From contig JAFDFT010000001.1 of the NCBI GenBank assembly GCA_019309685.1, forward strand, positions 1 to 62,246: a stretch of DNA of 62,246 nucleotides. The letters run 5' to 3'. The DNA comes from Deltaproteobacteria bacterium. GTDB lineage: Bacteria > Desulfobacterota > Desulfobacteria > Desulfobacterales > JAABPS01. The notes beneath the pieces were generated by a model, which saw only the letters and a list, made by a program, of their open reading frames with translations, was not told the DNA's origin and ran no database searches. Positions 1 through 62,246 of the stretch are shown here, in pieces. The position numbers and the translations under genes are program-made. How positions within the stretch are numbered: the stretch's first letter is position 1; each line of letters begins with the position of its first letter.

Positions 1-1
1 A

Positions 2-763
2 AGGGCGGTCCTGGGACGAAATCACTTCTTGTTAGAAAAAATGTCTCAAATCATGGAAGACGCGAAAATCCCGCATACTTATGTAGGTAAAGAATCAAAG
101 CTGACAAACAGTGAGGATTTCAGGCGCTTCCACGCGTTTTTAAAACTGATCGTTAATCCTTATGATAACTTTGCTTTTTTACTTATCCGGGACATACTTG
201 ATATATCTATTGAAGACCATGCAAAGATCCGTTTTGAAGCAGCTAAAGAGGGCAAGAGTCACTTTCAGGTATGGTCCGCCGGTGGGTGGCAGGACGATTA
301 TTTTAATCAATTTGTCGAATATGATTTCGCTGAAAAGGTAGGGAGCGCTGTTTCTGGTAAATTCGATGCTACTAAAATTGTTAAATTTATCAATGAATCA
401 CCAGCTCTTACAAATAATGATCATCCGGTAGAGTGTATTCGTAAATATTTGGATTGGCTGGCCGTGTATGATCTGCAGGACGAAATAAGAGAAGAAACCA
501 AAGGCTTACAGTTAATGACCATGCACGCATCAAAAGGCCTTGAATTTCCAACTGTTATAATCGCCGGAATGAACCAGGGGATCTTACCGTCAAAACGTGC
601 CACAGATATTGAAGAACTGGAAGCTGAAAGGCGCCTTTTCTTTGTGGCCATCACCAGGGCGGAAGATAAACTTATAATCACCACAAGACCGGAAACAAGC
701 GAGTTTCATGGCAAAGTAAGAGTTGAGCCTGTTTCGATGTTTGTGGGGGAGCTGATGCCATAA
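2..763 (+). CDS. UvrD/PcrA-type SF1 DNA helicase, C-terminal segment (the 5' part of the same gene is at 61257..62246)
   Basis: Frame is open from base 2 (RAVLGRNHFLLEK...). C-terminal helicase motifs LMTMHASKGLEFPTVII and RLFFVAITRAEDKLII. Track ORF 29..763 is the TTG-started tail of this frame. Confidence 0.85.
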   Translation, partial: RAVLGRNHFLLEKMSQIMEDAKIPHTYVGKESKLTNSEDFRRFHAFLKLIVNPYDNFAFLLIRDILDISIEDHAKIRFEAAKEGKSHFQVWSAGGWQDDYFNQFVEYDFAEKVGSAVSGKFDATKIVKFINESPALTNNDHPVECIRKYLDWLAVYDLQDEIREETKGLQLMTMHASKGLEFPTVIIAGMNQGILPSKRATDIEELEAERRLFFVAITRAEDKLIITTRPETSEFHGKVRVEPVSMFVGELMP

Positions 764-780
764 GGGTTTAAAGGAGGACC

Positions 781-1539
781 ATGAATAAAACAAACATAGA
801 ATATCTTGACTATACCTGGAATCCCCTGGTAATGCGCTGTTCTCCAATTTCTACCGGCTGTGCAAATTGTTGGCATTTGGTCGTGGCGGATCGGTTGGCT
901 GTGAATCCAACAATGTCAAGAAGACGGCAAAACGCATATAAAGGATCTATTCCGTATCTCGCCGAGAAAGAACTAACAGCGCCGGGAAAAAGAAAAAAGC
1001 CGTCCATTGTCGGCGTTCAGTTCATGGGCGATCTGTTCCACCTAACTATCTCTTATAAGCTATTTGAAAAGATTATGTTTGAGATCGGTGAGGCTTATTG
1101 GCACACATTTATTGTTCTTACAAAGCGGCCAAACCGAATGAGGTCATTTATTGAGAGATATTATGGAGCAAAAGGGTTGAGCGAGCCGCTTTCAAACTTA
1201 TGGCTCGGTGTATCCTGCTCAGTCCAGAAAGACGCAATGGATTACATTCCTATACTTGCCAACATTCAAGCTGCTAAAAAATTTGTAAGCTTTGAGCCCC
1301 TGCTTGACAGCATAACCTTTCCTTTCCGGCATGATCTTGATTGGGTTATAGCCGGTTGCGAAAGTGGAAGTGTGCGGCGAAAAACAGTCCTGAGTTGGTT
1401 TCGACACTTAAGAGATCAGTGTGTCGCTTTCGATATACCGTTTTTCTTAAAGCAAAGGGAAGTCAGCGGCAAGGTCGTTAAAATGCCGATATTAGATAGT
1501 AAAGTGTGGGATCAGTGGCCTATTACGAAAGGAATTTAA
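781..1539 (+). CDS. Gp37/Gp68 (DUF5131) family protein
   Basis: AAAGGAGG SD. Family hallmarks in order: TWNP, CSPISTGCANCWH (3-Cys), VQFMGDLFH, VLTKRP, WLGVS, SFEPLL, DWVIAGCESG. Confidence 0.75.
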   Translation: MNKTNIEYLDYTWNPLVMRCSPISTGCANCWHLVVADRLAVNPTMSRRRQNAYKGSIPYLAEKELTAPGKRKKPSIVGVQFMGDLFHLTISYKLFEKIMFEIGEAYWHTFIVLTKRPNRMRSFIERYYGAKGLSEPLSNLWLGVSCSVQKDAMDYIPILANIQAAKKFVSFEPLLDSITFPFRHDLDWVIAGCESGSVRRKTVLSWFRHLRDQCVAFDIPFFLKQREVSGKVVKMPILDSKVWDQWPITKGI

Positions 1540-1541
1540 TT

Positions 1542-1913
1542 ATGCCGAAACTCATAACAATCTGTATTCTTTGTATATTTTTTAGCAGCTGCGCAACTTT
1601 TAACCCTGATCCATGGACGAAAGACCAGATCATTATGCAAGGGGTTTTGTCGAGCTTGAATATTGTTGATTGGGGCCAAACCCTCGATATTGCCGATAGG
1701 CCCGATGAATACCGCGAGATCAATCCTATCCTTGGGGATCATCCAGACAGGGGCGACGTAAACATATATTTTGCAAGTACGATGATCTTGAAGGTTTTGG
1801 TAACACACCTGTTGCCTACTGAATATAGAGAATATTGGCTCGGTGGGAATATTGCGCTATCAGGCTATTTTGTGCATCATAACCACCGGATAGGGTTGAG
1901 GGTAAACTTCTAA
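1542..1913 (+). CDS. small lipoprotein
   Basis: MPKLITICILCIFFSSC: signal peptide with lipobox-like FSSC. ATG immediately follows the stop of the upstream gene. Confidence 0.6.
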   Translation: MPKLITICILCIFFSSCATFNPDPWTKDQIIMQGVLSSLNIVDWGQTLDIADRPDEYREINPILGDHPDRGDVNIYFASTMILKVLVTHLLPTEYREYWLGGNIALSGYFVHHNHRIGLRVNF

Positions 1914-1914
1914 C

Positions 1915-2004
1915 ATGCGCAACCTTTGGGATTTTATAATACTATTGGCTGTGGTGTTCGTGGCTATTCTTTTAGAAAAACTGTTTCTTTTGCTGGGGGT
2001 GTAA
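1915..2004 (+). CDS. 29-aa single-TM micro-protein (MRNLWDFIILLAVVFVAILLEKLFLLLGV)
   Basis: Hand translation. ATG lies 2 nt after the upstream stop and the core is hydrophobic. Below the ORF-track length cutoff. Confidence 0.3.
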   Translation: MRNLWDFIILLAVVFVAILLEKLFLLLGV

Positions 2005-2005
2005 A

Positions 2006-2131
2006 ATGGAAGTATTAAAGGTATATATTATAATGCAAGTCGGCCTTCACATAGCTTTTGTTATCGGTATTACTTGCTATGCAATGTGGATCTCCGTAAT
2101 GGCTCCAATGATCAGGGGGTTATTTCCATGA
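2006..2131 (+). CDS. 41-aa membrane micro-protein
   Basis: Hand translation MEVLKVYIIMQVGLHIAFVIGITCYAMWISVMAPMIRGLFP. Its TGA overlaps the ATG of the next gene (ATGA). Confidence 0.3.
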   Translation: MEVLKVYIIMQVGLHIAFVIGITCYAMWISVMAPMIRGLFP

Positions 2132-2472
2132 GCGTTGAATTAAAGTATCTGCAATCTTTAGAGTTTAGTATGGGTAATGGGCAATGCCCCGAGTGTAATG
2201 GAGCCTCAAAGTCTTGGCATGGCCACCCTTGTTACCCTGGGCCTGAAACTATTGGCCATGAAGCTGATTGCCCTTTAGCAGCGGCCATTCAAAGCTCCGG
2301 CGGGGCCGTAGTTTTTAAGGGACAATTAGAGGCGCTGCCCCTGGGCGACCGATATAAAAAAGGTTCAATGCTCTATGCAATGCGTCATAGTGCGGAGTAT
2401 AAAGCCTGGAAAAAACGAATGAATGACGAATTTGACGATTTGATAATTAAAATCATAACCGAAAAAGATTAA
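2128..2472 (+). CDS. hypothetical Cys/His-rich protein (114 aa)
   Basis: Internal ATG of track ORF 2074..2472, coupled to the upstream micro-ORF. Contains CPECNG...HGHPC...HEADC. Last gene of the plus arm. Confidence 0.5.
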   Translation: MSVELKYLQSLEFSMGNGQCPECNGASKSWHGHPCYPGPETIGHEADCPLAAAIQSSGGAVVFKGQLEALPLGDRYKKGSMLYAMRHSAEYKAWKKRMNDEFDDLIIKIITEKD

Positions 2473-2479
2473 TAAGCAG

Positions 2480-5400
2480 CTACTCCCATTGTTTTTGAAT
2501 TTCAAGAGCTTTCCAGCGCTGATTTTCAGGAATATTATTAAACCCTGGCTTCATTCTGGATTCAATCATACCTTCAATGTCAATGATCCTGTGAGGCCTA
2601 TTGACTTTTGCGGCCTTTTCGTTCCATTTCGCAATCTCTTGCATAATGGCCTGCGTTGCCTTGTAATCTTCCCGCCTTAGAGCGTTTACAAATCGATCTG
2701 CAAAGGACCGTCTTTTCTCTGAAATAGAAGTTTGCATCTTCTTTGTTGCTCTATAAGAGGCAAATCCCTTTGATACAGATGTGGGCTGCAGGCCAACAAA
2801 ACTCTTTTGGACAAACTCTTTAGTTGTGATCTTCCTGGGGCCGGCTTTCCCCACTGCGTTAATATCCCGGCCACTTCTGGTCCTGTGGCCTATTGTGTAT
2901 AGTTCAAGGCCCCTCATTGCGTTTCTAACAGATAACGGAGTGAACGGCGTTTCAGCCGCCGCCCGGTAATAGTTGCCTGACTTCAAGCTTTTATACATAT
3001 TTATTGAATCTTCATAGGCCGCGTACGGCACACCGATAATGTCATAAACGTTTTTGGGTACTTCAATTGATAGTGATCCGGAAAAATCCGCACCAACTAC
3101 ACCAGGAAGACCGTAAACGATTAAGTCTTTCATCCATTGATCCGGTACCATCTTTCTTGCCATTGTGAGCGCGTCCTCGTCGTCTTCTCCAATTGCCGCG
3201 AAAAGGATATCAGTAAACACCTTAAAAAACGGTAGAGACGTTAAACCGCCCATTAAGAATAGATTTCTAAGACTCCTGGCAAAAGCTTTCTTTCCGCCTC
3301 GCTGGTTAAAAAACAGATGTCTCATTGCTAAAAGATAGTTATGGCTGAAGGATCTGAACGTATAAGCCGCCCTGGCAATCTTCTGAGCATCCCCGCCTCG
3401 CATACCTGTGGGCATATTTGCCTTGCCATAGAGGAAGTGGCTATCATAAACAACCGTTTTTGCAAACGCTACTGCATCATCATGTGACATGCCCTTTTCT
3501 TTCACACCGACACGATAAGCAGCGAGCCCGGTTGACGCCCGGTTGAACTTCTCAGCCACTTGCATGAAGATACCTGACTTATCAATAACCTTTTTGAAAT
3601 GTTTACCTATCCCGACACCTGGCATGTTCCCTTTAAGTTCTCTTAAAAACAGATCCATGGTTGCGCCGGATTCTACCATTTCATGTAAAGCCTGCTGTTC
3701 GTTTTTAGTTATGTGTTTATAATCAACCTCTTTCCCGAACCATGCGTTTTTGGACGTTAAAGCCCTTCTGGTGTCTACCATGGCCTTGCTCAACTTTCTG
3801 TGGGCTCCTTTTGTGTGAAGTCCCAGCATGGGGGCTGCCATTACAACATTTTGTGTAAGGTTGACCATACCCGACTTAATCACAAAGCCAAGATATTTAA
3901 CAAAGAATATCCCTCGAAGGGTATCAACAGCGCGATCCGTTTTATCCTGGTTAGCCAGCATGTCCTTGACGTACTTAGATAAATGCTTGTACCCGGCTGG
4001 GTATTTTTTCGCGTCCACATTAACAAGGATCTCATGGTGCGCCTTTGTTCTTGTAATTTTTGTTTTAAATCCGGCATATCCGGAAAGATAATCAAACAGT
4101 ATCCCGAATATGTCTTCTTTTTCATGGCCAGGGATATTCTTTCTGTGAATTCCATGCTTACCCCAGCCCCTTGCTTTGAAAGTGTCTGCAACGGCTTTTG
4201 ATAGCGCATCTTCCATGTCTGCCGTTAAACGTCTGCGTGCAAGGTCAAGAGCCTCTTTGCGAGTTTTACCCTCTTTATTGTAAAGTCTATCAGCTTCATA
4301 CTGAACCCTGGACGTTGCAAGATCCTTGCCCGCCGATGAGACAACCTGTTGAATTCCCTCAATTGGTATCTGAAAGAAGACTTCATCCGGCAGTTCTTTC
4401 AGCGGTCCAGGATCGCTTATCCTATAGTCAGACACACTACCCTTAAGCTTCCCTTTTGCGACCGCATCTTTTAACCACTGTTCAGCTCTTGCCGACGCTT
4501 TTCTATTAATAGGCAATATCCTGTCTTTGGTTAAGCTGAAATGCTCCCTGAAAACAACAATTTCCTTTTCTTTATTAAATATCTGAATATAACCGCTGCC
4601 GGTCCGCCGGTGCGGAAAATAATTATTAGCTTTGTTAATGTTCGCCCTGTATTCTCTAATCTTTGACGAGTCAAGATCCTCGATTCTCATGGTCCTGTCA
4701 ATATCGACGAACTTTTCGTCAAGCTTTTTCCTGATAGTTATAAAACCCTGTATAACCGCTGGGTTAACCCGGCTTTTTTCAAGGAAAGCTTTAACTTCCC
4801 GATAGTGTTCAGGATCGATTTCAATGTCTTCGCCCTGCTCTGCAGGCTTGTTCCAATCGGTCGGGACCGCCTTCTTTGGCATCCGTCTATCATCCCATTT
4901 CCATATCAAGTCTTGTAGTTCTTTCTTTTGAGCTTTGGACCATTTCCCATATTCGTCCTGTAGTTCCCCCAGGTCCCCTTCATAATCGTTAAACAGCTCG
5001 GTTGATCGCGTCTCTGCTGCTTTTATTTCAACGCCAACCGCATCTTTCATAAACCAAAACTTTTTGCCTGCCCAATAAGGATTATTGAAAGTTCGATCAT
5101 ACCACTTCATATCCTTATCAACAAAACCCTTTCCGAAACGATCCTGGGCGTATTTAAACAAGCCTTTAGATTCCCGGTGTATTTTCTTGTGTGAAGGATC
5201 TTTGAGTTTCTTTAAACCTTTTTTTGCTTCCGGCATGTGCCTATTAAGCAGGTCTTTGATATCCTGGTCCAAGTCTTCTTCGTCGATCATACTGTCAAGA
5301 TCATCTGCCGCCCATGGGGAGCGACCGCCTTTCTCCATGCCGTAGGCTATGTTCTCTTTCATTTTTTCAGGCCCGGCCTGGTCAATCTTGCTTCGCGCTA

Positions 5401-8400
5401 AATCGATTGCCTGTTTTTTGATCGTGCCATTTGCAAGCTGTTGGCCGGTTGTGGCTTCTGTAACCGTCCACTCTTTATCATCCTCAGCTCTTGATATAAA
5501 AGCTTCTATCGGCTCGCCGGTCCAATCATCAGGCACAACGTCAACCTTTTTAGCATTGTCCGGGGCCGTCTCAAATTCTCCTCGAACATTTACATAGTAT
5601 TGTGATGGTTCAGGTCGGGGAGTCTCGACGGGCGTTTCCATTACGGGCGTTTCAGCTTCTTCAATATCGGTTTCTTTTAAGCCTATCGATTTCAACATAT
5701 TGTCTCTATCGACTTGCCGTTCTGTTGCGACTTCCTCCGTGACGTCCTCTCTTACCCTTGAAAGATCGTTTAATTGGTCTTCAATCTCTGACAACTGCTG
5801 TTCCTTGTCAGCTATTTCCTGGCCTTTACCGAACTTCTTATCTGCAAGCGTTTGATGTTCTGCAAGCTCTATTTCAAGCTCCTTAATATAATCCGTTTCC
5901 TTTTGTGGCTCTGCGAGTCTTTGTTCAATACTGTTATTAATAACAGTAGTTAATCCACCAGGTCCCCTTGTGGTTCTTCTAATAATAAGATCGCCCTCAT
6001 GCCTTAACTCAACCATTGTATCGTCAAGCACATCTTCATTAAGAGTGATAGGTGTACCAGGCTTTTTGAGAACCTCGTTAAGATTATACCACACCAGGGG
6101 CTCAAAGGTGACTTTAAGATCTAAGCCGTGGACCTTGGTATTAAAATAAACTTTATCCTGTCCGGCTTTCTGCCTTGCACGATAATCTGAATAGGAAATA
6201 CCCTTGAAGCTCTTTTCAATTTTACCCTTAATGTTATCCCATTCTTTCCGGAATTCCTTTATAAACTCTTTGCTGGTTAATTCCTCGCCTTTATATGTAT
6301 AGGTTTCAAGTTTTCCGGTCGGGAATATCGATTTAATCGTTTTTGCAACACCTTCTGCTCTAACAAGGTTTTCTTTTTGATTCGGGATATCGATCTCTTT
6401 AAGACTTTTTACACTGCGCCTGGCTGAAGATACCGCCCTTTCGTGGCTTGATTTAAGTATCCGTAAGTTTTTAAGATCAATTTCAAGATCATTCTTTGTA
6501 AACAAAAGAGGATTTCCGGAAAAAGCGGCTTGCATTTCTGCATAAGACACCTGTTCTTCGCCTAAAGGTTCGTCAAAGGTCCTGCCGTCTATATCTCCAT
6601 TAAGCATTTGATCGATAAACTTTTGCTTTTTCATCAATCGATCATACATAACAGAATCAAGAGTATTTTTAACACCATAGTTAAATATCTGCACTTCTGC
6701 GTTTTCGTTCTTTTCTCTTACTATCCTGCCGTTTCTTTGCTCAATATCCATTGGCCGCATGGGTGCGTCAAGATGGTGAGCTGCTATAAGCTTATTCTGG
6801 ATATTAACACCAATGCCAAGTTTGGCCGTCGAACCGATAATAAATCTTATCTTGCCGTCCCGGGCTCTTTGGAAAACAGCTTCCCTTTGAACATCGGTTT
6901 TAAGTTCTCCGATAATAGCAATCTCTTTGGCCTTCATTCCCTTTGCAATCAGCTTGTCTCGGATATCGTGATAGGCATTAAAGGTCTTGTCTGAATTTTG
7001 ATAGATATCAAGAAAGGCTATCTGTACGCTGTTATCTTCTGCCGTATCCTCATAGATCTGATAAATGTTTTCAATAGCGGTATTTAACTTGCTGCCAGGA
7101 TCATCTTTATAATGTTGTGGGTCGATCAGGCGTAAATCAACCGCAGCTTTCCGGGCCTGGCCAAAGAGGACAAGAGGAACGTGCCGCTGTCTCATTTTCT
7201 CCCTGCCTGTCAACTGCTCCCAATGTTCCCGGGTATCCCTTAATATTTCAATAAAGCCTGATAGGGCATTTGTACGCTCAACAACAACCATTTCAGGCTT
7301 GCCGGTTTTAATCTTTGGAAGAACAAGCCCAGCATCCTGGGTTAAAACAACATCAGACGCCGTATGGAACATGGTTAATAGTTCAGGACCGTTTACATAC
7401 TTATTGAATCTTTCGACCGATTTAAACGTCCCGGACTCGGTTTCTTCAAGCGCGACTGTGGTATCTCCAAAGTTTGCCGCGAAATCATCAAATAACGTTG
7501 CGTTATATTCTTCAAGCAGATCTGGTCGGATATATCTGATCATGGTCCAAAGCTCTGCGGTTGTGTTGGATATCGGCGTACCTGTGGCTAATATGATGTT
7601 CTTACCGCCGGTTTTCTGCCTGATATAATCGGCTTTTAAAAGTAAGGACGTACTGCGCTGTGCAGATCCCTGGTCAATCCCCTTAACCTGGCCCATTTTG
7701 GTAAAAAACTCTGAGCGTTTGTAATTATGCGCTTCGTCGATTAAAAGAGCATCAACGCCAAGCTGCTCAAATTTTAGGGCATCGTCAACGCGTCTGTTTA
7801 ATAGTTTTTCTAAATGCGCTTGTTTTCGTTTCTTAAGGGCCTTCATCTGCTTAACCGTTAAAGATCCCTTTCCCTCTGCCGCTTCGAATTCGTCAACGGT
7901 CGCTTCTATCTCGTCAAGTTGTTCCTGGACGAAAGCTGCCTCTCTTTCGGCATCGTCTGCAATACCGTCAAAGAATGAATGAGGCAATATAACAGCATCC
8001 CAATCGCCGGTAGCAATTTGAGAAAGTAACTTCTTACGGTTTTTACCCTTCCTCTGTCCGTCGCTGGGAATAAGGACTCGCGCTTGCGGGTAAAGCTTAT
8101 GAAATGATTTAGCATATTGCTTAATTGTGGCGTTTTGAACTACGATCAAGGGCTTTCTTGCGGTACCTATCCGTCGCATTTCCATGGCCAGGGTAACAAA
8201 AGAACCCGTTTTTCCGGTCCCTACACCATGGGAAAATAAGGTTGACTCCTGCAAACCTCTTGCAACTGCCTTCTTTTGTAACCAGCGCAGTTCCCTTTCG
8301 CGAGAAGCGTTCGGAAAATATTTAACGTCGGGTGGATCAAACGTTCTTAAAACATATCCGTTAAATTCCTCATTATATATTTTTGCTAAATCCGGTCCCC

Positions 8401-11400
8401 ACTTTTCGTGGCTTTTCGACCACTTTAAAAACTCCGCCTGAATTTCTTTCTGTTTCTCTGTGGCTGCGAGCGTGGCTTCTGCATTAAGGACTTTCGACAT
8501 TCCGCCTTCTGGATTCTGAACAGAATCATAAACCTTTGTTCTCTTTAGATTTAAAGCATCCTGAACGAGTACATGCCCTTTTACTCTCCCCGTTCCCCAG
8601 GTATTTACATTCTTTGCGTTATCGTGTCGGGATCTCGGCGAAACTTTCCATGCGGAAGTTTCTCTCGTTCGTGCCTGCTGAACTTCGGTATCAACCTCCA
8701 TGGTTGTTGATATGAATTGTTGGATAAGGTCGTTAGGTAGCCATGAGCTCCCCAGCTTGAAATAAATAAATTCTATGTCTAATTCTTCCGGCTGGACAGC
8801 TTTAAGCGCTTTAACGTTATGCTTATATTCTGGTTTTTCGCTCGCCTGCTGCTCAACAAGAATAAGCTTTTTCTTAACATTCCCGGAAAGATAGTTCTCG
8901 GGAGTCTCGATCATACCGTTTTCAGGGTTTAGATATCCAAGCTCCTGATCAATAACATCTTTATAAACAGCTTCTTTAGTCGATCCTGTAAGATCGGCAA
9001 TGAACTGAGTGTTTACTTTACCTTTATAAATTAAAGAAAGCGCTATCGCGTCTTTTACATTATCTGCTGTTTTAGGTTCTCTAAAAGGAAAAATGGTCCG
9101 CTTCGCGAATATGGCAGACTTTGTAAAAGAAACAATATTTACCTTGCGTTCCTGCCCCTTTTTGGCTCCGCTTTTAAATTTAGTGGTATGCTGCTTGACC
9201 GTTTCATCTTCCAGGGCATCAACCACAGGAAAGTCATTATCTATCTTTTGCAAGAAAGAGTTTGCAGGGGCGCCGACGTTTCCGTTCTTAGAAACGAAAG
9301 CATCGTAATCTTTGTTTAATTGTTTCCGTAATTTTGTGATTTCCGCGTCGGTTGCGTCCTCTTGCTGCATCCGGTCGATAATCTTTATAGTCGTGTCTTT
9401 TAATTTTAAATAATCCCTGGCCCTGCTTTCCCGGCCCTTATTATCGATTGCTTTAACCAGCTTACCTTTTGTGTTGTAAATTTTAGGCTCAACAAGGATA
9501 CCGTCCTCAACAACGCGAAACTTGCCGTCTTTTTCAAGCAGTATATTTTCTTTCGTGCCTATATCGGCATATTCCTTTTCGCCTTCTTCCACGATAGAGC
9601 CTTCACCGGCTATATCTTTTGGCAGGGTTTCTATGGCTTTTTTGATTTGCTCGGCAAGATCCCCTTTGTTTGGCAACAGGGTATACGTTTTTTCACCATA
9701 CATGGTCCCTTTTTTCGAGTGCTTCCCCATGACCATTTCAGGATGATCGACAAAATATTCATTTATAGGGACCGTATCTGATGCAGCACGACCGGACTTG
9801 ACTTCCTTTGTGATCCTGAAGTCTTTTCCCAATCCCTGCAATTCGTTGTCTTTTTTCCGAAAAATAAGAATATCGGTAACAACTTCGGTGCCAGCGTCCT
9901 TCTTAAACGCCGTTTCTGGAAGTCTTATTGCACCGATCAAGTCGGCTTTATTTGCAATATACTCTTTAACGTTACCATTTGTTGTTGAATCTAAGGTATA
10001 TCGTGAAGTAATCGCGATAACGAGGCCACCAGGTCGCACAGAATCAATCGAACGCGCAAAGAAGTAGTTGTGTATGCTCCAATCTGAGTAATCAGGATGC
10101 TTCTTGTCGTAGACCGGATATTTACCAAAAGGGAAGTTACTCACAACCAGGTCCGCGGAATTGTCGGGGATCCCCTTTGCATTTTCAAAGCCGGTTATTT
10201 GAATTCGAGCCTGCGGATATAGCTTTTCAAGTATTTTTCCTGTGATTGTATCTAATTCGACACCTACCAGGGCAGAATTATTGCGCATAGCTTCGGGCAT
10301 TAAACCAAAGAAGTGACCGACACCGGCAGCGGGCTCTAAAACAGTCCCGCCTTTAAAGCCGAAATGTTCGGCAATGTCCCAAATAGAATTGATAACCTTG
10401 CGTGATGTGTAATGAGCGTTTAGGGTGGACTCTGCGGCGCTGTCCCATTCTTCCTGAGTCAATAAGCCGTTAAGCCTGGGATGAAGGTGTCTTCCGTACT
10501 TGCTTTTCCATTCCTCGTATTTTTTAAGATCATCCCCATATCTACTGAAATAGTTTTCAGGCTTTTTGATATCGGAAGAATTCTTTAGGAAGTTGTCGTA
10601 TTTGCGGGTAAAAACCTTTTGAGCGAAAGCGCCCCAGCCAACATACTGAGCCAGGGCCTTCTTTTCTTCAACGGTAGGATTACGATTTTCGGATTCGAGC
10701 TGTTTAACAAGTCGAATTGCTTTTATATTGGTCTTGATTTTAGTTACGTCACCGCGCGGAAACATAAGGTCGCCCGCTTCGATAACGTGGTTTTGATCTT
10801 CTTTCTTTGTTAGGCTGTCATCGTCCCTAAGATTTGCAGTTCCAGCTCGTTCGCCAGGCTCCTGGGTGGATTCTGACCGCTTGCCGGGCCGTCCGACGGC
10901 GCCACTATCTTTGCGTACACCACTTCCTCGATCTGGTCTGGTTCCATCTTCCCCTGCAGGCGCAGTATCGATGTCAGTATCGACGACCTCTGCACTATCC
11001 GGAGCAATATCTGTTTGAGCTGGTCCCGGTCTTCCTGAAACAGCTTCCGGGTGTCCTGCGGGTGGTTTTCCAGTAGCCATTGCAGATGGCTTTCCCACTC
11101 CGGGTAGTTCTCCGGATTCTCTATCTCCAATTCCTCCGGGTTCAGGTTCTTCAATTCCTGTAGTGACAGTTCCGACGCCTTCAACACCTTCAACGATAGA
11201 TCCACCTGTGGCCTCCTTTCCCATTTCTTCTTTTATAAATTTCTCAATATACACCTTTCCCTTTAAGGAAAGAGTATCAATCATAATTTTAACAAATTCA
11301 GATCCACTTTTACCCGCTGCGATAGCTGCTTTCAAGGCTTTGTGTAAATGAGGCTTTATCTGTTCCCATTTATCCGGGTTGAATTCTGTAGAAAATTCAC

Positions 11401-13411
11401 CCTTTTGGCCAAGGATATCGCTAACAGCCTTCAGCTCGTCGGCAAGGACGGTAAGGTTGTCAACAACTTCTTTGCCCTTAATCTCTCTTTCTTGCCTTTT
11501 AAAGTCGGCAAGTAGTTCGGTGGGGGTTGAATCTTCTACAGGTTTGGTTATCTCTCGTATTCCGGGTGATACGGATTCTTGGTCTTCTTCGGTAGGTGAT
11601 TTCCGGGTTTGGTCCACCGGCTTGCGCTGAACAGTCTCTTGCTCATATCCTCGCTGAAGGTCAGATTCGGATCCCGGTTTAATAACCCGGACACGCCCTC
11701 GAATTTTCGGGAGTCTTTCTTCAATTTCTTGCTCAGTTTTTTTAGGTTTTCTTTCATAGCGTATTACCCCCTTAGCTTCAGTCTTAATATAATCCAATTT
11801 TTTGAATTTGTCAAACAAATTCTTGTCTAAAACCTCAGTTTTTCCTTTTTCATGTTTAAATACTTGAATAGAGTCCCGACCGTCCACATTATTATCAGAC
11901 ATTTCAAAGATAACGTTATGATTATCTTTGTATTCCTTAAACAACTGTCGAAACGTAGGAAGTGAATAATTATAGGCCTTTACAGAGGCACTCAATGGAA
12001 CTTTACGGCCAACAACTTCGCGACCTTCTGCCCGGGCTTCTTCTTCCTGGGCCATTTTACGCAATCTTACTCTAACCTGAGAAGTTTCCGCGTCAATGTC
12101 AGTAAAGCCAATGTGAGCTTCCCCACCTTGTTCAAGTACCTTTTCTATATATCCTTTTGCTTTTTCATAATTGCCTAAAAGCGAATCATAAGCTACATGG
12201 TGTCCCTTTTTTATGGCTCTATTTAAGATTACGCCTGAAATCTTTTTTGCTTCTTCGTGATATGCGACAGCTTCTTCGCCCTGGTCGTGGCCTAAATCAA
12301 CTTTTACCTGATCAGCATTAGGATCGACAAAAACTTTCAGGTCTATCCCCATATCAATAGAGCCGCTTGTTTTACCCGCACCAGGGAGCCCACCCGTTAA
12401 AACGATAGTTTGTGTTTCTCCAAGGTCTTTAGCTGTGGGCTTGCCCTTTAAGTGAAGATTAAACAGCCGTCTTTTCTCTTGCCGGGTAATTTTGACCGGT
12501 GCCAACTCGGTTGCAAGCTCTATTTCCTCGATAACAGCGTCAAGGATCTCGTTTAATTCGCCAAGTTTGGTCCGGCCAGTAACCTTTTCTATGGCTTTAA
12601 GGATAATATCTTTAAGCTGGCCCCATAGGGTTTGAGACTCATTTTTAACGCCTTTGGCTCCGATTGAATTCAACCAGTTAGCAAAGGTTTTATTGGTAAG
12701 ACCGTATGTTGCGAGCTCGTCAACTTTTGCTCTGCCGGTATCTATCTCTGTGAATATTTTTTTAACATATGTCGGGGCGGTATCAACGTGTGTTTTTAAT
12801 GTATCGTAAAATTCAACGAGGTCTTTATGGAGCGTTTCATAGGATCCGCTTTGTGTCTTGATAACGTTATTAATAAGAGCATGAATTGCCTCATGCGCGA
12901 GCGGCTGGTCAAATTTGTCGGCGGTTCTTTCTGCCTTTTCGAGTAGGCCCCTGTTAATAAATATTCTGTTCGTCCTGTTACTGTAAACTGCGATAGAAGT
13001 CGGCCTTGCCTTTATATTATTAACAACGCTGATCTTTACGTCGTATTTTTTAATGGCATTAAAAAGCGCTCCGTATTGTGTTGGAACTCCAACCTTGCCA
13101 AAAAAGGCTTCAACAAAATCTCCAACGGGAGATACAGTTTTAACCTCGTCCACCGTTTCATTGAAAGCTGTGAAAAAGTCGGCTTTCTTGACCGGCGCTA
13201 TCGGCTTGTCCGACATGTTCTTTCTGATAAACTCAATAATATCAACACGATCTTTTTGAGCCTCTGCCAGTTTTTCCCCGACAACCTTAAGCGCTGCCTT
13301 CCGATCTTCCATGCCTAATTCGACAAGATCATCGACCAGGCCGTTAATTTCGGTTCGTTCGTCCCTCGATATCTTAGCCAGTTTGAAACATTTATTAGAT
13401 ATCATCGTCAA
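2480..13411 (-). CDS. 3643-aa polyvalent protein: HExxH module, zeta-toxin-like P-loop kinase, disordered linker, N6-adenine MTase, SNF2/DEAH helicase, hydrophobic C-terminal region (DarB-like, probably virion-delivered)
   Basis: One uninterrupted ORF. Motifs: HEAIH 12881..12895; GGLPGAGKTS 12365..12394; P/G/E/D-rich linker 10802..11209; YVGWGAF; LEPAAGVGHF 10310..10339; SNFPFG 10124..10141; GVGTGKTG 8204..8227; DEAH 7727..7738; QRNGRIVR 6716..6739. Confidence 0.9.
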   Translation of the reverse strand: MTMISNKCFKLAKISRDERTEINGLVDDLVELGMEDRKAALKVVGEKLAEAQKDRVDIIEFIRKNMSDKPIAPVKKADFFTAFNETVDEVKTVSPVGDFVEAFFGKVGVPTQYGALFNAIKKYDVKISVVNNIKARPTSIAVYSNRTNRIFINRGLLEKAERTADKFDQPLAHEAIHALINNVIKTQSGSYETLHKDLVEFYDTLKTHVDTAPTYVKKIFTEIDTGRAKVDELATYGLTNKTFANWLNSIGAKGVKNESQTLWGQLKDIILKAIEKVTGRTKLGELNEILDAVIEEIELATELAPVKITRQEKRRLFNLHLKGKPTAKDLGETQTIVLTGGLPGAGKTSGSIDMGIDLKVFVDPNADQVKVDLGHDQGEEAVAYHEEAKKISGVILNRAIKKGHHVAYDSLLGNYEKAKGYIEKVLEQGGEAHIGFTDIDAETSQVRVRLRKMAQEEEARAEGREVVGRKVPLSASVKAYNYSLPTFRQLFKEYKDNHNVIFEMSDNNVDGRDSIQVFKHEKGKTEVLDKNLFDKFKKLDYIKTEAKGVIRYERKPKKTEQEIEERLPKIRGRVRVIKPGSESDLQRGYEQETVQRKPVDQTRKSPTEEDQESVSPGIREITKPVEDSTPTELLADFKRQEREIKGKEVVDNLTVLADELKAVSDILGQKGEFSTEFNPDKWEQIKPHLHKALKAAIAAGKSGSEFVKIMIDTLSLKGKVYIEKFIKEEMGKEATGGSIVEGVEGVGTVTTGIEEPEPGGIGDRESGELPGVGKPSAMATGKPPAGHPEAVSGRPGPAQTDIAPDSAEVVDTDIDTAPAGEDGTRPDRGSGVRKDSGAVGRPGKRSESTQEPGERAGTANLRDDDSLTKKEDQNHVIEAGDLMFPRGDVTKIKTNIKAIRLVKQLESENRNPTVEEKKALAQYVGWGAFAQKVFTRKYDNFLKNSSDIKKPENYFSRYGDDLKKYEEWKSKYGRHLHPRLNGLLTQEEWDSAAESTLNAHYTSRKVINSIWDIAEHFGFKGGTVLEPAAGVGHFFGLMPEAMRNNSALVGVELDTITGKILEKLYPQARIQITGFENAKGIPDNSADLVVSNFPFGKYPVYDKKHPDYSDWSIHNYFFARSIDSVRPGGLVIAITSRYTLDSTTNGNVKEYIANKADLIGAIRLPETAFKKDAGTEVVTDILIFRKKDNELQGLGKDFRITKEVKSGRAASDTVPINEYFVDHPEMVMGKHSKKGTMYGEKTYTLLPNKGDLAEQIKKAIETLPKDIAGEGSIVEEGEKEYADIGTKENILLEKDGKFRVVEDGILVEPKIYNTKGKLVKAIDNKGRESRARDYLKLKDTTIKIIDRMQQEDATDAEITKLRKQLNKDYDAFVSKNGNVGAPANSFLQKIDNDFPVVDALEDETVKQHTTKFKSGAKKGQERKVNIVSFTKSAIFAKRTIFPFREPKTADNVKDAIALSLIYKGKVNTQFIADLTGSTKEAVYKDVIDQELGYLNPENGMIETPENYLSGNVKKKLILVEQQASEKPEYKHNVKALKAVQPEELDIEFIYFKLGSSWLPNDLIQQFISTTMEVDTEVQQARTRETSAWKVSPRSRHDNAKNVNTWGTGRVKGHVLVQDALNLKRTKVYDSVQNPEGGMSKVLNAEATLAATEKQKEIQAEFLKWSKSHEKWGPDLAKIYNEEFNGYVLRTFDPPDVKYFPNASRERELRWLQKKAVARGLQESTLFSHGVGTGKTGSFVTLAMEMRRIGTARKPLIVVQNATIKQYAKSFHKLYPQARVLIPSDGQRKGKNRKKLLSQIATGDWDAVILPHSFFDGIADDAEREAAFVQEQLDEIEATVDEFEAAEGKGSLTVKQMKALKKRKQAHLEKLLNRRVDDALKFEQLGVDALLIDEAHNYKRSEFFTKMGQVKGIDQGSAQRSTSLLLKADYIRQKTGGKNIILATGTPISNTTAELWTMIRYIRPDLLEEYNATLFDDFAANFGDTTVALEETESGTFKSVERFNKYVNGPELLTMFHTASDVVLTQDAGLVLPKIKTGKPEMVVVERTNALSGFIEILRDTREHWEQLTGREKMRQRHVPLVLFGQARKAAVDLRLIDPQHYKDDPGSKLNTAIENIYQIYEDTAEDNSVQIAFLDIYQNSDKTFNAYHDIRDKLIAKGMKAKEIAIIGELKTDVQREAVFQRARDGKIRFIIGSTAKLGIGVNIQNKLIAAHHLDAPMRPMDIEQRNGRIVREKNENAEVQIFNYGVKNTLDSVMYDRLMKKQKFIDQMLNGDIDGRTFDEPLGEEQVSYAEMQAAFSGNPLLFTKNDLEIDLKNLRILKSSHERAVSSARRSVKSLKEIDIPNQKENLVRAEGVAKTIKSIFPTGKLETYTYKGEELTSKEFIKEFRKEWDNIKGKIEKSFKGISYSDYRARQKAGQDKVYFNTKVHGLDLKVTFEPLVWYNLNEVLKKPGTPITLNEDVLDDTMVELRHEGDLIIRRTTRGPGGLTTVINNSIEQRLAEPQKETDYIKELEIELAEHQTLADKKFGKGQEIADKEQQLSEIEDQLNDLSRVREDVTEEVATERQVDRDNMLKSIGLKETDIEEAETPVMETPVETPRPEPSQYYVNVRGEFETAPDNAKKVDVVPDDWTGEPIEAFISRAEDDKEWTVTEATTGQQLANGTIKKQAIDLARSKIDQAGPEKMKENIAYGMEKGGRSPWAADDLDSMIDEEDLDQDIKDLLNRHMPEAKKGLKKLKDPSHKKIHRESKGLFKYAQDRFGKGFVDKDMKWYDRTFNNPYWAGKKFWFMKDAVGVEIKAAETRSTELFNDYEGDLGELQDEYGKWSKAQKKELQDLIWKWDDRRMPKKAVPTDWNKPAEQGEDIEIDPEHYREVKAFLEKSRVNPAVIQGFITIRKKLDEKFVDIDRTMRIEDLDSSKIREYRANINKANNYFPHRRTGSGYIQIFNKEKEIVVFREHFSLTKDRILPINRKASARAEQWLKDAVAKGKLKGSVSDYRISDPGPLKELPDEVFFQIPIEGIQQVVSSAGKDLATSRVQYEADRLYNKEGKTRKEALDLARRRLTADMEDALSKAVADTFKARGWGKHGIHRKNIPGHEKEDIFGILFDYLSGYAGFKTKITRTKAHHEILVNVDAKKYPAGYKHLSKYVKDMLANQDKTDRAVDTLRGIFFVKYLGFVIKSGMVNLTQNVVMAAPMLGLHTKGAHRKLSKAMVDTRRALTSKNAWFGKEVDYKHITKNEQQALHEMVESGATMDLFLRELKGNMPGVGIGKHFKKVIDKSGIFMQVAEKFNRASTGLAAYRVGVKEKGMSHDDAVAFAKTVVYDSHFLYGKANMPTGMRGGDAQKIARAAYTFRSFSHNYLLAMRHLFFNQRGGKKAFARSLRNLFLMGGLTSLPFFKVFTDILFAAIGEDDEDALTMARKMVPDQWMKDLIVYGLPGVVGADFSGSLSIEVPKNVYDIIGVPYAAYEDSINMYKSLKSGNYYRAAAETPFTPLSVRNAMRGLELYTIGHRTRSGRDINAVGKAGPRKITTKEFVQKSFVGLQPTSVSKGFASYRATKKMQTSISEKRRSFADRFVNALRREDYKATQAIMQEIAKWNEKAAKVNRPHRIIDIEGMIESRMKPGFNNIPENQRWKALEIQKQWE

Positions 13412-13625
13412 ATATTCCCGCGATAAAAGATTGAATTATAGTTTCAAGCATTTCCACATCTTCCCGGAGGATCTTTGCCTTTTCCGCAAGATAGGCCCCG
13501 CCGTCTTTGGCTGTCTTTTTAACGGCCTCAACTATTCCGCCCAACGTTCCAAGGCCAAAGGCCATTTGCTTACTTGCGCTAAAGCCTAAACCCTGGCCGG
13601 GTTGCAAATTAAACACTGTTTGCAA
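13395..13625 (-). CDS. hypothetical small protein (76 aa)
   Basis: Track ORF that overlaps both neighbours by a few codons, in the same orientation as the virion block. Confidence 0.4.
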   Translation of the reverse strand: MQTVFNLQPGQGLGFSASKQMAFGLGTLGGIVEAVKKTAKDGGAYLAEKAKILREDVEMLETIIQSFIAGIFDDDI

Positions 13626-14217
13626 GCTCCTGGGCCAAAATGCCCGCCGTTAAGTCTGAGATATCGGCGCCGTCTTTATCCTTCATTTCTTTGTTTAAAA
13701 TGGGCGTTATATCGTCTGCAGGATCATAAATAATCAGCTCCCATGTAGATCCGTTTTTAACCAGAGCCTTTTTGCCGTCAATTACATCTTTCAGGTAATC
13801 GGTATCTAAAACCATTAGTTGATCATGTTCCTCTGTGGTCAGCCCGCTGCCGACGGAAATAGTCTGCTTACCTACTGAATTGTTGCTTAATATGCTAATC
13901 CCGTTTGACGGGATATAAACATCAATCAAGTTGTTATCGTAGTCAGTTAGAATCACATTATAATTATTGCCTGTAAAATCAAACGTGTATCCGTTTATAA
14001 TTTCCACGGACGGCGTTTTCGCTATCCCGGATAATGTGACAGTCTCGTACCAATTAGCTATTCGTAAGGCCCATAGCCCATCCGTGAACGACCACTCCAA
14101 ACGCCTGAGTTCTTTGTGTACGTCCACCAGGCTAAGGGCATAATTATTACCACTCAAAAAAGCTAAATCGCTTTGAGGAATGGTAAATATCTTAGATACC
14201 CAATCAACTGAGTACAT
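13609..14217 (-). CDS. hypothetical virion/tail-module protein (202 aa)
   Basis: Track ORF coupled to the upstream gene (shared base 14217). No motif recognised. Confidence 0.5.
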   Translation of the reverse strand: MYSVDWVSKIFTIPQSDLAFLSGNNYALSLVDVHKELRRLEWSFTDGLWALRIANWYETVTLSGIAKTPSVEIINGYTFDFTGNNYNVILTDYDNNLIDVYIPSNGISILSNNSVGKQTISVGSGLTTEEHDQLMVLDTDYLKDVIDGKKALVKNGSTWELIIYDPADDITPILNKEMKDKDGADISDLTAGILAQELANSV

Positions 14218-15959
14218 TAAACCTCGGCTTCCATCGTGCCAGAGAAGCTAAACCCTCCGGATCCAATCGTTCCAGATATAGCGATAAACTTATCAACCCC
14301 GGAAGCATCACCGTGGCGAATCCAGCCAACAACATCAATATCAGACGAATACACCAGGGAGTTTGAAAGCGATTTTGTGGTCCCGCCGCCTGTCATTGCG
14401 TCATAAAAGATGCAGTGAAAGCCTGGATCGCTTGCGACAATTGCATCATCAGTAACAGTTCCAACTAAATTGAATGTATCGGTACCGGAAGACCATGAAT
14501 CATACTCATAAAACTTATAGGTCGAGGTCCCATCTTTCAGTACGCCGAACCATCCTGTTTGTGGAGTATCCGGCGAAATGGTTTCATTAACCCGAATTAC
14601 TGCCGAGGTAACAATCTCACCGACACAGGTATAAACCGTATAGTCTGGCGCATTAAGAACAGCATCTTTAGGCGCAAGAAGTACATGCAGGGTGTCCGCT
14701 GCGTCCAGAGCCTCAACGGTCCCCTGTATGGCCACATTGTTTGGAGGCGTAACCGTATTACCGTCTAAATCTTTAAATGAATCTACCGAGCCGATCTCGT
14801 TAGAGTCAAAACCGATACCATACGCACCGATCCAGGCACCTGTAAACTGAGCCAGGTGATTAGGGTTGGTAGTAAGTTTAACAGCATCGGCGTCAAGTAC
14901 CGCTGTGGCTGAACCGTTACCGGTGATGGTTAAACCGCTGGCAGGGGGCACCCCTGTATTCAAGTGCAGAATATAACGAGCCGTAGAGCCACCCGCTAAG
15001 GCGTCAACGCCAACTAAGTTGCCAGTACCCGCCGTTGCGCCTGTACCCCAGGAGCATGTTTCATTTTGAACGTGGGTGCCTGCACCCGACACAATCGAAC
15101 AGTCATAAACGCGCCCGGTCCATAAATCTCCATCGACGCCATAGAGTGTGTCAGTGGATCCGTCAACAAGGATAGCTTTAACAAACTCATATAAGGCTTT
15201 TTTAGATGATTGCGGAGAATACGACCACTCGCCCAAAAAGGGCTTGTTCCCGTTTCCGTCAAGATCAAGGAGGTTGTACCCTTCTGATTTAGAAATCCCG
15301 TATGCCTGTACGGTACCTAATACAGTGGTATTTTGTGGATCATCTTCTGTAATAATAGAGGCAACCGATTCACCTAAAGCCAGCCCTGTTTCCCACACTG
15401 CGTAAGTTTCCAGCCAGGTAGAGGCTTTAACATTAATCAATAAATTATCAATATCCACACCCGTATCGCGGCCCTTAACCATGATACGCAATAGAATATT
15501 AGAGGCCGTTTGATTCTTGCCTGTACCCCAATGTGAAGTCAGCTCGACATTATCCTGGATGATTTTCAGCGGGATGGGTGTCGAATTAGAACCGTAAACA
15601 ATTACACCGTAATAGATATCATCGCCGTCATTTTGGGACACTGAGCCGCCGAAATGCTGCTCCATGACCGTATCCGTCACCGTGTAGTTGATACCATAGT
15701 CGGTCGTGTGATCGTTCAGTGTAACAATCTTGCCCAACGCTTCTTCCTTTGACGGGTTAGGGAAAGACAGGTTGACTTCATCATCACCGGAAATTATAAA
15801 ATCCCAAGCCAGCTTTTGCAAAGCTCGGTTGATCCACTTAACGTGAAACGTATGAGTCCCTGTAACAAAGGTTATCGCCCCCGATGCTGCCACTTTGTAT
15901 TGTGCGAGCCAGGCTGCGATTGCTGTTGCGCTGTCAGCATCAGTATCATAAATAGACAT
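14217..15959 (-). CDS. tail fiber / receptor-binding-like protein (580 aa)
   Basis: G/T/S/N/D-rich beta-type composition, located in the tail block. No enzymatic motif seen. Confidence 0.5.
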   Translation of the reverse strand: MSIYDTDADSATAIAAWLAQYKVAASGAITFVTGTHTFHVKWINRALQKLAWDFIISGDDEVNLSFPNPSKEEALGKIVTLNDHTTDYGINYTVTDTVMEQHFGGSVSQNDGDDIYYGVIVYGSNSTPIPLKIIQDNVELTSHWGTGKNQTASNILLRIMVKGRDTGVDIDNLLINVKASTWLETYAVWETGLALGESVASIITEDDPQNTTVLGTVQAYGISKSEGYNLLDLDGNGNKPFLGEWSYSPQSSKKALYEFVKAILVDGSTDTLYGVDGDLWTGRVYDCSIVSGAGTHVQNETCSWGTGATAGTGNLVGVDALAGGSTARYILHLNTGVPPASGLTITGNGSATAVLDADAVKLTTNPNHLAQFTGAWIGAYGIGFDSNEIGSVDSFKDLDGNTVTPPNNVAIQGTVEALDAADTLHVLLAPKDAVLNAPDYTVYTCVGEIVTSAVIRVNETISPDTPQTGWFGVLKDGTSTYKFYEYDSWSSGTDTFNLVGTVTDDAIVASDPGFHCIFYDAMTGGGTTKSLSNSLVYSSDIDVVGWIRHGDASGVDKFIAISGTIGSGGFSFSGTMEAEV

Positions 15960-15973
15960 TTAATTCTCCTTTT

Positions 15974-17644
15974 CTAAATTGGTTTTAATCTTATTGTTAA
16001 ACTGAACCCTGAAGATGTTATCTCGCCACTAAAATTCTGCTGCACAAAATCAGGAGCCGATATATTAAATTCTCTTGCCCATCCGACTATATCAACGGGC
16101 GTCGCGCCGCTGTATGTTGTTGCCGCTATCCCACTGGCATTGCAGGCTATACTTAATATAGGGCTCTTGTCTGAGTCTAACATTACGCGCACTCGACAAG
16201 TTGTGCCAATCGGTAGCCCCGTATCATCATTAAGCACCGTTACGGATACCGGGACAGCTCCGACGAATAAAGTATCTGCATTTGTCCCTGTGTTATTGGC
16301 TGTTGACGGGTTCGATTCGTTGGCTTTATTAAGAACTAACACTTCGGTCGCTGTTCCTGTTCCCCCTGCATCTGTGCCTGTTGCTACGAACTTTGTCCCT
16401 ATATTATTGTCGGCTGCTCCAATCGTGGTGAAATCTGAGCCGCTTACTGTTAAAATCTTATATCCTCGATCAATGACAAAATTGGTATCTGTAATTGTTG
16501 CAGCATTGTCGGAGTTTAAAACGTCATAATCGTTATTGTCAAAAGTGTCACCATCTGAGCCATAAGAACCAACGGCGTCATATTCAATCGCCGCTGGATC
16601 GTTTGTGACGTCGGTATTGTTTACATAGATATTATTTTTAAAGTTGGTTACTACCGCCGGGGCAAGTACAGCCGCTAAGGTCCCGGTATAACCACCAATA
16701 GTATTGTTTTGAAAAATAGATAGTCCTGGTGTTATTTGCCCGCAATTATTAAAGACATTACTTGTTATATTTTCGCCTGCCGCAAATATAGCAGAGCTGG
16801 CCTTTTCGAATTGAACGCCTGTTAAATCAAAACTGTTAAGGTTCGTGTCGCTGGCATCGATGAAGAAGTCCTGCGCTGCTGCTGCTCCATAAGAGCCACC
16901 AGCTATATCGATATTACAGGCACTTCCCTCGAAAGTAACGCCATACAGGGTTGAATTAACAGGCAAATCTTTAAACTGGACTTTTTGCCCGGACGCAAAA
17001 TATGTTGTAGTTGCGCCGTTACCGACTATGACGGCCCCTGCGAAAAAATATATATCGTCTATTCTTGTTACAATCCCAAAGGCATCAACCAAATCAAGAT
17101 CCGCAACATGACTCCAATCAATGTCGTCCCCACTTGTGCCGCCTGTGACAGTGTACCCGTCGCCATAGGTCCACGCATCTAACCATAAATTAGTCGCGTT
17201 TTTGGGCCGGGTATGAACATTCATTCTGATACCGATTCTTGTGATAGTCGAATGAACGGCTCCATTATCTTCTGTGGGTGTCGAGGTAGTATCAACAACA
17301 AATTGTTTCCATCCACCGCCGTAAGTATCTGCGCCGCCCACTGTCCAATAGTCCTCGTTAGTTCCATCAGAGACAAAAATCTGTATCCCGTCAAGAGCTT
17401 CACTCTGTAAATACGCAGTTATGGTGTTGTTCATCCAGAGTCTTAGATGTTCCCCGCCCGACAAATCCCAGGAACCATCAACCCATACCTCTTGTGAGGC
17501 GCTGGGAGTGAAAATGCAGGCAACGGAATTGTCGCCCTGGACCTTATTATCCGCCTCTAAAACGAACGTGTCACCGTCCCACTGTGCGGTTGATTCAGCG
17601 TTATCGATAACCGTAGGCTTATTTGTCAATACTGCTATGGCCAT
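15974..17644 (-). CDS. tailspike-like protein with probable right-handed beta-helix (556 aa)
   Basis: Recurrent N-rich rung-like motifs: VFNNCGQI, FQNNTIGG, FKNNIYVNN. Confidence 0.5.
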   Translation of the reverse strand: MAIAVLTNKPTVIDNAESTAQWDGDTFVLEADNKVQGDNSVACIFTPSASQEVWVDGSWDLSGGEHLRLWMNNTITAYLQSEALDGIQIFVSDGTNEDYWTVGGADTYGGGWKQFVVDTTSTPTEDNGAVHSTITRIGIRMNVHTRPKNATNLWLDAWTYGDGYTVTGGTSGDDIDWSHVADLDLVDAFGIVTRIDDIYFFAGAVIVGNGATTTYFASGQKVQFKDLPVNSTLYGVTFEGSACNIDIAGGSYGAAAAQDFFIDASDTNLNSFDLTGVQFEKASSAIFAAGENITSNVFNNCGQITPGLSIFQNNTIGGYTGTLAAVLAPAVVTNFKNNIYVNNTDVTNDPAAIEYDAVGSYGSDGDTFDNNDYDVLNSDNAATITDTNFVIDRGYKILTVSGSDFTTIGAADNNIGTKFVATGTDAGGTGTATEVLVLNKANESNPSTANNTGTNADTLFVGAVPVSVTVLNDDTGLPIGTTCRVRVMLDSDKSPILSIACNASGIAATTYSGATPVDIVGWAREFNISAPDFVQQNFSGEITSSGFSLTIRLKPI

Positions 17645-17648
17645 TTAT

Positions 17649-18053
17649 TTATAATTCCTCAACCACAATCTGTTTAATGTAATTATACCTATCCCTGATT
17701 GTGGTAAATCTCCATTTGCGCTTTTTAGGGTTTCCAACTGCTACCGGCGCCAATTGCGTTACCGGTTCCGGAGTTTTATTTAGATCTTCCTGTATGGCCT
17801 GTACGATCTGTGCAACCGTAGCGGTTGATTCAGACATTTTATCTGCTGAAACTGCGAGGCTTTGGGCCATATCTATTACAACGTTTGCAGACTTCAACAT
17901 AACGCCCGATGTCAGGTCCGGCTTTTTCTCCTGGACTATAACCGGCTTTTTCGGTTTTGTTTTTATGCTGCTCTTATTCCTTGTTACTTCAAGGCCTTTC
18001 TTTTCAACCTTCTTCTTAAGAGCCGCTTGCGACATTCGTTTCATTAAATACAA
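17649..18053 (-). CDS. hypothetical basic protein (134 aa)
   Basis: Track ORF that overlaps the end of the upstream gene by 10 nt. Confidence 0.5.
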   Translation of the reverse strand: MYLMKRMSQAALKKKVEKKGLEVTRNKSSIKTKPKKPVIVQEKKPDLTSGVMLKSANVVIDMAQSLAVSADKMSESTATVAQIVQAIQEDLNKTPEPVTQLAPVAVGNPKKRKWRFTTIRDRYNYIKQIVVEEL

Positions 18054-21000
18054 TCCCTTAAGATTTTGAGTGAAAGTATCCTCTCGTCGATATCTTCAAG
18101 AGCTTGCCCGGCATCCTCTTTCACTTTAACAACTTCGCCGGTTTCGGAGATCTGAACTTCTGATTCATACTTTAAGCCCTTGCCATGCTCGGGCGTGATT
18201 TCTATTTGTTCCCGTTTTAGGAGCGCCTTGGCTTCCTGTGGGGCCTTTTCTGCGACCTTTTCCGTTTTAGGTGTCTCGGGTAGGGCCTTTCTTTGTAAAT
18301 CAGGATAATCTTTAAGGACTGATTCTGGAACGGGTTTGCCCTGGTTAATAGCCGTATGCACAGCGTTTTTGTGAAAGGTATTCTCAGTATAGGACGTTGC
18401 CCCCTTCCGTGGCTTTCCGTGTAGCGATTCATATTCAGAAAGTGTCATTTCCCACGTTTCTTTGCCCTTCTCAGAGGCCGGAGGTTGGACGATCTTTTCT
18501 GCCTTAGTTTTCTCCAATTTATCTGTTGGAGATCTCCAACTTTCTGTTGGATATCCAACAGGTTTTTTCTGTTTTCCCCAGGAAAGCCAGTTCTTAAACT
18601 TCTCAACTGACATTTCAGTAATATCACCAAAGCCCTGCCAGCCTTCTTCATAATTGGCAAGATAACCCTCTTTGGCAGCTTCTTCACTTGAAAAGCCGGT
18701 CATTACCTTGTGCTCGTCAAACTTGCCTGTTCCTGGTTCAACCTGATCAACAATATAAACATTAGGACTTTCAGTATCGGGACCGACAAAGGTATCAATC
18801 TGATCACCGTCTTTGCCTTCGGTACGGTTGAAATATCCGTAATGATGTTTCATTTCGATTGACCATTTTTTCCCGTCAGGAGCAACGCCTTTGCGCTGAG
18901 ATCCTTTCGGGTTTTCAATGGCAATCTCCATGCCCTGAATATGGATTGCCCCTTTTAAATAATTTCCTGCTTGCTTTTGTTTTTCAGATGGGTTAATATC
19001 AACCTTAATTTCTTGATCACCAATTTTAGAGGAAGCTATATGTCTACCATCAGGAAGTATGTCTGTTTTAATTGTGGAATCACTTTTAGTAGAAATTGGA
19101 GTTCCAGGAAAGGTCAAGTCCGCTTTTTCTGTTGCGTCTCTTGCAGAAATTCTTTTGATTGTGGAAGAAAGAGAATCAACGAAACTGATTACAGGCTTAG
19201 GTATAGATACGTCACTCGGAATGGAAAGCCTATGGGTGAGCATCGTTTTGTTATGGAGCAAACCATCGGGCGTCCACTGGCTTCCGACGAGGCCGTTCAT
19301 CACATCAACGGGGATAGTCTTGATAATCGCCCTGAGAACTTGCGGATCGTTGAACGAGGATCTCACAGAAGAAAGTATCATCTGCTGTCTGTCCCGCTTG
19401 AGCGAATTAAAACTCTCAGACTGCAGGGTTTTAGTATTAGAGCGATTGCCAAAAAGATTGGAGTTAGCAAGAACACTATCACCAACAGACTCGTCGACCT
19501 TGGATTTCCTCTCTGTAGGCCGTAATTCAATAGTCGTACCCGCACCCGCAAGAGCTACATCAGTCTTTTTGGGTGCGGGCACTTTCGCTACGCGGCGATC
19601 TGCTTCAGAGATTACAGGCGGTTGCCCTTCGTCTCTTTTCTTTTGTTGTTCCTGGATATCAGTTTTAACGGTAGCCCAATATTTCTCATTTGCTTGCCGT
19701 TCTGCTTCCTCTGCAACTTCGACCTGTTGTAATGTCGTTGGTCTTGCTCCATACTTTTTCCGGCCCTTGGCAATCTCGCCTTCTTTTCGCTGCTGTTCAA
19801 TATTAGCTTCAACGCCCTTCCAGTATTTATCTTCCTCGCGCTTTTCTGTAATGAATTCACCGGCTTGTGTTATTTGTTCCTCGATACCGCCCAGCTTTTC
19901 AACCCGCTGATCTTCCTCTTGCTCCGCTTCAAACTCTTTGATTTTCTCTTGATTACGCCTTCTTGTCTGAAAGTCTGTAGTCGTTGGTTCTTCAACCGTC
20001 GGCTTTTCGGCCTTCGTGGGTTTTGTGGTTGAAAGGACCTCGTTTATTGCGTCGTAAAGAATATCATCTTTCGGTAGGTCTTTAAGCTCGCCTTCTAATT
20101 GTTCGCGAGTAATTTGCCCACCGTCAAGAGCCTCTTTTAATTGCTCTGTTTTCCTGGTCAGGTCGGTTTCTTTCTCGTCTTTATTGGCTTTAAGTTCTCT
20201 TTTATAATCGGCAATAACAAAGGGAGATCCTGCAACCTGGACGCCACCGGTAAGCATAGCACCACCAACGGCTCCCACCTTCATAGCCTTCTTTGCTTTT
20301 TTATGAATCGCCGGAAATTCGTTTAAAACTATCTTGGCTATTTCTGCGCCGGTCTTCTCATGGTTAGCTGCATAGAGATTGGCTATTTCATCAGGATATT
20401 GCTGTAAATATTCCTCTAAGCCTTCACCTGTGATATTGGCACCCAAAACACCTATGAACTGTCTGAGGCGTTTTCCAAAACCCATTTTGGCCCCGGTCTT
20501 GGAAAAGATCGTCTTCAACATTTTGATTTGAAAGATAGATCCGGCCTGTTCCAAAGGTGTATTTATTGCAGAGGTAAGCAGGCCAATTTCCCTTGCAAGC
20601 TCTTTATCAATACCAGCATCAACCAGCTCTTTGCGTTTCTGCCCGTATATCTGATTAAACATCGATATCGTGCCAGCGGGGATATTAAGGGCAGTTAAGG
20701 CCATACCAGGACCGAATCTTGACACACCGCCTGCAGCGGTTTCAATTATTCCTGAGCTACCAGGTAGAGGTTCCGGCAATGTTTCTACCCATTTTTCATA
20801 AGTCTCTATGCTCTCGTCCCTGATTTTTACAGAATAATCTCTTTTTAGGTCCTCGCGTTCCCTGGAAGTTAATGGAGATCCCTTGTCTTTTTCTGCTTGC
20901 CGCAGCTCTTTACCAAAAAGAGCTTTTTCGGTATCTGATAAAACGTTAAATGCAATTTCCGGCTTTCTTAATTCATACGCCTGGCTCGGTCCTTCTTTTT

Positions 21001-21367
21001 TCTTGTATGGCTCAGGTTCGCTTTTTGCATAGCTTTTCATGTGTTCCGCTTCACCTATCGCACCCTGGGCCATATCTCCTAACCCCTGGGCCGCATTGCG
21101 AAACATCTGTGTGCCAACTCTTTTAAATGTGAGTTCTGGGACTAATCCTGTAGCTGGGTCAACTTCGGCATAATCGGACTCTCCTTGTTCTTCGCCTTCG
21201 AACAAAGATTCGCCAAATTCCATGAAGGCACCGGCCATTTGTTTGCCAAGGCCCACAGCCTTTTGAGGCTCTTTCGGCTCAGGTTCTTCCCCTTCCCAGG
21301 TTATCTTTGTTGGATCTATTTCAGGGGGTTCGTTGTACCACGTTATTTTCTTTGGATTAATTGACAT
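18044..21367 (-). CDS. 1107-aa virion-module protein with a C-terminal inorganic-pyrophosphatase-like domain; carries an antisense HNH gene inside it
   Basis: Continuous ORF with an E/K-rich coiled N-part. The C-part IENPKGSQRKG...YGYFNRTEGKDGDQIDTFVGP resembles the PPase core pattern (E-PKGS ... YG-IP-T ... DGDP-D-). Confidence 0.75.
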   Translation of the reverse strand: MSINPKKITWYNEPPEIDPTKITWEGEEPEPKEPQKAVGLGKQMAGAFMEFGESLFEGEEQGESDYAEVDPATGLVPELTFKRVGTQMFRNAAQGLGDMAQGAIGEAEHMKSYAKSEPEPYKKKEGPSQAYELRKPEIAFNVLSDTEKALFGKELRQAEKDKGSPLTSREREDLKRDYSVKIRDESIETYEKWVETLPEPLPGSSGIIETAAGGVSRFGPGMALTALNIPAGTISMFNQIYGQKRKELVDAGIDKELAREIGLLTSAINTPLEQAGSIFQIKMLKTIFSKTGAKMGFGKRLRQFIGVLGANITGEGLEEYLQQYPDEIANLYAANHEKTGAEIAKIVLNEFPAIHKKAKKAMKVGAVGGAMLTGGVQVAGSPFVIADYKRELKANKDEKETDLTRKTEQLKEALDGGQITREQLEGELKDLPKDDILYDAINEVLSTTKPTKAEKPTVEEPTTTDFQTRRRNQEKIKEFEAEQEEDQRVEKLGGIEEQITQAGEFITEKREEDKYWKGVEANIEQQRKEGEIAKGRKKYGARPTTLQQVEVAEEAERQANEKYWATVKTDIQEQQKKRDEGQPPVISEADRRVAKVPAPKKTDVALAGAGTTIELRPTERKSKVDESVGDSVLANSNLFGNRSNTKTLQSESFNSLKRDRQQMILSSVRSSFNDPQVLRAIIKTIPVDVMNGLVGSQWTPDGLLHNKTMLTHRLSIPSDVSIPKPVISFVDSLSSTIKRISARDATEKADLTFPGTPISTKSDSTIKTDILPDGRHIASSKIGDQEIKVDINPSEKQKQAGNYLKGAIHIQGMEIAIENPKGSQRKGVAPDGKKWSIEMKHHYGYFNRTEGKDGDQIDTFVGPDTESPNVYIVDQVEPGTGKFDEHKVMTGFSSEEAAKEGYLANYEEGWQGFGDITEMSVEKFKNWLSWGKQKKPVGYPTESWRSPTDKLEKTKAEKIVQPPASEKGKETWEMTLSEYESLHGKPRKGATSYTENTFHKNAVHTAINQGKPVPESVLKDYPDLQRKALPETPKTEKVAEKAPQEAKALLKREQIEITPEHGKGLKYESEVQISETGEVVKVKEDAGQALEDIDERILSLKILRDCI
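19040..19525 (+). CDS. HNH homing-type endonuclease (161 aa), antisense within 18044..21367
   Basis: SD AGAGGAAG (19028..19035) lies 4 nt before the ATG. Zn ribbon CFNC...CCVSC. HNH core GEHRFVMEQTIGRPL..EAVHHINGDSLDNRPENLRIV. C-terminal HTH IRAIAKKIGVSKNTITNRL. Confidence 0.7.
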   Translation: MSTIRKYVCFNCGITFSRNWSSRKGQVRFFCCVSCRNSFDCGRKRINETDYRLRYRYVTRNGKPMGEHRFVMEQTIGRPLASDEAVHHINGDSLDNRPENLRIVERGSHRRKYHLLSVPLERIKTLRLQGFSIRAIAKKIGVSKNTITNRLVDLGFPLCRP

Positions 21368-21372
21368 AATTT

Positions 21373-22509
21373 TTAATGTTTTGACTCATGATTTTGTTCT
21401 TTTGCATACCCATAAGTACCATCATCGTACTGGACTACCTCTTTGCCGTTTTCATCTACACCCCGTTTAACAATCGTCTTTTGTTGTGGTTTTAAGCTTG
21501 TCGATATAAACTTATCAATTTGATATACGTCTTTAAGTCTTTTGGTTTCTTCTGCATTTTTGATCGGATCATATTTCTTTGTTGGATCCATCCCATCAAT
21601 TGCTTTTATAAAAGCTGTTACCATATTAGCAGCTTTCTTATCGCCCATAAGCTTTTCCATAGCCTGTTCTTCATTAAGACCAGGAACAATGCTTGCCATG
21701 TATTGAGCGTTCTTCTGTAGTGTCGATCTGGTATCTTTGGCCGATATTGAAGCTTTGATCCGCGCGTTTTTCGTTACCAAGGCCGCTGCTCTCATTTCGG
21801 TTTGTAGCTTTTCAATCCTTGCATTATCTTTTGCAATCCCGGCTTTCCCCCACTTTGTAGCCGCGTATGGATTGAGTGAGGATATTCTTGTTTGCGCCTG
21901 CTGAATAAGTTTTTGAGGATTGTTTGAGTCAGCTTCAATCTGAGCAATGTTTTTATTATATTGAGCTTGATTGATCTGGTTGTCAGCTAAGGCTTCGTCA
22001 AGCTTCTCTATCTTTGCCCTTTTCGCTCTTTTGCCGCTTGTGTTAGCAATCGCCCAGGCCTGCACTTCGGGACCAGCTTCACCATGAATAACAGGCCTAT
22101 TCGTTCCTTTGTGAAAGTATTTATACTTGCCTGGTTCATCTTTATTAACATCATAATTCAAATCAGTAGCAAGCTTGTCGATATTAATAGTGCCGTCTTT
22201 ATTCTTATAGAACATAAATTCAGCGCCTTCGGCTGACCGAACAAGATCTGAAGACGATAATTGCCGATTATAAGCCTGTGAAGCTGCAACATCTTCTTTG
22301 CTTTTCAGCTCGCGCCCTGGTTTTTCCTGTTCGTACATTTCGGATGCTCTATCATCGATCACAGATTGACGGCCTATGTCATACTCTTGCTGTCTTCCCC
22401 TCAATCCAAGGCTCTTTAATGCTATATCCGACCGGCTTTTATCCCTACCTAAACCACGAACTGTACGAGATAAAACATCTAAAGCGTGTACGACTTGTTG
22501 ATTACCCAT
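21373..22509 (-). CDS. hypothetical virion-module protein (378 aa)
   Basis: Track ORF, K/Q/A-rich and helical in character. Confidence 0.6.
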   Translation of the reverse strand: MGNQQVVHALDVLSRTVRGLGRDKSRSDIALKSLGLRGRQQEYDIGRQSVIDDRASEMYEQEKPGRELKSKEDVAASQAYNRQLSSSDLVRSAEGAEFMFYKNKDGTINIDKLATDLNYDVNKDEPGKYKYFHKGTNRPVIHGEAGPEVQAWAIANTSGKRAKRAKIEKLDEALADNQINQAQYNKNIAQIEADSNNPQKLIQQAQTRISSLNPYAATKWGKAGIAKDNARIEKLQTEMRAAALVTKNARIKASISAKDTRSTLQKNAQYMASIVPGLNEEQAMEKLMGDKKAANMVTAFIKAIDGMDPTKKYDPIKNAEETKRLKDVYQIDKFISTSLKPQQKTIVKRGVDENGKEVVQYDDGTYGYAKEQNHESKH

Positions 22510-22518
22510 GATCCACCC

Positions 22519-22923
22519 CTACAATTTTTGTGTTATTATTAGATATTGTTTACCATCGCTGGCTGTTCTAAAGCCTGTGATTAAATAACCTGAAAGAAGC
22601 GCTGTAAACAAGGCTTTTTTATTCTTGTTTTCGATATGGCCCATAAGGTGCTTTGCTCCCATCTTCTTAAACGTTTGGTGAAATTCCTTATTGATTTGTG
22701 CCGCCCGCTTTTTGGTCCTGTATTCTGGAAGCATCCCGGTTGCATTGATATAGATTGTGGTGCTGTTGAAAGAAAATCCCGCCGTAAAACCATATGTTTT
22801 AAACTCGTCTTCGGCTGTAAGCATCACCGGAGGCATTAAAATAGGCGCTTGTTTGTCAAAGCACCCAAAGTATAGCTTAGGATAAATCTCTTTAATCTCG
22901 TTATGATTAAGCCGCTTTATCAT
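22519..22923 (-). CDS. hypothetical protein (134 aa), possibly GNAT-like
   Basis: Track ORF. The C-terminal HLMGHIENKNKKALFTALLSGYLITGF is only loosely reminiscent of an acetyltransferase C-terminus. Confidence 0.45.
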   Translation of the reverse strand: MIKRLNHNEIKEIYPKLYFGCFDKQAPILMPPVMLTAEDEFKTYGFTAGFSFNSTTIYINATGMLPEYRTKKRAAQINKEFHQTFKKMGAKHLMGHIENKNKKALFTALLSGYLITGFRTASDGKQYLIITQKL

Positions 22924-24098
22924 TTCGCGTCACTTTCTCCGCCACCAGACCCGTCAATATCGGCACTGATACCGCTAAAATCGTCGTCAAGGTTTTGTGT
23001 CCCGGGTGCTGTTGTATCTGGACCGTCTTCTCGCCCTCCAACGTTCCAGCTACCATCATCCTTATATCCGCCGTATCTGCTATCAAAGTCCACAACACCT
23101 TCCGCGTCCGTTCCTAAAGCTGACATTTCAGAGGGATCAACATCTGCCGCTGCTTGTCGGTCAGCTTGTCGATCAGACTTTCGATCTCCGAAAACGTCAA
23201 CCCCGGCTTCAATAGCGGCCATTTCGTTTTCTATTCCTATTCCTGCCGCTTCATATCCTGGTGTCCCAGGGCCATGCTTATTGTCCGGTCCCCATGGGTC
23301 ACTAATATTAAAATCAGCGTCCCCTTCTCTTTCGGCTTGATTTCTGACTCGCTTTGACAGTCCAAACTTATCCGCCCAGGTAGGATCGTGAGAAATTGCC
23401 TCCAAAACCCCTGGGTCTAAATGTTCAGAGGGTGGAGCCGTGTATGCGGCCATAACATCAGGATCTTTTGAATATTCATCATAATCTTGTGCTTGCGTTA
23501 TTTGATCTTGAACATAGGTATCACCAAAACCAAAACCCTGTTCTGAAAAAACATTTTCAAGCTGCTTTCCTCTGTGTTGCGCATCTGTTGCGGCGTCTAC
23601 TGCTTTATAAAGACCATATCCAGCGCCATATGTCGGGTTCATCATTGCCGGGACTACTCCGCCAAGTCCTGCATTAAGATATGCTCCACCCGCAGCGGCC
23701 AATAAACCTTTCCCGGCAATTTTTTTACCGAAGCTTTCAAGCTCAGGGTTCATATAGTCCCTGCTCATTCGTGCCTGGATAGGGTTTGAGTCAGGCATAT
23801 CTGGCGAGGTAGGGCCTCTGCCTTCGCCTTGCGGATTTGTATCAATTACAGCCCTATCAGGCCTGGTCGGAGCTTCTACTGTCTCGGCTTCCGGTATAGC
23901 CTCATCCGGTATAGCCTCAGCTTCCGGTCTGGACCTTCGCAACCCCAGGCCAACGCCTAATTGTCTTGGATCGATATCACCAGATAGAAGTCTTCGGCTC
24001 CGTCTTCCAGTTATCCCGCCCTTCTGCCTGTTTAATCCTTGCCTTTGCGCAAGAGCAATTATACGCTTTAACATTTCTTCTTTTGATATTGTCTTCAT
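22920..24098 (-). CDS. hypothetical G/D/P-rich (internal virion-like) protein (392 aa)
   Basis: Track ORF with ATGA-type coupling to the downstream gene and acidic low-complexity tails. Confidence 0.6.
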   Translation of the reverse strand: MKTISKEEMLKRIIALAQRQGLNRQKGGITGRRSRRLLSGDIDPRQLGVGLGLRRSRPEAEAIPDEAIPEAETVEAPTRPDRAVIDTNPQGEGRGPTSPDMPDSNPIQARMSRDYMNPELESFGKKIAGKGLLAAAGGAYLNAGLGGVVPAMMNPTYGAGYGLYKAVDAATDAQHRGKQLENVFSEQGFGFGDTYVQDQITQAQDYDEYSKDPDVMAAYTAPPSEHLDPGVLEAISHDPTWADKFGLSKRVRNQAEREGDADFNISDPWGPDNKHGPGTPGYEAAGIGIENEMAAIEAGVDVFGDRKSDRQADRQAAADVDPSEMSALGTDAEGVVDFDSRYGGYKDDGSWNVGGREDGPDTTAPGTQNLDDDFSGISADIDGSGGGESDAK

Positions 24099-24107
24099 AA
24101 TTTTTTC

Positions 24108-24440
24108 CTAAAAAAAGTCCATTATTGCATCATAGATATCGCCCATAGCCCCGGTTTCACTTAAAATATTAAGCCCGAGGTTGGCATATCCGAGATTGTT
24201 TGCCCTGTTCTGGTGCTTTCTTGCATCGTGAGCTGTCTCGTCGTCTATAGCAAGTTGCTTCTCACCTAAAGCAAAGTCCCTATCAGCTTGCGCTTCGCTG
24301 GCTATAAAAGCTTTTTCGGCAAACTCTTTATCTTTCTTTGCTTGCACCCTGGCAGGAAGATAAGGCGTTTGGGCGTTTATAATATCTTCAGCGCTTGACC
24401 TTCTTCTCAACCCCGTAACTGCTCCTATTTGATCGTACAT
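24108..24440 (-). CDS. hypothetical protein (110 aa)
   Basis: Track ORF. Confidence 0.5.
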   Translation of the reverse strand: MYDQIGAVTGLRRRSSAEDIINAQTPYLPARVQAKKDKEFAEKAFIASEAQADRDFALGEKQLAIDDETAHDARKHQNRANNLGYANLGLNILSETGAMGDIYDAIMDFF

Positions 24441-24451
24441 GGCTTGATCTC

Positions 24452-24967
24452 CTATTGTTCCATATCGAGGTAATCAGGAATATCGCCCCTATAATTTTTA
24501 AACCGATGAATTCCCAACGTCCCCAGCCTGTCCATGTCTCTAATACCACGGTTAAGACCGGCATTATCATAGCGGTCATTCATTGTTTCCAGTTCTTCCA
24601 GGATCTTATCGTCCCTTCCCTTCTGTTTGTGTGCCCCATATGACGACAAACCAAGATTGCCTAAGCCAATAGCAAAGGCCTTTTTTCCCTGGCCTTTACC
24701 ATAAGACAAGTCTCTATCAGCCATAGCGACGCGTTTGTCGGACAGGATATTACGCCTTTTTCTTTCTTTTTGCAGAGACTTAAACCCTCTTTCTCTGTTG
24801 GTATTCTGTGTGTTTAGGATCATGCTTTGAATACCTTTCCTCATGTTTTCGGCTGCGAATTCCGGATCTGCCGACACGGTGCTTAAAATCGCCCTGTGCT
24901 CAGGCCTTAAAGTCATAATCTTTTGTCGTGCTCTCTGGTATCTTGGATTGTTGGCCCAGGATCTCAT
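24452..24967 (-). CDS. hypothetical protein (171 aa)
   Basis: Track ORF. Confidence 0.55.
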   Translation of the reverse strand: MRSWANNPRYQRARQKIMTLRPEHRAILSTVSADPEFAAENMRKGIQSMILNTQNTNRERGFKSLQKERKRRNILSDKRVAMADRDLSYGKGQGKKAFAIGLGNLGLSSYGAHKQKGRDDKILEELETMNDRYDNAGLNRGIRDMDRLGTLGIHRFKNYRGDIPDYLDMEQ

Positions 24968-24970
24968 TGT

Positions 24971-25285
24971 TTAGCTCCCTTTTTGAAGTTGGATATTTCT
25001 TATTTGTTCAAGCGCTTTTTCAACAGCCTTTAAGGTGTCTTTAAGATCTCGATATCTTTTCCTTATTATTTCAGGCATTTTCGTTTCGTCTGTGCCGTAT
25101 TGCTTTTCTATATCATATATTTGAGTTGCCGTATCGTTCCGAATATCCCTGTTGATTTTATAATCAAGCCTTAAGTTGGTGGCATGAAGTTCGGAGGCTT
25201 TCGCAAGATATTTTTCAGCGCCAACAACAGCGGTTACGATACTGATAAGAATAACGACTGAGCCTAAAACAGTTTTAATATTCAT
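24971..25285 (-). CDS. single-pass membrane protein (104 aa from the internal ATG)
   Basis: MNIKTVLGSVVILISIVTAVVGA TM segment. GAAGGG SD precedes the internal ATG of track ORF 24971..25327. Confidence 0.5.
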   Translation of the reverse strand: MNIKTVLGSVVILISIVTAVVGAEKYLAKASELHATNLRLDYKINRDIRNDTATQIYDIEKQYGTDETKMPEIIRKRYRDLKDTLKAVEKALEQIRNIQLQKGS

Positions 25286-25298
25286 CTTGTTTCCCTTC

Positions 25299-25619
25299 TT
25301 AGGTATGATTTTCCAACATGCCCTCAATCCTACCTAAAGCCCGGCTCATCTTCTCTTTCCATATCGAATCTTCCCTCCGGGCTAACTCTCGTTTACCGTC
25401 CATTTCTTTCATATCTTTTCTAAAACCGTCGAATTTATCGCATATAGATTTATCAAGTTTAACGTGCGAATCTTTACACTCACCTTTAGTAACGTACACT
25501 GAAATACCATCCTTTTTATATAAAGCTGTTCTTAAACTGCCCTGGTTTTTGCGAACTTGCCACCACACAAAAGCCATCATTCCTGCCAAGACTAATCCTA
25601 TTATGTCAGTTCCACTCAT
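25299..25619 (-). CDS. single-pass membrane protein (106 aa)
   Basis: N-terminal TM segment IIGLVLAGMMAFVWW. Confidence 0.5.
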   Translation of the reverse strand: MSGTDIIGLVLAGMMAFVWWQVRKNQGSLRTALYKKDGISVYVTKGECKDSHVKLDKSICDKFDGFRKDMKEMDGKRELARREDSIWKEKMSRALGRIEGMLENHT

Positions 25620-25789
25620 TTCGAATTCCCCAATTTTTCTTTTGTGACAACCCCGCTGCCATTACAAAATTCACATGGTTCTTTTATTGCTGTTATTCTA
25701 TCCGCATAGTAGCAAATTTTACCATTTAAGATTTTCTCTACGATATGTTCCCCTTCGCAGACAGGGCAAGTTTCCAGTTCTGTTTCCAC
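25616..25789 (-). CDS. 57-aa zinc-ribbon micro-protein (GTG start)
   Basis: Hand translation VETELETCPVCEGEH...EPCEFCNGSG (CxxC...CxxC). Fills the gap between the 990-aa gene and 25619, and its TGA overlaps the next ATG. Confidence 0.35.
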   Translation of the reverse strand: METELETCPVCEGEHIVEKILNGKICYYADRITAIKEPCEFCNGSGVVTKEKLGNSK

Positions 25790-25794
25790 TCAAT

Positions 25795-35533: not shown

Positions 35534-36619
35534 CTATGCGTTCGGATCTGCGATATAAGTATCAACTGCTATTACACCGAAATCCAAGCTGTTAAACCTG
35601 GCCTTGGAACAACCGAACATAGCCCCTGCGGTAATGACAAGAGCGTTACCACGGTCGTCTGTTTCCTCATTCCAGGAGTAACGGCCAAAGGCTCCGCCTC
35701 CGCCCCATGCGATTACAGCCGCCTGTGCGCCTAAGAAAAGCGCTCTTGCAGCATCAACGTCGCTACCTGAACCATAATCATCAAAACGAATTACATTTCG
35801 GTGTTTATGCAGGATAACGTCGGCGTATTCGCCCAAAGCGTTATGATACAGGTGATTTCCGTCACCGCGCAGGCCTGCGTTCTTCTGAATATCAACCCAA
35901 TCATTCTCAGAGGTTGACGTTCTTAGTGAGTAAGCCTGGAAGGTGTGCATAAGGAAGACAAACTTATTCTCTCCCTGTACGCGGAAAGGCTGGATCATTG
36001 GATCGAGAGTTTCAGCTTTTGCGACCAGCTTTTCAACAATTCCCAAAGCCAGGCCATCAGCCGAATCAAGATCGCCCTTACCGGTAGCAGCGCCGCCATA
36101 AATCTGATGTGCTGCGTCCGGGGCTCTTAAACTGTTGTTTGCTCGCCCTGCCCATGAAAGCCCAACATGGAAGGAAGTATCAACACCACGAGCCCCAGCC
36201 AGGTACATCATAAGCTGTTGGTCGTAATCTTCTGCCCACCATGTAGAAAGAGCGTTACGGCCTTCAAGCCGCATATTGTAGGGCACTCTCTGCTCTGACA
36301 TTTTGCCCTTTGATTTCGTGCCTTTACGTCTTTGGCTGATGAAAACAAAATCATTAAAGAATTCCAGCGCTTCCTCTGCGCTCGTTCCTTCAATTTGATC
36401 ATCATCCTCAGCACCGTCTCCGCCGAGTTTCATACGCAGGGCAAAGATGATTTTCTCACCAGCCTGCTTATTGAGCTCAGTTTTGACTTTAATAAGGGCA
36501 TCGTCGCCCGTACCCATAAACTTGCGGAAATATTGCTTTACTTCCGCTTCTTTGGCAAGGCTGGTTGACCAGCGCTGAACTGCCAAAGGATCATTTAATG
36601 CAAATTCTGTTGCAGCCAT
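35534..36619 (-). CDS. major capsid protein, N4 gp56 family
   Basis: N-terminal signature RWSTSLAKEAEVKQYFRKFMGTGDDALIKVKTELNKQAGEKIIFALRMKLGGDG...IEGTSAEEAL. Size 361 aa, positioned after the scaffold gene. Confidence 0.85.
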   Translation of the reverse strand: MAATEFALNDPLAVQRWSTSLAKEAEVKQYFRKFMGTGDDALIKVKTELNKQAGEKIIFALRMKLGGDGAEDDDQIEGTSAEEALEFFNDFVFISQRRKGTKSKGKMSEQRVPYNMRLEGRNALSTWWAEDYDQQLMMYLAGARGVDTSFHVGLSWAGRANNSLRAPDAAHQIYGGAATGKGDLDSADGLALGIVEKLVAKAETLDPMIQPFRVQGENKFVFLMHTFQAYSLRTSTSENDWVDIQKNAGLRGDGNHLYHNALGEYADVILHKHRNVIRFDDYGSGSDVDAARALFLGAQAAVIAWGGGGAFGRYSWNEETDDRGNALVITAGAMFGCSKARFNSLDFGVIAVDTYIADPNA

Positions 36620-36642
36620 AATATTTCTCCTTTACGCCGCAG

Positions 36643-37782
36643 CTATCCGCCTAAAGCTTTACGTTCCGCATCGGGAGACATTTTGTGGAAATCCCCTTCC
36701 GAAAGGTTTGTCTTGTCGTCAATTTCCCCACCTTCTCCCGGTATATTGCCTATAAAGCGGCCATCACCGCGTGCGGTTTCTTGAAATTTCTGTAAGAACT
36801 CCTTGTTTTCTTCTTTTACCTCTGCCTCAACTTCTTTCCTTATTGTGGCTCGCAGAGTAGCACTTTCATTCTTCGCGACCATAGACTTGTTGATAAATGT
36901 CACAAGAGAAGCTGCACCTTCACCCATAAGAAAGGCTTTTTTGCTTCCTGGGAGTATAAATTTCGTGGCAGGGTTGGTCATGGCATTGAGATATGCAGCG
37001 TTAAAACCACTTTCCTCTGCATACTCTACAAGATTATTCATAACCTCTTTGCCTTCATCATATATTCCCGGAACGGCTGTTTCAATTTCAGCAACAACTT
37101 TATTAATATTTCCAATCTCGGCTTGTTCTGCCTTGGTTCGATTGTCTTTCGTTGTTTTATCAGCACGGTCCTTGCCTTCCTGTTGCCTGAGCTTTCGCTC
37201 ATAGAGTGTTGCAGCGTCAGGATCTTCCTCTAAAAGTTCCTCAAATTCATCATCAGACAAATCTTTTAGGTCCTCTTTCTCAATTTCATCACCTTCAGGC
37301 TTGAGTTCCCCTGTGCCTTCTTCAATTAGTGCCTGAAGTGTCTCGATTTCACCTTTCAGCTCTAAAACTGTCCGTCGCTCCTTTTGAAGCGCAGGTAATG
37401 CGACAAAGCCTTTTGGCGGAGGTTTGGAATAGTCGGGCGGTTCCTCTTCCTCTGCGGGCTTGCCTTCGCCTTCAATCGGTTTTGCTTCCCCTTCTATTAC
37501 AGGGGCCTTAACCTCTCCGGCTTCACCTGGCTTTGCTTCGTCAGGTTTTTTTGCTTCTGCGCCTTCCTCTTTGGGTTTGGCTTTGTCGTCTATCGACTTG
37601 GAGCTGGCCGGTTTTTCCTCCGGTGACGGTTCCTCTCCCTTAAGTTCAGACTCGGACACTGATTCATTGTCGAAAAGTGAGTCAAACTTAATCGGCTTAC
37701 CTTGATCTGTTGGTAAATCGGTTATGTTTGTCGGACTTGCCTCTGCCTCTTTTACGATTACTGCTGCTTCTGCGTCTGCCAT
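36643..37782 (-). CDS. scaffolding protein (379 aa)
   Basis: Highly acidic E/K/P/A-rich coiled sequence directly upstream of the capsid gene. Confidence 0.65.
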   Translation of the reverse strand: MADAEAAVIVKEAEASPTNITDLPTDQGKPIKFDSLFDNESVSESELKGEEPSPEEKPASSKSIDDKAKPKEEGAEAKKPDEAKPGEAGEVKAPVIEGEAKPIEGEGKPAEEEEPPDYSKPPPKGFVALPALQKERRTVLELKGEIETLQALIEEGTGELKPEGDEIEKEDLKDLSDDEFEELLEEDPDAATLYERKLRQQEGKDRADKTTKDNRTKAEQAEIGNINKVVAEIETAVPGIYDEGKEVMNNLVEYAEESGFNAAYLNAMTNPATKFILPGSKKAFLMGEGAASLVTFINKSMVAKNESATLRATIRKEVEAEVKEENKEFLQKFQETARGDGRFIGNIPGEGGEIDDKTNLSEGDFHKMSPDAERKALGG

Positions 37783-37886
37783 TACATCCTCCTGTTTAGG
37801 TCATTGGACGAGTGACCCCTGCCGTTATCGATGGACAGGTCAACGAATTATATACTTCAGACCGTTTTTCGTTACGGCCAACGATG

Positions 37887-37943
37887 CAAAATAAAAAAGC
37901 CCCATCAAATAAAAATCGTTAGAATTTTATCCGAGGAGGCTTT
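37887..37943 (-). terminator. imperfect long hairpin followed by a U-tract (GGGGCTTTTTTATTTT on the minus strand)
   Basis: AAAGCCTCC...GGGGCTTT pairing, then a T-run, in the 250-nt gap between the Pnk-like and scaffold genes. Confidence 0.4.
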
Positions 37944-38034
37944 ATGCGTTTTCGGCTTGGCCCGTAGTGCTCAACCTAATGCGATCCATGTTAATAAGGT
38001 TCGAGGTTACAGGTGTTATGTGTTTATTTTTAAG

Positions 38035-38787
38035 TCATGAGTTCCTATCGTCAAAGTATTTGTGTGCAAATATCTTCCTTCCGCCAACATCAAACAGCGG
38101 GTTTTCGTTTATATAGTTAAACGGAATTTTATTCTTTAGTAAAAAAGCCCTGGCTTCGTTCTCGAAGTTCCCGCTTCTACAGGTCCATATTATAATAATG
38201 TTTTCCTGGTTTTGCCATAAGAGCTTGATCTTATTCACCGTTTCCGGGATAACCGGCCCAATCGTAGGAAAGTCGTTTTCAACAATGGTACCGTCAAAGT
38301 CAAACGCGTAAAACTTATATCTTTCTGGTCCTGTGTAGATTACGTCAAAACCTTCATCAAGAGACGGCTTTTCATAGTTGTTAGACATAGTATGGAATAC
38401 AGTCTCCCAGGTTGCTGCGGGGATCCCGTTAGAATCATCCTGTCTGCGTTCTAAGCACTCTGGATAGCCTGGTCCCCAATCATAAGCTATAATCTTACAA
38501 CCGAATCGGTTGCCATACTCAACATACCTGGCTCGCCTTGCTTTATCCATATTGGTACGATCAACGACAACATCATTCCCGGTCCTTAGCGCCGTTAAAA
38601 TGGCCGTCGCTTCTATATTTTGGTAAATCTCCTTCTTTTTATAATCATATAGCCCATATTCGCCACCCCCGACCATTTGTTGAATCGAATCCATATTGAC
38701 TATAACGTCTCCATCTTTGGCGAATCTGTTTGCCAGTACTGATTTACCGCTGCCTATATTACCAATAAAGACATTTAATGTACTCAA
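38035..38787 (-). CDS. bifunctional polynucleotide kinase / HAD phosphatase-like protein (Pnkp-like)
   Basis: TTG start. N-terminal P-loop GNIGSGKS and DRTN. C-terminal DxDxT motif FDFDGTI with a HAD-type tail. Confidence 0.7.
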   Translation of the reverse strand: MSTLNVFIGNIGSGKSVLANRFAKDGDVIVNMDSIQQMVGGGEYGLYDYKKKEIYQNIEATAILTALRTGNDVVVDRTNMDKARRARYVEYGNRFGCKIIAYDWGPGYPECLERRQDDSNGIPAATWETVFHTMSNNYEKPSLDEGFDVIYTGPERYKFYAFDFDGTIVENDFPTIGPVIPETVNKIKLLWQNQENIIIIWTCRSGNFENEARAFLLKNKIPFNYINENPLFDVGGRKIFAHKYFDDRNS

Positions 38788-38881
38788 ACTTTCTCCCCTT
38801 TTTCAAACTTTTCAAGCAGCTTCACAAGGTGTAAGGCTATTCTTTTTAATATCTTAACGATTGTTTTTGTTTCTTCAGTCA

Positions 38882-39163
38882 TTATATTACCCGAATTAGG
38901 TGCTTTTTATCTTTTCCCATAATTGCGTCAAAGTATGAATTGGACTTCGCTTCTTTATAAAAAGATTTAGACCAGACTTTCGCTGCGAGCTTGTTATTAA
39001 CCGCTACGACTCCATAATCTTTATTGTTGAACCTGACCTTCCCGGGACCTGTGATTACACCTCCGGCAATAACAGGCTTAGGAGCTGCAAGCAACGCCTT
39101 TGGAGCGACCAGGGCGAGCCCGGCTAAAACTCCAAGTTTTTTAAGAAAGATTCGTCTATTCAT
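38882..39163 (-). CDS. 93-aa protein: Tat-type signal peptide fused to a copy of the capsid N-terminal arm
   Basis: MNRRIFLKKLGVLAGLALVAP matches the RRxFLK twin-arginine consensus. The last 40 aa align with capsid residues 7-46 (about 17 of 40 identical). Confidence 0.55.
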   Translation of the reverse strand: MNRRIFLKKLGVLAGLALVAPKALLAAPKPVIAGGVITGPGKVRFNNKDYGVVAVNNKLAAKVWSKSFYKEAKSNSYFDAIMGKDKKHLIRVI

Positions 39164-39456
39164 TTACTTACAACCTTGATATCAGGTTTCTTTTCTTCCT
39201 CTTTCTTTTTAATGTTCACATCAACCAGGGTAGCCGTGAATCTCAACCGTGAAACGTTCGTAACTGAAACTTCATAGACGAACGGGCCGATGGTAAGTTG
39301 TAATCCAACCGGAGGAACGAAAGCCTGCTTTTCCTTTAAGGGAAGGCTTAGAAGCTCCTTTATTCGCAGTTTAGCGTTCAAAGGTACATTGTCGGCCTCT
39401 TTGATCTTTAACGATTCCTGCTTACCGCTGCCTATGATCTTATTCTCTGGTTCCAT
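39160..39456 (-). CDS. hypothetical protein (98 aa)
   Basis: Track ORF with ATGA coupling. Confidence 0.5.
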   Translation of the reverse strand: MEPENKIIGSGKQESLKIKEADNVPLNAKLRIKELLSLPLKEKQAFVPPVGLQLTIGPFVYEVSVTNVSRLRFTATLVDVNIKKKEEEKKPDIKVVSK

Positions 39457-39465
39457 TATCTAACC

Positions 39466-39621
39466 TCATTTTGGAATAACTATGTGGTATTCCTTGTGGA
39501 TTGGATTATACCACGCATCTGCCTTATAGAAGGTCGGCATGTCTGCAATATACATAAGAACGTATGCAGACCCGCAAAAGACAATGATGAATAGTGTGTA
39601 TTTAATAAATTTACTAACCAT
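39466..39621 (-). CDS. 51-aa membrane micro-protein (internal ATG of track ORF 39466..39813)
   Basis: MVSKFIKYTLFIIVFCGSAYVLMYI TM segment. Its start overlaps the stop of 39614..39838. Confidence 0.3.
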   Translation of the reverse strand: MVSKFIKYTLFIIVFCGSAYVLMYIADMPTFYKADAWYNPIHKEYHIVIPK

Positions 39622-39838
39622 TCTTTTTCCCAAACCTCTGATCAAACCATTCAGGGGATCCGGGCGAGGCCGGGAAGGTATCATCGTACTTATCCCGGAA
39701 AGATCCTGTATTGTCAGATCTGAATCTTTCAGAAAAGCACCTGAAATCCCTGCCGTTTGGAAATATTCTTTGACTGCGCATTTCCTTGTCGGCCTGTTTC
39801 TCAAAAGCCACATCTTCTGCCGCTGTTAATTGTCTCAT
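39614..39838 (-). CDS. hypothetical protein (74 aa)
   Basis: GGGAGGA SD, then ATG in a TAATG overlap with the upstream micro-ORF. Confidence 0.35.
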   Translation of the reverse strand: MRQLTAAEDVAFEKQADKEMRSQRIFPNGRDFRCFSERFRSDNTGSFRDKYDDTFPASPGSPEWFDQRFGKKNG

Positions 39839-39933
39839 TAAATTCCTCCCCTAAATACAAGCTGCGCGATACCAAACAGTATCAATGCAAACAAAAAGCC
39901 CACTGCAAAGTCTATCAATTTGGTCCAGCTCAT
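39838..39933 (-). CDS. 31-aa membrane micro-protein
   Basis: Hand translation MSWTKLIDFAVGFLFALILFGIAQLVFRGGI. ATGA overlap with the portal stop. Confidence 0.3.
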   Translation of the reverse strand: MSWTKLIDFAVGFLFALILFGIAQLVFRGGI

Positions 39934-41984
39934 TGAATAGCCCCCTGGGGTTTAGATATGTGCTCTAATGCTTTCTGTGTCATTTCAAAGCCTTTCGCGA
40001 TTGCATCCACCCTGAATTGATCACCTTTGAGCTTCGCTTCTTCCATATCTATTTTGGCATCTATTAATATTTTCTGTATTTTGGCCTTAAGCTCAATATT
40101 TTCAAGTTGTTTTTGGTTCAGTTCCAGGTGGATACCAGCCTTCTGAAGTTGCTCGGCTTCCTGTTGTTTCTTTTGAGCCGCCTCCATTTGTTTCTGATTT
40201 CTATCCTTAATTTCTTCTGGCGTCAAGTCTTCATCCTCATACTTCTCACCTAACAATGGTTTAATCTTAGCAAGTAGCATATCTTTGTTTGGAATATTAG
40301 ACATTTCGAACGCCATGGACATCAATTGAGGGATGATTTCCGGGGGAGATTTCTTGACCCACTCAATAATCAAGTTCATGTTTTGTTCACGGACAGTATC
40401 GCTCTGTGGTTGATCTGATATGACCGTATCATACTTGCCCTGAGTGATATCATTCCGAATTGTAATCTGTTTATTCTCGCCAATAACCTTTTGATTAAGC
40501 TGAACAAATCTTTCAGCGCCACTTAATCTATCGGTTATCCTCAACACCTTTGGAGCAGACCAAAATCCTTGAACATTGGCCACTACCTGCTCACCAATCA
40601 TGTGTAAGGATCTGCGCTTATTATCAAATAAAGTAGCTGTTGTGGTTGCGCCCTGGGTAATTTTCTTTTCAAGGGCTATACCGGAAAGTGCAGGCGTTTT
40701 AAATCCAGAGCTTTCACTGTTGGCCCCGGACATTTCCTGGATCTCTCGTTCATCCTGCTGTAAGATTGCGGTCTGTGAGGGTGCAAGTTCAGCTTGTTCG
40801 TGAATCTTTATTTTATCTATCATTCCTTTTTTAACAACAACAAAGCCGTCTAACTTGTTTGCTTCTTCATAAACTCGCTGCAGGCCGTCTTTATCCTTTG
40901 CAACACCTTCCTCTACCGTTACTCTCCTGGATTTTAGGAAAGCAAGCGCCATGGACCGTCTTTTATTAACTTCTTCATCCTGGCCCATTATTTGTTTTGG
41001 CACTCCGTATGGAGTATTAAACCTGTCAATATATCCAAGGAAGGGAATAAACGGATATTCATCATGCGGGAACGGTGAGCGCTGTTGCATTAATATTAAA
41101 TCATCAATGAAGGTACAGACATACATTTTCTTAACTGTTGCCATAACGACCTGTTGCGCCTGTTGAACGATTTGGAATTGTTCGTTCAGATCTAATTCAT
41201 CCAACTCGATCACGGTACCGTCCAAGAAGGATGCAAACGTCCGCGTTTCGTCCATAGGATACCACATTTCTACAGGCCTTACCCTTTTCCTCTCTGCCTC
41301 AACCCAACCGGATCCGGCCATTTGTCGCCTGTTTTCTTCGATATAGCTTGCTTCATCATCAAAAAAAGAGCTGTATGTGTCTGACTGTGCGCCTGATAGC
41401 TCGTCAAACTTGGCTTGAAGCGCTTGTGACTTCTCTTTAAACATCGCCTTAACAGAGGAAAGGTCAACCCAACGCTGTTGAAAGACATATTTTGTGGAAT
41501 CAGGGCTCCACCATGGCGGAGAAAAAGGATCTCCCCACATTTCTTTCCAATCACGGTACTTAAGGGTAATCTTTTCCTTGCGAGGATCACGGTTAAGAGT
41601 TGGAGACAGACAGCCAAAGCCAGGTATAATCTGATCTTTAAAGGCCTGGGATATAAGATATGTGCCGCTGCATTGATCCATTATAAACTTAATGCTCTCG
41701 GTCATTATCTGAGATACTTCGGAATCTTTGATCGTCCTGGCCTTCGCCGTGATATCATATTTATTGATAGCTTCATATCCCAACAATAGATTGACCGCAG
41801 GAAATGTTCTATTAATGGTGACAGGATCGATCCCAGCATCAATGGCAGCGTCATAATCCTCTTGCGTCCATTGAGCCTTACCACCATCATACATTTCTGA
41901 ACAACGCCATGCTTGCGCTCTCCAATCCCTTGCCGCCCATTGAGCTTCTTGGACCCATGTATTTAATGTTGCTATTTCAATCAT
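39930..41984 (-). CDS. portal protein (684 aa)
   Basis: Size and position immediately after TerL (TAATG coupling), with an acidic coiled C-terminus. No motif-level proof. Confidence 0.7.
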   Translation of the reverse strand: MIEIATLNTWVQEAQWAARDWRAQAWRCSEMYDGGKAQWTQEDYDAAIDAGIDPVTINRTFPAVNLLLGYEAINKYDITAKARTIKDSEVSQIMTESIKFIMDQCSGTYLISQAFKDQIIPGFGCLSPTLNRDPRKEKITLKYRDWKEMWGDPFSPPWWSPDSTKYVFQQRWVDLSSVKAMFKEKSQALQAKFDELSGAQSDTYSSFFDDEASYIEENRRQMAGSGWVEAERKRVRPVEMWYPMDETRTFASFLDGTVIELDELDLNEQFQIVQQAQQVVMATVKKMYVCTFIDDLILMQQRSPFPHDEYPFIPFLGYIDRFNTPYGVPKQIMGQDEEVNKRRSMALAFLKSRRVTVEEGVAKDKDGLQRVYEEANKLDGFVVVKKGMIDKIKIHEQAELAPSQTAILQQDEREIQEMSGANSESSGFKTPALSGIALEKKITQGATTTATLFDNKRRSLHMIGEQVVANVQGFWSAPKVLRITDRLSGAERFVQLNQKVIGENKQITIRNDITQGKYDTVISDQPQSDTVREQNMNLIIEWVKKSPPEIIPQLMSMAFEMSNIPNKDMLLAKIKPLLGEKYEDEDLTPEEIKDRNQKQMEAAQKKQQEAEQLQKAGIHLELNQKQLENIELKAKIQKILIDAKIDMEEAKLKGDQFRVDAIAKGFEMTQKALEHISKPQGAIQ

Positions 41985-43489
41985 TATGCTGCTCTTTTTC
42001 TTTTAGGTGAAAAGTCTGCCGCAGTATTTGCAAACTCATGTGCTACTGCCATGGTTATAAACGCATCAGCCGGGTTACTGGCCCAATTGTGATAAGGTTT
42101 GTCTCGATATGTGCCGCGCTTATCGTCCCATTCTCTGCGATAGTTCTCTAAAGCCTTAATTCCGGCTGCGCAGTTCTTCTCATGGAAGATACAGTGAGGC
42201 AGGATAGACCTGGCAGCGGATATCTGGTCCGCATCGTCTTGAATATCCTTTCTCAACTTTGGAGCCACTTCGAAATCTATCCCCAATTCCAAAGCTCTTT
42301 CAACGCGAGTCTTGCCTGTTCCCCATTCTGTGTTGTTAATATCGTGCGGTCCGGTATGTTTCCCGAACTTATAGCCGGTGTCTCTTAAAATATCCTTATA
42401 GAAGGGTAGGCCTTCGTTGTAATTCTCATAGAAATCAATAAGGTGTATCATATTGCCGATTGTTTGCGAAAACCATATAGCCGTTGTATCGCTGGCTCTT
42501 AACCCCAGGTCCCACCAGGTATCAATCGGATATCCTTCTTCGGTCGGAAAGATGGTAATTCGTTTCTCTTTATAGATCCTCTGGAATTGACTTGTAAAGT
42601 ATGCACCTTCAATCCTGGCCTCGAAAGCTTCCTCGGGTGTCGAGGGATGCTCTCGCTTCATTTCGTCGCCCTGGGTTTCCCACTTCTTCGAGTACCATGC
42701 TTGCTGCTTTCCATCCAGGGCGATACTATGTTTATCTTTAAGGGATTTAAAATAAGCCTCAAGAGGTTTCGGGATAACAACCTGAGCGTCCAGGGTATTA
42801 CGGGGATCTTGCCACCATGGGAAGAAAAAGAACTTGAAGTCGAGCATGGTTAATTTAACCTTGCCTTCTTTCTTCTTCTTCGCAGCCTGGCAATAATCAA
42901 AGAAATATCCTTCGTTACCTTCTGCGGTTGATTCAATGGCTATAAACTGCCCGGCGTGAACAGTGTTTAATGCACCGGTGACGATCTCTTTTGCTTTATC
43001 CGGAAACTTCTTACATAGCTTTCCGAACTCAGAGATATGTAAATACTGTAAAGTGCCTGATCTAAGGCTTGTACCTACCCTAATGGCAGAGTTATTGTTG
43101 AATAGAAGCTCTCTGGCGGAGTCGGTTTTCGCCGTAATGACGTCTTTTATCTCTTTTGGGAGGTTATCATAGGCAAACTTAACTTTATCTTTAAAGAAAG
43201 CCTCGGCATCTTCCCTGTTATGAGCGATTATACCGGCCCTCATGTTGGAGTTGAATAGGCAGATGTCAAGAAAGAGGATACAAAAGAAGGTTGTGACGCC
43301 ATGCTGTCTTGATTTCAGGATGATGGAAAGGAACCATAAGAACTTGTATAGAATCTGCTGGACCATATTCGGACGGAACTTAACCTTCTCGCCCTTTTCG
43401 TTGACGATCCAATACAGATTGTTGAGCCGCCACTTTTGGTTGGCCATGTTATTCTTAAACTGTTTAAGTTCTTTTGTTTCTTTTTTCAT
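41984..43489 (-). CDS. terL: terminase large subunit
   Basis: N-terminal ATPase region LKSRQHGVTTFF and IIAHNREDAE, then a C-terminal nuclease-type region. Start is uncertain (GTG 43519, ATG 43489 or 43447). Confidence 0.8.
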   Translation of the reverse strand: MKKETKELKQFKNNMANQKWRLNNLYWIVNEKGEKVKFRPNMVQQILYKFLWFLSIILKSRQHGVTTFFCILFLDICLFNSNMRAGIIAHNREDAEAFFKDKVKFAYDNLPKEIKDVITAKTDSARELLFNNNSAIRVGTSLRSGTLQYLHISEFGKLCKKFPDKAKEIVTGALNTVHAGQFIAIESTAEGNEGYFFDYCQAAKKKKEGKVKLTMLDFKFFFFPWWQDPRNTLDAQVVIPKPLEAYFKSLKDKHSIALDGKQQAWYSKKWETQGDEMKREHPSTPEEAFEARIEGAYFTSQFQRIYKEKRITIFPTEEGYPIDTWWDLGLRASDTTAIWFSQTIGNMIHLIDFYENYNEGLPFYKDILRDTGYKFGKHTGPHDINNTEWGTGKTRVERALELGIDFEVAPKLRKDIQDDADQISAARSILPHCIFHEKNCAAGIKALENYRREWDDKRGTYRDKPYHNWASNPADAFITMAVAHEFANTAADFSPKRKRAA

Positions 43490-43805
43490 TTCGTTCGGTT
43501 CTCTTAAAGAGTACCCCACCTTTAATGAAAATCAGCTCTATCGACGGATCGTTTAATAGTGCTTGATACTCACGAGGAAATACGTTTTTATATGTATCCC
43601 ATATAACATCGCTCATTCCACCGTAACAACCATTTAAACTTTCAAGTCTCTCGCCCGTGGGGCACCCATCATTTTCCCTAATGATTATAGGCCTTTCTGA
43701 GACTGCCATTTTTTGGGGAATTGCGAAAAATTGCCATTTCCGAGGGCCTCGTCTCTGGTTTAAGACCAGTGTGTCGTTATACGGTATGAGATTATCTTCA
43801 TTCAT
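43464..43805 (-). CDS. hypothetical protein (113 aa)
   Basis: Track ORF. Confidence 0.4.
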   Translation of the reverse strand: MNEDNLIPYNDTLVLNQRRGPRKWQFFAIPQKMAVSERPIIIRENDGCPTGERLESLNGCYGGMSDVIWDTYKNVFPREYQALLNDPSIELIFIKGGVLFKRTERNEKRNKRT

Positions 43806-43983
43806 TCTGGTTTACCCTGGCTGTCTTTCCGCGTTCAGCATTGCGAAACTTATTCTTTTTTTGGGCTATTATTACTACCCCATAGTTTACAGGATCATAT
43901 ATAATCGGCGTTCCGTCCAGTGTATGATCAGGAGCGTTTTCCCCAAAGTCTTCTTTGCTCATTCCTATTATTAAGGGCTTCAT
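43798..43983 (-). CDS. hypothetical protein (61 aa)
   Basis: Track ORF coupled to TerS. Confidence 0.35.
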   Translation of the reverse strand: MKPLIIGMSKEDFGENAPDHTLDGTPIIYDPVNYGVVIIAQKKNKFRNAERGKTARVNQNE

Positions 43984-44525
43984 TTTTGGTTTATCCGAGC
44001 TGTTTTGCCGTCAATTTCATCAAGAAGGTTGCTGAAAGTCTCTGCAAACCCTTCACCCTTCTGCTTATTATCCTTTTCGAACAACCCCTCAAACTTTGCC
44101 AGATATTCAAGAGCCTTAAGCTTATCAGACATTTTAATCTTTTTAGTGAACTGGCCATAGATAATGCTTTCTTGAACATCAACACCGACGAGCGCTGCTG
44201 CTGTATTCTTGTCAATCTCATGAAGTTTCTTAAGAGTACCGTCCCTGTTATAGATCTTCCTAATATCAAAGAACGCGATCTGAGCAATGCCTTTTATGAT
44301 ATTGGCTGCGTTAACATCTGCTAATTTCGTAGCGCGGGCCTTCCTGATTGCTAATTCCTTGACAATGTTATCATTTGTCATCAGCCGGGAAGCATTTTTT
44401 CTTGCGGCTTTTGGCGCGTAACCAGCTTTAATATAAGCCTTTTCCTGAGTCATACCTTTGATAAGGTTATGAATAAACTTGTCCTGCATGGGGGAAAGCT
44501 TTGCTTTTTTCTTTTTTTTAACCAT
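43980..44525 (-). CDS. terS: terminase small subunit
   Basis: LSPMQDKFIHNLIKGMTQEKAYIKAGYAPKAARKNASRLMTNDNI is the typical TerS HTH N-terminus. Confidence 0.75.
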   Translation of the reverse strand: MVKKKKKAKLSPMQDKFIHNLIKGMTQEKAYIKAGYAPKAARKNASRLMTNDNIVKELAIRKARATKLADVNAANIIKGIAQIAFFDIRKIYNRDGTLKKLHEIDKNTAAALVGVDVQESIIYGQFTKKIKMSDKLKALEYLAKFEGLFEKDNKQKGEGFAETFSNLLDEIDGKTARINQK

Positions 44526-44537
44526 AATTATTTCTTC

Positions 44538-45071
44538 TTATATTTGGTTCAAGCTGGCAAACTCTCCATGATACTTTAGGGCTGCTTTATTATAGACAAT
44601 AGCCGCTTCAGTCCTGTCTTTAAAACAACCGAGATAAATGGGTTTTTTGTTTGCAGTTATTCTCACCATCCATTGTTTTATATCCTTAAGCCAAAATACG
44701 CCCTTAAATCCCGATGTGTTATTTTTACTAAGACCGGTATTCCTATTATTTTCCGCCCTTATACAAACCCTGAGGTTAGACTTTCTGTTATTTAAAGGAT
44801 TTCTGTCTTTATGGTCTATCATTCTCTCCTTGCTGGATTTAAACCCCATTATTACGTTTGATATCGTCTCGTGACTCCTGTCCCTTTTTGTTTGTACGCA
44901 ATCGATCTTCCCCTTTCTCGAACAAAGACACCACTTAAAGCCTTTAACTTTCTCAGTGTCTTCGGCATCAATTATCGCTCGGGCTCGTTCTTTGCCTTTA
45001 GTATCATACAGGACGAGTTCAGCTATATTACCCTTGATGATTATTTCGTTTGGATTATATATGGTTCTCAT
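44538..45071 (-). CDS. HNH endonuclease with C-terminal AP2 DNA-binding domain
   Basis: IDHKDRNPLNNRKSNLRV (HNH), then SGFKGVFW...WMVRI...LGCF.....AA..YN.AA..YHGEFA (AP2). Paralog of 59376..59996. Confidence 0.8.
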   Translation of the reverse strand: MRTIYNPNEIIIKGNIAELVLYDTKGKERARAIIDAEDTEKVKGFKWCLCSRKGKIDCVQTKRDRSHETISNVIMGFKSSKERMIDHKDRNPLNNRKSNLRVCIRAENNRNTGLSKNNTSGFKGVFWLKDIKQWMVRITANKKPIYLGCFKDRTEAAIVYNKAALKYHGEFASLNQI

Positions 45072-45263
45072 TTAGTCATTTTTCTTCCGTCTCAACCCAA
45101 AGTCAAAGATCTTCTGCATCCGTTTTCGCCTTGGTTCCGGATCCGAATATCCACCTGCAGGATAACTTGTTTGCGGTTTTACTGGCGGTTTCGGTTTCGG
45201 TTTTCTCTCCCTGATCCCTATTTTCTTTCTCAGCCTTGCGAGTACTCCGCGCTTTTTCTTCAA
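45072..45263 (-). CDS. hypothetical highly basic protein (63 aa)
   Basis: Track ORF, K/R/P-rich. Confidence 0.4.
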   Translation of the reverse strand: MKKKRGVLARLRKKIGIRERKPKPKPPVKPQTSYPAGGYSDPEPRRKRMQKIFDFGLRRKKND

Positions 45264-45285
45264 ATGCCCCTCCCTGACTGTTTGA

Positions 45286-45486
45286 TTACATAAAATTAAT
45301 TTCTCTACAGCTTATATCCAAGGCCCGGTTATAATCTCCGAAACGATGAACCATGAAATGATAAAAATCGGCCTGTGAGATCCTGAGACTTTTTAACCAC
45401 TGCCACCTGGTACAACTGTAAATGATTATTATCATATTTCCGTGAAATTTTGTATCTGTGATTACTTTAGGGACGCCCGCGTCCAC
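45286..45486 (-). CDS. hypothetical protein (66 aa, GTG start)
   Basis: Track ORF. Confidence 0.35.
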   Translation of the reverse strand: MDAGVPKVITDTKFHGNMIIIIYSCTRWQWLKSLRISQADFYHFMVHRFGDYNRALDISCREINFM

Positions 45487-45677
45487 TTCAAAGTCATGGA
45501 TCCGTCAGGCCCGCTTAATGCTTAATCCGCCCCATACTGTGTCAGGGACAATCCAGTCCCCTACTTTTCCAGGACCTCAGCCCCCTGCACAACGATCTAT
45601 TTCCTCTTTAGTTGCTCGCCAAAAAGCTTCAATCGCGTGTAAGGGGACCTCGGGACCTTCGTACTTGATACCTAACA

Positions 45678-45863
45678 TTATTTCTTAGCGGCCTTTTCGA
45701 CCTTGTGACCGATTCCAAGAGCTGTAAGAGCGCTAAAACAAACCATAGCGCCCTGATACATCTTGTCTGGATTAACGGGCTCACCGACAAATCCTGCAAT
45801 TATCATTGCAACGCCGGTACAAAGAACACCTCCTGAACCAAGTTTTGTTTTCCATCCTGTCAT
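45678..45863 (-). CDS. holin-like two-TM protein (61 aa)
   Basis: Two hydrophobic segments (GGVLCTGVAMIIAGFVG and GAMVCFSALTALGIG) with a basic C-terminus KVEKAAKK, near the lysis genes. Confidence 0.45.
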   Translation of the reverse strand: MTGWKTKLGSGGVLCTGVAMIIAGFVGEPVNPDKMYQGAMVCFSALTALGIGHKVEKAAKK

Positions 45864-46030
45864 TTTATTTTTCTCCTGTTTTATTGGTTAACGTAAACCC
45901 TTCGGTTAAAATGATATGTGATGGATTAAAACGGCTGCGCTACCGTCAAGGTAAGTGGCGCTTTGCCTCTTAGCCCCGTCCACCACATATAGCCCATGAA
46001 ACGAAACCTAAGTAACATGGGGATGATAGC

Positions 46031-46480
46031 CTATCTCCGAATAAATTTAGTCTGTCTCGGTGTTGCCATAGCTATACCGTTACGGAAAGAAAAGACGAAC
46101 TTACCCAATAATACCGAATTATAATTGTCAAGAAAGCCAAGCGTTCCGTCAGTTTTGAGAAAGACACCTACCAGCTTTTGAACTTCTGCCATGAGTACCA
46201 TGTTTTGCGTAGTCTGCCCGTAATTTTTAAAGATATACGTTGCAGCGTACTCTAATGCAGCTTGACTTACGGTTTCATTGTCTGCTTTCAGATAAGCATC
46301 GCAAATCTCAACCACTTCGTCGATCTTATCCAGGTTGTTGGAGCCCACCATCACCCCGGCAATGATTCCACCATGGTCTATGACGGCTTGCCCTGATTCT
46401 GATTCCAGAAATGCGTTCATGCCCGTACAGCCTGTAAATAAAAAAACTATTGCAATTATTATAAATAGAGATTTTCTCAT
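46031..46480 (-). CDS. lipoprotein (149 aa)
   Basis: MRKSLFIIIAIVFLFTGC lipobox. Confidence 0.6.
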   Translation of the reverse strand: MRKSLFIIIAIVFLFTGCTGMNAFLESESGQAVIDHGGIIAGVMVGSNNLDKIDEVVEICDAYLKADNETVSQAALEYAATYIFKNYGQTTQNMVLMAEVQKLVGVFLKTDGTLGFLDNYNSVLLGKFVFSFRNGIAMATPRQTKFIRR

Positions 46481-46584
46481 TTTCTGCCTTTGCCTCCTTT
46501 TTGTGGGGTTTTACAGCCGCCCCTGCCTTTATTGGCCCTCTTGCCCTTACCCGATCCGTCTCTCTTGGGTACTCCTTTTGCCAT
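46477..46584 (-). CDS. 35-aa Gly/Lys/Arg-rich peptide
   Basis: Hand translation MAKGVPKRDGSGKGKRANKGRGGCKTPQKGGKGRK. AAAGGAGG SD, and its TGA overlaps the lipoprotein ATG. Confidence 0.4.
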   Translation of the reverse strand: MAKGVPKRDGSGKGKRANKGRGGCKTPQKGGKGRK

Positions 46585-46601
46585 CACAACCTCCTTTAAT
46601 G

Positions 46602-47459
46602 TTATATGCCTCCAAAGATCAGCCTTTCATTAATAGCTTTTCCGTTGAATTGAGGAATTTGCGTAAATCCACCCGCTTCAACATCGAGTAAAACATCTGA
46701 ATAAATATCGTTCCATGATTTTGCCGGGTGAATATGTTTAATGAGGTTGTGTGTAAATGCGCCCTGCCAGGTGTCGTTTATATAAGCGTCTGCTGATGTT
46801 TGATTATCCCTACAGCCGGATAGCAAAACATGGTTTAGTTCTATCGCTCTGGTTCCTATTTTCCTGTTTTGTAGTTCTCTCCCGGCGCTCCGCATCTGTA
46901 TGTCCCTGGGGGGTGCTAAAAATCTTGGCTGTTGCTTTGTTGGATTGTTGATGTCCCGGGTCATGCTTCCGGAATGGCAAGCATCAATTATGCAAGTAAG
47001 GGATGAATTTTGAGGAATTTCCTTGAATATTTCGGATAAATAATCATCGGTAAGTGGTAAATCCCAATTTATATCGTGGGGACATAAGATTTCGTCTAAA
47101 CCGTCGTTTAGCTCGTCTCCGTCTCTATCCCTTACCTGTGAGCCGTGTCCCGAGTATTGAAACACAAGCTCACTGTTCTCATGGTCCACCAACCATATCA
47201 GCCGGTCTATAATATTATTATGCGTTGCTCTTTCGTCTGTAACTACTCGAATATTATCCGCATCGAAATTGAACTGCTCAATTAAGACGGTTCTTAGGTG
47301 TTCCACATCGTTACAGCACCCGCGTAAATCACAATTAAGATCAGGTCTGTACTTATTAATCCCAACAAGCAGGGCGTATTTATATCTGTCGCCCACCTCT
47401 ACGTTTGGTTGACTCACGCTGGGCGGTTTATTAAATAAATTGCTTAAAAATTTACACAT
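46602..47459 (-). CDS. caspase/metacaspase-like cysteine protease (peptidase C14 fold)
   Basis: YALLVGINKY. Catalytic His in YSGHGS (47145..47147) and catalytic Cys in IIDACHSGS (46977..46979). TAATG coupling to the amidase gene. Confidence 0.85.
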   Translation of the reverse strand: MCKFLSNLFNKPPSVSQPNVEVGDRYKYALLVGINKYRPDLNCDLRGCCNDVEHLRTVLIEQFNFDADNIRVVTDERATHNNIIDRLIWLVDHENSELVFQYSGHGSQVRDRDGDELNDGLDEILCPHDINWDLPLTDDYLSEIFKEIPQNSSLTCIIDACHSGSMTRDINNPTKQQPRFLAPPRDIQMRSAGRELQNRKIGTRAIELNHVLLSGCRDNQTSADAYINDTWQGAFTHNLIKHIHPAKSWNDIYSDVLLDVEAGGFTQIPQFNGKAINERLIFGGI

Positions 47460-47902
47460 TATTTTCCCCTAAAGGCTTCAATGTTAAATCGTTTACCAGG
47501 GCAGGTCTTCCAGGGTGCCAGCTCTGTGTGTCCAAATACCTTTGCCGCTGGTATTTCGAATGTCTGCCTTAACGCCATAACCAGCTTTAAACCGCAGGCA
47601 AGCATTGCAACTGGCAGTGGATCATTGTCATAATTACCAATAAAACAAATACCCAGGCTGCGGCTATTCATATTATTCTGTTTACAGTGGGCTCCGTTTT
47701 CGTTCCACAATCTGCCGATAATGATCTCGTAACGGTCCCTAACCAATTCAATCATAAAGTGGTATCCGATATCTCGCATGGGTTTGTTACGATATGGACT
47801 ATCTGGATGAAGGCCGGTGTGCCATTTTCTGATGGCAGAGGTATTGTAGGATTTTCCGTCGGTGCTTAGGCTATGATGAAGGGTTATAAATTCTGGTGTC
47901 AT
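47459..47902 (-). CDS. N-acetylmuramoyl-L-alanine amidase (PGRP / T7-lysozyme type) endolysin
   Basis: ITLHHS, GYHFMI, GAHC, SLGICFIGNYD, GHTEL...CPGKRF. Confidence 0.85.
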   Translation of the reverse strand: MTPEFITLHHSLSTDGKSYNTSAIRKWHTGLHPDSPYRNKPMRDIGYHFMIELVRDRYEIIIGRLWNENGAHCKQNNMNSRSLGICFIGNYDNDPLPVAMLACGLKLVMALRQTFEIPAAKVFGHTELAPWKTCPGKRFNIEAFRGK

Positions 47903-48009
47903 ATAGCCCCTTATTGAAGTTTAGGCGCGAGGTGGACGGCCCCGCGCCCAATGGAGGGTAATTATGAAAAGAAACGTAAAGGGAAATTTAAAATAGCAAA
48001 AACCTAATG

Positions 48010-48378
48010 TCAACTCTTTTTTCTGTTTTTTATTATTTCGGGGAAATTTAAGCATAAGATCTTATCTTCAACAAGTCTGTGGCACGCAGGGCATAAAGTT
48101 ACACCATTTTCTGATATATCCAGCCTGAGCCTTCCCCTGGGAACGATGTGATGGAAGTGTAGCTCCGATCTGCGATAGATCTCTGAGCAATTAGGATTAA
48201 CACAGTGCCAGCCGTCCAGGGCGTGAACCCTTTGTTTAAGTTTAGAGTATTCGTAAGGAGAAAGTTTAACGGCCAGCTTTGGATAAGCAAAACCCGTCCA
48301 ATCAACCGGCTTTTTCTTTTTATGTTTATTTTTCGGATCTGGTTTCATGGATAAGTTTATCCAATATCGGTGTTTCAA
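48010..48378 (-). CDS. small HNH (His-Me finger) nuclease
   Basis: GWHCVNPNC...LHFHHIVPRG...ENGVTLCPACH. Confidence 0.65.
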   Translation of the reverse strand: MKHRYWINLSMKPDPKNKHKKKKPVDWTGFAYPKLAVKLSPYEYSKLKQRVHALDGWHCVNPNCSEIYRRSELHFHHIVPRGRLRLDISENGVTLCPACHRLVEDKILCLNFPEIIKNRKKS

Positions 48379-48835
48379 CCACAGGTAGTAGCCGGCCCAG
48401 GCTTTTTAAAAACATGCGGTACCTGTATTTGTCCATGCTTTTTTCTTTTTTTAAGGCGAGGAGTCTTTGAGCTATCGGCACGAGGACCTTTTTGTTTTTC
48501 TTGCCGTGTTTTTCCTGCCACATCTTTTGGTTGTATTGCTTTAAATAGTCCTTTGCGCAGGCAACGCACCATTTTTGACGATATCCAGCTCGCGGAATTA
48601 CCCTTAAAGCAACGCCACAGGCATCACACCACAACAACATATATTTTTTCCCTACTTCATGATCCGGGCAGAAAGAGTGATTCTCTAATATCCGATTTTC
48701 TTTATCTGTAATGTAAATATATTTGCATCCACATAGATACACCACGACTTTATATGGAATATGGCACTTCCTGTACTCTTGTATTAACAATTCAACGTCA
48801 GTCATTAAATTATCCCTATTTTTTTGGCCAGCCAT
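48326..48835 (-). CDS. hypothetical Cys-rich protein (169 aa)
   Basis: Several C-x-C / CxxC pairs (YLCGCKY, FCPDH, WCDACG, WCVAC). Confidence 0.45.
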   Translation of the reverse strand: MAGQKNRDNLMTDVELLIQEYRKCHIPYKVVVYLCGCKYIYITDKENRILENHSFCPDHEVGKKYMLLWCDACGVALRVIPRAGYRQKWCVACAKDYLKQYNQKMWQEKHGKKNKKVLVPIAQRLLALKKEKSMDKYRYRMFLKSLGRLLPVVETPILDKLIHETRSEK

Positions 48836-49008
48836 GGTTTAATAAACACCGAGTAGTCATTGTCTCTTAAGTGTTCGCGGGTGTGATATCTTCTTGATAC
48901 CCAAAAATCGTTTTCCCCATCCGTATAGAGAATTGATTTATATTTTTCGTCGTCAATTTTCTCTGTAAGGCCGACTACAATATCTTTTTCGTTTCCGTAA
49001 ATTGACAT
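48805..49008 (-). CDS. hypothetical protein (67 aa)
   Basis: Track ORF. Confidence 0.35.
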   Translation of the reverse strand: MSIYGNEKDIVVGLTEKIDDEKYKSILYTDGENDFWVSRRYHTREHLRDNDYSVFIKPWLAKKIGII

Positions 49009-49034
49009 ACCCCACCTTTACGTTTCTATTGTTA

Positions 49035-49886
49035 TTACTGTAATCTCCGGCTTTCCAGAGGCGATTTTTGTCTGTTTTTCCCTGATTTCTTCGACTTTTT
49101 TCCGTGTTCCCAAAACGGGATAATGTATTTAAAATCCTTGTTTATTTTTTTATAGCGGTTTTCATCTAATATTTCTATTTTAATGTTTGGGTAATACTTA
49201 GCCATTCTTTTTAATTTTGTTTTGCTTTTGTCGTCCATATACCCCTTAACCTCTATATAATACTCATTATTTATTTTAAAATCAGGGGTGTATGACCTTA
49301 CTCCTCTTTTTATTTTCTCAAACCAGAAGGTGTCCGGCTCATATTCCCAGGATTTAATTTCGTCTATTGTTAATAGAAAGTTCAAATATCTTGCAATATT
49401 GGCTTCCCATGCAGAACGAAAATATTGACTGTTTAAGTCTTTTCTTTTCCCGCCCCTTGCATTACTATATGGATTTTGTTTATGGTTTTTAGGTCCACTG
49501 AAACGATCACTTAGTTGTTGCCTATATTTGTCTTGATTATATAGAGATTTTGGGTTTCTCCAATTTTGTTTCTTTTTTAAGCTGATGTTTTTTTTTGCTT
49601 CCGGTGTGTGTTGTTTGCCGGTAAACCTCTTTATTTGTTCACCATTGGCAATCCTCTTTTTCATTGATTTTGCTGCGCGCCCCTTCTCTTTTATATTATC
49701 CTTTCTTTTCGGATTTGTTATATTTAGGCGCGTCGCCTTGTGTGATGTGGCACCCTTTGATCTACCTAAAAGAAGAGATAGCTCTTTTAGATTAAAAAAA
49801 TCGCTGTGGGTGTTTAAATAATAGTTTTTTAATTTTATTAATTCTTGTTCGGTCCACTTCATTTGATCAACCTCTTTCTCTCCCAC
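49035..49886 (-). CDS. PD-(D/E)xK-type nuclease with N-terminal Myb/SANT-like module
   Basis: WTEQELIKLKNYY at the N-terminus. C-terminus RSAWEANIARYL...WEYEP...YTPDF...YIEVKG (D...E-K core). Confidence 0.55.
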   Translation of the reverse strand: MGEKEVDQMKWTEQELIKLKNYYLNTHSDFFNLKELSLLLGRSKGATSHKATRLNITNPKRKDNIKEKGRAAKSMKKRIANGEQIKRFTGKQHTPEAKKNISLKKKQNWRNPKSLYNQDKYRQQLSDRFSGPKNHKQNPYSNARGGKRKDLNSQYFRSAWEANIARYLNFLLTIDEIKSWEYEPDTFWFEKIKRGVRSYTPDFKINNEYYIEVKGYMDDKSKTKLKRMAKYYPNIKIEILDENRYKKINKDFKYIIPFWEHGKKSKKSGKNRQKSPLESRRLQ

Positions 49887-49950
49887 CTGGTCATGGTTAA
49901 TATTCGGTTCCAGGTTGGGAGAGGATAGGGTAAAATTATTTTATATTTCA

Positions 49951-50691
49951 TTAGGCAATTACCGGAACGCCCGCTGTATTTCTTTCCAGCCATTCTTTAA
50001 TGTTTTGAATTGCTGCCAGCGTCCAGGCTTCGCCGTCGGCTTCATAAAGCACCGCTGTGGGCTTTCCGTCGTTTCCTTTGTGCATCCTGAATATAAAGTT
50101 TGATTCCGGCTGATCGACTTCTCTGAAAGTTCGGTATGGTTTTAATAAAAGCGGTCCCGCGGGAACAGATACCGGCGCCGTTTCGTCTGATCCAGAGGTA
50201 AGTCCGGCTTTAATATGAAGCGTTTTGCTTACTCCATCATCAACGTATTTTTTAATTTCTGAAGAATTGATGGTTGTTAAAAAGTCTAAAATCCTTTCTT
50301 TTGCGTCCAGAGGTTGAATATCTTTAAACTGAGATTGTAAATTTATAATAAAAGTTTCGGGGTCAAATTGAACTCCAAACTTAAACGCGGCTAAATCCAT
50401 CCTTGCCTCTATATAAATTTCCCGCCGCTTGTCGTTGTCCAGGTGGCTTATAAGCTGAACCACTGTGTGATTGAGAATACAAAAAACCGGGTCCTTGGTT
50501 TTGTCTATTTTTTCCTCAACATAATCGGCAAGGCCGGTCAGCGTATTAATATAAAGCGTTTCCGGTTGATATGGAAGTGGTAGTAAAATTGGAAACAGCT
50601 TTTTTGTTGAATATTCTTGTTCTCCGAGTGAAAACCTTTCAGCCTTGTTGATATCTAAAATTTTATCAATAGTTTCTGGTGTTAATGCCAT
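49951..50691 (-). CDS. hypothetical protein (246 aa)
   Basis: Track ORF. Confidence 0.55.
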   Translation of the reverse strand: MALTPETIDKILDINKAERFSLGEQEYSTKKLFPILLPLPYQPETLYINTLTGLADYVEEKIDKTKDPVFCILNHTVVQLISHLDNDKRREIYIEARMDLAAFKFGVQFDPETFIINLQSQFKDIQPLDAKERILDFLTTINSSEIKKYVDDGVSKTLHIKAGLTSGSDETAPVSVPAGPLLLKPYRTFREVDQPESNFIFRMHKGNDGKPTAVLYEADGEAWTLAAIQNIKEWLERNTAGVPVIA

Positions 50692-50715
50692 TGCCTTTTC
50701 CTCCTGTTTTAGTTG

Positions 50716-51063
50716 TTATTGTTTGTCGAAATCGATAACCTTTGGTTTAAGTGGAAGCGGGGTTTGCTGTGGTTGCAGCTCCCTGGCAACAACCTTCCCT
50801 TTTTCATCCGTTTCAAGCATTGCCGCTGTGACAAAAGGCTTGCTTTTCGGGTTCTTAATGTCGGTTCCCACTTCAATCCCGACGATGTTCCTCGAATCGT
50901 TTGTTGGGGCGATTTTCATCTGGACCGTAATTGTCCTGACTTTATCAGACGAATTGTGGTCGTAAATGTCAGTTATAACTTCGCTAACTGCATCGTCAAA
51001 CTTTTGAACAACCATACCCCTGCCAATATTCAATAAACTCATTATCTCGCTTTCAGTAATCAT
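50716..51063 (-). CDS. hypothetical protein (115 aa)
   Basis: Track ORF. Confidence 0.5.
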   Translation of the reverse strand: MITESEIMSLLNIGRGMVVQKFDDAVSEVITDIYDHNSSDKVRTITVQMKIAPTNDSRNIVGIEVGTDIKNPKSKPFVTAAMLETDEKGKVVARELQPQQTPLPLKPKVIDFDKQ

Positions 51064-51365
51064 TCTACCCCCTTTAAGTTATATTTAATGCTTTCCCCTG
51101 TATTTAGGTCTGTCTTGTGAAAGTTATATTTAATTCTTTTGCCTGTTTTTAGGTGTATCCTGTCAAAACTTATTCCAAGCAACCTACAAGCCTCTATCCC
51201 GATTGGACCGCCGAACACCCCAGGGTTGCCCCTGGTGTCTTTTAAGCAGCGCCAACACCATACAAGGCCCTGGAATTCAGACCACTCGACCTCGCCATTG
51301 CATAAGTCGCAGGACATTTCGTAAGCCGATGGTGACATAACATATACCCATTCACGCCTTTTCAT
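51060..51365 (-). CDS. zinc-ribbon protein (101 aa)
   Basis: CDLCNG...WCWRC. Confidence 0.5.
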   Translation of the reverse strand: MKRREWVYVMSPSAYEMSCDLCNGEVEWSEFQGLVWCWRCLKDTRGNPGVFGGPIGIEACRLLGISFDRIHLKTGKRIKYNFHKTDLNTGESIKYNLKGVE

Positions 51366-51658
51366 TGTTTTGTTATCCCTTTCGGTGGAACGGTTAAAAT
51401 TTTCTTAGCCATTTTTTCAATATTTGCGGCCATCTGGATAGCTGCGTGCGGTGAAATGGTAAAAGAATCAATTTTCGTTGAAAATGCAATATTAACCTGA
51501 TTTAAAAATTCTGATATTTTAACCTGGATCTGTTTGGTTCCCGAGGGCATACCTGTGGGATTTACGGGCAGAGGATGTTTGAGCATTTCCTCTTTTTTTA
51601 ACGCTGCACCTTCCCTCATTGTAAAATCATTAATTATATCTTCAGAGCTCCTATCCAT
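51362..51658 (-). CDS. hypothetical protein (98 aa)
   Basis: Track ORF. Confidence 0.45.
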   Translation of the reverse strand: MDRSSEDIINDFTMREGAALKKEEMLKHPLPVNPTGMPSGTKQIQVKISEFLNQVNIAFSTKIDSFTISPHAAIQMAANIEKMAKKILTVPPKGITKQ

Positions 51659-51881
51659 TATTCATCCCCTTTTCTTTTTTATAGTTTTCAATAGCTTCCA
51701 TATGAGCCTCGTTTATTTTTTTCAGCCTGTTCCTTTCAATATCCTGGGCCTCCATTAAAGCCTCAATTATATGTTTTCGCTCTCTAATCATGCGCTTTTC
51801 AGTTACTTCAACTCCAACAAAAGGCCCAAATATAGCGAGCGTAACAAAAGAAATAACAATCAGCATGTAGTTTATATTCAT
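51651..51881 (-). CDS. single-TM protein (76 aa)
   Basis: MLIVISFVTLAIFGPFVGV. Confidence 0.45.
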   Translation of the reverse strand: MNINYMLIVISFVTLAIFGPFVGVEVTEKRMIRERKHIIEALMEAQDIERNRLKKINEAHMEAIENYKKEKGMNNG

Positions 51882-52087
51882 TACCCCTCCTTTTCTTCCA
51901 GCGGATATTCACACATTCCCTCTTTAAAATATCTGCAATAAAATATATTATAATGATCTTGCGGACATAAACATTCTTGTTTAGCCTTCTGATCTCTTTT
52001 GAAAATTATGTAATATCCGTAAGTAACCAGGATAATTAACAGACAGAGGAAAATTCCTACAACTATGCCTTTTTGGTATGGGTCCAT
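51881..52087 (-). CDS. single-TM protein (68 aa)
   Basis: IVVGIFLCLLIILVTYGYYII. Confidence 0.45.
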   Translation of the reverse strand: MDPYQKGIVVGIFLCLLIILVTYGYYIIFKRDQKAKQECLCPQDHYNIFYCRYFKEGMCEYPLEEKEG

Positions 52088-52638
52088 CCTATTTCCTTTT
52101 CGGTGTCTTTAAAGAGATTGTTGGTTATTTGCGTTAATTTTTCTGGTGAGTCTGTAATTAATAAATCTGTTTTATTATTACTAACAACCCGATAAGCTTC
52201 TATAAAATCCTTAACAAACCACTTTTCCTCAGATTCCTTCATATTACTACATAGAGCTGACCATGGGAATCTTTTTTCCATTAGCCATGTTGTTATTTTA
52301 TCGTCAAAATTTGGTTGCCAGGAAGCTCCCCGCTGCCGGATCTGACATAAAACCTCTGTTGCTTGTATTGCTGCCAAGGCTTCTATTGCTGGTTGTTGCG
52401 ACTCAATTGCTTTAACAAAGACGCCTACCGCTGGCATCCTGTTATAAATCCAATCATACATAACTTTTGTAAAAGCTTTCGCAACTTCTTCCATTGGAAA
52501 TTGTTTTAAAACTGTAAAATAAAGATTAAGTTGATCTTTTGTTATTTCTGGAACACTACAATTAATCTCAAAAGCTTTCATAAAAGTTGCGAACTTAGCT
52601 ACATCATTCTTTGATTGTCTCATTAATAAAATCCTCAT
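52063..52638 (-). CDS. hypothetical replication-associated protein (191 aa), possibly a helicase-loader type
   Basis: Based on position after the replisome-organizer gene only. No firm motif. Confidence 0.45.
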   Translation of the reverse strand: MRILLMRQSKNDVAKFATFMKAFEINCSVPEITKDQLNLYFTVLKQFPMEEVAKAFTKVMYDWIYNRMPAVGVFVKAIESQQPAIEALAAIQATEVLCQIRQRGASWQPNFDDKITTWLMEKRFPWSALCSNMKESEEKWFVKDFIEAYRVVSNNKTDLLITDSPEKLTQITNNLFKDTEKEIGWTHTKKA

Positions 52639-52794
52639 ATGGGTTTCTAATATTACCTTTTTTGTCGTTATATTTACCGCTTAATACTTTTGCAAAATTA
52701 GTCGGGCGCACCAACCAGAATAGATCAGCCGTCCAGCCGGTGTCGTTGTCACCCATTAAAAATTTACTCTTACCAACATATATAAAAAACTTTT

Positions 52795-52880
52795 CCCAAT
52801 TTTCTATAATCTGCCTTTTAGGATCTTCTCGCCAGCGCCCAATTTTCTATAATCTGCCTTTTAGGATCTTCTCGCCAGCG
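52795..52880. repeat. perfect 43-bp tandem duplication (2 copies: 52795..52837 and 52838..52880)
   Basis: cccaattttctataatctgccttttaggatcttctcgccagcg read twice in direct succession. Confidence 0.95.
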
Positions 52881-53435
52881 TGTCCTTAAGTGATTTTCAG
52901 AAGCGTCCGGCCATGATTCAATATGCGGAAGACTCGGTAATATTTTATGATAAAGTCCAATTATTTTTTTTTGTGGACAGGGAGGGGGCTTATACCCCTT
53001 TCCCTTAAGGGGTATATCTTCTTCTGCTTCTTCTTCTGCTTCTTCTTCTGTCTTGAGGATTTTCGGAGCGTCTGCGGAGGGACTACGGAGTTTACGCCTC
53101 GTCCACTCCCCTATTATTTCCGTGAATTTAGGAATAAAAACAATAACTTGTTCGTCATTAAAGGTTATTTCCCACTTGCCCGACTTTTGAATGTGTTTCA
53201 AACACTTCATAACGAGTGTGGATTGTCTTTTGTTTAACTTTCGACTGAGATATGATCGTGTTACGTTTAACTTCCAATCGTGTTTTGTTTTAAACTCCCG
53301 ACTGTAGATTTCTAAAACCCCAAAAAACACTAAATATCCATCAGCTCCAAACCTATCCATCAGGTCAAATATAAAAGGATCATCAAGGCTATCTGAGATA
53401 TGTTTAAACCACTTGATTTGACACCTCCAAAAAAC

Positions 53436-53508
53436 AGAAGCTCTCAGGAACATGATCGGTTGCGATACCGCTCTTAACATTACTGTTAAAAGATTCCTGA
53501 GAGCTTCT
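53436..53508 (-). terminator. 15-bp perfect inverted repeat (43-nt structured loop) followed by GTTTTTT; terminator or attenuator in front of the replisome-organizer gene
   Basis: agaagctctcaggaa (53436..53450) pairs with ttcctgagagcttct (53494..53508). On the minus strand the 3' arm is followed by a T6 run and then GGAGG. Confidence 0.45.
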
Positions 53509-53594
53509 CTGTCTTGCAAGTTTTATTAGTTTTACGCATTTCATCATTAGTTTCATATTCCCCCACTACTAAAACATTTTAAAAAAGTCAACAA

Positions 53595-53726
53595 CTAAAA
53601 CCACATGGCGCAAAATAAAAAACCGAGTACAAATCCTATAAACAAACTAATACCCATAATCCATAAGTCTCTGCTTAACTCAGGGCTTATTCTTTGTTCG
53701 TAAAGTTTTGGTTTGTATTCTGTCAT
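53595..53726 (-). CDS. 43-aa membrane micro-protein
   Basis: Hand translation MTEYKPKLYEQRISPELSRDLWIMGISLFIGFVLGFLFCAMWF, with a GGAGA SD. Confidence 0.3.
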   Translation of the reverse strand: MTEYKPKLYEQRISPELSRDLWIMGISLFIGFVLGFLFCAMWF

Positions 53727-53730
53727 TGAT

Positions 53731-53961
53731 TTAATCTCCATATAATATTTCCCTGGTGTTGTCTTTTAGTTCTTGCCAGACTGTAAATCCATTTCCAGGT
53801 TGCGCTTGCAGACGCTTAAACAATTCTTTTCCTTTTGGCGGACATTGTTTAATTAAAAATTCTACCATATAAAGCAAATCACCAACAGACTCTGCTTCAA
53901 GCATAATTAAATTACGCCCTTGCGTTACATGGTTCATGGCTTTACCTCCTGTTTTAGCCAC
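53731..53961 (-). CDS. hypothetical protein (76 aa)
   Basis: Track ORF. Confidence 0.45.
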   Translation of the reverse strand: MAKTGGKAMNHVTQGRNLIMLEAESVGDLLYMVEFLIKQCPPKGKELFKRLQAQPGNGFTVWQELKDNTREILYGD

Positions 53962-53977
53962 TCCAGGACATAGCTCC

Positions 53978-54175
53978 TTAGAACAGCTCTTTCTGCGCCG
54001 TCCTCAAAAATTTACTTATTTTTTGCCGTTCTTCTTGAGTTGGGTCGTATAGGCCGGTGATTATCCGGCTGAAGCGGGCATGTTCTATGCCTGTCCCCTT
54101 AACTAAATCTTTGTTTCTCCAGCCATTTTTCCTAATGGCGCTTAATAGTTTGTGTCTATAATTTCTTACTTTCAA
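53978..54175 (-). CDS. Xre/Cro-type HTH transcriptional regulator (65 aa, TTG start)
   Basis: NKDLVKGTGIEHARFSRIITG HTH. GGAGGG SD 6 nt before the TTG. First gene of the minus arm. Confidence 0.7.
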   Translation of the reverse strand: MKVRNYRHKLLSAIRKNGWRNKDLVKGTGIEHARFSRIITGLYDPTQEERQKISKFLRTAQKELF

Positions 54176-54296
54176 AGGTTGCCCTCCTGTAATTTAAAAT
54201 CAATGGTATCAATAAGTACCATAAGGGTTGGCTAATGTCAAGAACTATTATTCTTGTCTGGAATGGAATAAAATGAATAATAATTCAAAATAACTC

Positions 54297-54326
54297 TTGA
54301 CACCGTTTTTGGTTTGTGCCTATAAT
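54297..54326 (+). promoter_or_regulatory. sigma70-type promoter: TTGACA, 18-nt spacer, TATAAT
   Basis: Both hexamers are perfect (54297..54302 and 54321..54326), about 48 nt upstream of the first plus-arm ATG (54374), which has an AAAGGAGG SD. Confidence 0.7.
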
Positions 54327-54373
54327 AAGCCAAAGTCGAAAAGGATTAGCCTAAATCAAAAAGGAGGTTTAAA

Positions 54374-54571
54374 ATGTATTTTGCAATAGATGAAAGCACC
54401 AAAGAGGTGGTTGACCAAAACGGTGTAAGGTTTACAGCCGGCCAGTTTCAGGAAATAAGAGAAAGGTACGACAGGCTTAATAAACCGCTTGATATGACCC
54501 TGAGTTGCCAAAGGCTTGTACGTTATAGATATGATTGGGGAAAGCTCGCTAAATTTTATAACGAAAACTAA
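54374..54571 (+). CDS. hypothetical early protein (65 aa)
   Basis: Strong SD. First ORF after the promoter. Confidence 0.55.
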   Translation: MYFAIDESTKEVVDQNGVRFTAGQFQEIRERYDRLNKPLDMTLSCQRLVRYRYDWGKLAKFYNEN

Positions 54572-54746
54572 AAATCCCAACCACCAACCCAGCCAGACAC
54601 ACCTTCGGGAATGTGAAAACCCGGGAAGGCGAAAGGGTTTAAAGTCCATCCATCAGACCTCACAGGCTCAAGCCGTGATAGCGTGATGGGTGAAGAAAGG
54701 AAAGCGGGAGGCTACGAACCAACATTAATTTTTAAAGGAGATTAAA

Positions 54747-55013
54747 ATGCTATACGATTCAGATGGAAGAGACTCTATATCTACAGAAAGATTACCTGAA
54801 AGATGTGAACCTGACTATGAAAGCATGGTTGAAAGAATTAACAAAAAGATTGCAAAAACTTCGGCTTTTAAGGACGCAGCTTTGGACTATTTTGATGGGA
54901 AAAGAGCAAGCGGGAAAATGGCAGAGCTTATTGGCGAGTTGGTAACTGAAGAACGTCAGCTTTCGCAAGAACGATATAGCCTTATTAAACGCCAAGAAGC
55001 AGCTAAAAGCTAA
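54747..55013 (+). CDS. hypothetical early protein (88 aa)
   Basis: AAAGGAGA SD. Acidic and helical. Confidence 0.5.
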   Translation: MLYDSDGRDSISTERLPERCEPDYESMVERINKKIAKTSAFKDAALDYFDGKRASGKMAELIGELVTEERQLSQERYSLIKRQEAAKS

Positions 55014-55027
55014 AAGCAATAAGTAAA

Positions 55028-55327
55028 GAGGCTACAAGAACAGTGTGCGCCCCTCAGTGAGGGCAGCTATAGCAGGGACGGCACAGCCAGCGCGCAATGC
55101 ATGCGCCGTTAATATAATTGCTTGCGAAACTGAGCGACCTGGCGGGGGCGCATATCCATCTTGGCTGCGGGAATTAAAGCCACTACAGGGCGTAGGTAAG
55201 TAGCAGTAGTCTGGAACCTGACAAAAACGCTGCAAATTTAATTCCCGTAGCCATTAACAAGCAGGCTGCGGAGGCCGCCGCCGAGTGAGGTCGGCGAAAC
55301 CGCTGTGAAACGGTCTTCGTAGCCTAA
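55028..55327 (+). ncRNA. candidate structured RNA (about 300 nt, GC-rich, ORF-free)
   Basis: 17-bp helix 55162..55178 with 55237..55253 containing a single G-U that is only compatible with plus-strand RNA. Closing helix 55030..55041 with 55312..55324. Several GC hairpins, two of them with AGTGAGG loops. Confidence 0.35.
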
Positions 55328-55347
55328 CTATTAAGAGAGAAATCACA

Positions 55348-55452
55348 ATGGATGAAATCAGAGTAAAACTTGTCATTTATTATTTACAGACACGCACAAA
55401 AAGCTTTAAGGAAGCTTTAAGATTAGCTAAAGAGTTTATGGGAGAAACATAA
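55348..55452 (+). CDS. 34-aa micro-protein
   Basis: Hand translation MDEIRVKLVIYYLQTRTKSFKEALRLAKEFMGET. Weak SD AAGAGAGA. Confidence 0.3.
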   Translation: MDEIRVKLVIYYLQTRTKSFKEALRLAKEFMGET

Positions 55453-55465
55453 AAAAGGAGGAATA

Positions 55466-56638
55466 ATGGGAATTCAAGCATTAGAGAAAATCAAGGAGTT
55501 GATACCGGCTGAGGATTATAACGCTCTGTCTGGTATTGTTGGGAAAGACGTCATTTTTTTGGGCGAAAACGAGGCTTTTGCCTTAAAGGATAACGAGGGT
55601 GAAATTAGAGCCTTTAAACAGCGAGTGACGCTTTCCCACAAAGAAGGAACATTGATTCAACCCGTAAAGGGCGGGCCTTTCGTTATAAGCGCACAGGGTT
55701 ATGAAGTTTGGGCGGAAGCTGCTGGGGCTTGTGTAATCTTTCCTAAAGAGGTTCTTGTCGGGGGGCAATGGCAACCAAACCCCCATGTAGAACGGGACGA
55801 GACAAACAGACGAATACTCGCAGTACACGCAAGGGCTGTAGCCTTTCGGTTTTCTTCTAAGGGTATTCCCCAGGTGTCGGACTGGTCCACAATTTTTGAT
55901 ACTCCATCTTATCGCATGATAGACCTGTTGGCCAAAGCTAAAAGCACACCCCAGGCGTTCAGGTTGCTTCCTACAGGCGATAACCCAGATGGAAAGGGTA
56001 CATGGGCAGCATATCCGTTCGACGAAAGCATAACGCTGTGGATCAACACTTCTCACGATGAAGCGTTAAAGTGGTTTTCTCAGATCCTTAACAGAGAAAA
56101 GAAAGCCCTTGACTTCGCTCAGACATTTGCAAAAAGAAACGCCCTGAAACACCTTTCCGGCCTTCAAAAAGCACAATCAAACGTCTGGACTCTTTCTGTT
56201 CTTTGTTGGCGTCCCACCTCCGGAAACATAATTAAATGGGATGCTACTCAGTATATCAAACTTCAAGACAAGGTTGGCTCGCTGATTACCGGCAATGGTG
56301 ACGATTTTGCGCCCAATGTAAAGCAAATCGAATCGCAATCAGGACAGGAAAGAGTATCTGACGAGGAAGGCTTTGAAGGGATTGAAAAAGAGATCGATCC
56401 TGAAGACCAAGAGCCTGCCGAGACTAAAAAAGACGAACCAGAAACAAACAAGACTAATGCAGTATCATCCGAAGAGCAAAAGGTTATAAAAAATTATGAG
56501 GTAGCAAGGGACTCGTTTCCGGACGAATACGCCGCCGCTACAAAAAAATTAGGATTAATAGGGAAAACCCTGGCCATTGAAGACATGAACGCTATTTATA
56601 AAAGGGTTACGGACAGACTGAACGAACAGGCGGTATAA
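55466..56638 (+). CDS. hypothetical protein with acidic C-terminal tail (390 aa); possible recombination / ssDNA-binding role
   Basis: AAAGGAGG SD. The acidic tail DEEGFEGIEKEIDPEDQEPAETKKDEPE and the neighbourhood are the only evidence. Confidence 0.6.
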   Translation: MGIQALEKIKELIPAEDYNALSGIVGKDVIFLGENEAFALKDNEGEIRAFKQRVTLSHKEGTLIQPVKGGPFVISAQGYEVWAEAAGACVIFPKEVLVGGQWQPNPHVERDETNRRILAVHARAVAFRFSSKGIPQVSDWSTIFDTPSYRMIDLLAKAKSTPQAFRLLPTGDNPDGKGTWAAYPFDESITLWINTSHDEALKWFSQILNREKKALDFAQTFAKRNALKHLSGLQKAQSNVWTLSVLCWRPTSGNIIKWDATQYIKLQDKVGSLITGNGDDFAPNVKQIESQSGQERVSDEEGFEGIEKEIDPEDQEPAETKKDEPETNKTNAVSSEEQKVIKNYEVARDSFPDEYAAATKKLGLIGKTLAIEDMNAIYKRVTDRLNEQAV

Positions 56639-56650
56639 AAGGGGGTAGCC

Positions 56651-57637
56651 ATGATAACAAGAGTTTCAGTGGTAGGGTTTAAGGGGTTAGAATTCACCCA
56701 CCGCTTAAAAAAGCGTAATCTCATTATAGGGCCTAACGGATCGGGCAAAAGCGCCATATCGGACACGATAGCGCTCACGGTTAATGGCAGGATTCCAGGA
56801 GCCGGAAAAACAAATCAAGCAATCATGGACGCCTTTGCGTCAAATAGTAAGATGTTTGTCGGCGTAGGCGTTGGAGATGAAGCACTATTCGAACGCCGGT
56901 TTATCCGGAATAGCAAAGGCAAGGTTACCCAAAAGTTCCAGGCGGGAAGCGGTCTGGTCACAAAAGAAAAGTTTATATCTGACTTTTCAGTGGCAGGCAA
57001 GCCGACAATTATTGATCTTTCCGCTTTTATTGGTCTTTCCGACCAAAAGAAAATCGATAATGTTTTTGAGTTGTATCCGCCAAAGGGCGACGTTATGGGC
57101 CTGCACGATCAGATTGAAGCTGCTACAGAGAGCCTAAACGAACTAACCACCACAATAAAACAAACAGAAGGGGTTATCGAAAAACTCACCGCTGATCAGG
57201 CAGAAATAGAACTACCTGCAGGGACCCTGGCCGAAGTTAATCAAGAGATAGAGAGAACCACCGCAGAAGTGAAGCTCGCCAGGAAAAACCTTTACACAGC
57301 ACAACAAAAAGAGGCTGAAAAAAAGGCAGCAGAAAAAGCCGAGGCAGCAGCCGCCGAGAATGCCAGAAGTGAAAAAGAAATTCTCGCCATGGCGGAAAGT
57401 GAAGAAAGTCCGGTGGAACCACCCGCAAATAGACCACAGCTCGGTGGAGATCCGGGTTATACGGCAAGAAACAGTGAAGACTTCCAGGATAGAGTTCACC
57501 CAGGCCCCAAGCCGGTCGAACCATCAGAAAACCCCGCAAGAATCAGCATATGGGCTATTATTAAAACCATAGAAAAAGCTGGGTGTACGTCATGCGCCGC
57601 ATTACTTCAGTGCAAAAAGGAATTGCGGAAATATTAA
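56651..57637 (+). CDS. SMC/Rad50/DndD-like ATPase, N-terminal half (Walker A, outgoing coiled coil, CxxC hook)
   Basis: VVGFKGL...LIIGPNGSGKSAISD. Long E/K/A coiled coil. Ends at AGCTSCAALLQC. Confidence 0.7.
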   Translation: MITRVSVVGFKGLEFTHRLKKRNLIIGPNGSGKSAISDTIALTVNGRIPGAGKTNQAIMDAFASNSKMFVGVGVGDEALFERRFIRNSKGKVTQKFQAGSGLVTKEKFISDFSVAGKPTIIDLSAFIGLSDQKKIDNVFELYPPKGDVMGLHDQIEAATESLNELTTTIKQTEGVIEKLTADQAEIELPAGTLAEVNQEIERTTAEVKLARKNLYTAQQKEAEKKAAEKAEAAAAENARSEKEILAMAESEESPVEPPANRPQLGGDPGYTARNSEDFQDRVHPGPKPVEPSENPARISIWAIIKTIEKAGCTSCAALLQCKKELRKY

Positions 57638-57688
57638 AAGTTTTATGTCATGACGTATAATCTTATGTTATAAGCTGGTTCTTAAATT

Positions 57689-58393
57689 ATGAAAAATTAT
57701 TTATCCTTTGGTGGCGGTGTCAATTCGGTAGCATTATATCTGTATTTCCTCGACAATAATGTATCTTTTGAAGCTGTTTTTGTCGACCATGGCACCGATT
57801 GGCCCGAAACTTACGAGTATGTTAAGATGTTTAAAGATAAATATCCACTTACAGTCTTAAAACCAAGCATCCAGGGATATAATAATTTATATAAATATTG
57901 TTGGTTTAAAGAGTGGGTTCCATCGCCTTTGCGCAGGTGGTGTACGGACAAGTTTAAAATGAGAGCTATACATAAATATTGCCAAAAACCCTGCTGGCAA
58001 ATGCTTGGCATAGATTTTGGTGAACAGAAACGGGCCAAGATGAGCAGTAGCAAAGGCTTTGAGAACCGCTTTCCACTTATTGAAGCTGAAATCGATAGAG
58101 AGGGTTGTAAGGACATTATTCGCTCACACAAATTACCCTTACCCATTAAGTCCGGTTGTTTTATATGCCCCTATCAGAGAGTGCACCAGTGGAAAGAATT
58201 AAGGCGGAATCATCCCGGCTTGTTTTGTAAAGCTGTTGAATTGGAAAAACGAAATATGGAATATCGAAAGAGGCAAGGTAAAACTCCGATGTTTTTAAGT
58301 ATGTCAAAGAGATCATTACAAACCATAGTTGATGAAAAGCAACGACAAATATTTAAAGAAGACGAATATCCGCCTTGCAATTGCGGCTTATAA
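57689..58393 (+). CDS. PAPS-reductase / DndC-like PP-loop protein 1
   Basis: LSFGGGVNS PP-loop variant at the N-terminus. Cys pairs SGCFICPY and PPCNCGL. Confidence 0.75.
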   Translation: MKNYLSFGGGVNSVALYLYFLDNNVSFEAVFVDHGTDWPETYEYVKMFKDKYPLTVLKPSIQGYNNLYKYCWFKEWVPSPLRRWCTDKFKMRAIHKYCQKPCWQMLGIDFGEQKRAKMSSSKGFENRFPLIEAEIDREGCKDIIRSHKLPLPIKSGCFICPYQRVHQWKELRRNHPGLFCKAVELEKRNMEYRKRQGKTPMFLSMSKRSLQTIVDEKQRQIFKEDEYPPCNCGL

Positions 58394-58513
58394 CAAGCCG
58401 CTGAACTCTGAGCGGGAAAAGTCGGCACAAGGGCGGGAAGTCCGAAATAACTCATAAAAACGAGTGCGCCAGATTAGCTATATCGTTATATTTCTTGAGG
58501 AAGGGCTTTAAGG

Positions 58514-58720
58514 ATGAGCATTAAAATAGATCACATAGATTTGCAAAAAGGCGACCATCTTTTTGTAAGGTTTAAGGGTTGCGTTGAACATTCATTGGTA
58601 ATTAGTTGGTTAGAAAAAGATGAGCTTCCGACAGTATCCGGCCCTTTTAACTGCAAGTCTAAAAAATTTAAAGTGTCTATTCATGGAATGGAATTAATTA
58701 AAAAAGCAGACGAAATATAA
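58514..58720 (+). CDS. hypothetical protein (68 aa)
   Basis: Track ORF with a GAGGAAGGG SD. Confidence 0.45.
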   Translation: MSIKIDHIDLQKGDHLFVRFKGCVEHSLVISWLEKDELPTVSGPFNCKSKKFKVSIHGMELIKKADEI

Positions 58721-58790
58721 CAAGTAAATGCACCTGACTCTAAAACGCAGAGCAGGTGATTAGATCGTTATAAAAGAAAGGAAAACCACG

Positions 58791-59363
58791 ATGGATATAA
58801 AAATAATAGAAGATCAAATCGAAGGCTTGATCAAAAAAGGCAAAGGACTCAGGGAACAACAAAGGCTTTTTGATAAGCGCTCCGGGATTGTGGAATTAAT
58901 AGAAAAAAACAAATTAGATATGGTGAATCTTGAAACCGATCTGGCTACAAAAAAAGAGGATCTGTCAGAACTGAAAGCTCAAAAGGCTGACGCTGTGAGG
59001 GATACGCTGATATCAATGCAGGATAAAATAACCGAGCTTCTTCCGGAAGGTGATGGAATTGTTCACCTGAAAGATGATGGCAGTTTTATTATCGGCTGGA
59101 TGCTTCCCAATAAACCCCTGGTCCCGTATGAAGGTCTTTCCGGAGGCCAAAAGGTCGTATTCGGTCAAGCTCTTGGCAATGCGCTCTTGGGCAATGCAAA
59201 GGAAAAGTTCTTGATCTACGAAGGCGGGGAGGTTGACGAAAAAAACCTTATCGCTTTGCTAAAACAAGTCGGAGAGAGAAAAGACGACACGCAGATCATA
59301 ATAAATACATGGTGTAAACCTAAAGATATTCCAAAAGAATGGCACTTAATTGAGTTAAAATAA
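58791..59363 (+). CDS. SMC/Rad50/DndD-like ATPase, C-terminal half (returning coiled coil, signature motif, Walker B)
   Basis: Coiled N-part, then LSGGQKVVFGQAL (ABC signature) and KFLIYEGGEVD (Walker B-like). Confidence 0.65.
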   Translation: MDIKIIEDQIEGLIKKGKGLREQQRLFDKRSGIVELIEKNKLDMVNLETDLATKKEDLSELKAQKADAVRDTLISMQDKITELLPEGDGIVHLKDDGSFIIGWMLPNKPLVPYEGLSGGQKVVFGQALGNALLGNAKEKFLIYEGGEVDEKNLIALLKQVGERKDDTQIIINTWCKPKDIPKEWHLIELK

Positions 59364-59375
59364 AAAAGGGACATT

Positions 59376-59996
59376 ATGAGAGTTTGCAAGGTTGAAGGGT
59401 GCGACAGAAAGCATAGTGCAAAAGGGTATTGTGGAAGACACAGGGAGCAAGTGCGGCTATATGGCAAAATTTTAGAACGAACTCGTTCCGATCCTAACGA
59501 AATTATTATAAAAGGGAACATTGCTGAAATCGTTCTTTATAATAGGAGGTGTCAAGAGGTCGCAAGAACTGTGATCGATACCGAAGACGTTGAAAAAGTT
59601 AGGGGATATAAGTGGCATGTGAACGCTCAGGGATATGCTGCCACGCGACCCAAAAAGAAAGTGCTAAAAATTCAACACATCATTATGGGTATAAATGCCG
59701 ACTATAAAAACCAAATTGATCACAGAGATCGAGACAGGTTAAACAACCGCAAATCCAATTTTAGATTTTGTACGCAGGGAGACAATGCAAAAAACTCTAC
59801 AATACCAATAAACAACACATCTGGTTTTAAGGGCGTTTCTCTGCACAAAAACAGCAAGAAATGGAGAGCACGGATAACTTTAGATGATAGGCTTATTTCT
59901 TTAGGAGTATTTAAAGACAAGCTTGACGCCGCCCGAGCCTACAACGAAGCAGCCCTAAAATACCACGGTGAATTTGCGTGTTTAAATAAGACATAG
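59376..59996 (+). CDS. HNH endonuclease with C-terminal AP2 domain (paralog of 44538..45071)
   Basis: CKVEGC...GYCGRH zinc motif, shared PNEIIIKGNIAEIVLY, IDHRDRDRLNNRKSNFRF, SGFKGVSL...WRARI...AA.AYNEAALKYHGEFA. Confidence 0.8.
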   Translation: MRVCKVEGCDRKHSAKGYCGRHREQVRLYGKILERTRSDPNEIIIKGNIAEIVLYNRRCQEVARTVIDTEDVEKVRGYKWHVNAQGYAATRPKKKVLKIQHIIMGINADYKNQIDHRDRDRLNNRKSNFRFCTQGDNAKNSTIPINNTSGFKGVSLHKNSKKWRARITLDDRLISLGVFKDKLDAARAYNEAALKYHGEFACLNKT

Positions 59997-59999
59997 ATT

Positions 60000-60410
60000 A
60001 TGAAACCCCTCAAAATGTCCAAACAAAGGCCGGAATCTGGCCCACTGATGGCTATAAACGATTGGGCTCAAATTAAAAACTGGCTGCACTTTGTTAAGCC
60101 TGGCCGGTGGGTAAAAATAGCCTTTTCTGTTGTCTATCATATCAGGACTATCGATCAAAATAGTTGGTATTGGGTAAATTGCACAAGGTTTGCGAAAGAT
60201 TTTGGATGGGACGGTCCCGATGAAGTTCATGAATATTTTAAGGGATTATTTTTAAAGAAAAAATACACGCTTCCCAACGGTACTTTATGCGAGACAATAG
60301 GCTCAACTACAGATTTAACCACAGTTGAGTTTACGGAATATGTCGATCAGTGTCGAGTTCATGCTTATCATCAATGCGATTTTGCATGGGAAGACCCTAA
60401 AAAGAGGTAA
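60000..60410 (+). CDS. NinB/Orf-family recombination mediator-like protein
   Basis: RTIDQNSWYW corresponds to lambda NinB RSLDQNRKLW, and IGSTTDLTTVEFTEYVD corresponds to IGQSTSRMRVGEFAELLE. Confidence 0.6.
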   Translation: MKPLKMSKQRPESGPLMAINDWAQIKNWLHFVKPGRWVKIAFSVVYHIRTIDQNSWYWVNCTRFAKDFGWDGPDEVHEYFKGLFLKKKYTLPNGTLCETIGSTTDLTTVEFTEYVDQCRVHAYHQCDFAWEDPKKR

Positions 60411-60412
60411 TT

Positions 60413-61240
60413 ATCAAAATACCAATTAAAATATTATCGCTTGGCGCCGGTGTTCAATCCTCAACAATTTTTTTAATGTCCTGCTATGGAGAGCTTGAAA
60501 GGATAGACGCGGCCATATTTGCCGATACTCAGTGGGAAACTAAAGCTACTTACAGGTGGCTTAAATTCTTAAAGAATGAATCTAAAAAATATGGAATTCC
60601 AATTCATACCGTTAAGCAGGGAAATATTAAAGAAGACGCGCTTATTTCACAAGTGCGTGGATTAAAAAAAGATGGTGTGCGGTGGGCGTCAATGCCGTTG
60701 TTTACCCTTGGACCGAACGGGGAAAAAGGTATGATCCGCAGACAATGTACTTATGAATATAAGATAAGGTGGATAAAGAAAAAACAAAGGCTAATCGCTG
60801 GCTACAAGCCAAGAAAAAGAATTCCGCCCGGAACCGTTGAGGTGTGGATGGGAATATCAACTGACGAGGCTAACCGGACGAAAATCTCTAATGATAAATG
60901 GATAGATTTTTACTATCCGCTGATCGACCTTAGAATGACACGGCTCGACTGTTTGAATTGGTTTAAAAAAAAGAACCTTCCAGAACCGCCACGATCCGCA
61001 TGTATAGGTTGTCCTTACCATCACGATTTTGAGTGGCGAAAACTAAAGAATGAATCACCGGAAGAATGGCAAGATGCCGTTGAATTCGACAAAGCTATCA
61101 GGAAATGCGGCGGTATGCGTGGGGATATGTTTATACACCCTGCCCGGATACCGCTGGATGAAGTTGACCTTAGAAACGCAAAAGATCATGGCCAATTATC
61201 GTTATTTTCTGATGAATGTGCGGGAATATGCGGCGTATAG
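60413..61240 (+). CDS. PAPS-reductase / DndC-like PP-loop protein 2 (start unresolved; the first ATG at 60476 would delete the PP-loop)
   Basis: The frame is open from 60401 and encodes IKIPIKILSLGAGVQSS upstream of the first ATG. Cys pairs SACIGCPY and ECAGICGV. Confidence 0.7.
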   Translation: MKIPIKILSLGAGVQSSTIFLMSCYGELERIDAAIFADTQWETKATYRWLKFLKNESKKYGIPIHTVKQGNIKEDALISQVRGLKKDGVRWASMPLFTLGPNGEKGMIRRQCTYEYKIRWIKKKQRLIAGYKPRKRIPPGTVEVWMGISTDEANRTKISNDKWIDFYYPLIDLRMTRLDCLNWFKKKNLPEPPRSACIGCPYHHDFEWRKLKNESPEEWQDAVEFDKAIRKCGGMRGDMFIHPARIPLDEVDLRNAKDHGQLSLFSDECAGICGV

Positions 61241-61256
61241 CAAAAGGAGAATAATC

Positions 61257-62246
61257 ATGATGCTTAACGAACACCAACGAAAAGTAATTGAAGCAACCGA
61301 AGAAAATATACTCTGTATCGCTCCCCCAGGATCAGGGAAAACCCGCGTACTTGTTGAAAGAGCAGCACACCTAATCGAAAACAAGAAAGTATCACCATTT
61401 GAGTTGCTTTTATTGACATTCACAAGGAAAGCAGCAGGAGAAATGCGGGAAAGGCTTGTTGAAAGAATAGGTAACAATGCTCATAACATCACAATAGGCA
61501 CATTTCATGCCGTGGCTCTGGGTCTGATTCAAAGATTCGGGGAGTTTATAGGATTGCGCCCCGGACGGATTACGGTCTATGGCGATTGGGAGACAAACTA
61601 TCTATTAAAAGAAATTGCTATTGAAATGGGAGTTTATAAGAAAGCCTGGAAACCCAAGAAAAAGGATGTCGATAAGGCGTTTAATGATTATTATAACAGC
61701 GGGATCGCTCCGGAAAAAGAAGATCCAGCCTATAAGATATTCAAAGTCTTTGCCGCAAAGTCTTTGCCGCAAGACTCCGCGAAAACAACTCCCTGACCTA
61801 TGGGAGCATCCTCACAGGGTTGCATCTTCTATTGCCCCATATCAAGCAGTACCTAAAATATAAACATGTAATGACGGACGAATCACAGGACTCTGATAGC
61901 CTGCAGTGGTATCTTGTAAGGAAAATTCAGAGAATATGCAAAGCTACCCTTTTTTGTGTAGCGGATCCGGATCAATCTATTTATGGGTGGCGCGGGGCCG
62001 ATACGGAATACTTGATCAGAAATCAAGCCGAATTTACAACGTATGAGCTTGAAATCAATTACCGGTCTGAAGGGGATATCGTCGAGGCCGCAAACAGCCT
62101 TATTTCTCACAATAAAAACCGTATCGAAAAAACTATGGTTGCCGACAAGGACGCTAATAGTCCAATAGAAATTAAAAACAACTTAGACAGCGCCGGAATT
62201 GCCAAGATGTGTGCATTTTTAGAGAAAGAATCTCCGGGCGTTAAAA
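61257..62246 (+). pseudogene. UvrD/PcrA-type helicase, N-terminal and central segments, frame broken by a 14-bp tandem duplication (continues at base 2)
   Basis: AAAAGGAGA SD. CIAPPGSGKTRVLVER (motif I) and LLLTFTRKAAGEMRERL. The frame stops at 61796. From 61772 another frame reads RLRENNSLTYG...HVMTDESQDSD (motif II)...DPDQSIYGWRGA...NYRS to the window end. Confidence 0.85.
61743..61770. repeat. perfect 14-bp tandem duplication (aaagtctttgccgc x2)
   Basis: Read directly. 14 is not a multiple of 3, and removing one copy joins the two helicase frames (YKIFKVFAARLRENN). Confidence 0.95.

Follow-up and report, generated by a model that had tools for sequence, protein, structure and literature searches.

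A giant candidate ejection protein with DarB-like and Zeta-family enzyme domains encoded by a podophage genome from a Desulfobacterales assembly

Results and discussion

A 10.9-kb open reading frame (ORF) in a near-complete phage genome of ~62 kb most probably encodes a giant internal virion (ejection) protein of the gp16 type that carries cytoplasm-destined anti-restriction and effector domains, a reading to which we assign a probability of about 80%. The window analysed here is a whole contig of 62,246 bp, and the phage that it represents is assigned to the podophages of the F116/Bcep22/Lastavirus structural group; it is an uncultured phage whose host lineage is probably Desulfobacterales. 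In the model that we favor, the C-terminal ~925 residues would be a constant PLxRFG module, the counterpart in this group of T7 internal virion protein D (gp16), which by analogy would anchor the protein within the capsid and join the trans-envelope ejection path. The N-terminal ~2,700 residues would form a loosely linked chain of domains that go to work in the cytoplasm of the host as soon as infection begins. Within this chain, a zincin metallopeptidase probably cleaves the polyprotein into fragments, a Zeta-family P-loop kinase would be delivered to the cytoplasm, and a DarB-type N6-adenine methyltransferase (MTase)-SNF2 translocase probably moves along the phage DNA as it enters, protecting it from restriction. 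A model combining the MTase-SNF2 dyad with peptidase processing was put forward by Iyer et al. 2017 (PMC5512222). Packaging of the protein into the virions of this phage is likewise suggested by its relatives, since mass spectrometry found gp69 of the Bcep22-like phage JC1 in virions (PMC9144972) and Epa33 gp62 is annotated as a structural protein.

Gene structure and genomic context

The giant ORF has no stops in 10.9 kb and occupies 17.6% of the contig (Table 1), which bears out the description, in a sequence-only reading of this DNA, of one uninterrupted frame filling more than a sixth of the genome. The length of 3643 aa given in that reading holds as a codon count from the TTG; the true start is almost certainly the ATG at 13405, yielding a protein of 3641 aa, as the protein of the independent relative P0177 starts, with M-I-S-N-K, at the same codon. 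The overlap between the giant gene and the small ORF that precedes it suggests that the two are translationally coupled.

Table 1 Features of the giant gene and its neighbors in the 62,246-bp window
Feature	Residues	Position	Strand	Basis or remarks
Whole giant ORF	3643 codons	2480..13411	minus	Counted from TTG 13411; stop codon 2480-2482
Small 56-aa ORF		13395..13565	minus	ATG 13565; stop overlaps the ATG of the giant gene by 11 nt
N-terminal leader, helical hairpin	~70 aa	13187..13405	minus	phmmer relatives; AF2 helices 14-29 and 34-63
Zincin-like metallopeptidase	~95-300	12512..13129	minus	Motif conservation, AF2, Foldseek
Zeta-toxin-family P-loop kinase	~306-560	11732..12496	minus	Pfam PF06414
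Small helical domain before the linker	~620-735	11207..11554	minus	Common to core relatives
G/E/P/D/A-rich low-complexity linker, just upstream of the MTase		10802..11209	minus	Composition, GC
N6-adenine DNA methyltransferase	~885-1300	9512..10759	minus	Pfam N6_Mtase, phrog_11801, phrog_10089
Family-specific MTase-helicase bridge	~1301-1699	8315..9511	minus	Inside phrog_10089 match (772-2591)
SWI2/SNF2-type SF2 ATPase/helicase	~1700-2350	6362..8314	minus	Pfam, conserved motifs
Post-helicase helical region and small domain	~2351-2718	5258..6361	minus	Alignment breakpoints of relatives
C-terminal PLxRFG/IVP-D-type module, all-alpha	2719-3643	2483..5257	minus	NCBIfam NF032893
Neighboring 1107-aa protein with InPase polyvalent-type domain		18044..21367	minus	PF18823, E 7.6e-57, aa 795-928

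The giant gene closes a same-strand late operon that begins with the genes for the terminase (TerL), the portal, and the major head protein, a late/virion neighborhood of the kind that characterizes polyvalent proteins. It had been placed directly after the tail genes; it is indeed the last gene of the late operon, but the ORFs adjoining it upstream match no family that would make them tail or internal virion proteins, and the word tail is therefore provisional. When the upstream ORFs were compared by tblastn with the virion-module stretch of Bcep22 and with the loci of Epa33 (F116-like), its relative D14I, and CP2, the capsid protein alone was matched, apart from one marginal alignment (91 residues, E 0.006). 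The capsid protein is 41% identical to that of Bcep22, and the nearest cultured relatives of the portal are found in Bcep22, Lastavirus, F116-type, Itty13, POI1126, and Stx2 phages. The locus is also syntenous with those of Bcep22 gp75 and the F116-like gp62; the portal, the capsid protein, and this synteny place the phage in the F116 structural group, in which a giant gene closes the virion module.

The same operon encodes a 1107-aa protein with an InPase domain, a candidate for a second injected protein. PHROG labels of "endolysin" and "DarB-like" fall on or span its stretch. A role as a lysin was ruled out, since the endolysin label sits on the InPase domain.

The C-terminal module

The C-terminus matches the PLxRFG family model NF032893 at 198.8 bits, well above the cut-off of 100 (1.5e-58, aa 3062-3606). 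At least 30 giant proteins whose N-terminal domains differ contain this module at 46% to 61% identity, and the domains that precede it elsewhere include RadC, a ParB-type nuclease, ART, 2H-ligase, or an MTase-helicase. Its AF2 model (pLDDT 76, pTM 0.71) is almost wholly helical. The sequence-only reading had described about 1300 C-terminal residues with several hydrophobic stretches; such a region exists, but it is more specific than that, a conserved PLxRFG/IVP-D-type module, and it is mildly hydrophobic. In a Kyte-Doolittle scan one 19-residue window exceeds 1.4 (aa 3389-3407, 1.46), so the transmembrane predictions are weak, and the hydrophobic helices are by themselves too weak to support membrane insertion.

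Alignment with the C-terminus of Epa33 gp62 by hhalign (prob 99.9, E 3.7e-34) and tblastn matches to F116-like giants, including Epa33 gp62 ("structural protein 5"), indicate at the sequence level that the module is homologous to the C-termini of the F116-group giant virion proteins. A Foldseek search of BFVD with the predicted structure recovered terminal segments of other phage giants together with proteins of ICP2 and P12053L, with E values down to 4e-22, as well as "Internal virion protein D" of CRP-5 (1.3e-7) and free-standing IVP-D-type proteins of ~1,450 aa from phages of the phiRIO-1 clade. According to Hardies et al. 2016, the F116-group giants belong to the T7 gp16 (IVP-D) family and host cytoplasm-destined domains, their C-termini being joined to IVP-D by an HMM-HMM comparison at E=8e-19, and each phage has one IVP-D-type protein in a syntenic slot (PMC4819975). 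Direct comparisons by hhalign with the single sequence of T7 gp16 (prob 0.2) and with T7 gp15 and CP2 ORF24 were not significant, nor was any Foldseek match of the C-terminal model in the PDB, where the solved N4 gp50 was absent from the matches; the link to gp16 thus rests on the published HMM chain and on similarity of predicted structures. The top PDB matches were helical membrane transporters, all at E>3, and were dismissed as noise. Searching genome contigs with the module returned trivial matches of 80 residues alone, in Ignavibacteriales and Bacteroidetes MAGs. Pfam and profile searches of the giant protein found no muralytic domain that could stand for the N-terminal lytic transglycosylase of T7 gp16.

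The indirectness of the T7 gp16 link leaves some room for the idea that the protein is a packaged head protein in the sense of P1 DarB, with the C-terminal module serving as an encapsidation anchor and taking no part in a gp16-like channel or ejectosome. The weak hydrophobicity and the lack of PDB matches for the C-terminal model, among which solved ejectosome components are absent, would fit such a protein, as would statements quoted from the N4 literature that encapsidation of gp50 needs its C-terminal region. Against it stand the HMM-HMM link of the F116-group C-termini to IVP-D, with one such protein per phage in a syntenic slot, and the existence of the free-standing IVP-D-type proteins of the phiRIO-1 clade; further, no other gp16-sized candidate was recognized in the operon. 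We consider the head protein idea unlikely, though it is the most serious competitor of an ejection protein of gp16 type.

The MTase-helicase core

The calls made from the sequence alone for the MTase, the helicase, and the zeta-like domain were all supported in domain-wise profile searches. The MTase domain scores 24.1 bits with N6_Mtase (cut-off 20.4) and contains motif I as LEPAAGVGHF at aa 1025-1034. The SNFPFG motif, which had been noted as a departure from the usual NPPF/Y, is present at aa 1091-1096 but is not unusual, as N[V/F/P]PF is the norm for motif IV among 132 relatives and the variant is normal in the clade. Between the MTase and the helicase lies a bridge region with no match in Pfam that aligns to the relatives P0003 and P0006 (49% to 60% identity). 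The helicase motifs I (GVGTGKTG, 8204-8227), II (DEAH, 7727-7738), and VI (QRNGRIVR, 6716-6739) lie exactly where they had been reported and are conserved in relatives, and the SNF2 assignment is backed by Pfam matches that all exceed their cut-offs (SNF2-rel_dom, 43.2 bits; Helicase_C, 27.7 bits; ResIII, 25.7 bits). A sequence search of the PDB with the whole protein returned weak matches to INO80 and SNF2 proteins and nothing else. Alignments of the core type stop at query residues ~2550-2730, and those of the C-terminal module begin at ~2719-2766.

The proposed likeness of this architecture to DarB was confirmed by a match to phrog_10089, "DarB-like antirestriction" (E=0, aa 772-2591), and by a direct match to P1 DarB (E=1e-20, 26% identity over 39% of the core). 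The core also matches 155 phage records, many of them annotated "DarB-like antirestriction". A megablast search of phage records with the giant gene found no match, which suggests that it has no close cultured relative. The protein therefore has what defines a DarB-like protein, an adenine MTase fused to a SWI2/SNF2-type helicase with homology to DarB, and its motifs are intact. It shares with P1 DarB both the dyad of N6-adenine MTase and SF2 helicase and direct sequence similarity; unlike the phage described here, P1 is a myovirus, and DarB is a head protein. P1 DarB has about 2,250 aa and, to our knowledge, lacks a PLxRFG module, a zincin, and a kinase. Carried in the virion, it acts in cis to guard the entering DNA against type I restriction (PMC5512222), and an anti-restriction role seems probable for the MTase-helicase of the giant protein as well.

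Dyads of MTase and SNF2 helicase are abundant on plasmids (2,133 records), some of them outside transfer-linked contexts, and one might accordingly imagine a non-virion, cytoplasmic late enzyme that modifies progeny DNA before packaging, with the other domains as unrelated passengers. This is improbable in light of the C-terminal module, which is common to giants that are proven or annotated as virion proteins, and of the placement of the gene, which closes the structural operon; a constant module fitted with changing N-terminal domains would also be an odd design for a housekeeping modifier. Weak PADLOC and NCBIfam matches to DrmD, DpdE, and a PLD-helicase could alternatively point to a phage-carried defense or exclusion system akin to DISARM DrmD or to type I/III restriction-modification enzymes. 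These matches span ~100 residues of the generic helicase C-lobe and score 16-30 bits, far below the NCBIfam family cut-offs of 610-1100 bits; moreover, no nuclease domain was found by Pfam and profile searches, and no partner genes were found. The PADLOC and NCBIfam scores thus effectively refute a defense system, which we regard as highly improbable.

The Zeta-family kinase, small helical domain, and linker

The zeta-toxin-like P-loop, GGLPGAGKTS, had been correctly located at 12365-12394, and the domain around it matches Zeta_toxin (PF06414) at 36.8 bits (cut-off 22.3), covering 176 of the 199 profile positions. The Walker A motif is GGLPGAGKT (K347), and D367 is the conserved Asp; when the domain is aligned with Zeta (1gvn_B), these residues correspond to K46 and D67, respectively. 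The equivalents of these two residues have a catalytic role in the zeta/PezT literature. Related kinase domains are found in P0130 and P0006 (E 1e-37 to 1e-40). Against the profile of this domain, however, Zeta (9e-3) does no better than APS kinase (E 6e-4) or adenylate kinases, which makes UDP-GlcNAc, the substrate of Zeta/PezT kinases, no more than a candidate, and a PDB sequence search with the Zeta segment alone gave no useful match.

The small helical domain that follows has no match in Pfam. It is conserved in P0177, and the BLASTP alignments of five core relatives (P0005, P0006, P0007, P0017, and P0130) start at query residues 604-650. The linker, composed of G (17%), E (11%), P (10%), and D (9%) among others, can be aligned with P0003, P0006, and P0177. 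It is visibly richer in GC than the ORF as a whole, as had been remarked (0.542 versus 0.435); its GC3 is lower (0.31 versus 0.42), so the shift reflects the amino acid composition (G/E/P/D/A) and not foreign DNA.

The N-terminal leader and zincin metallopeptidase

An HExxH module had been recognized as HEAIH at exactly 12881-12895, and both motif conservation and the predicted fold identify it as a zincin. We propose H173, E174, H177, and E232 as the metal ligands and catalytic residues, an HExxH motif with a Glu on the following helix, as in the zincins of polyvalent proteins. Among 70 relatives, H173, E174, and H177 are kept in 81% to 83% and E232 in 93%. The AF2 model (pLDDT 87) places the HExxH helix after a sheet of three strands, and minigluzincins were on top in a Foldseek search of the PDB, though with weak E values (selecase, prob 0.93, E 0.38). 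Pfam yields a weak SprT-like match to this region (E 0.003), and its MPTase-PolyVal model does not match the giant protein. Self-processing of the polyprotein by this domain is plausible.

The leader of ~70 aa is always N-terminal in its relatives and also occurs as stand-alone proteins of 65-153 aa. In an exhaustive phmmer search, residues 1-65/77 aligned to the very N-termini of P0200, P0203, P0214, P0216, and P0232, and N-termini resembling M.SLA.CL are also present in P0007, P0031, P0124, and P0129.

Modular ancestry

One set of proteins matches the core at 60% identity, and the C-terminus has its counterparts, at 59% to 61% identity, in a second set whose other domains differ. At the level of sequence, the N-terminal domains are thus shown to have a history distinct from that of the C-terminal module. 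Pfam families PF28553-5 are listed for relatives.

A mosaic protein on a contig from a fragmented bin of 646 contigs could in principle be an assembly chimera or a multi-gene read-through. Every module junction recurs in independent assemblies: P0177, which comes from a separate sample, matches the first 900 aa colinearly at 72% identity, P0130 has the same order of Zeta domain, MTase-helicase, and C-terminal module, and P0125, P0031, and P0032 cross the junction between the core and the C-terminal module. Among ~60-kb contigs, relatives 3-6 kaa long are frequently encountered, and the 10.9-kb frame is free of stops. An artifact of this kind, which the sequence-only reading had itself named as a way in which it might fail, is thus extremely improbable. 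The fusion is not unique, given the shared order in P0130 and the shared first 900 aa of P0177.

Comparison with known systems

Among the closest parallels are the giant "DarB-like antirestriction" virion proteins of Bcep22-like podophages (Bcep22 gp75, BcepMigl gp69, JC1 gp69, and those of Ralstonia phages), which likewise come from ~60-kb podophages in which a giant gene ends the virion module, and these phages have related portal and capsid proteins. The giants of JC1 and Bcep22 have about 4,500 aa. Their MTase-SNF2 cores are 31% to 32% identical to ours over 98% of the core length, a distant relationship, and the comparison covers the core, portal, and capsid. F116 p60, H66 gp60, Epa33 gp62, and the "PLxRFG" proteins of Lastavirus share a homologous C-terminal PLxRFG module, the same genomic position ahead of the end of the late operon, and the same concept of cytoplasm-destined domains. 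The N-terminal domains of the F116 type differ, and C-terminal identity to the protein described here is ~24% only. Inspected by eye, Epa33 gp62 displays two HExxH motifs together with a small MTase motif of the NPPF type, and no SNF2 dyad stood out.

The comparison to polyvalent proteins (Iyer, Burroughs, Anand, de Souza, Aravind 2017) proved apt, as one ORF unites four unrelated enzymatic domains, the zincin, Zeta-family kinase, N6A-MTase, and SNF2 helicase, where at least two unrelated effector or enzymatic domains characterize such proteins. Like them, it is a single multi-effector polypeptide in a late-gene context with a zincin and an MTase-SNF2 dyad, and an InPase domain is present in its neighbor. 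The main text of that survey does not contain the phrase "zeta toxin", and the survey does not single out a C-terminal PLxRFG module as a constant part (PMC5512222). The virion RNA polymerase gp50 of N4, an ejected enzyme of 3,500 residues with flexibly linked subdomains (PMC13434306), occupies a similar gp16-like slot and brings in an enzyme that the phage requires as soon as it enters. The resemblance is one of design alone: no structural match links the C-terminal model to solved gp50, and Pfam and profile searches of the giant protein found no RNA polymerase family match (T7-like single-subunit RNAP).

Implications

Giant virion proteins of this design have already been documented in F116-, Bcep22-, and Lastavirus-type phages, and the protein described here is a well-supported new example. 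It does not constitute a new category, as its architecture, genomic slot, and likely role have been described for those phages and in the polyvalent-protein survey. What it provides is a clean, dissected example of an enzyme-bearing giant ejection protein from an uncultured phage, probably of sulfate-reducing Desulfobacterales. The separate ancestries of its N-terminal and C-terminal parts support the view of these proteins as modular delivery vehicles, and two little-studied parts, the Zeta-family kinase and the N-terminal leader, are brought to attention. More speculatively, the PLxRFG module (~925 aa) and the ~70-aa leader may together form a portable delivery chassis such that enzymes placed between them are packaged and injected. 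If this tentative proposal were true, phages would swap the intervening domains by recombination, much like the tips of polymorphic toxins. In that case the Zeta-family kinase would represent an injected effector not described before, rather than a classical toxin, and its putative target might be a host nucleotide-sugar, an NAD-type metabolite, or a defense signal that it phosphorylates at entry.

Genomic context of the giant gene

The contig is the longest (62,246 bp) in a bin of 646 contigs and 3.6 Mb. No terminal overlap was found between its two ends, 1-763 and 61737-62246 (plus strand), and the 5' piece matches the PHROG "DNA helicase". Both ends apparently lie in one shared reading frame of helicase type, UvrD-like by eye, which suggests a near-complete, circularly permuted phage genome of ~62 kb, broken inside this gene. 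The late operon, with genes for the terminase, portal, and major head protein, closes with the giant gene, which occupies 17.6% of the genome and converges on plus-strand genes. Among 436 records matched by the portal, including Stx2-converting phages, the closest cultured relatives (27-28% identity) are Ochrobactrum POI1126, Agrobacterium Atu_ph08, Pseudomonas Itty13, Klebsiella Lastavirus, and Burkholderia Bcep22/BcepIL02; the capsid protein and its Bcep22 counterpart share 41% identity. Judged by these portal and capsid relatives, the phage belongs with the podophages that Hardies et al. 2016 (PMC4819975) classed as the "F116 homology group". In Bcep22 and F116-like phages an 11-14-kb gene ends the virion module, and the giant gene is syntenic with it. 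The sequence-only reading placed the gene directly after the tail genes; it is indeed the last gene of the structural operon, while the tail identity of the upstream ORFs is read from this synteny, since the intervening ORFs, downstream of the capsid gene, gave no family match.

Features of the giant protein and its genomic neighborhood
Feature	Position (nt)	Strand	Residues (aa)	Remarks
Large terminase	41984-43519	-		same strand as giant gene
Portal	39930-41984	-		same strand as giant gene
Major head protein	35534-36619	-		same strand as giant gene
1107-aa protein	18044-21367	-		four genes upstream of giant gene; InPase domain
56-aa ORF	13395-13565	-		MAFGLGTLGG...DDDI; upstream of giant gene, its end 11 nt inside it
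Giant ORF	2480-13411	-		3,643 codons, uninterrupted; residue numbers start at the TTG
Leader	13187-13405		3-75	helical hairpin, predicted structure
Zincin peptidase			~95-300	HExxH and E232, predicted fold
Zeta-family P-loop kinase			~306-560	Pfam PF06414
Small helical domain and low-complexity linker				between kinase and MTase; both common to core relatives
DarB-type dyad			~885-2350	N6-adenine MTase and SNF2 helicase
C-terminal module	2483-5257 (modeled)		2719-3643	NF032893 "PLxRFG domain"

An independent relative, P0177, begins M-I-S-N-K at the position matching ATG 13405, so the true product is probably 3,641 aa long. The overlap of the 56-aa ORF with the start of the giant gene suggests that the two are translationally coupled. 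The 1107-aa neighbor has an InPase domain (PF18823, E 7.6e-57, aa 795-928), a pyrophosphatase-like OB fold of the polyvalent-protein type, and is probably a second injected protein. The PHROG labels on the same stretch ("endolysin", "minor head protein", "DarB-like") look like annotation carry-over from fusion proteins.

N-terminal enzyme chain

When 1.84 billion representative proteins were searched exhaustively, the leader matched solely the N-termini of other proteins. Stand-alone versions of 65-153 aa occur in metagenomic sequences (P0214, P0216, and P0232) and would be compatible with a separable module that serves in targeting or as an adaptor.

The zincin domain is rare (73 representative clusters at E<=1e-3), and most copies lie within other giants of 2-5.6 kaa. 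Its proposed metal ligands and catalytic residues are conserved among 70 relatives (H173, E174, and H177 at 81-83%, E232 at 93%), and in the AlphaFold model (pLDDT 87) the HExxH helix comes after a sheet of three strands, so that the HExxH module noted earlier appears to be a zincin. The best PDB fold matches are minimal gluzincins and other zincins (probability 0.93, with a weak E of 0.38). The motif is intact in this copy and degenerate (e.g., AFNGV, SFNAV, AEESV) in P0204, P0185, P0188, and the second copy of P0178, which are probably inactive, structural versions. The same rare zincin is present at aa ~762-1054 of Xanthomonas phage CP2 ORF24 (5715-13151 of the CP2 locus L003; 2,478 aa, "hypothetical protein"). 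In gene order this ORF follows a 730-aa "endolysin" and two "internal virion proteins" and precedes the tail fibers, which is a gp16-like slot; no PLxRFG module was detectable in it (hhalign not significant).

The zeta-toxin-like P-loop is borne out by a PF06414 match of 36.8 bits (cut-off 22.3), with Walker A K347 and invariant D367 aligned to K46 and D67 of Zeta. APS and adenylate kinases score on par with Zeta against the domain profile, so that the profile favors no particular substrate. Kinases of this family are also N-terminal in P0006, P0070, P0107, and P0130. P0070 (6,258 aa) joins Zeta, the MTase-helicase core, ART, and sigma-70 regions 2/4 (PF04542, PF04545) in one protein, which hints at an injected sigma factor.

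The P/G/E/D-rich linker described as GC-richer has a GC content of 0.542 versus 0.435 for the ORF. This shift is an effect of amino-acid composition, since third-codon-position GC is below the ORF average. All motif coordinates of the sequence-only reading proved exact on re-check, and its MTase, helicase, and DarB-likeness calls stand: N6_Mtase, SNF2-rel_dom, Helicase_C, and ResIII match above their Pfam cut-offs, phrog_10089 "DarB-like antirestriction" matches at E=0, and P1 DarB at E 1e-20. Counterparts of the core occur in 155 phage records, at 31-37% identity over 98% of its length, and there are also 2,133 matching plasmid records. Relatives retain helicase motifs I, II, and VI. The SNFPFG motif, taken earlier as a departure from the usual motif IV, is no oddity, as 132 relatives have N-[V/F/P]-P-F. 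PADLOC and NCBIfam matches to DrmD/DpdE could point to a defense system, but they span ~100 residues of generic helicase lobe far under cut-offs, which makes this reading unlikely.

Mosaic ancestry

Among 331 giant relatives, the closest to the core (P0003-P0013, 49-60% identity) gave no BLASTP match to the C-terminal module at E<=1e-5. The closest C-terminal relatives (P0043, P0044, and about 30 others) are 46-61% identical across all 925 residues and have different N-terminal domains, including RadC/JAB, DdrB-type ParB nuclease, ART, 2H-phosphoesterase/ligase, and other MTases. These comparisons indicate that the C-terminal module and the domains N-terminal to it have separate ancestries. 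Named sources of near relatives are Desulfosarcina variabilis and MAGs of Desulfobacterales, Nitrospirae, and Sphaerochaeta, in keeping with a probable host among Desulfobacterales. Such a mosaic could be an assembly chimera, but P0130 (4,718 aa) has the same order of Zeta, MTase-helicase, and C-terminal module, P0177 is colinear with the first 900 residues (72% identity), and every module junction recurs in independent assemblies; a chimera is therefore excluded.

Proposed role in ejection

The C-terminal module matches NF032893 (198.8 bits, NCBIfam cut-off 100), and its predicted structure is nearly all helical (pLDDT 76, pTM 0.71). By hhalign it is homologous to the C-terminus of Epa33 gp62, an F116-like giant (probability 99.9, E 3.7e-34). 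The hydrophobic stretches reported for this region are present but weak (one window at 1.46 on the Kyte-Doolittle scale). Against predicted structures, the model has strong matches (E to 4e-22, TM 0.5-0.65) among other giant proteins of phages, in each case to their terminal pieces. Matches at ~1e-7 are free-standing proteins of ~1,450 aa, namely "Internal virion protein D" of Roseobacter phage CRP-5 and proteins of Celeribacter P12053L and Vibrio ICP2, the latter two phages belonging to the phiRIO-1 clade (PMC4819975). Foldseek against the PDB found no solved structural relative; its insignificant best matches, multi-helix membrane transporters (MFS, LeuT, NarK, and Nramp; E>3, TM~0.1), are probably noise from helical packing. 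Profile comparison with the single T7 gp16 sequence was not significant either. The gp16 link is thus indirect, which lends some weight to a reading in which the protein is packaged without being part of a channel and the module is an encapsidation anchor alone; we consider this less probable than a role in ejection.

Giant proteins of the F116 group are homologues of T7 internal virion protein D, and internal virion proteins "variably host ... domains destined for the cytoplasm", the N4 virion RNA polymerase being the extreme case (Hardies et al. 2016, PMC4819975). The DarB-like gp69 of the Bcep22-like phage JC1 (4,515 aa) was found in virions by mass spectrometry (PMC9144972). The MTase-SNF2 dyad is the DarB archetype, and zincin domains have been proposed to process polyvalent proteins before or after delivery (Iyer et al., PMC5512222). 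In N4, a 2026 study describes a 3,500-residue ejection protein of flexibly linked subdomains threading through the tail (PMC13434306). The domains are identified, the active-site motifs are intact, and modularity, homology, and gene position are established; the giant protein appears to fit this framework point by point, and we therefore infer that it serves this phage as an ejection protein of the gp16 type. Its C-terminal module would act in packaging and ejection, and the chain of N-terminal enzymes would enter the cell before the DNA or together with it. Packaging, ejection, self-cleavage, anti-restriction activity, and a target for the kinase are thus its putative properties; that it is a purely cytoplasmic enzyme seems unlikely.

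Published work on Bcep22-like, F116-like, and Lastavirus phages, together with the polyvalent-protein survey (PMC5512222), has already described this architecture, its place in the genome, and the role proposed, and the giant protein is a distant new example from an uncultured lineage. It goes slightly beyond those descriptions in giving explicit evidence of separate N-terminal and C-terminal ancestries, in showing that the Zeta-family kinase recurs among the N-terminal domains, and in the portable N-terminal leader.

Follow-up and report, generated by a model that had tools for sequence, protein, structure and literature searches.

A probable mobile HNH homing-endonuclease gene lying in reverse, codon for codon, within an InPase-containing phage virion gene

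How can one gene lie complete inside another, on the opposite strand, while the surrounding reading frame stays open across it? The question is raised by a 62,246-nt stretch of DNA with a GC content of 43% (contig JAFDFT010000001.1 of assembly GCA_019309685.1, assigned to a Deltaproteobacteria bacterium), the whole of which is hereafter called the window. Here a plus-strand ORF at 19040..19525 is enclosed by a minus-strand ORF at 18044..21367, which encodes a 1107-aa protein of the InPase-containing virion or polyvalent type. A preliminary description, made before any database search, saw in the arrangement an HNH homing-endonuclease gene carried as an in-frame antisense passenger and tolerated as a linker. 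The explanation that we consider probable is that 19040..19525 is a mobile HNH homing-endonuclease cassette, lying reversed and codon for codon within the virion gene, and that host ribosomes read through it.

The enclosed gene begins with an ATG at 19040 and ends with a TAA at 19523-19525, as read from the sequence, giving a product of 161 aa. Its own Shine-Dalgarno-like sequence, AGAGGAAG (19028..19035, plus strand), stands 4 nt before the ATG, a sequence reading that was confirmed here, and roughly one in two related loci has a comparable GGAGG or GAGG motif. The zinc ribbon, complete HNH core and C-terminal helix-turn-helix (HTH) previously claimed for the protein were borne out as well: CxxC pairs are found at residues 9-12 and 32-35, Pfam HNH_3 (PF13392) matches residues 68-109 with 38.3 bits (cut-off 24.8), and HTH_38 matches residues 121-149 with 30.3 bits (cut-off 27). 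At least 10 PHROG HNH families match the protein (best E = 3.5e-15), for which 510 homologues were found; across 46 homologues H87, H88, N96 and N100 are invariant and H68, H109 and H113 nearly so. The AlphaFold model (mean pLDDT 85.2) places strands at residues 84-88 and 101-105 ahead of a helix at 106-113. Foldseek comparisons of this model with the PDB and BFVD returned nothing at E <= 0.001, I-HmuI (1u3e) being second among the PDB matches at E = 0.34, and a sequence search of the PDB gave weak zinc-ribbon and HTH matches only. By tblastn, no second copy of the gene was detected in the window, and the relatives found in GenBank phages were no more than 40% identical. Matches to 'DNA methylase' genes of Mycobacterium phages were rejected as instances of antisense nesting, since they share the strand of the annotated gene. 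Judged by its sequence, the ORF is an intact Zn-ribbon/HNH_3/HTH endonuclease gene, and nuclease activity is predicted for its product.

The enclosing protein has PHROG matches to minor head, virion structural and DarB-like proteins. A Pfam scan of its 1107 residues found InPase alone (PF18823; aa 795-928, 18584..18985 on the minus strand; E = 7.6e-57), with no LPD family on the inserted segment. Since 21365-19040 is divisible by three, the HNH and host frames are codon-aligned, and on the host strand the HNH TAA becomes Leu615 and the HNH ATG becomes His776. The antisense reading of 19040..19525 on the minus strand corresponds to host residues 615-776 (LRPTERK...LPDGRH), and the 1107-aa frame is open over the whole HNH gene, in keeping with the codon-aligned read-through that had been proposed. 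The segment had been placed just N-terminal of a PPase-like domain and described as S/T/I-rich between E/K-rich flanks, and both points held: InPase starts 19 residues past it, and it consists of 31% S+T+I and 9% E+K, as against 15-17% S+T+I and 21-29% E+K in the flanks. It is absent from P0001, the 975-aa insert-free orthologue encoded at locus L001, and from all other homologues of the host protein.

For the host frame to remain open in this phase, the HNH gene has to do without TTA, CTA and TCA codons. None of its 12 Leu and 12 Ser codons is one of these, whereas in the other genes of the window TTA and CTA account for 25% and 8.5% of Leu codons and TCA for 24% of Ser codons. The avoidance suspected in the preliminary description is statistically significant: given the HNH amino-acid sequence and the codon usage of the window, 6.9 antisense stops are expected and the probability of zero is 2.6e-4. 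The value falls to 4.8e-5 with the host ORF's own codon usage and is estimated at ~3e-3 after allowing for the lower use of A-ending codons in the HNH gene. Among 9824 162-codon windows taken from the window's other genes, none was free of aligned antisense stops, and HNH_3 relatives on viral contigs of 40-46% GC carry 7-11 such stops each. An ordinary HNH gene whose antisense frame is open by luck, or an assembly chimera, is strongly disfavoured by these data and seems to us scarcely credible. The codon-aligned antisense frame is, to be sure, generally the most open of the alternative frames, and in relatives of 62-65% GC it would be open with P ~0.7. In the window, however, P is 5e-5 to 3e-3, and both junctions must be in frame too; among HNH_3 genes in genome loci below 50% GC, 0 of 40 were nested and just two short ORFs were stop-free. 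Against an artefact, the arrangement was found independently in contigs from many studies.

Comparison with an insert-free relative points to mobility. It had been anticipated that related phages might lack about 500 nt at this site, and the syntenic locus L001, which is 77-92% identical to the window at the nucleotide level, is shorter there by exactly 486 nt, the length of the HNH ORF including its stop codon; the empty site falls at ~11780-11960 of L001. Homology between the window and L001 ends at 19527, placing the upstream junction in the host sense (19526..19527) 2 nt past the HNH stop codon, and is back by 18939. The flank that separates the insert from the L001-like InPase (18940..19039, minus strand; host aa 777-809, IASSKIGDQEIKVDINPSEKQKQAGNYLKGAIHI) is itself not L001-like. 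In the protein alignment, the switch from carrier-like to L001-like falls between KGAIHI and QGMEIAIENPKG, at QGMEI, and the 28 aa adjoining the insert are of the carrier type. The window's InPase shares 86% identity with that of the insert-free L001 and 47-63% with those of carrier loci. Because it is carrier-like, the flank is likely a co-conversion tract or the 5' region of the cassette. Insertion sites differ among loci, lying upstream of InPase (by 4-86 aa), within InPase, or in proteins that have no InPase. At L033, two nested HNH genes occur within one ORF, and at L030 and L031 the motif NPTEAQKKAG stands on either side of the insert. The N-terminal motif of InPase recurs as the neighbour of this HNH clade and is its likely target.

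An inserted gene of this kind could in principle be removed after transcription or translation: a group I or II intron might carry the nuclease gene in antisense, the insert might be an intein, or ribosomes might bypass it. In phage T4, gene 60 is paired with the nuclease gene mobA, and its function is saved by a 50-nt translational bypass on the strand of the host gene. Antisense nuclease genes are also present in nuclear group I introns of Porphyra (PMC2585584). At 18000-21400, however, no Rfam family matched at E <= 1 and no group I or II ribozyme core was found, and folding of the minus-strand RNA against shuffled sequences gave z = +1.5, without unusual structure. Pfam detected no Hint or intein domain in the 1107-aa protein, and the insert junctions IE/LRP and GRH/IAS (TTIE/LRPT, DGRH/IASS) are without intein signatures. 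Moreover, the stretch without alignment to L001 is 587 nt long, and with 486 nt of it taken up by the HNH ORF a ribozyme core has no room. A spliced or bypassed insert needs no stop-free antisense reading in frame, yet such a reading is conserved. We regard removal of the insert as highly improbable, and the original statement that the passenger is carried without any intein or intron stands.

It also seems very unlikely that the insertion has split or inactivated the host gene, leaving the InPase part dispensable or made by internal initiation and the open frame incidental. Working genes split by a nuclease gene are known, Aeh1 nrdA/mobE being cited in PMC8351571 and PMC2988022, and at L004 and L012 an HNH gene of the same clade lies between separately called genes. 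In contrast, the host gene in the window is a single 1107-codon ORF and not the two that a gene in pieces would have, with 0 stops in 162 antisense codons vs. ~7 expected. No in-frame ATG, GTG or TTG occurs between the insert and M813, which is inside InPase and past the conserved AGNYxKG motif. Elsewhere, too, the stop-free state is found in loci of 38-47% GC, and at every nested locus both flanks are in frame.

The antisense HNH passenger of the preliminary description is supported, and it is no isolated case. An exhaustive HMMER scan with the antisense peptide gave matches in the interior of 156 protein clusters, most of them giant polyvalent proteins of phages (121 of the 150 matches listed were to clusters of at least 1000 aa), whereas a word-indexed protein search with the same peptide had returned 0 matches, a reflection of its low sensitivity. 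At all 21 other loci whose DNA was checked, an intact HNH gene lies opposite the peptide match, within frames open for ~1000 to >2800 codons or called genes of 1089-3334 aa, and all seven new loci that came from a search with the HNH protein were nested. Carrier host proteins bear InPase, LPD1, LPD37, LPD38, MuF_C, ddrB-ParB and RadC domains and can be thousands of residues long. The HNH gene of the window belongs to a large clade whose members lie antisense and codon-aligned in giant phage ORFs. Most nested cases occur in DNA of 55-70% GC, where chance would be expected to leave an antisense frame open (P 0.1-0.7); the weight of the statistics is thus borne by five or six loci of lower GC, which are related by descent. 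Over the ten loci of the window's clade, including L028 (38% GC), the log10 P values for stop-free antisense frames sum to -26. The open antisense frames at L004 and L012 (62-65% GC, P ~0.7) were rejected as evidence. Neither tblastn of the antisense peptide against 50,697 GenBank phages nor megablast of the locus against GenBank phages gave a match, and to date the arrangement has come to light only in metagenomic DNA, in MAGs and in a single isolate, Aromatoleum anaerobium LuFRes1, where locus L047 lies in a prophage region at ~298.6-306.9 kb of NZ_WTVG02000039.1. Nested HNH genes are absent from the 5.8-billion-cluster protein database because the enclosing ORF alone is called.

Are both readings of these codons of consequence? 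Substitutions in the HNH gene fall in the order 3 > 1 > 2 by codon position, and column entropy is 1.13 in the HNH reading vs. 1.54 in the antisense reading; the HNH frame, the more conserved of the two by these measures, is clearly under selection. With kinship ignored, the antisense reading is the better conserved one at 23 columns (null expectation 5.6 +/- 1.5), and nine columns are invariant (null expectation 0.2). Four-fold synonymous differences are lowest when nested copies are compared with one another (0.54), intermediate when they are compared with free-standing copies (0.66-0.69) and highest within the free-standing group (0.76); for the same pairs of loci, they are lower in the HNH gene than in the adjoining InPase (0.527 vs. 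0.664; 28 of 36 pairs), a difference that could come partly from relatedness or from constraints at the RNA or DNA level. Both frames in the clade appear to be under purifying selection. An AlphaFold model of the antisense peptide, built on a 25-row alignment, is all-helical with pLDDT 86-96 over residues ~20-130 and a pTM of 0.68, and so predicts a compact and confident helical domain; Foldseek found no neighbour of this model at E <= 0.001 in the PDB and BFVD. Given the apparent selection on both frames, this reading is probably by now a domain that is tolerated and may fold, and not junk. Thus, 'passenger' was an apt description of the segment, but 'linker' is probably too weak for a reading conserved beyond what selection on the HNH frame explains and predicted to form a helical domain.

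The same observations lend some support to a domesticated or relic nuclease, either a dead remnant with an antisense reading co-opted as a helical domain of the host protein, or a nuclease that benefits the phage and is kept as a stable antisense overlap. Both the excess conservation of the antisense reading and its predicted fold would suit such an origin, as would the lack of a recognisable promoter upstream of the HNH gene, where a scan for consensus promoters and terminators found nothing. Across carrier loci, the divergence of the HNH gene and that of the adjoining InPase roughly co-vary, which fits long vertical co-inheritance and is also compatible with occasional loss in L001. We nevertheless consider a domesticated or relic gene unlikely. 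All 22 nested HNH ORFs examined are intact, with the HNH motif kept in the copies that were aligned or displayed, the HNH frame is better conserved than the antisense frame, and phage homing endonucleases typically have this Zn-ribbon/HNH/HTH architecture. Presence and absence between genomes that are 77-92% identical, the donor-like flank, the variable insertion sites and the occurrence of two copies in one ORF likewise argue for mobility.

If 19040..19525 is a mobile cassette, its tolerance by the host gene can be accounted for in simple terms. The insertion is a multiple of three (486 nt), the start and stop codons of the nuclease are read as His and Leu, and the three codons that would close the host frame are missing. 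A nuclease gene in the sense orientation would always terminate the host protein at its own stop codon, whereas in the codon-aligned antisense phase synonymous codon choice alone suffices to escape stops. Ribosomes on the host mRNA would read straight through, producing the 1107-aa protein with an extra 162-residue segment before InPase, and the nuclease would be translated from its own ribosome-binding site. Its transcription may begin at a weak promoter lying antisense to the InPase N-terminal motif. A purely hypothetical candidate at 18971..18999 (plus strand; TTGCTT, 17-nt spacer, TAATAT), which lies below the threshold of the promoter scan, overlaps the antisense of this motif (DINPSEKQKQ); the pattern recurs in L023 and L027 and, in variant form, at other carrier loci, and its conservation is inseparable from protein-level conservation of the InPase motif. 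During mixed infection, the nuclease would cut insert-free alleles near the conserved InPase N-terminal motif, and repair would copy the cassette, together with ~100 nt of flank, into the cut allele.

The window gene shares features with several known systems. Like the free-standing HNH endonucleases of phages (I-HmuI-like enzymes and the mob genes of T4 and Aeh1), it encodes a small HNH nuclease with accessory DNA-binding modules, lies by or within a conserved phage gene, is sporadic among close relatives and has a co-conversion-like flank. Free-standing genes are intergenic or, as with mobE in Aeh1 nrdA, split their host gene on the same strand, whereas the window gene is antisense and its host ORF is unsplit. 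Endonucleases of inteins and introns also reside within protein-coding genes that they do not destroy; in those cases, the insert is spliced out and the nuclease ORF is normally on the same strand, whereas the search for a splicing element was negative here and the insert seems to remain in the mature host protein, as the reverse-strand reading. As with fractured genes, which combine a split intein with a nuclease gene (Dassa et al., 2009; PMC2677866), and with T4 gene 60/mobA, the cassette brings a device that saves host function. In fractured genes, this device is a split intein on the host strand (PMC2677866); in the window, it is phase alignment and the avoidance of three codons. The nuclease ORFs in group I introns of Porphyra rDNA are, as here, opposite to the host gene's strand, but they occupy introns that are spliced from rRNA genes and therefore have no host reading frame to preserve (PMC2585584). 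Finally, as in viral genes overprinted in antisense, some 160 codons are used on both strands with signs of selection on both. Classical overprinting, however, lays a new ORF over a resident gene, whereas here the mobile nuclease has the older frame, and what is new is a stretch of the invaded protein, repeated across many different host proteins. These hosts are of the kind described as phage polyvalent proteins with InPase (Iyer et al., 2017; PMC5512222), in a paper whose text contains none of the terms 'antisense', 'opposite strand', 'homing' and 'intein'. The earlier remark that no precedent is described agrees with our search of the open-access full-text literature, in which no antisense in-frame case was found, although absence from that literature is not proof. 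Antisense in-frame nesting is apparently an undescribed way for a nuclease gene to live inside another gene.

Taken together, the observations allow a wider proposal, to which we give about an even chance. Besides introns, inteins and intergenic spacers, HNH homing endonucleases would have a fourth habitat, antisense and codon-aligned in the giant polyvalent and virion ORFs of phages, where the host ribosome reads through. The reverse reading would be an independently folding helical domain, so that ~160 codons would yield two structured proteins on opposite strands, a case of domain birth by overprinting on a mobile element; and because gene callers report the long ORF alone, the nuclease genes would be systematically missing from databases. 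One carrier being the isolate genome of A. anaerobium LuFRes1 (L047), the idea is directly testable. If it is true, selfish nucleases can colonise coding sequence without splicing machinery, by means of strand, phase and the avoidance of three codons, and annotation has a blind spot wherever only the enclosing ORF is called. These loci would then offer a natural system in which long antisense dual coding, and perhaps the de novo birth of domains, can be followed in many independent instances, and they suggest a route by which nucleases may drive domain shuffling in phage polyvalent proteins.

In the window, the HNH gene occupies 19040..19525 on the plus strand (161 aa, ATG to TAA) and is preceded by a Shine-Dalgarno-like sequence, AGAGGAAG, at 19028-19035, 5' of its ATG. 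The product contains two CxxC pairs and matches Pfam HNH_3 over residues 68-109 (38.3 bits; cut-off 24.8), Pfam HTH_38 over residues 121-149 (30.3 bits; cut-off 27) and more than 10 PHROG HNH families. A database search returned 510 homologues of the protein; H87, H88, N96, and N100 are invariant among 46 homologues, and the AlphaFold model (46 homologues) has a mean pLDDT of 85. The sequence, Pfam and PHROG matches therefore uphold the preliminary description of a complete HNH gene with its own SD, zinc ribbon and HTH. The host ORF (18044..21367, minus strand), which encodes a 1107-aa virion or polyvalent-type protein with an InPase domain at residues 795-928 (PF18823, E = 7.6e-57), runs through this gene. 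By coordinate arithmetic the two frames are codon-aligned, with the HNH stop TAA read as Leu615 and its ATG as His776, and the host frame is open throughout in the antisense phase, as had been described. A different plus-strand frame contains a further long ORF (19059..19910, 283 aa), which overlaps the HNH gene as well as sequence antisense to the host ORF; this frame is also stop-free across 19040..19525, and the ORF is probably spurious.

The host protein has its nearest relative in P0001 (975 aa), which is encoded on L001, a contig of 64.7 kb showing synteny with the window (77-92% nucleotide identity). Homology to L001 ends at window position 19527, 2 nt beyond the HNH stop, and restarts at 18939, leaving an unaligned stretch of 587 nt in the window vs. 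101 nt in L001. The difference, 486 nt, is exactly the length of the HNH ORF including its stop, and corresponds to the absence of about 500 nt at 19030..19530 by which the preliminary description could be checked. No host-protein homologue aligned to residues 635-792. These alignments indicate that the HNH segment is an insertion.

Synteny with L001 is also interrupted at window 13851..17648 (vs. L001 13345..18270), which holds ORFs of 556 and 580 aa that are possibly tail fibres, and at the 5' end of the host gene (~450 codons, about 20022-21367), where only 59 nt align. The presence of SU10_adaptor domains in L001 suggests a podophage. A 3643-aa ORF at window 2480..13411 on the minus strand has a syntenic counterpart of 3641 aa in L001; since the latter has Zeta_toxin and SNF2-related helicase domains among others, the product is by domain content a classic phage polyvalent protein. 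A second nested HNH gene was not found within this ORF.

In the aligned phase, antisense stops arise only from TTA, CTA, and TCA codons. As claimed, the HNH gene has none of these among its 12 Leu and 12 Ser codons. Across the remaining genes of the window, TTA and CTA account for 33% of Leu codons and TCA for 24% of Ser codons. Given the HNH protein sequence and the window's codon usage, 6.9 antisense stops are expected and the probability of none is 2.6e-4, so the suggested codon test favors avoidance; with the host ORF's own codon usage, the probability falls to 4.8e-5. A-ending codons outside Leu and Ser are also fewer than expected in the HNH gene (26 vs. 35), and we estimate that correcting for this raises the probability to ~3e-3. 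No aligned antisense stop-free stretch occurred in 9824 windows of 162 codons from the window's other genes. HNH_3 relatives in viral contigs of 40-46% GC contain 7-11 antisense stops; no nesting was seen in a set of 40 HNH_3 genes from genome loci of <50% GC, of which only two, both short ORFs, had zero stops. Recent arrival from a GC-rich source was considered as a cause of the stop-free frame but does not account for it, since the GC content of the HNH gene (44%) matches that of the window (43%).

No means of removing the insert was detected. No Rfam match was found at the locus at E <= 1, and minus-strand RNA folding was no better than that of shuffled sequence (z = +1.5). Pfam revealed no Hint/intein domain in the 1107-aa host protein, and the insert junctions (TTIE|LRPT and DGRH|IASS) are not intein-like. 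On reading the sequence, no in-frame ATG, GTG, or TTG was present between the insert and M813, which itself lies within InPase, past the conserved AGNYxKG motif. With neither a splicing element nor a start before M813, a complete InPase domain would be obtainable only by read-through of the insert.

The arrangement recurs. When the antisense peptide (host residues 615-776) was used as query in an exhaustive HMMER scan, 156 protein clusters matched at E <= 1e-3, with 39 reaching E <= 1e-10; a word-indexed protein search had recovered none of them. Among the 150 matches listed, 121 proteins are at least 1000 aa long and the match is internal in nearly all. At every locus for which DNA was fetched, an intact, codon-aligned HNH gene lies opposite the match. 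InPase follows the insert in P0131 (L022, 1089 aa), accompanies RadC in P0132 (L023, 3334 aa) and is split by the insert in P0159 (L032, 3146 aa); P0133 (L034, 2635 aa) has LPD37 and is without InPase, and the single ORF for P0149 (L033, 1296 aa) carries a pair of nested HNH genes. These two genes, different and both intact, lie opposite nt 2415-2810 and 3552-3926 of L033, where the host ORF is at 501..4391; P0134 and P0161 also have two antisense-type segments each. In L034, a separate, sense-oriented HNH_3 + AP2 gene (8405..8908, plus strand) sits directly downstream of the giant ORF, giving this locus two nuclease genes in differing arrangements.

Use of the HNH protein itself as query removes the bias of selecting loci by their open frame. 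Each of the seven new viral or metagenomic loci found in this way (L024, L026-L031) is nested, the enclosing open frames spanning 1014 to >2349 codons, and in six of the seven InPase begins 4-19 residues past the insert. Full-length similarity was seen at eight loci in GTDB genomes (L036-L041, L047, L048), and each of these is likewise nested, the enclosing open frame being about 1100-2800 codons long; remoter HNH_3 genes in GTDB genomes are un-nested. One of the eight, L047, comes from the isolate Aromatoleum anaerobium LuFRes1 (NZ_WTVG02000039.1, about 298.6-306.9 kb), where a nested antisense HNH gene of 191 codons lies inside an open frame of >2100 codons, presumably within a prophage. Nested loci range from 38% (L028) to 70% GC, and the probability of no antisense stop is 9e-6 in L028, 7e-6 in L022, 1.6e-3 in L023, 3.5e-3 in L027, and 6.5e-4 in L031. 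Over ten loci, log10 P sums to -26, which is an upper bound on significance because the loci are related. Domains of the host proteins include InPase, LPD1, LPD37, LPD38, MuF_C, ddrB-ParB, RadC, and GGDEF. The protein database contained only the un-nested relatives (L004, L012, L005), which fits with gene callers reporting just the longer ORF. In the un-fused L004 (3840..4496, minus strand) and L012 (2827..3531, minus strand), the antisense frame remains open but forms an ORF of its own. In L004, the ATG assigned to InPase by the gene caller shares its first base (3840) with the stop of that ORF (3840-3842); in L012, the ATG of the ORF is directly 3' of the InPase stop. This hints at translational coupling, although at 62-65% GC it may be due to chance. 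Mycobacterium phage Bipolar (L035, NC_028823.1, 46390-48396) has an HNH-like match inside an annotated 'DNA methyltransferase' gene; being on the sense strand, it is an HNH domain or fusion and was rejected as an example.

Both frames seem to be under selection, judging from statistics that leave kinship aside. HNH-frame substitutions fall at codon position 3 > 1 > 2 (72, 47, and 22 between the window and L022), and nested copies share 47-77% identity in HNH vs. 32-58% in the antisense reading, with mean column entropies of 1.13 and 1.54; the HNH residue is clearly better conserved in 89 columns. At conserved HNH residues, four-fold synonymous difference is 0.54 among nested copies, 0.66-0.69 between nested and free-standing copies, and 0.76 among free-standing ones. 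For the same locus pairs it is 0.527 in HNH vs. 0.664 in the adjacent, singly coding InPase, the HNH value being lower in 28 of 36 pairs. The antisense residue is the better conserved in 23 columns, compared with 5.6 +/- 1.5 under a null of HNH-only selection (500 resamplings, maximum 13) that treats sequences as phylogenetically independent, and nine antisense columns are invariant vs. 0.2 under the null. For example, HNH position 82 is S, P, or T but is always encoded by NCC, which keeps antisense Gly81 constant. The AlphaFold model of the antisense reading (25 homologous segments) has eight helices and a pTM of 0.68; its pLDDT is 86-96 for residues about 20-130, and no significant structural neighbour was found in PDB or BFVD.

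Evidence of mobility comes from the flanks. The window InPase is 86% identical to that of insert-free L001 vs. 47-63% to those of carrier loci. The 28 residues that separate the insert from QGMEIAIENPKG, namely IGDQEIKVDINPSEKQKQAGNYLKGAIHI, resemble carrier alleles (VDINPTEAQKQAGNYLKGAI) and not L001 (PEPTVAQQEAGNYQKGHVSV), and the sequence beyond is almost identical to L001. Such a switch is the pattern expected if the cassette and about 100 nt of donor flank had been copied into an L001-like allele. The other cassette boundary is the HNH stop codon at every locus, and the host flanks beyond this boundary are mutually unrelated. The InPase N-terminal motif NPTEAQKKAG stands on both sides of the nested gene in L030 (around 3944-4480) and L031 (around 3847-4359), which looks like a target duplication or a cassette that itself includes the target motif. 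Other inserts lie within InPase or in proteins lacking it. Antisense-HNH segments split InPase in L032 (P0159), L037, P0154, P0156, P0164, P0165, P0169, P0192, P0215, P0232, P0234, and P0237, and thus lie inside a folded domain rather than a linker. The nuclease probably targets the conserved DNA by which the InPase N-terminal motif is encoded.

Homing endonuclease genes inhabit group I and II introns, inteins and intergenic positions, gene-splitting insertions (Aeh1 nrdA/mobE) and the T4 gene 60/mobA bypass cassette. In the 'fractured genes' of split inteins, all parts are on one strand (PMC2677866), and spliced rDNA introns are known to harbour nuclease genes in antisense orientation (PMC2585584). 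Unlike the nested HNH gene, none of these keeps the host frame open by backwards reading of the nuclease gene. The terms 'antisense', 'opposite strand', 'homing', and 'intein' are absent from the polyvalent-protein paper (PMC5512222), and full-text searches of open-access papers revealed no precedent for an antisense in-frame nuclease gene.

Alongside the observed anatomy, insertion polymorphism, stop avoidance, recurrence and two-frame conservation, a mechanism can be proposed. The host protein would be translated through the insert and the nuclease expressed from its own ribosome-binding site, perhaps also driven by a weak promoter, TTGCTT-17-TAATAT (18971-18999); this sequence is conserved in several loci, where conservation is confounded with the InPase motif, and was not called by a consensus promoter scan. 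The nuclease would cut insert-free alleles and spread by repair. In sense orientation, its obligatory stop would truncate the host; in the aligned antisense phase, its start would be read as His or Gln and its stop as Leu or Ser, with just three codons to avoid. Polyvalent proteins may tolerate the extra module because they are strings of independent domains. In GC-rich phages, the probability of a stop-free antisense frame is about 0.7 and the cost almost nil; therefore, this lifestyle may have arisen there and then been kept by selection in AT-richer phages like that of the window. The observation made in the preliminary description is confirmed, and its interpretation is supported by the anatomy, the insertion relative to L001, the stop avoidance and the lack of a splicing element. 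With expression, read-through translation and homing as we infer them, the nested HNH gene would belong to the homing endonuclease genes, in a widespread and apparently undescribed arrangement, for which the A. anaerobium isolate is a possible experimental system.

What the first reader, a model, noticed from the sequence alone, without database searches (positions are those of the whole stretch)
38882..39163. Twin-arginine (Tat) signal peptide fused to a truncated copy of the major capsid protein N-arm
The 93-aa ORF starts with MNRRIFLKKLGVLAGLALVAP, a near-consensus RRxFLK Tat motif plus an h-region.

Its last 40 residues are AVNNKLAAKVWSKSFYKEAKSNSYFDAIMGKDKKHLIRVI. They align without gaps to residues 7-46 of the capsid protein encoded 2.3 kb downstream (ALNDPLAVQRWSTSLAKEAEVKQYFRKFMGTGDDALIKVK), with about 17 of 40 identical, including the W-S, KEA, YF and MG positions. 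The ORF ends exactly there.

An exported fragment of a capsid N-arm has no obvious role in assembly. It could be a duplication relic captured behind an export signal, a regulator or decoy of capsid assembly, or an immunity/exclusion factor.
Basis: seen in the sequence. Interest (0 to 1): 0.65.

Follow-up and report, generated by a model that had tools for sequence, protein, structure and literature searches.

The report
Export signal fused to capsid-protein pieces
A small phage gene joins a bacterial Tat export signal to two short pieces copied long ago from the phage's own capsid protein; it belongs to an undescribed family that shuffles capsid (and, in another phage group, portal) fragments behind the same signal, function unknown.

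Summary
ORF93 (minus strand, 39163→38882) is a real, conserved small gene in the head-gene cluster of a GP4/Bcep22-type podophage.

- **Anatomy.** Residues 1-27 are a Tat-type signal. Residues 31-53 also match the MCP's last P-domain strand and C-arm (E=7e-7). Together they align without gaps to MCP[328-352]+[9-45].
- **Not a relic.** Three lineages keep the same C-arm→N-arm fusion, and pN is well below pS.
- **A family.** A profile search finds 70-110-aa proteins with the same signal and different MCP pieces, several per genome. An MCP HMM hits 11 small ORFs in these islands; reversed and shuffled controls gave no hit better than E=0.68.
- **Independent case.** An unrelated phage group has a conserved Tat-signal ORF carrying a piece of its own portal.
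- **No precedent found** in cultured phages, Pfam, PHROGs, PADLOC or the paper library.

The mature part ("cargo") is basic, hydrophilic and predicted unstructured. It is most likely an exported accessory protein that mimics capsid contact elements and acts in phage-phage or phage-host conflict. The mechanism is inferred, not shown.

The parts
38882..39163 (-). ORF93, the whole gene (93 codons plus stop)
   Evidence: Listed ORF. Identical protein called by NCBI and JGI (P0001). ATGA start/stop overlap with the upstream ORF and TAATG overlap with the downstream ORF.
39083..39163 (-). Residues 1-27: Tat-type signal peptide. It has N-R-R-I-F-L-K, the h-region LGVLAGLALVA, Pro21-Lys22, and A-L-L-A-A as a possible signal-peptidase site.
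   Evidence: TIGR01409: 16.2 bits (cut-off 16.7), homologues 19.7-21.8. The family profile's weak PDB matches (mostly not significant) include several Tat substrates. AF2 helix 3-19 is the only confident part of the model.
39005..39073 (-). Residues 31-53: copy of the MCP's last P-domain strand and start of the C-arm (MCP 328-350). It contains the family core motif KVRFNNKDYGVV.
   Evidence: BLASTP E=7e-7. Shuffle z=13.4. MCP HMM positions 330-358, domain E=1.2e-6. tblastn to more than 25 capsid C-termini in IMG/VR.
38888..39004 (-). Residues 54-92: copy of the MCP N-arm (MCP 7-45). The ORF stops one residue later.
   Evidence: BLASTP E=5e-8. z=12.8. phrog_334 positions 5-46, E=7e-6. N-arm limits taken from GP4 gp2.
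35534..36619 (-). Major capsid protein gene, the family from which both cargo pieces derive. The N-arm source is 36485-36601 and the C-terminal source is 35564-35638.
   Evidence: PF13252 E=5e-50. phrog_334 E=5e-93. PDB 8h89 E=1e-87. Coordinates of the matching stretches.
39160..39456 (-). ORF98, upstream neighbour whose stop overlaps the ORF93 start (ATGA). It accompanies the Tat-ORF throughout the window's clade.
   Evidence: 67-80% identical copies just upstream of the Tat-ORF in L001-L007 and L126. No family match.
38784..38882 (-). 32-codon ORF whose start overlaps the ORF93 stop (TAATG). Conserved in the clade.
   Evidence: 62-81% identical in L001-L007 and L126.
43464..43805 (-). ORF113 upstream of TerL. 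Its first 20 residues carry the motif NLIPYNDTLVLNQRRG, which also occurs in Tat-ORF family members. This is a possible signal-less relative of one cargo module.
   Evidence: 75% identity over 16 aa to P0003 and P0009, E=3e-4 and 8e-5. The L001 orthologue matches MCP 82-113 weakly, E=0.004. hhalign against the family profile is not significant.
43798..43983 (-). ORF61 between TerS and ORF113. It contains GTPIIYDPVNYGVVIIAQKKN, which resembles the family core motif. This is weak evidence only.
   Evidence: hhalign E=0.002 but probability 14%. tblastn E=0.04-0.24 to several family members. No homologue in any fetched locus.

Best explanation
**What it is (shown).** ORF93 is a genuine, selectively maintained accessory gene of a GP4/Bcep22-type podophage. 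It encodes a 93-aa precursor in three parts:
- a Tat-type signal peptide of about 27 aa;
- about 25 aa derived from the capsid protein's last P-domain strand and C-arm;
- about 39 aa derived from the capsid N-arm.

It belongs to a previously undescribed, fast-evolving, often multi-copy family. In that family a conserved Tat-type signal is joined to varying pieces of the phage's own capsid protein.

**How it works (inferred).**
- The signal takes the short, basic, hydrophilic and largely unstructured mature peptide across the inner membrane by the Tat route.
- There the capsid-derived segments act as a mimic of surfaces that other proteins normally recognise on the head. These segments are exactly the elements that make subunit-subunit and capsomer-capsomer contacts in the solved relative.
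- My preferred target is a component of an incoming related phage that passes through the periplasm, such as ejected internal proteins that were docked to the shell or portal inside the virion. That would give superinfection exclusion, analogous in logic to T4 Spackle.

**How sure.**
- About 0.85 that it is a real capsid-derived protein with an export-type signal.
- About 0.5 that it works in conflict rather than in virion construction.
- About 0.3 for superinfection exclusion specifically.
For: **Anatomy and significance:**

**Signal:**

**Real gene under constraint**
- Syntenic homologues occur in relatives whose capsid protein is 94% and portal 86% identical.
- The same C-arm→N-arm fusion is present in the window, L001 and L126.
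- Cargo pN is 0.33 against pS 0.65-0.71, giving dN/dS of about 0.2-0.3.

**Accessory and fast-evolving**
- Cargo dN is 0.44 against 0.03 for the capsid gene in the same genome pair.
- The family is absent from 50,697 cultured-phage records.
- It is absent near PF13252 capsid genes in about 30 other loci.
- In relatives the island also holds an Acb2/Tad1-type gene.

**Family and modularity**
- 28 profile hits, all 71-109 aa, with the same signal.
- Capsid pieces from the N-arm, E-loop, P-domain and A-domain in different orders.
- Up to three Tat-ORFs per genome.

**Independent parallel:** a Tat signal plus a fragment of the phage's own portal (44% over 55 aa, E=2e-14), conserved in two lineages and seen on 17 contigs.

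**Export-compatible cargo**
- Net charge +9, pI 10.1, GRAVY -0.24; family median pI 9.3.
- No confident fold in AF2.

**Contact elements:** mapping of the fragments onto contact elements of GP4 gp2.
Against: - No experiment or transcript/proteome evidence shows expression or export.
- ORF93 itself scores just below the curated Tat cut-off. A few family members have RK or RN instead of RR.
- Some relatives lack an obvious signal-peptidase site ('KIPWPK' type). They might stay membrane-anchored.
- The gene sits inside the head-gene cluster with no convincing terminator between TerS and the capsid gene. This suggests late co-expression with structural genes, whereas classical exclusion genes are early.
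- Nothing shows that the N-arm, E-loop or P-domain strands touch ejected proteins in the virion.
- Signal-less small ORFs with capsid pieces also exist. An exported-only model does not explain them.
- No similarity to known exclusion or defence proteins.
Confidence: 0.35

Rival explanations
1. Anti-defence bait. The capsid (or portal) pieces bind a host cytoplasmic immune sensor that recognises these conserved structural proteins. The Tat signal then drags the complex to the membrane or out of the cytoplasm ('hitchhiker' export). Signal-less versions simply compete for the sensor. The sensor is neutralised as the real capsid protein appears.
For: - The cargo comes from capsid and portal proteins, the classes of phage protein known from the literature to trigger abortive-infection sensors (my knowledge: CapRel, Lit/Gol, Avs4).
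- The gene is encoded just upstream of, and apparently co-transcribed with, the capsid gene.
- Relatives have an Acb2/Tad1-type sponge gene in the same island.
- Evolution is fast and there are multiple paralogues.
- This model accommodates the signal-less fragments.
Against: - Fragments of a trigger would be expected to activate a sensor rather than silence it.
- I found no precedent for Tat-mediated removal of a host protein.
- Large sensor oligomers are unlikely Tat passengers.
- There is no information on the host or its defence systems.
Confidence: 0.15
2. Assembly factor. The hydrophobic N-terminus tethers the peptide to the inner membrane or TatBC. The capsid-interface mimic then binds capsid protein, scaffold, cement protein or portal. 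This would nucleate, chaperone or limit procapsid assembly at the membrane, or couple capsid load to membrane integrity and lysis timing.
For: - The cargo keeps the residues conserved in the capsid family at contact elements: the N-arm WS...F..MG, FNxKD(Y/F)GV, and E-loop and P-domain strands.
- In GP4 these elements build the quasi-three-fold 'sandwich'.
- The gene lies inside the head-assembly cluster.
- The basic cargo (+9) contrasts with the acidic capsid protein (-10).
Against: - The family is absent from all cultured relatives with the same capsid type, so it is not needed to build this kind of head.
- Copy number and fragment content vary widely between close relatives.
- Amino-acid change is 15 times faster than in the capsid gene.
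- A cleavable export signal would remove the peptide from the assembly compartment.
Confidence: 0.15
3. No specific function. The small ORFs are by-products of frequent illegitimate recombination in a hot-spot next to the head genes. Under this view a widespread 'signal-peptide minigene' keeps picking up neighbouring coding sequence, and the products are neutral or only transiently kept.
For: - The islands are mosaic and differ between close relatives.
- Cargo dS exceeds that of flanking genes, suggesting exchange.
- AF2 finds no fold.
- Many family members have cargo with no detectable source.
Against: - The frames stay open and pN is about half of pS.
- The core motif FN.KDYGVV is kept across clades whose capsid proteins are only 40% identical.
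- The same fusion junction is kept in three lineages.
- The portal-fragment ORF is 64% identical between lineages and found on 17 contigs.
- The copies are ancient at the DNA level.
Confidence: 0.07

Closest known systems
Twin-arginine (Tat) signal peptides of bacterial periplasmic redox enzymes (TorA, PaoA, hydrogenase small subunits; TIGR01409 / PF10518)
   Same: It has an N-terminal RRxFLK motif and a Gly/Ala-rich h-region of about 13 residues. It also has a helix-breaking Pro and a basic residue before a small-residue cleavage region. HMM scores are at or above the curated cut-off in the closest homologues.
   Different: The passenger is not a cofactor-binding or folded enzyme. It is a peptide of about 65 aa, predicted to be unstructured, made of virus capsid pieces. 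It is encoded by a phage. ORF93 itself is 0.5 bit under the cut-off.
HK97-fold major capsid proteins of the PF13252 / phrog_334 family (Ralstonia phage GP4 gp2, PDB 8h89)
   Same: There is significant local homology to the N-arm and to the last P-domain strand and C-arm. The family's conserved residues are retained.
   Different: Only 62 of about 360 residues are represented. They are joined in the order C-terminus→N-terminus. The E-loop, spine helix and A-domain body are absent, so it cannot form a shell subunit.
Phage T4 Spackle (Sp), Imm and antiholin RI: small phage proteins sent to the envelope that act on superinfecting phage (my knowledge; RI signal peptide in PMC8385771)
   Same: These are also small phage-encoded proteins with an N-terminal export signal. 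The proposed logic is the same: a periplasmic protein that meets components of an incoming phage.
   Different: There is no sequence similarity (PHROGs search). The T4 proteins are exported by a different signal type (Sec) by my knowledge, are expressed early, and are not built from pieces of the phage's own structural proteins.
Capsid-derived peptides and capsid proteins as triggers of bacterial immunity (Gol peptide of T4 gp23 with Lit; CapRel; portal sensing by Avs4) (my knowledge)
   Same: Short stretches or folds of capsid and portal proteins are biologically recognised units. Here the phage itself encodes such stretches as separate genes.
   Different: In the known cases the host recognises the full structural protein. 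No separate phage gene encodes the fragment, and no export signal is involved.
Tat 'hitchhiker' co-export (HybO-HybC, DmsA-DmsB) (my knowledge)
   Same: A signal-bearing partner can carry a signal-less bound protein across the membrane. This is the only known route by which a Tat-tagged bait could remove a cytoplasmic partner.
   Different: The known pairs are dedicated enzyme subunits. There is no evidence here of any bound partner.

Membership tests
Tat signal peptide (TIGR01409 / PF10518) | Twin-arginine consensus (S/T)-R-R-x-F-L-K in the n-region | tested here: met
   The sequence reads N-R-R-I-F-L-K at residues 2-8. R3, R4, F6 and K8 are at least 90% conserved in the 18-member alignment.
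Tat signal peptide (TIGR01409 / PF10518) | Score above the curated HMM cut-off | tested here: inconclusive
   ORF93 scores 16.2 bits against a cut-off of 16.7. P0002 scores 21.8, P0003 19.7 and P0004 20.0. Pfam TAT_signal did not report ORF93 at E<=1.
Tat signal peptide (TIGR01409 / PF10518) | Moderately hydrophobic h-region followed by a c-region with a signal-peptidase I site (small residues at -1 and -3) | tested here: inconclusive
   The h-region LGVLAGLALVA, then P21 and K22, fit. The candidate site A-L-L-A|A has Ala at -1 but Leu at -3. Some relatives have clear AxA sites and others (the 'KIPWPK' type) have none. No SignalP/TatP tool was available.
Tat signal peptide (TIGR01409 / PF10518) | Export depends on TatABC and on the arginine pair | not testable with these tools
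   This needs a reporter fusion in wild-type and tatC-deleted cells, plus an RR→KK mutant.
HK97-fold major capsid protein, PF13252 / phrog_334 | Match along the whole profile (N-arm, E-loop, P-domain, A-domain) | tested here: not met
   Only profile positions 5-46 and 330-358 are matched. Pfam gives no hit for the 93-aa protein.
HK97-fold major capsid protein, PF13252 / phrog_334 | Statistically significant homology to family members | tested here: met
   E=5e-8 and 7e-7 to the phage's own capsid protein, with 0 of 5000 shuffles reaching either score. The family profile hits PDB 8h89 residues 320-361 at E=1.3e-5.
Known phage superinfection-exclusion / envelope proteins (PHROGs) and defence-system proteins (PADLOC) | Sequence membership in a described family | tested here: not met
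   The only PHROG hit is the major head protein family. There are no PADLOC hits for ORF93, its homologues or its neighbours.
Known phage superinfection-exclusion / envelope proteins | Blocks entry or development of a second, related phage | not testable with these tools
   No cultured relative carries the gene. This needs expression and plating assays.
Acb2/Tad1-type signal sponges (neighbouring gene in relatives) | Pfam PF24729 hairpin domain | tested here: not met
   No Pfam hit in ORF93 or its window neighbours. The domain is present only in separate genes of L001-L006.

The most novel reading that the evidence does not exclude
Some phages use the host Tat pathway together with 'baits' cut from their own head proteins (capsid N-arm, E-loop and P-domain strands; a portal segment) as a general weapon.

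The bait would seize whatever recognises those conserved surfaces. That could be a host immune sensor for capsid or portal proteins, or a rival phage's ejected or assembly proteins. The Tat signal would then export the captured partner or pin it at the membrane.

This would be a new counter-defence or exclusion principle. It is modular, because new baits arise by shuffling fragments behind a constant signal.
Probability: 0.12. Interest if true: 0.9.

Novelty: categorically new. Interest (0 to 1): 0.78.

Why it matters
Capsid and portal proteins are the parts of a tailed phage that hosts and rival elements most often recognise.

A family of phage genes that exports, or membrane-targets, short copies of exactly these proteins is not predicted by any current model of assembly, lysis, exclusion or counter-defence. 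The copies are conserved, shuffled and often present several times per genome.

If the peptides are baits, they point to unknown partners that read capsid or portal surfaces. These could be host sensors, ejected proteins or assembly factors. They would also give a simple handle for finding those partners by pull-down with a 60-aa peptide.

The family also offers a clean natural example of new genes being built by joining a constant targeting signal to fragments of neighbouring essential genes.

Even in the dullest outcome, it shows that similarity of a small ORF to a structural protein need not mean a decayed duplicate.

Tried and rejected
- **N4-like phage.** I first assumed this because of the 3643-aa ORF and PF13252. 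I rejected it: the nearest cultured capsids are GP4, Bcep22/DC1, PEp14 and PBC5-type podophages, and the giant ORF has Zeta-toxin and SNF2 domains, not an RNA polymerase match.
- **Cultured phages.** tblastn of ORF93 at E<=10 found only capsid C-termini.
- **Family libraries.** Pfam, NCBIfam, PHROGs and PADLOC gave nothing for ORF93 beyond the Tat signal and the head-protein family.
- **AlphaFold2.** Models of ORF93 (18-sequence alignment) and of P0004 (11 sequences) had pLDDT 58 and 53. Only the signal helix was confident, so no fold search was run.
- **Other Tat small ORFs.** I tested several for cargo resembling their own phage's proteins. L036/L037, L055/L058, L112, L115, L117 and P0033 had no detectable source within the DNA held. 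P0015 was not found in IMG/VR.
- **Single origin.** I could not establish that all capsid-type cargos have one origin. Mean identity of the 22-aa core is 0.43 within Tat-ORFs and 0.42 between Tat-ORFs and capsids. Only the Tyr in KDYG (13/17 against 0/28) hints at common descent.
- **Own-capsid tracking.** Whether each Tat-ORF tracks its own phage's capsid was suggestive only.
- **ORF61 and ORF113 as family members.** The evidence is weak.
- **Promoter and terminator scan.** Counts were no different from shuffles.

Full report
**1. Observation**

The ORF is real and lies on the minus strand, 39163→38882. Its start overlaps the stop of the upstream ORF98 (ATGA). Its stop overlaps the start of a 32-codon ORF (TAATG).

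It sits in a tightly packed, co-directional run of genes:
- TerS, 44525-43980
- two small ORFs
- TerL, 43519-41984
- portal, 41984-39930
- a small-ORF island that contains ORF93
- a PNK-like kinase/phosphatase, 38787-38035
- a scaffold-like protein, 37782-36643
- the major capsid protein (MCP), 36619-35534

It also returns a second, independent match: ORF 31-60 against MCP 328-357, 14/30 identical, E=7e-7. None of 5000 shuffles of either segment reached the observed score (z=12.8 and 13.4). The mature part aligns without a gap to MCP[328-352] joined to MCP[9-45]. PHROG 334 ('major head protein') independently matches ORF 52-93 to its positions 5-46 (E=7e-6).

**2. What the pieces are**

The MCP is a PF13252 protein. 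It is about 41% identical to the capsid proteins of Ralstonia GP4, Burkholderia DC1, Erwinia PEp14/Pavtok and Sinorhizobium PBC5. It matches the solved GP4 gp2 structure (PDB 8h89) at E=1e-87.

The GP4 paper (PMC9698820) gives these domains:
- N-arm, residues 2-47
- E-loop, 48-91
- P-domain, 92-140 and 307-342
- A-domain, 141-307 and 343-367, which includes a C-arm at 348-367

On that map ORF93 54-92 is essentially the whole N-arm, and the ORF stops at the N-arm/E-loop border. ORF93 31-53 is the last P-domain strand plus the start of the C-arm.

At the DNA level the copies are only 50-59% identical to the capsid gene, and third codon positions are 36-43% identical. The duplication is therefore old.

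**3. The signal**

Residues 1-27 have four features of a Tat signal:
- the twin-arginine consensus NRRIFLK;
- a Gly/Ala-rich h-region;
- Pro21-Lys22;
- a small-residue region, ALLAA.

TIGR01409 scores ORF93 at 16.2 bits against a cut-off of 16.7. The three closest homologues score 19.7-21.8, and NCBI names one of them a twin-arginine signal protein. After the GP4 capsid protein, the family profile's further matches in the PDB are weak. Only a tyrosinase reaches E=0.002, and the rest lie at E=0.08-0.5. By my own knowledge several of them are Tat substrates: TMAO reductase, PaoA, the Fe-hydrogenase small subunit and PvdN. I could not run TatP or SignalP. Export itself is untested.

**4. Conservation and selection**

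Closely related phages carry a syntenic homologue between the portal and the PNK/scaffold/MCP genes. In L001-L007 the MCP is 94% identical and the portal 86% identical to the window's. The ORF93 homologue is only 52% identical. About 90% of the signal is conserved, while the cargo varies with insertions and deletions.

Three lineages (window, L001, L126) keep the same C-arm→N-arm junction.

| Measure | Cargo | MCP | Portal | Source |
|---|---|---|---|---|
| pN, pS (Nei-Gojobori) | 0.33, 0.65-0.71 | 0.03, 0.42 | 0.08, 0.56 | |
| dN/dS | about 0.2-0.3 | 0.05 | 0.08 | |
| dN, window vs L001 | 0.44 | 0.03 | 0.08 | |

Synonymous sites are near saturation, so the cargo ratio is rough. The gene is constrained, but it evolves about 15 times faster than the capsid gene.

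**5. A family, not a one-off**

A profile of four homologues was searched against 1.8 billion representative proteins. It found 28 proteins of 71-109 aa, nearly all starting MNRRxFLKxLGxxAGLALVAPKxLL. Their mature parts carry different capsid-derived pieces:

| Capsid piece carried | Family members |
|---|---|
| C-terminal 25-40 residues | P0003, P0004, P0006, P0017, P0019, P0021, P0029, P0030 |
| N-arm alone | P0013 |
| A-domain stretch 255-275 | P0005, P0011, P0016, L043, L136 |
| End of the E-loop, 83-100 | P0003, P0027, P0032 |
| Combinations in varying order | several |

Some genomes hold several such genes. L042 has three Tat-ORFs plus two signal-less ORFs with capsid residues 88-103 and 106-140. 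L043, L045 and L136 have two or more each.

I then ran two systematic tests.
- An HMM built from 29 capsid proteins was run against all 1664 six-frame ORFs of 25-200 aa in seven loci. It gave 11 domain hits at E<=0.1, all in these islands. The reversed and shuffled controls gave nothing better than E=0.68.
- An all-small-against-all-large BLASTP inside each locus found no other hit at E<1e-3. There were only a few weak hits at E=0.002-0.009.

Outside these lineages the family was not found:
- it is absent from 50,697 cultured-phage records;
- no Tat-like small ORF lies near the capsid gene in about 30 other PF13252 loci from IMG/VR, metagenomes and genomes.

**6. An independent parallel**

In an unrelated phage group, an 89-aa ORF with the same kind of signal lies about 2 kb upstream of the portal gene (L034/L046; the portal is only weakly P22-like). 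Residues 34-88 are 44% identical to residues 405-459 of that phage's own portal (E=2e-14).

A second lineage, whose portal is 73% identical, has a syntenic homologue that is 64% identical. It was seen on 17 contigs and matches its own portal at 41% (E=4e-11).

Other Tat small ORFs in that group, and several members of the main family, have cargo with no source that I could detect. The theme is therefore recurrent but not universal.

**7. Properties of the cargo**

ORF93's mature part has net charge +9, pI 10.1 and GRAVY -0.24. The family median pI is 9.3, whereas the MCP has net charge -10 and pI 5.3.

AlphaFold2 with the shallow family alignments gives pLDDT 58 for ORF93 and 53 for P0004. Only the signal helix is confident, with weak helices in the N-arm copy. 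This suggests a passenger that does not fold on its own. From my knowledge of Tat transport, small unstructured hydrophilic passengers are accepted. Such a peptide might fold only on a partner.

**8. How it most likely works**

Shown:
- it is a conserved small gene;
- it has an export-type signal;
- its cargo is derived from two capsid contact elements;
- it belongs to a modular family.

Inferred: the peptide is exported, or at least taken to the membrane, and its capsid-like segments mimic surfaces that some partner normally reads on the head.

The gene is accessory, fast-evolving, variable in copy number and carries a strongly conserved export signal. I therefore favour a role in conflict in the envelope. 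Most simply this would be exclusion of incoming related phages by capturing proteins that were docked to the shell or portal in the virion.

The rivals are a bait for host sensors of capsid or portal proteins, an assembly tether or regulator, and functionless recombination debris. Their evidence is set out in the Rival explanations section.

Three points cut against my favoured model:
- the gene's place in the head-gene cluster with no evident terminator;
- the signal-less fragment ORFs;
- the lack of any similarity to known exclusion or defence proteins.

**9. Comparison with what is known, and novelty**

The N-terminus behaves as a Tat signal by sequence. The cargo is homologous to PF13252 capsid proteins but is not a capsid protein.

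I found no described family or paper on phage genes that join an export signal to pieces of their own capsid or portal proteins. The architecture therefore appears new, although its function is unknown.

**10. Caveats**
- Everything rests on metagenomic sequence.
- The host is unknown, and MAG binning is contradictory: the same phage lineage is labelled Deltaproteobacteria in one record and Pacearchaeota in another.
- dS is saturated.
- The capsid set used for the core-motif comparison was itself selected by that motif.
- Structure predictions used shallow alignments.

Noticed in passing
window 43464-43805 (-) and L001 4885-5202: A conserved 105-113-aa gene just upstream of TerL begins MNEDNLIPYNDTLVLNQRRG. 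The same 16-aa motif (75% identical) occurs inside Tat-ORF family members P0003 and P0009, and the L001 copy weakly resembles capsid residues 82-113 (E=0.004). It may be a signal-less carrier of one cargo module.
   Followed up: partly
window 43798-43983 (-): This is a 61-codon ORF between TerS and ORF113 that is unique to this genome. It contains GTPIIYDPVNYGVVIIAQKKN, which resembles the family core motif. Support is weak (hhalign E=0.002, probability 14%).
   Followed up: partly
L046 7449-7715 (IMGVR_UViG_3300021406_000030) and L147 10001-10270: An unrelated phage group has an 89-aa Tat-signal ORF whose cargo is 41-44% identical to residues ~405-462 of its own portal protein. The ORF is conserved (64% identical) between two lineages and was seen on 17 contigs.
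   Followed up: yes
L042 9465-10658: One relative (capsid 59% identical) packs three Tat-signal small ORFs and two signal-less ORFs into 1.2 kb. The signal-less ORFs carry capsid residues ~88-103 and ~106-140. The three signals share a lineage-specific form (KWLGI.P....G.KIPWPK) that lacks an obvious peptidase site.
   Followed up: partly
L001 10958-11320, L005 5241-5444, L006 3231-3593: Relatives carry an Acb2/Tad1-hairpin (anti-CBASS/anti-Thoeris sponge type) gene in the same portal-to-capsid island. The window lacks it: ORF32 is followed directly by the PNK-like gene.
   Followed up: no
window 2480-13411 (-): This 3643-aa ORF has a Zeta-toxin kinase domain (332-509) and an SNF2/ResIII/Helicase_C helicase region (1708-2232). 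It is presumably a giant virion or ejected protein, as in Bcep22/GP4-type podophages. It is not an N4-type RNA polymerase by these searches.
   Followed up: partly
window 46602-47902 (-); L001 1102-2441: A caspase-like Peptidase_C14 gene directly follows the Amidase_2 endolysin gene. The pair is conserved in the relative. This is an unusual partner for a lysis enzyme.
   Followed up: no
window 38035-38787 (-): A 250-aa fusion of a P-loop kinase (AAA_33, polynucleotide-kinase-like) and a HAD phosphatase sits between the small-ORF island and the scaffold gene. It is conserved in the relatives.
   Followed up: no
window 39466-39838 (-): Two overlapping frames both look conserved because the DNA is conserved. 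Relatives call the 74-aa frame (window 39838..39614). The mechanically listed 115-aa ORF is therefore probably not the real gene over its first half.
   Followed up: partly
P0001 and P0004 source records: The same phage lineage is deposited inside MAGs named 'Deltaproteobacteria bacterium' and 'Candidatus Pacearchaeota archaeon'. At least one is a binning artefact, so the host cannot be read from the record names.
   Followed up: no

Follow-up and report, generated by a model that had tools for sequence, protein, structure and literature searches.

Positions 45286-47902 on the minus strand of the window (the whole stretch of 62,246 nucleotides analyzed here, GCA_019309685.1 JAFDFT010000001.1:1-62246, labeled Deltaproteobacteria bacterium) form a single operon for late lysis in a tailed phage that is uncultured, and the second gene of this operon encodes a true metacaspase belonging to peptidase family C14, subfamily B. 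The genes run in the order amidase endolysin, metacaspase, polybasic peptide, lipoprotein of the outer-membrane type, holin, and phospholipase A2 (PLA2)-family enzyme. Based on MAG labels, the host is probably a member of the sulfate-reducing Desulfobacterales. We tentatively favor a model in which the holin and Ca2+ gate the protease and its targets lie in the envelope, the lipoprotein being the foremost candidate.

Organization of the lysis operon

All five minus-strand ORFs that a sequence-only reading of this region had reported were found in the ORF listing. The first gene of the cassette is the endolysin (47459..47902, 147 aa), an N-acetylmuramoyl-L-alanine amidase of the Amidase_2 or PGRP-T7 lysozyme type, followed by the metacaspase-type cysteine protease (46602..47459, 285 aa), a Gly/Lys/Arg-rich peptide of 35 aa counted from its ATG (46477..46584), a clade-specific lipoprotein (46031..46480, 149 aa), and a holin-like protein (45678..45863, 61 aa). 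Both reported start/stop overlaps are also seen in the sequence, TAATG being common to the amidase stop and the protease start, and ATGA to the peptide stop and the lipoprotein start. The proposal that protease and endolysin are translated together, within a lysis operon lacking canonical spanins, is upheld. The five-gene extent originally drawn for the cassette was too short, however, as the operon runs past position 45678 into a sixth gene (45286..45678), to which the holin gene is coupled through a further TAATG overlap.

A sigma-70-like match, TTGACA-17-TAAATT, lies at 47985..48013 on the minus strand, in the gap of 107 nt that precedes the amidase gene, and is a possible cassette promoter; it agrees with the consensus at 10 of 12 positions and is a consensus match only, such sites being no commoner in this region than in shuffled sequence. 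Judged by sequence comparison, the arrangement of the genes is not due to chance: contigs of related phages (designated by L numbers below) carry these genes again, under strong purifying selection, with dN/dS values between the window and L001 of 0.09 for the protease, 0.16 for the lipoprotein, and 0.19 for the holin.

The protease is a minimal metacaspase

The protease had been proposed to adopt a caspase (C14) fold, and profile and structure searches support this and place it more precisely among the metacaspases (C14B). It matches Pfam Peptidase_C14 (1.9e-30), and its profile matches Metacaspase-1 of the Yca1 type in the PDB at 4.9e-56. The best PDB matches returned by Foldseek for its AF2 model (pLDDT 78.8, pTM 0.79) are AtMC9 (7e-17), AtMC4, GSU0716, and Yca1, with MALT1 and the caspases ranking below. 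The HMM alignment with CgMCA-I and Yca1 spans two domains and shows the p20-then-p10 order of metacaspases. The catalytic motifs are intact as originally described, with His105 in YSGHGS (nt 47147-47145) and Cys161 in DACHSG (nt 46979-46977) aligning with His182 and Cys238 of CgMCA-I. Both are invariant among 36 aligned homologs, as are C48, D51, S103, D159, D122, D138, and D139. An intein interrupts the L032 homolog precisely at the SGHG motif of the active site.

The residues of TbMCA2 and CgMCA-I used for mapping were taken from published work (PMC4357240, PMC9622860). The S1 pocket of TbMCA2 consists of Cys92, Asp95, Ser156, and Asp211 (PMC4357240), and mapping through the PDB-profile alignment together with that report shows that all four residues are kept in the phage protease as the invariant C48, D51, S103, and D159. 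This acidic pocket predicts cleavage after Arg or Lys rather than Asp. The Ca2+ site of TbMCA2 is formed by Asp173, Asp189, Asp190, and Asp220 (PMC4357240, PMC9622860), and three of these four aspartates are kept as the invariant D122, D138, and D139; R168 aligns with the fourth, D220, at a position that is not conserved in the family. AtMC9 is reported to be a Ca2+-independent metacaspase (PMC10235996).

The phage protease has neither the N-terminal prodomain of type I metacaspases nor the long p20-p10 linker of type II. Approximately 25 residues precede the core and the linker spans approximately 45, with low-confidence segments in the AF2 model at residues 163-174 and 195-206. It is thus a minimal, prodomain-less form like the bacterial GSU0716 (PDB 3BIJ), which it resembles in size and single-domain build. 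With GSU0716 and the type I metacaspases Yca1, CgMCA-I, and TbMCA2 it has in common the fold, the p20-p10 order, the SGHG and DxCHSG dyad motifs, and the p10 motif SGCxDxQTSADA. Unlike type I metacaspases, it lacks a Pro/Gln-rich or zinc-finger prodomain and has instead a short amphipathic, Cys-containing N terminus or a TM anchor; it also differs from them in the missing fourth Ca2+-ligand Asp, in being phage-encoded, and in its co-translation with an endolysin.

No signal peptide or other export signal was found in the protease. Residues 2-12 (CKFLSNLFNKP, 47424..47456, minus strand) form an amphipathic motif with a helical hydrophobic moment of 0.56, a value reached by 2.9% of shuffles. In eight of the 36 aligned homologs this motif is swapped for a hydrophobic helix followed by KKRK, a TM anchor, and it is missing from 77 of 79 homologs in cellular genomes. 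We infer that it is a putative membrane-association helix specific to the phage version of the enzyme.

The sequence-only reading had also linked the protease to gasdermins and other abortive-infection effectors, and here nothing was found. Pfam searches identified no gasdermin in the cassette, PADLOC gave no defence-model match for the amidase, lipoprotein, holin, or PLA2-family protein, and the protease, a 285-aa single-domain enzyme with no defence gene beside it, matched only the generic PDLC02987 "caspase" model (positions 4-158 of 453). We rejected assignment to the gasdermin-associated or defence caspase class, as the protein has no sensor or repeat domains, no defence neighbor, and a predicted Arg/Lys specificity. 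Bacterial defence proteases, such as those of gasdermin operons, type IV Thoeris TIR-caspase, and CHAT/Craspase systems, are alike in being clan-CD proteases tied to cell-killing membrane events, and their logic, in which a protease activates a co-encoded effector by cleavage, may fit the strict co-occurrence of protease and lipoprotein described below. They differ in being host-encoded, whereas the enzyme here is encoded by a phage, has a metacaspase-type S1 pocket for a basic P1 residue, and has no gasdermin or defence gene nearby.

Endolysin, holin, lipoprotein, and basic peptide

The endolysin component of a canonical Gram-negative lysis cassette is present in the amidase, which matches Pfam PF01510 (Amidase_2, 2.8e-16) and PHROG endolysin/amidase families (4.5e-17). 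A search for a signal sequence, SAR sequence, or N-terminal hydrophobic segment in it found none. The holin assignment of the 61-aa protein fits its size, topology (two hydrophobic segments, only one of them clear), position, and Lys-rich C terminus, but no Pfam or PHROG family match backs it. Homologs occupy the same position in L001, L096, L099, L228, and L229, and in L003, L015, L016, and L094 an unrelated membrane protein of 79-84 aa replaces it. Both holin types carry Lys/Arg-rich ends (...GHKVEKAAKK and ...GRSEVKKAREMARRI).

The lipoprotein has the lipobox LFTGC (LFTG-C18, with Thr at +2) and a single N-terminal hydrophobic segment, and in a lipobox pattern search of the whole window it was the only matching ORF. 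Its basic C-terminal tail contains the invariant residues R133, P141, R142, and K145. The family is rare: collections of 5.8 billion and 1.84 billion proteins yielded only 20 clusters and 11 representatives, respectively, and no Pfam, PHROG, or PDB relative was found. The lipobox search across the window, together with TM-segment and PHROG analysis, revealed neither an i-spanin/o-spanin pair nor a u-spanin. The sole lipobox ORF lacks a C-terminal TM segment, no type-II membrane partner lies adjacent to or embedded in its gene, and a PHROG Rz-like match to it (E=0.05) covers the signal peptide only. The original statement that no canonical spanin pair is present therefore holds.

The 35-aa peptide is a real ORF; its ATG is preceded by AAAGGAGG, a strong RBS, and in the ORF listing its start lies farther upstream, at the GTG of position 46587. 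It has 13 Lys/Arg and 10 Gly residues, hardly any apolar residues, no hydrophobic segment, a net charge of +12, and one Cys in a GGCK motif, and it matched no Pfam or PHROG family. In L096/L097 and L229 its position is taken by homologous peptides of 45-46 aa, and the peptide is missing from L001, L003, and L094. The peptide, which had been named as a candidate lysis effector, is thus optional, present in three lineages and missing from at least three.

Mycobacteriophage LysB is a lipolytic esterase that acts on the outer lipid layer, as the PLA2-family enzyme could do here, although cutinase-like esterases of the LysB type are unrelated to it. To our knowledge, none of the spanin-independent disruption systems includes a protease. 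The cationic "disruptin" phiKT gp28 is reported as an agent of spanin-independent outer-membrane disruption (bioRxiv 10.1101/515445). The phiKT gp28 and LysB cassettes, which serve the lysis of Gram-negative or diderm cells, likewise lack spanins and have the third step performed by another protein. Like gp28, the 35-aa peptide is strongly cationic, but a disruptin-type cationic amphipathic helix was ruled out for it, as it has no hydrophobic face.

Distribution and genomic context of the protease

A phage metacaspase wired into lysis had been called unusual, and the databases bear this out: PHROG has no family for the protease, a single match was found among 50,697 reference phage records, and no phage protein is among the significant BFVD structural matches. 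The only significant BFVD matches are metacaspases of giant viruses (Nucleocytoviricota), also virus-encoded C14 enzymes, and metacaspases on IMG/VR GVMAG contigs share 28-35% identity with the phage protease. Viral metagenome surveys are reported to note viral metacaspase genes, listed as "metacaspase-1" auxiliary genes (bioRxiv 10.64898/2026.01.21.700432). Those viruses infect eukaryotes or the genes are context-free annotations, whereas the gene described here belongs to a bacteriophage holin-endolysin operon.

In related phages, the protease gene lies directly downstream of three unrelated endolysin types: Amidase_2 in the window, Phage_lysozyme in L003 (with an 8-nt overlap), and a phrog_465 endolysin in L001 (1.3e-15) and L012 (7e-33). 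In L015, L016, and L020 it adjoins holin-type genes. The protease is present at nine of the nine loci with the clade-specific lipoprotein, a co-occurrence that is not phylogenetically independent, the loci being from related phages, and that persists across two gene orders and exchanged flanking modules. This gives modest support to the earlier suggestion that the protease processes a phage lysis effector, and makes the lipoprotein a candidate partner or substrate. The sister cassette in L099 retains an endolysin, a lipoprotein, a small ORF, a holin, and a PLA2-family gene, and no protease was found in the 8.4-9.7 kb of contig inspected in L099/L101. The protease is thus dispensable for such a cassette and is not a core lysis gene. 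Among the best 25 PHROG matches listed for genes flanking 24 more distant phage loci there are no lysis families; the neighbors include HNH, polynucleotide kinase, phosphoheptose isomerase, head, and QueE-like proteins, indicating that the protease family as a whole is not dedicated to lysis. In the present phages it is an accessory module of the lysis operon rather than a universal lysis gene.

Such a distribution could also be expected of a protease carried as moron cargo in a late operon, with no direct role at the envelope. Its targets would be host proteins in the cytoplasm or close to the membrane (defence effectors, sensors, or housekeeping proteins), or it would mimic or pre-empt a host metacaspase pathway. 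The wider phage family, of more than 2,000 clusters, lies mostly outside recognizable lysis contexts, and the probable host group, like other anaerobes, commonly encodes close cellular homologs (37-48% identity), suggesting capture of a host gene. The neighborhoods of lysis genes are classic moron sites in lambdoid phages, the gene is optional in the cassette, and its N-terminal membrane-targeting motif would suit an attack on membrane-bound defence effectors. Cargo would not be expected, however, to stay directly downstream of endolysins of three or more unrelated types, its start codon often overlapping their stop codon, or to be strictly co-inherited with a lysis-cassette lipoprotein. No defence-related neighbor or architecture was found, and late co-expression with the endolysin would be poor timing for counter-defence. 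We regard a cargo role as possible but on the unlikely side.

The PLA2-family gene and its in-frame TGA codons

The sixth gene of the operon (45286..45678, minus strand, 130 codons), which lay outside the coordinates of the sequence-only reading, was identified by its family profile and orthologs and is the more obvious candidate to supply the missing step at the outer membrane. In the PDB, the family profile matches the Streptomyces PLA2 1FAZ (5.5e-7), the Tuber PLA2 4AUP (2.3e-5), and also 8K1W and 7YGK. The window protein itself has no direct Pfam match; PF09056 is matched by 17 of 42 family homologs. Residues C37, C61, H64, and D65 are invariant in the family and include the catalytic CxxHD motif. 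For an AF2 model of a Cys-form homolog (pLDDT 76), the top three Foldseek matches are PLA2 structures, all weak (E 0.056 to 0.64, TM 0.39 to 0.50). With the secreted PLA2s of Streptomyces violaceoruber (1FAZ/1LWB) and Tuber borchii (TbSP1, 4AUP; PF09056) it has in common the CxxHD motif and a predicted helical core. It differs from them in its extra N-terminal GCGPG loop, its UGA codons in place of two invariant Cys codons, its location beside a holin gene, and the absence of an N-terminal hydrophobic segment or secretion signal, so that its release would need the holin.

The two in-frame TGA codons, codon 34 (45579-45577) and codon 58 (45507-45505), fall at the two invariant Cys positions of the family. 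All four combinations occur among orthologs, with TGA/TGA in the window, L003, L094, L015, and L016, Cys/TGA in L001, TGA/Cys in L229, and Cys/Cys in L096 and L099. TGA serves as an ordinary stop in 13 of the 60 window ORFs. The dN/dS values before, between, and after the two codons are 0.02, 0.00, and 0.13 for the window versus L001, and range from 0.05 to 0.35 in deeper comparisons with unsaturated dS; on these ratios, purifying selection acts on the coding sequence beyond each TGA. The alternation with Cys and this continued selection indicate that the gene product is probably a phage selenoprotein with two selenocysteines.

A GC-rich hairpin (GGGGAC-UGGAUU-GUCCC, 45545..45561, minus strand) begins 15 nt past the first UGA and is a candidate bacterial SECIS; a corresponding hairpin occurs in all TGA lineages and in L001 and is missing in the all-Cys ortholog L096, with 48-nt z-scores of -0.5 to -3.1 versus +1.7 for L096. 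A weaker hairpin (GGACG-CGGG-CGUCC, 45471..45484, minus strand), approximately 20 nt past the second UGA, is a possible second SECIS; lineage-specific hairpins lie at a similar distance elsewhere and none is present in L096, with z-scores of only -1.5 to +0.4.

The TGA codons might instead be leaky stops that near-cognate tRNAs would read only infrequently, throttling production of a dangerous phospholipase, or marks of a decaying gene. The hairpins matched no Rfam (SECIS) family, the one after the second UGA is weak, and the window contains no tRNA, hence no tRNA-Sec, and no sel genes. Against this, both codons are TGA in five sequence-distinct lineages and alternate only with Cys, in all four combinations, and the GC-rich hairpin after the first UGA is confined to lineages in which that codon is, or until recently was, TGA. 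Decay is excluded by dN/dS values below 0.2 downstream of both UGAs (window versus L001). In addition, MAG records with the best genome matches of the protease, with the exact lipoprotein, and with a relative of the latter are labeled Deltaproteobacteria or Desulfobacterales, a group rich in selenoproteins. Overall, this alternative appears unlikely.

The putative selenoprotein resembles bacterial selenoproteins with Sec/Cys ortholog pairs, such as FdhF, in the alignment of UGA with Cys and in the conservation of coding sequence downstream, and the distance from the UGA to the hairpin is close to that in E. coli fdhF. SelL proteins contain a diselenide, and the two putative Sec residues here lie at the two invariant cysteines of the Cys-form family. 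Unlike known bacterial selenoproteins, the gene is phage-encoded, has a weak second hairpin, does not belong to an oxidoreductase family, and has no sel gene or tRNA-Sec in the window. We found no description of a natural phage selenoprotein in the literature.

Possible role of the protease in lysis

In the model that we tentatively favor, the protease would accumulate late in infection on the cytoplasmic side of the inner membrane, where we propose that it would be latent because free cytoplasmic Ca2+ is far below the level that metacaspases need. Opening of the holin would admit Ca2+ and allow the signal-less endolysin, protease, and PLA2-family enzyme to enter the periplasm, where the protease would cut after Arg or Lys in envelope-associated targets. 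The best target candidate would be the co-inherited lipoprotein, through R133, R142, and K145 of its invariant tail, and possibly also the polybasic peptide. As the lipoprotein and the protease would be in different compartments before lysis, processing could take place only after the holin fires. The protease and the Ca2+-dependent PLA2 would then complete the breakdown of the outer envelope in this spanin-less phage. The model is supported by the retention of the protease in the operon while endolysin and holin types are exchanged, and by PLA2 being a second Ca2+-dependent enzyme family there, likewise without a signal peptide. The missing fourth Ca2+-ligand Asp and the existence of Ca2+-independent metacaspases speak against it. 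Because the sister cassette of L099 lacks the protease, we infer that the enzyme would be an accessory enhancer of the pathway rather than a core component.

The absence of both a spanin pair and a u-spanin raises the question of whether the protease could replace spanins directly, cutting Lpp-, OmpA-, or Pal-like tethers between the host outer membrane and peptidoglycan after release by the holin and without phage partners. A signal-less enzyme made together with a holin-dependent endolysin would be suitably placed for this, and Arg/Lys specificity would suit Lys/Arg-rich tether termini. L099, however, lacks both spanins and protease, so that another product of its cassette (PLA2, lipoprotein, or small ORF) must deal with the outer membrane, and a direct substitution is improbable. 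Least plausible is a timing device, in which the membrane-anchored protease would trim Lys-rich cytoplasmic tails of the holin or an antiholin-like partner to sharpen or advance triggering, a process to which leaking Ca2+ might add positive feedback: both cassette holin types have Lys/Arg-rich tails, the protease has a membrane-targeting N terminus, and charged C-terminal tails regulate the timing of the lambda S holin, but the pairing of the same protease with two unrelated holin families argues against a specific holin substrate, and the strict link to the lipoprotein would be left unexplained.

Taken together, the proposed holin- and Ca2+-gated action of the metacaspase on envelope targets, alongside the PLA2-family enzyme, suggests a new route by which Gram-negative cells may be burst by phages, one assisted by a protease and a lipase.

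Layout and genomic setting of the cassette

The five minus-strand ORFs described in the sequence-only reading were all found at their coordinates: an Amidase_2 endolysin at 47459-47902 (Pfam 2.8e-16), a Peptidase_C14 protease at 46602-47459 (Pfam 1.9e-30), a 35-aa peptide at 46477-46584, a lipoprotein at 46031-46480, and a holin-like protein at 45678-45863. The two overlaps reported there are also visible in the sequence, as TAATG at 47459 between the amidase stop and the protease start and as ATGA between the peptide stop and the lipoprotein start, and a strong AAAGGAGG site precedes the peptide ATG at 46584. The absence of a canonical spanin pair noted in that reading likewise held, with no spanin pair found in the window. 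The cassette lies directly before the packaging genes. Downstream on the same strand, an HNH gene (44538-45071) abuts the gene of the small terminase subunit (43980-44525), an arrangement typical of HNH-assisted cos packaging, and a second HNH gene (48010-48378, minus strand) lies upstream. These HNH and small terminase genes around the cassette indicate that the window is a segment of a tailed-phage genome; no terminal repeats were found in it, and its likely large terminase subunit shares no more than 47-49% identity with any reference phage. The best cellular-genome matches to the protease are in Desulfobacterales metagenome-assembled genomes (MAGs), and the lipoprotein is 100% identical to a protein of an NCBI MAG labelled Deltaproteobacteria and has a relative in a Desulfobacterales MAG. 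Judging by these MAG binning labels, the phage host likely belongs to the Desulfobacterota.

Between the downstream HNH gene and the phospholipase A2 (PLA2)-family gene discussed below is an extremely basic 63-aa ORF (45072-45263, minus strand; 23 Lys/Arg, net charge +18) with a KPKPKPP repeat, and relatives carry a different conserved basic ORF of 69-71 aa (…DYWAKKLGLDRD…RNQRRKK…) at this slot. Elsewhere in the window, a single ORF of 3,643 aa spans about 11 kb (2480-13411, minus strand) and may encode a giant tail-fibre or host-interaction protein.

Identification of the protease as a metacaspase

Profile and structural comparisons agree with the caspase fold proposed from the sequence alone and place the enzyme among the metacaspases. 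A profile of 36 homologs matched Candida Metacaspase-1 (4.9e-56) and yeast Metacaspase-1 (1.2e-55) first among solved structures, followed by AtMC4, TbMCA2, AtMC9, and bacterial GSU0716. A structural search with the AlphaFold model (pLDDT 78.8) returned AtMC9, AtMC4, GSU0716, and Yca1 first, followed by the paracaspase MALT1 and then by caspases. The analogy to gasdermin activation and host defence that had been drawn earlier found no support beyond this shared fold; PADLOC gave only a generic caspase-domain match and no neighbour fits a defence model, and a defence-system origin of the protease was rejected.

The catalytic residues His105 and Cys161 are invariant among the 36 aligned homologs and stand in register with His182 and Cys238 of CgMCA-I in the profile alignment. 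Using published lists of S1-pocket and Ca2+-site residues (PMC4357240, PMC9622860), we found that all four TbMCA2 S1-pocket equivalents (C48, D51, S103, and D159) are kept and invariant; this conserved metacaspase pocket predicts cleavage after Arg or Lys, not Asp. Of the four aspartates at the Ca2+ site, D122, D138, and D139 are kept, and the fourth position aligns to R168. The protease has no prodomain, long linker, or signal peptide. With a dN/dS of 0.09 against its 89%-identical ortholog in the related locus L001, the gene is under strong purifying selection. In the metacaspase homolog of one IMG/VR contig (L032:3450-5594; 3300029258_004408), an insertion of about 430 aa with intein end motifs falls exactly after the catalytic SGHG (…SGHG/CFSGDTRISLLD … VFVHN/SQVRDRNGDEL…), and such an intein-like element in the protease active site suggests that the enzyme matters to the phage.

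An MCKxLxxLF-type motif is found at the start of the protein, or just upstream of the core, in 22 of the 36 aligned homologs, and in eight others a hydrophobic helix followed by KKRK takes its place. Residues 2-12 of the window protease have a helical hydrophobic moment of 0.56, a value reached by 2.9% of shuffles, and 15 of the 22 motif-bearing members fall below 5% in the same test. Homologs from cellular genomes begin directly at the catalytic domain in 77 of 79 cases. The F-L-x-x-L-F pattern resembles the MinD membrane-targeting helix. From these N-termini we infer that the phage enzymes may be attached to the inner membrane on its cytoplasmic side.

Association of the protease with lysis genes

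Membership of the protease in a lysis operon, and the unusual nature of this placement, had been proposed from the window alone and are borne out in other phages: the protease stands directly after three unrelated endolysin types, and only one of 50,697 INPHARED records matches it. It follows an Amidase_2 endolysin in the window, a Phage_lysozyme with an 8-nt overlap in four related loci (L003, L004, L017, and L018; protease identity 59%), and a phrog_465 endolysin (1.3e-15), whose frame the gene caller had missed, in L001, L002, and L014. An otherwise different phage, L012, also has the protease directly behind a phrog_465 endolysin (7e-33). The gene order in loci L015 and L016 is lipoprotein, 46-aa ORF, holin-type gene, and protease. 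In the 244-kb phage L020, a membrane coiled-coil ORF comes after the protease, together with a homolog of the L015/L016 holin type. Two unrelated holin-like families are represented in protease cassettes. The occurrence of unrelated endolysin and holin types around the same protease indicates that it persists while neighbouring modules are exchanged.

In four further protease loci (L094, L096, L228, and L229), the slot occupied by the endolysin in other relatives contains a conserved ORF that shares an 8-nt overlap with the protease start. This ORF encodes 99-149 aa (L094:2332-2781, L096:2660-2959, L229:2825-3205, and L228 about 3240-3612) with the motif MRCKNKQ…TSAYRK…DSGIH…RAxDxRSW…LHDSGxGxHxHxQxH, and may be an unrecognised cell-wall hydrolase. 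A by-eye assignment as a zinc peptidase was dropped, as Pfam, PHROG, a PDB profile search, and tblastn against INPHARED all returned no match, and for the same reason the ORF is not counted as a fourth endolysin type.

In the sister cassette L099/L101, the endolysin is of the phrog_465 type and the lipoprotein is a different one; a 51-aa ORF, a homolog of the window holin, and a PLA2 gene are also present, with no protease within the 8.4-9.7 kb of contig inspected. Around 24 more distant phage loci, the commonest matches within three genes on each side were HNH/endonuclease VII, phosphoheptose isomerase, polynucleotide kinase, head protein, and QueE-like proteins; no lysis family appeared in the top list of PHROG matches, and enrichment of lysis genes around distant metacaspase homologs was not found. 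In other phages, HNH genes are found next to metacaspase homologs more often than any other gene. The protease is thus an accessory member of the lysis operon, recruited specifically in this clade.

The lipoprotein and small ORFs

The 149-aa lipoprotein belongs to a tiny family, with 20 clusters in one database, 11 representatives among 1.84 billion proteins in an exhaustive search, and no relatives in Pfam, PHROG, or the PDB. It is the sole lipobox ORF found in the window by pattern search. At position +2, next to the lipid-modified Cys, it carries Thr, an outer-membrane sorting signal under the E. coli rule. Its C-terminal segment, F-R-N-G…P-R…K-F, is invariant. A u-spanin role was ruled out by the lack of a C-terminal TM segment. 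The lipoprotein occurs in nine sequence-distinct loci, all nine with the protease in the same cassette; since these loci come from related phages, the co-occurrence is suggestive rather than independent evidence. Comparison of the window lipoprotein family with the L099 lipoprotein by hhalign gave a probability of 26.8%, and remote homology to the lipoproteins encoded ahead of the metacaspase in L009, L032, and L035 was rejected at 0.5%.

The 35-aa peptide has a net charge of +12. Versions of 45-46 aa that share its MAK start and GGCK motif are found in L096/L097 and L229, and the peptide is absent from L001, L003, and L094. It had no match in Pfam (E up to 10) or PHROG; by eye we took it to be like DUF5320-type Gly/Arg peptides, and searches gave no support for this. 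A disruptin-like role was excluded because the peptide lacks a hydrophobic face. The slot between the protease and the lipoprotein varies. In L094 (3631-3858) and L229 (4058-4327), the protease stop is overlapped by ORFs of 75-89 aa that have Pro/Tyr-rich repeats (…YPTYPTYPTYPTY…, …PPPYPVCYPVYYPACPY…) and lie between the metacaspase and the peptide or lipoprotein, and L094 has a 39-aa single-TM ORF at the basic-peptide slot. Between the lipoprotein and the holin, L015 (3505-3645), L016 (4001-4141), and L099 (3648-3803) share a conserved 46-51-aa ORF (…GKIIDEIFAKxKKFxKYKGxLxW…), which could act in lysis as a small accessory protein of membrane or amphipathic type, for instance as an antiholin or a lipoprotein partner; the corresponding 167-nt gap of the window (45864-46030) showed no homolog.

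A PLA2-family gene with in-frame TGA codons

A further reading frame (45678-45286, minus strand) starts in a TAATG overlap with the holin stop and is conserved in all relatives. In the window it contains TGA at codon 34 (45579-45577) and codon 58 (45507-45505), and gene callers break it into two or three "hypothetical" ORFs. A profile of the family matched the Streptomyces PLA2 structure 1FAZ (5.5e-7), Tuber PLA2, and two other PLA2 structures; the Pfam family "Prokaryotic phospholipase A2" is matched by 17 of 42 members, and the top three Foldseek matches to the predicted model, all weak, are PLA2 structures.

Both codons are also TGA in L003, L094, L015, and L016. Only the second is TGA in L001 and only the first in L229, the other codon being Cys in each case, and with Cys codons at the two positions L096 and L099 encode unbroken proteins of 130-133 aa, so that all four combinations occur among orthologs. 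In each of the three segments that the two codons delimit, dN/dS is far below 1. Reassignment of TGA across the genome was rejected, as TGA is the ordinary stop of 13 of the 60 window ORFs. A GC-rich hairpin follows the first position in every lineage with TGA there and in L001 (z-scores of -0.5 to -3.1) and is absent in the all-Cys L096 (+1.7). Hairpins after the second position are weak, and RNAalifold gave no consensus for them because the stems lie in different registers. Searches with Rfam SECIS families gave no match, and no tRNA, including tRNA-Sec, was found in the window. The two TGA positions coincide with the only invariant cysteines of the Cys-form family (GCGPG and ACRIHD), and the UGAs are probably decoded as selenocysteine (Sec), possibly with the two residues forming a diselenide; that they are leaky stops attenuating expression is unlikely.

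Five IMG/VR contigs matched the UGA-form DNA pattern, all of them metacaspase-bearing. A scan of IMG/VR able to find Cys-encoding forms only yielded 43 PLA2 loci, of which one had the protease, and a link beyond this clade was rejected on that count; the PLA2 and protease genes are linked only within this clade. Large terminase subunits were the commonest identifiable neighbours of the PLA2 genes, and endolysins accounted for only two matches. A search of the accessible literature found no paper on a natural phage selenoprotein and none on a PLA2 in a lysis cassette. The PLA2 gene with its two probable Sec codons is a finding independent of the protease, and arguably the more surprising one.

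Proposed mechanism and alternatives

The operon encodes, late, an intact, signal-less protease that is of the Arg/Lys type to judge from its S1 pocket, together with a signal-less PLA2 and an endolysin that, being signal-less as well, would be holin-dependent. Secreted PLA2s are typically Ca2+-dependent, and free Ca2+ in the bacterial cytoplasm is sub-micromolar. Metacaspases are also typically Ca2+-dependent (PMC4357240, PMC9622860). In what we consider the most economical model, offered tentatively as a possibility, the protease and PLA2 would stay silent until the holin fires, and influx of Ca2+ or release into the periplasm would then activate both. Envelope-associated Arg/Lys sites would be cleaved by the protease, the best candidate substrate being the invariant basic tail of the co-inherited lipoprotein, and PLA2 would attack membrane phospholipid. 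Processing of a lysis effector, already raised in the sequence-only reading, is plausible in that the protease travels with one lipoprotein in nine of nine related loci.

The main rival is that of a cargo, counter-defence, or host-takeover protease merely residing in the late operon, which we regard as somewhat unlikely. Direct cleavage of host outer-membrane tethers by the protease is distinctly improbable, and the L099 cassette, which has no protease, argues against its being the sole spanin substitute. A role in trimming holin tails for lysis timing is highly improbable given the two unrelated holin families in use, which speak against a holin-specific function.

The holin-released, Ca2+-activated model can be taken further, to a joint reading that we think quite unlikely. 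Here, spanins in this phage clade of anaerobic sediment bacteria would be replaced by an enzyme-based, Ca2+-gated endgame consisting of a metacaspase that arms the lipoprotein and a Sec-containing PLA2. Holin opening would bring Ca2+ to two latent, signal-less, Ca2+-dependent enzymes made together with the endolysin, and the membrane-tethered metacaspase would cleave and arm its dedicated outer-membrane lipoprotein, which would be a phage-encoded counterpart of the pore or fusion effectors that proteases activate. In PLA2, a diselenide or selenylsulfide would replace the structural disulfide and would permit folding in the reducing cytoplasm of an anaerobe.

Distribution and significance

The protease family comprises 2,090 clusters at E<=0.001, many at about 50% identity, and the long-contig contexts inspected look viral, including jumbo-phage-like contigs of 180-340 kb; no PHROG family matched the protease. 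A family of more than 2,000 clusters that is essentially missing from reference phage resources represents a blind spot in phage annotation. The significant structural neighbours in BFVD are all from giant viruses, ascoviruses, or entomopoxviruses, and viral metacaspases span viruses of bacteria and of eukaryotes. Giant-virus metacaspases among L040-L092, many of them GVMAG contigs, are 28-35% identical to the phage enzyme. Archaeal homologs at 42-45% identity (among L159, L164, L166, L177, L180, L189, and L190) occur in Methanothrix and Methanotrichaceae MAGs and a Candidatus Methanocrinis genome, and further cellular homologs in Dehalococcoidia, Acidobacteriota, NC10, and Brachyspira. Among anaerobes the family has a wide distribution, with some copies on Mb-scale contigs, and no cassette genes were found near the cellular homologs (37-48% identity). 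Metagenome surveys mention "metacaspase-1" genes on viral contigs and give no context for them, and a search of the accessible literature found no paper placing a metacaspase in a phage lysis cassette. The protease is a phage-specific form of a known metacaspase family, and its context in a spanin-less holin-endolysin operon was not found described in the literature.

Three functions are considered necessary for phage lysis of Gram-negative cells, namely those of a holin, an endolysin, and either a spanin or a disruptin. In place of spanins, this operon encodes a protease and a phospholipase, both from Ca2+-dependent families, and if both act in lysis a proteolytic and lipolytic route would join the known phage ways through the outer envelope. 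Both enzymes could serve as Ca2+-triggered lysis parts or enzybiotic leads. The PLA2 gene is a strong candidate to encode a natural phage selenoprotein with two Sec residues, of a kind whose TGA-containing genes are systematically truncated by gene callers; if confirmed, phages would exploit the host UGA-recoding machinery, and under the joint reading PLA2 would be the first natural phage selenoprotein. To our knowledge, almost nothing is established about the roles of metacaspases in prokaryotes. If the proposed role in lysis is true, these enzymes would gain a concrete, testable prokaryotic function, in which a virus uses a cell-death protease for its own exit, as opposed to a host using one for defence.
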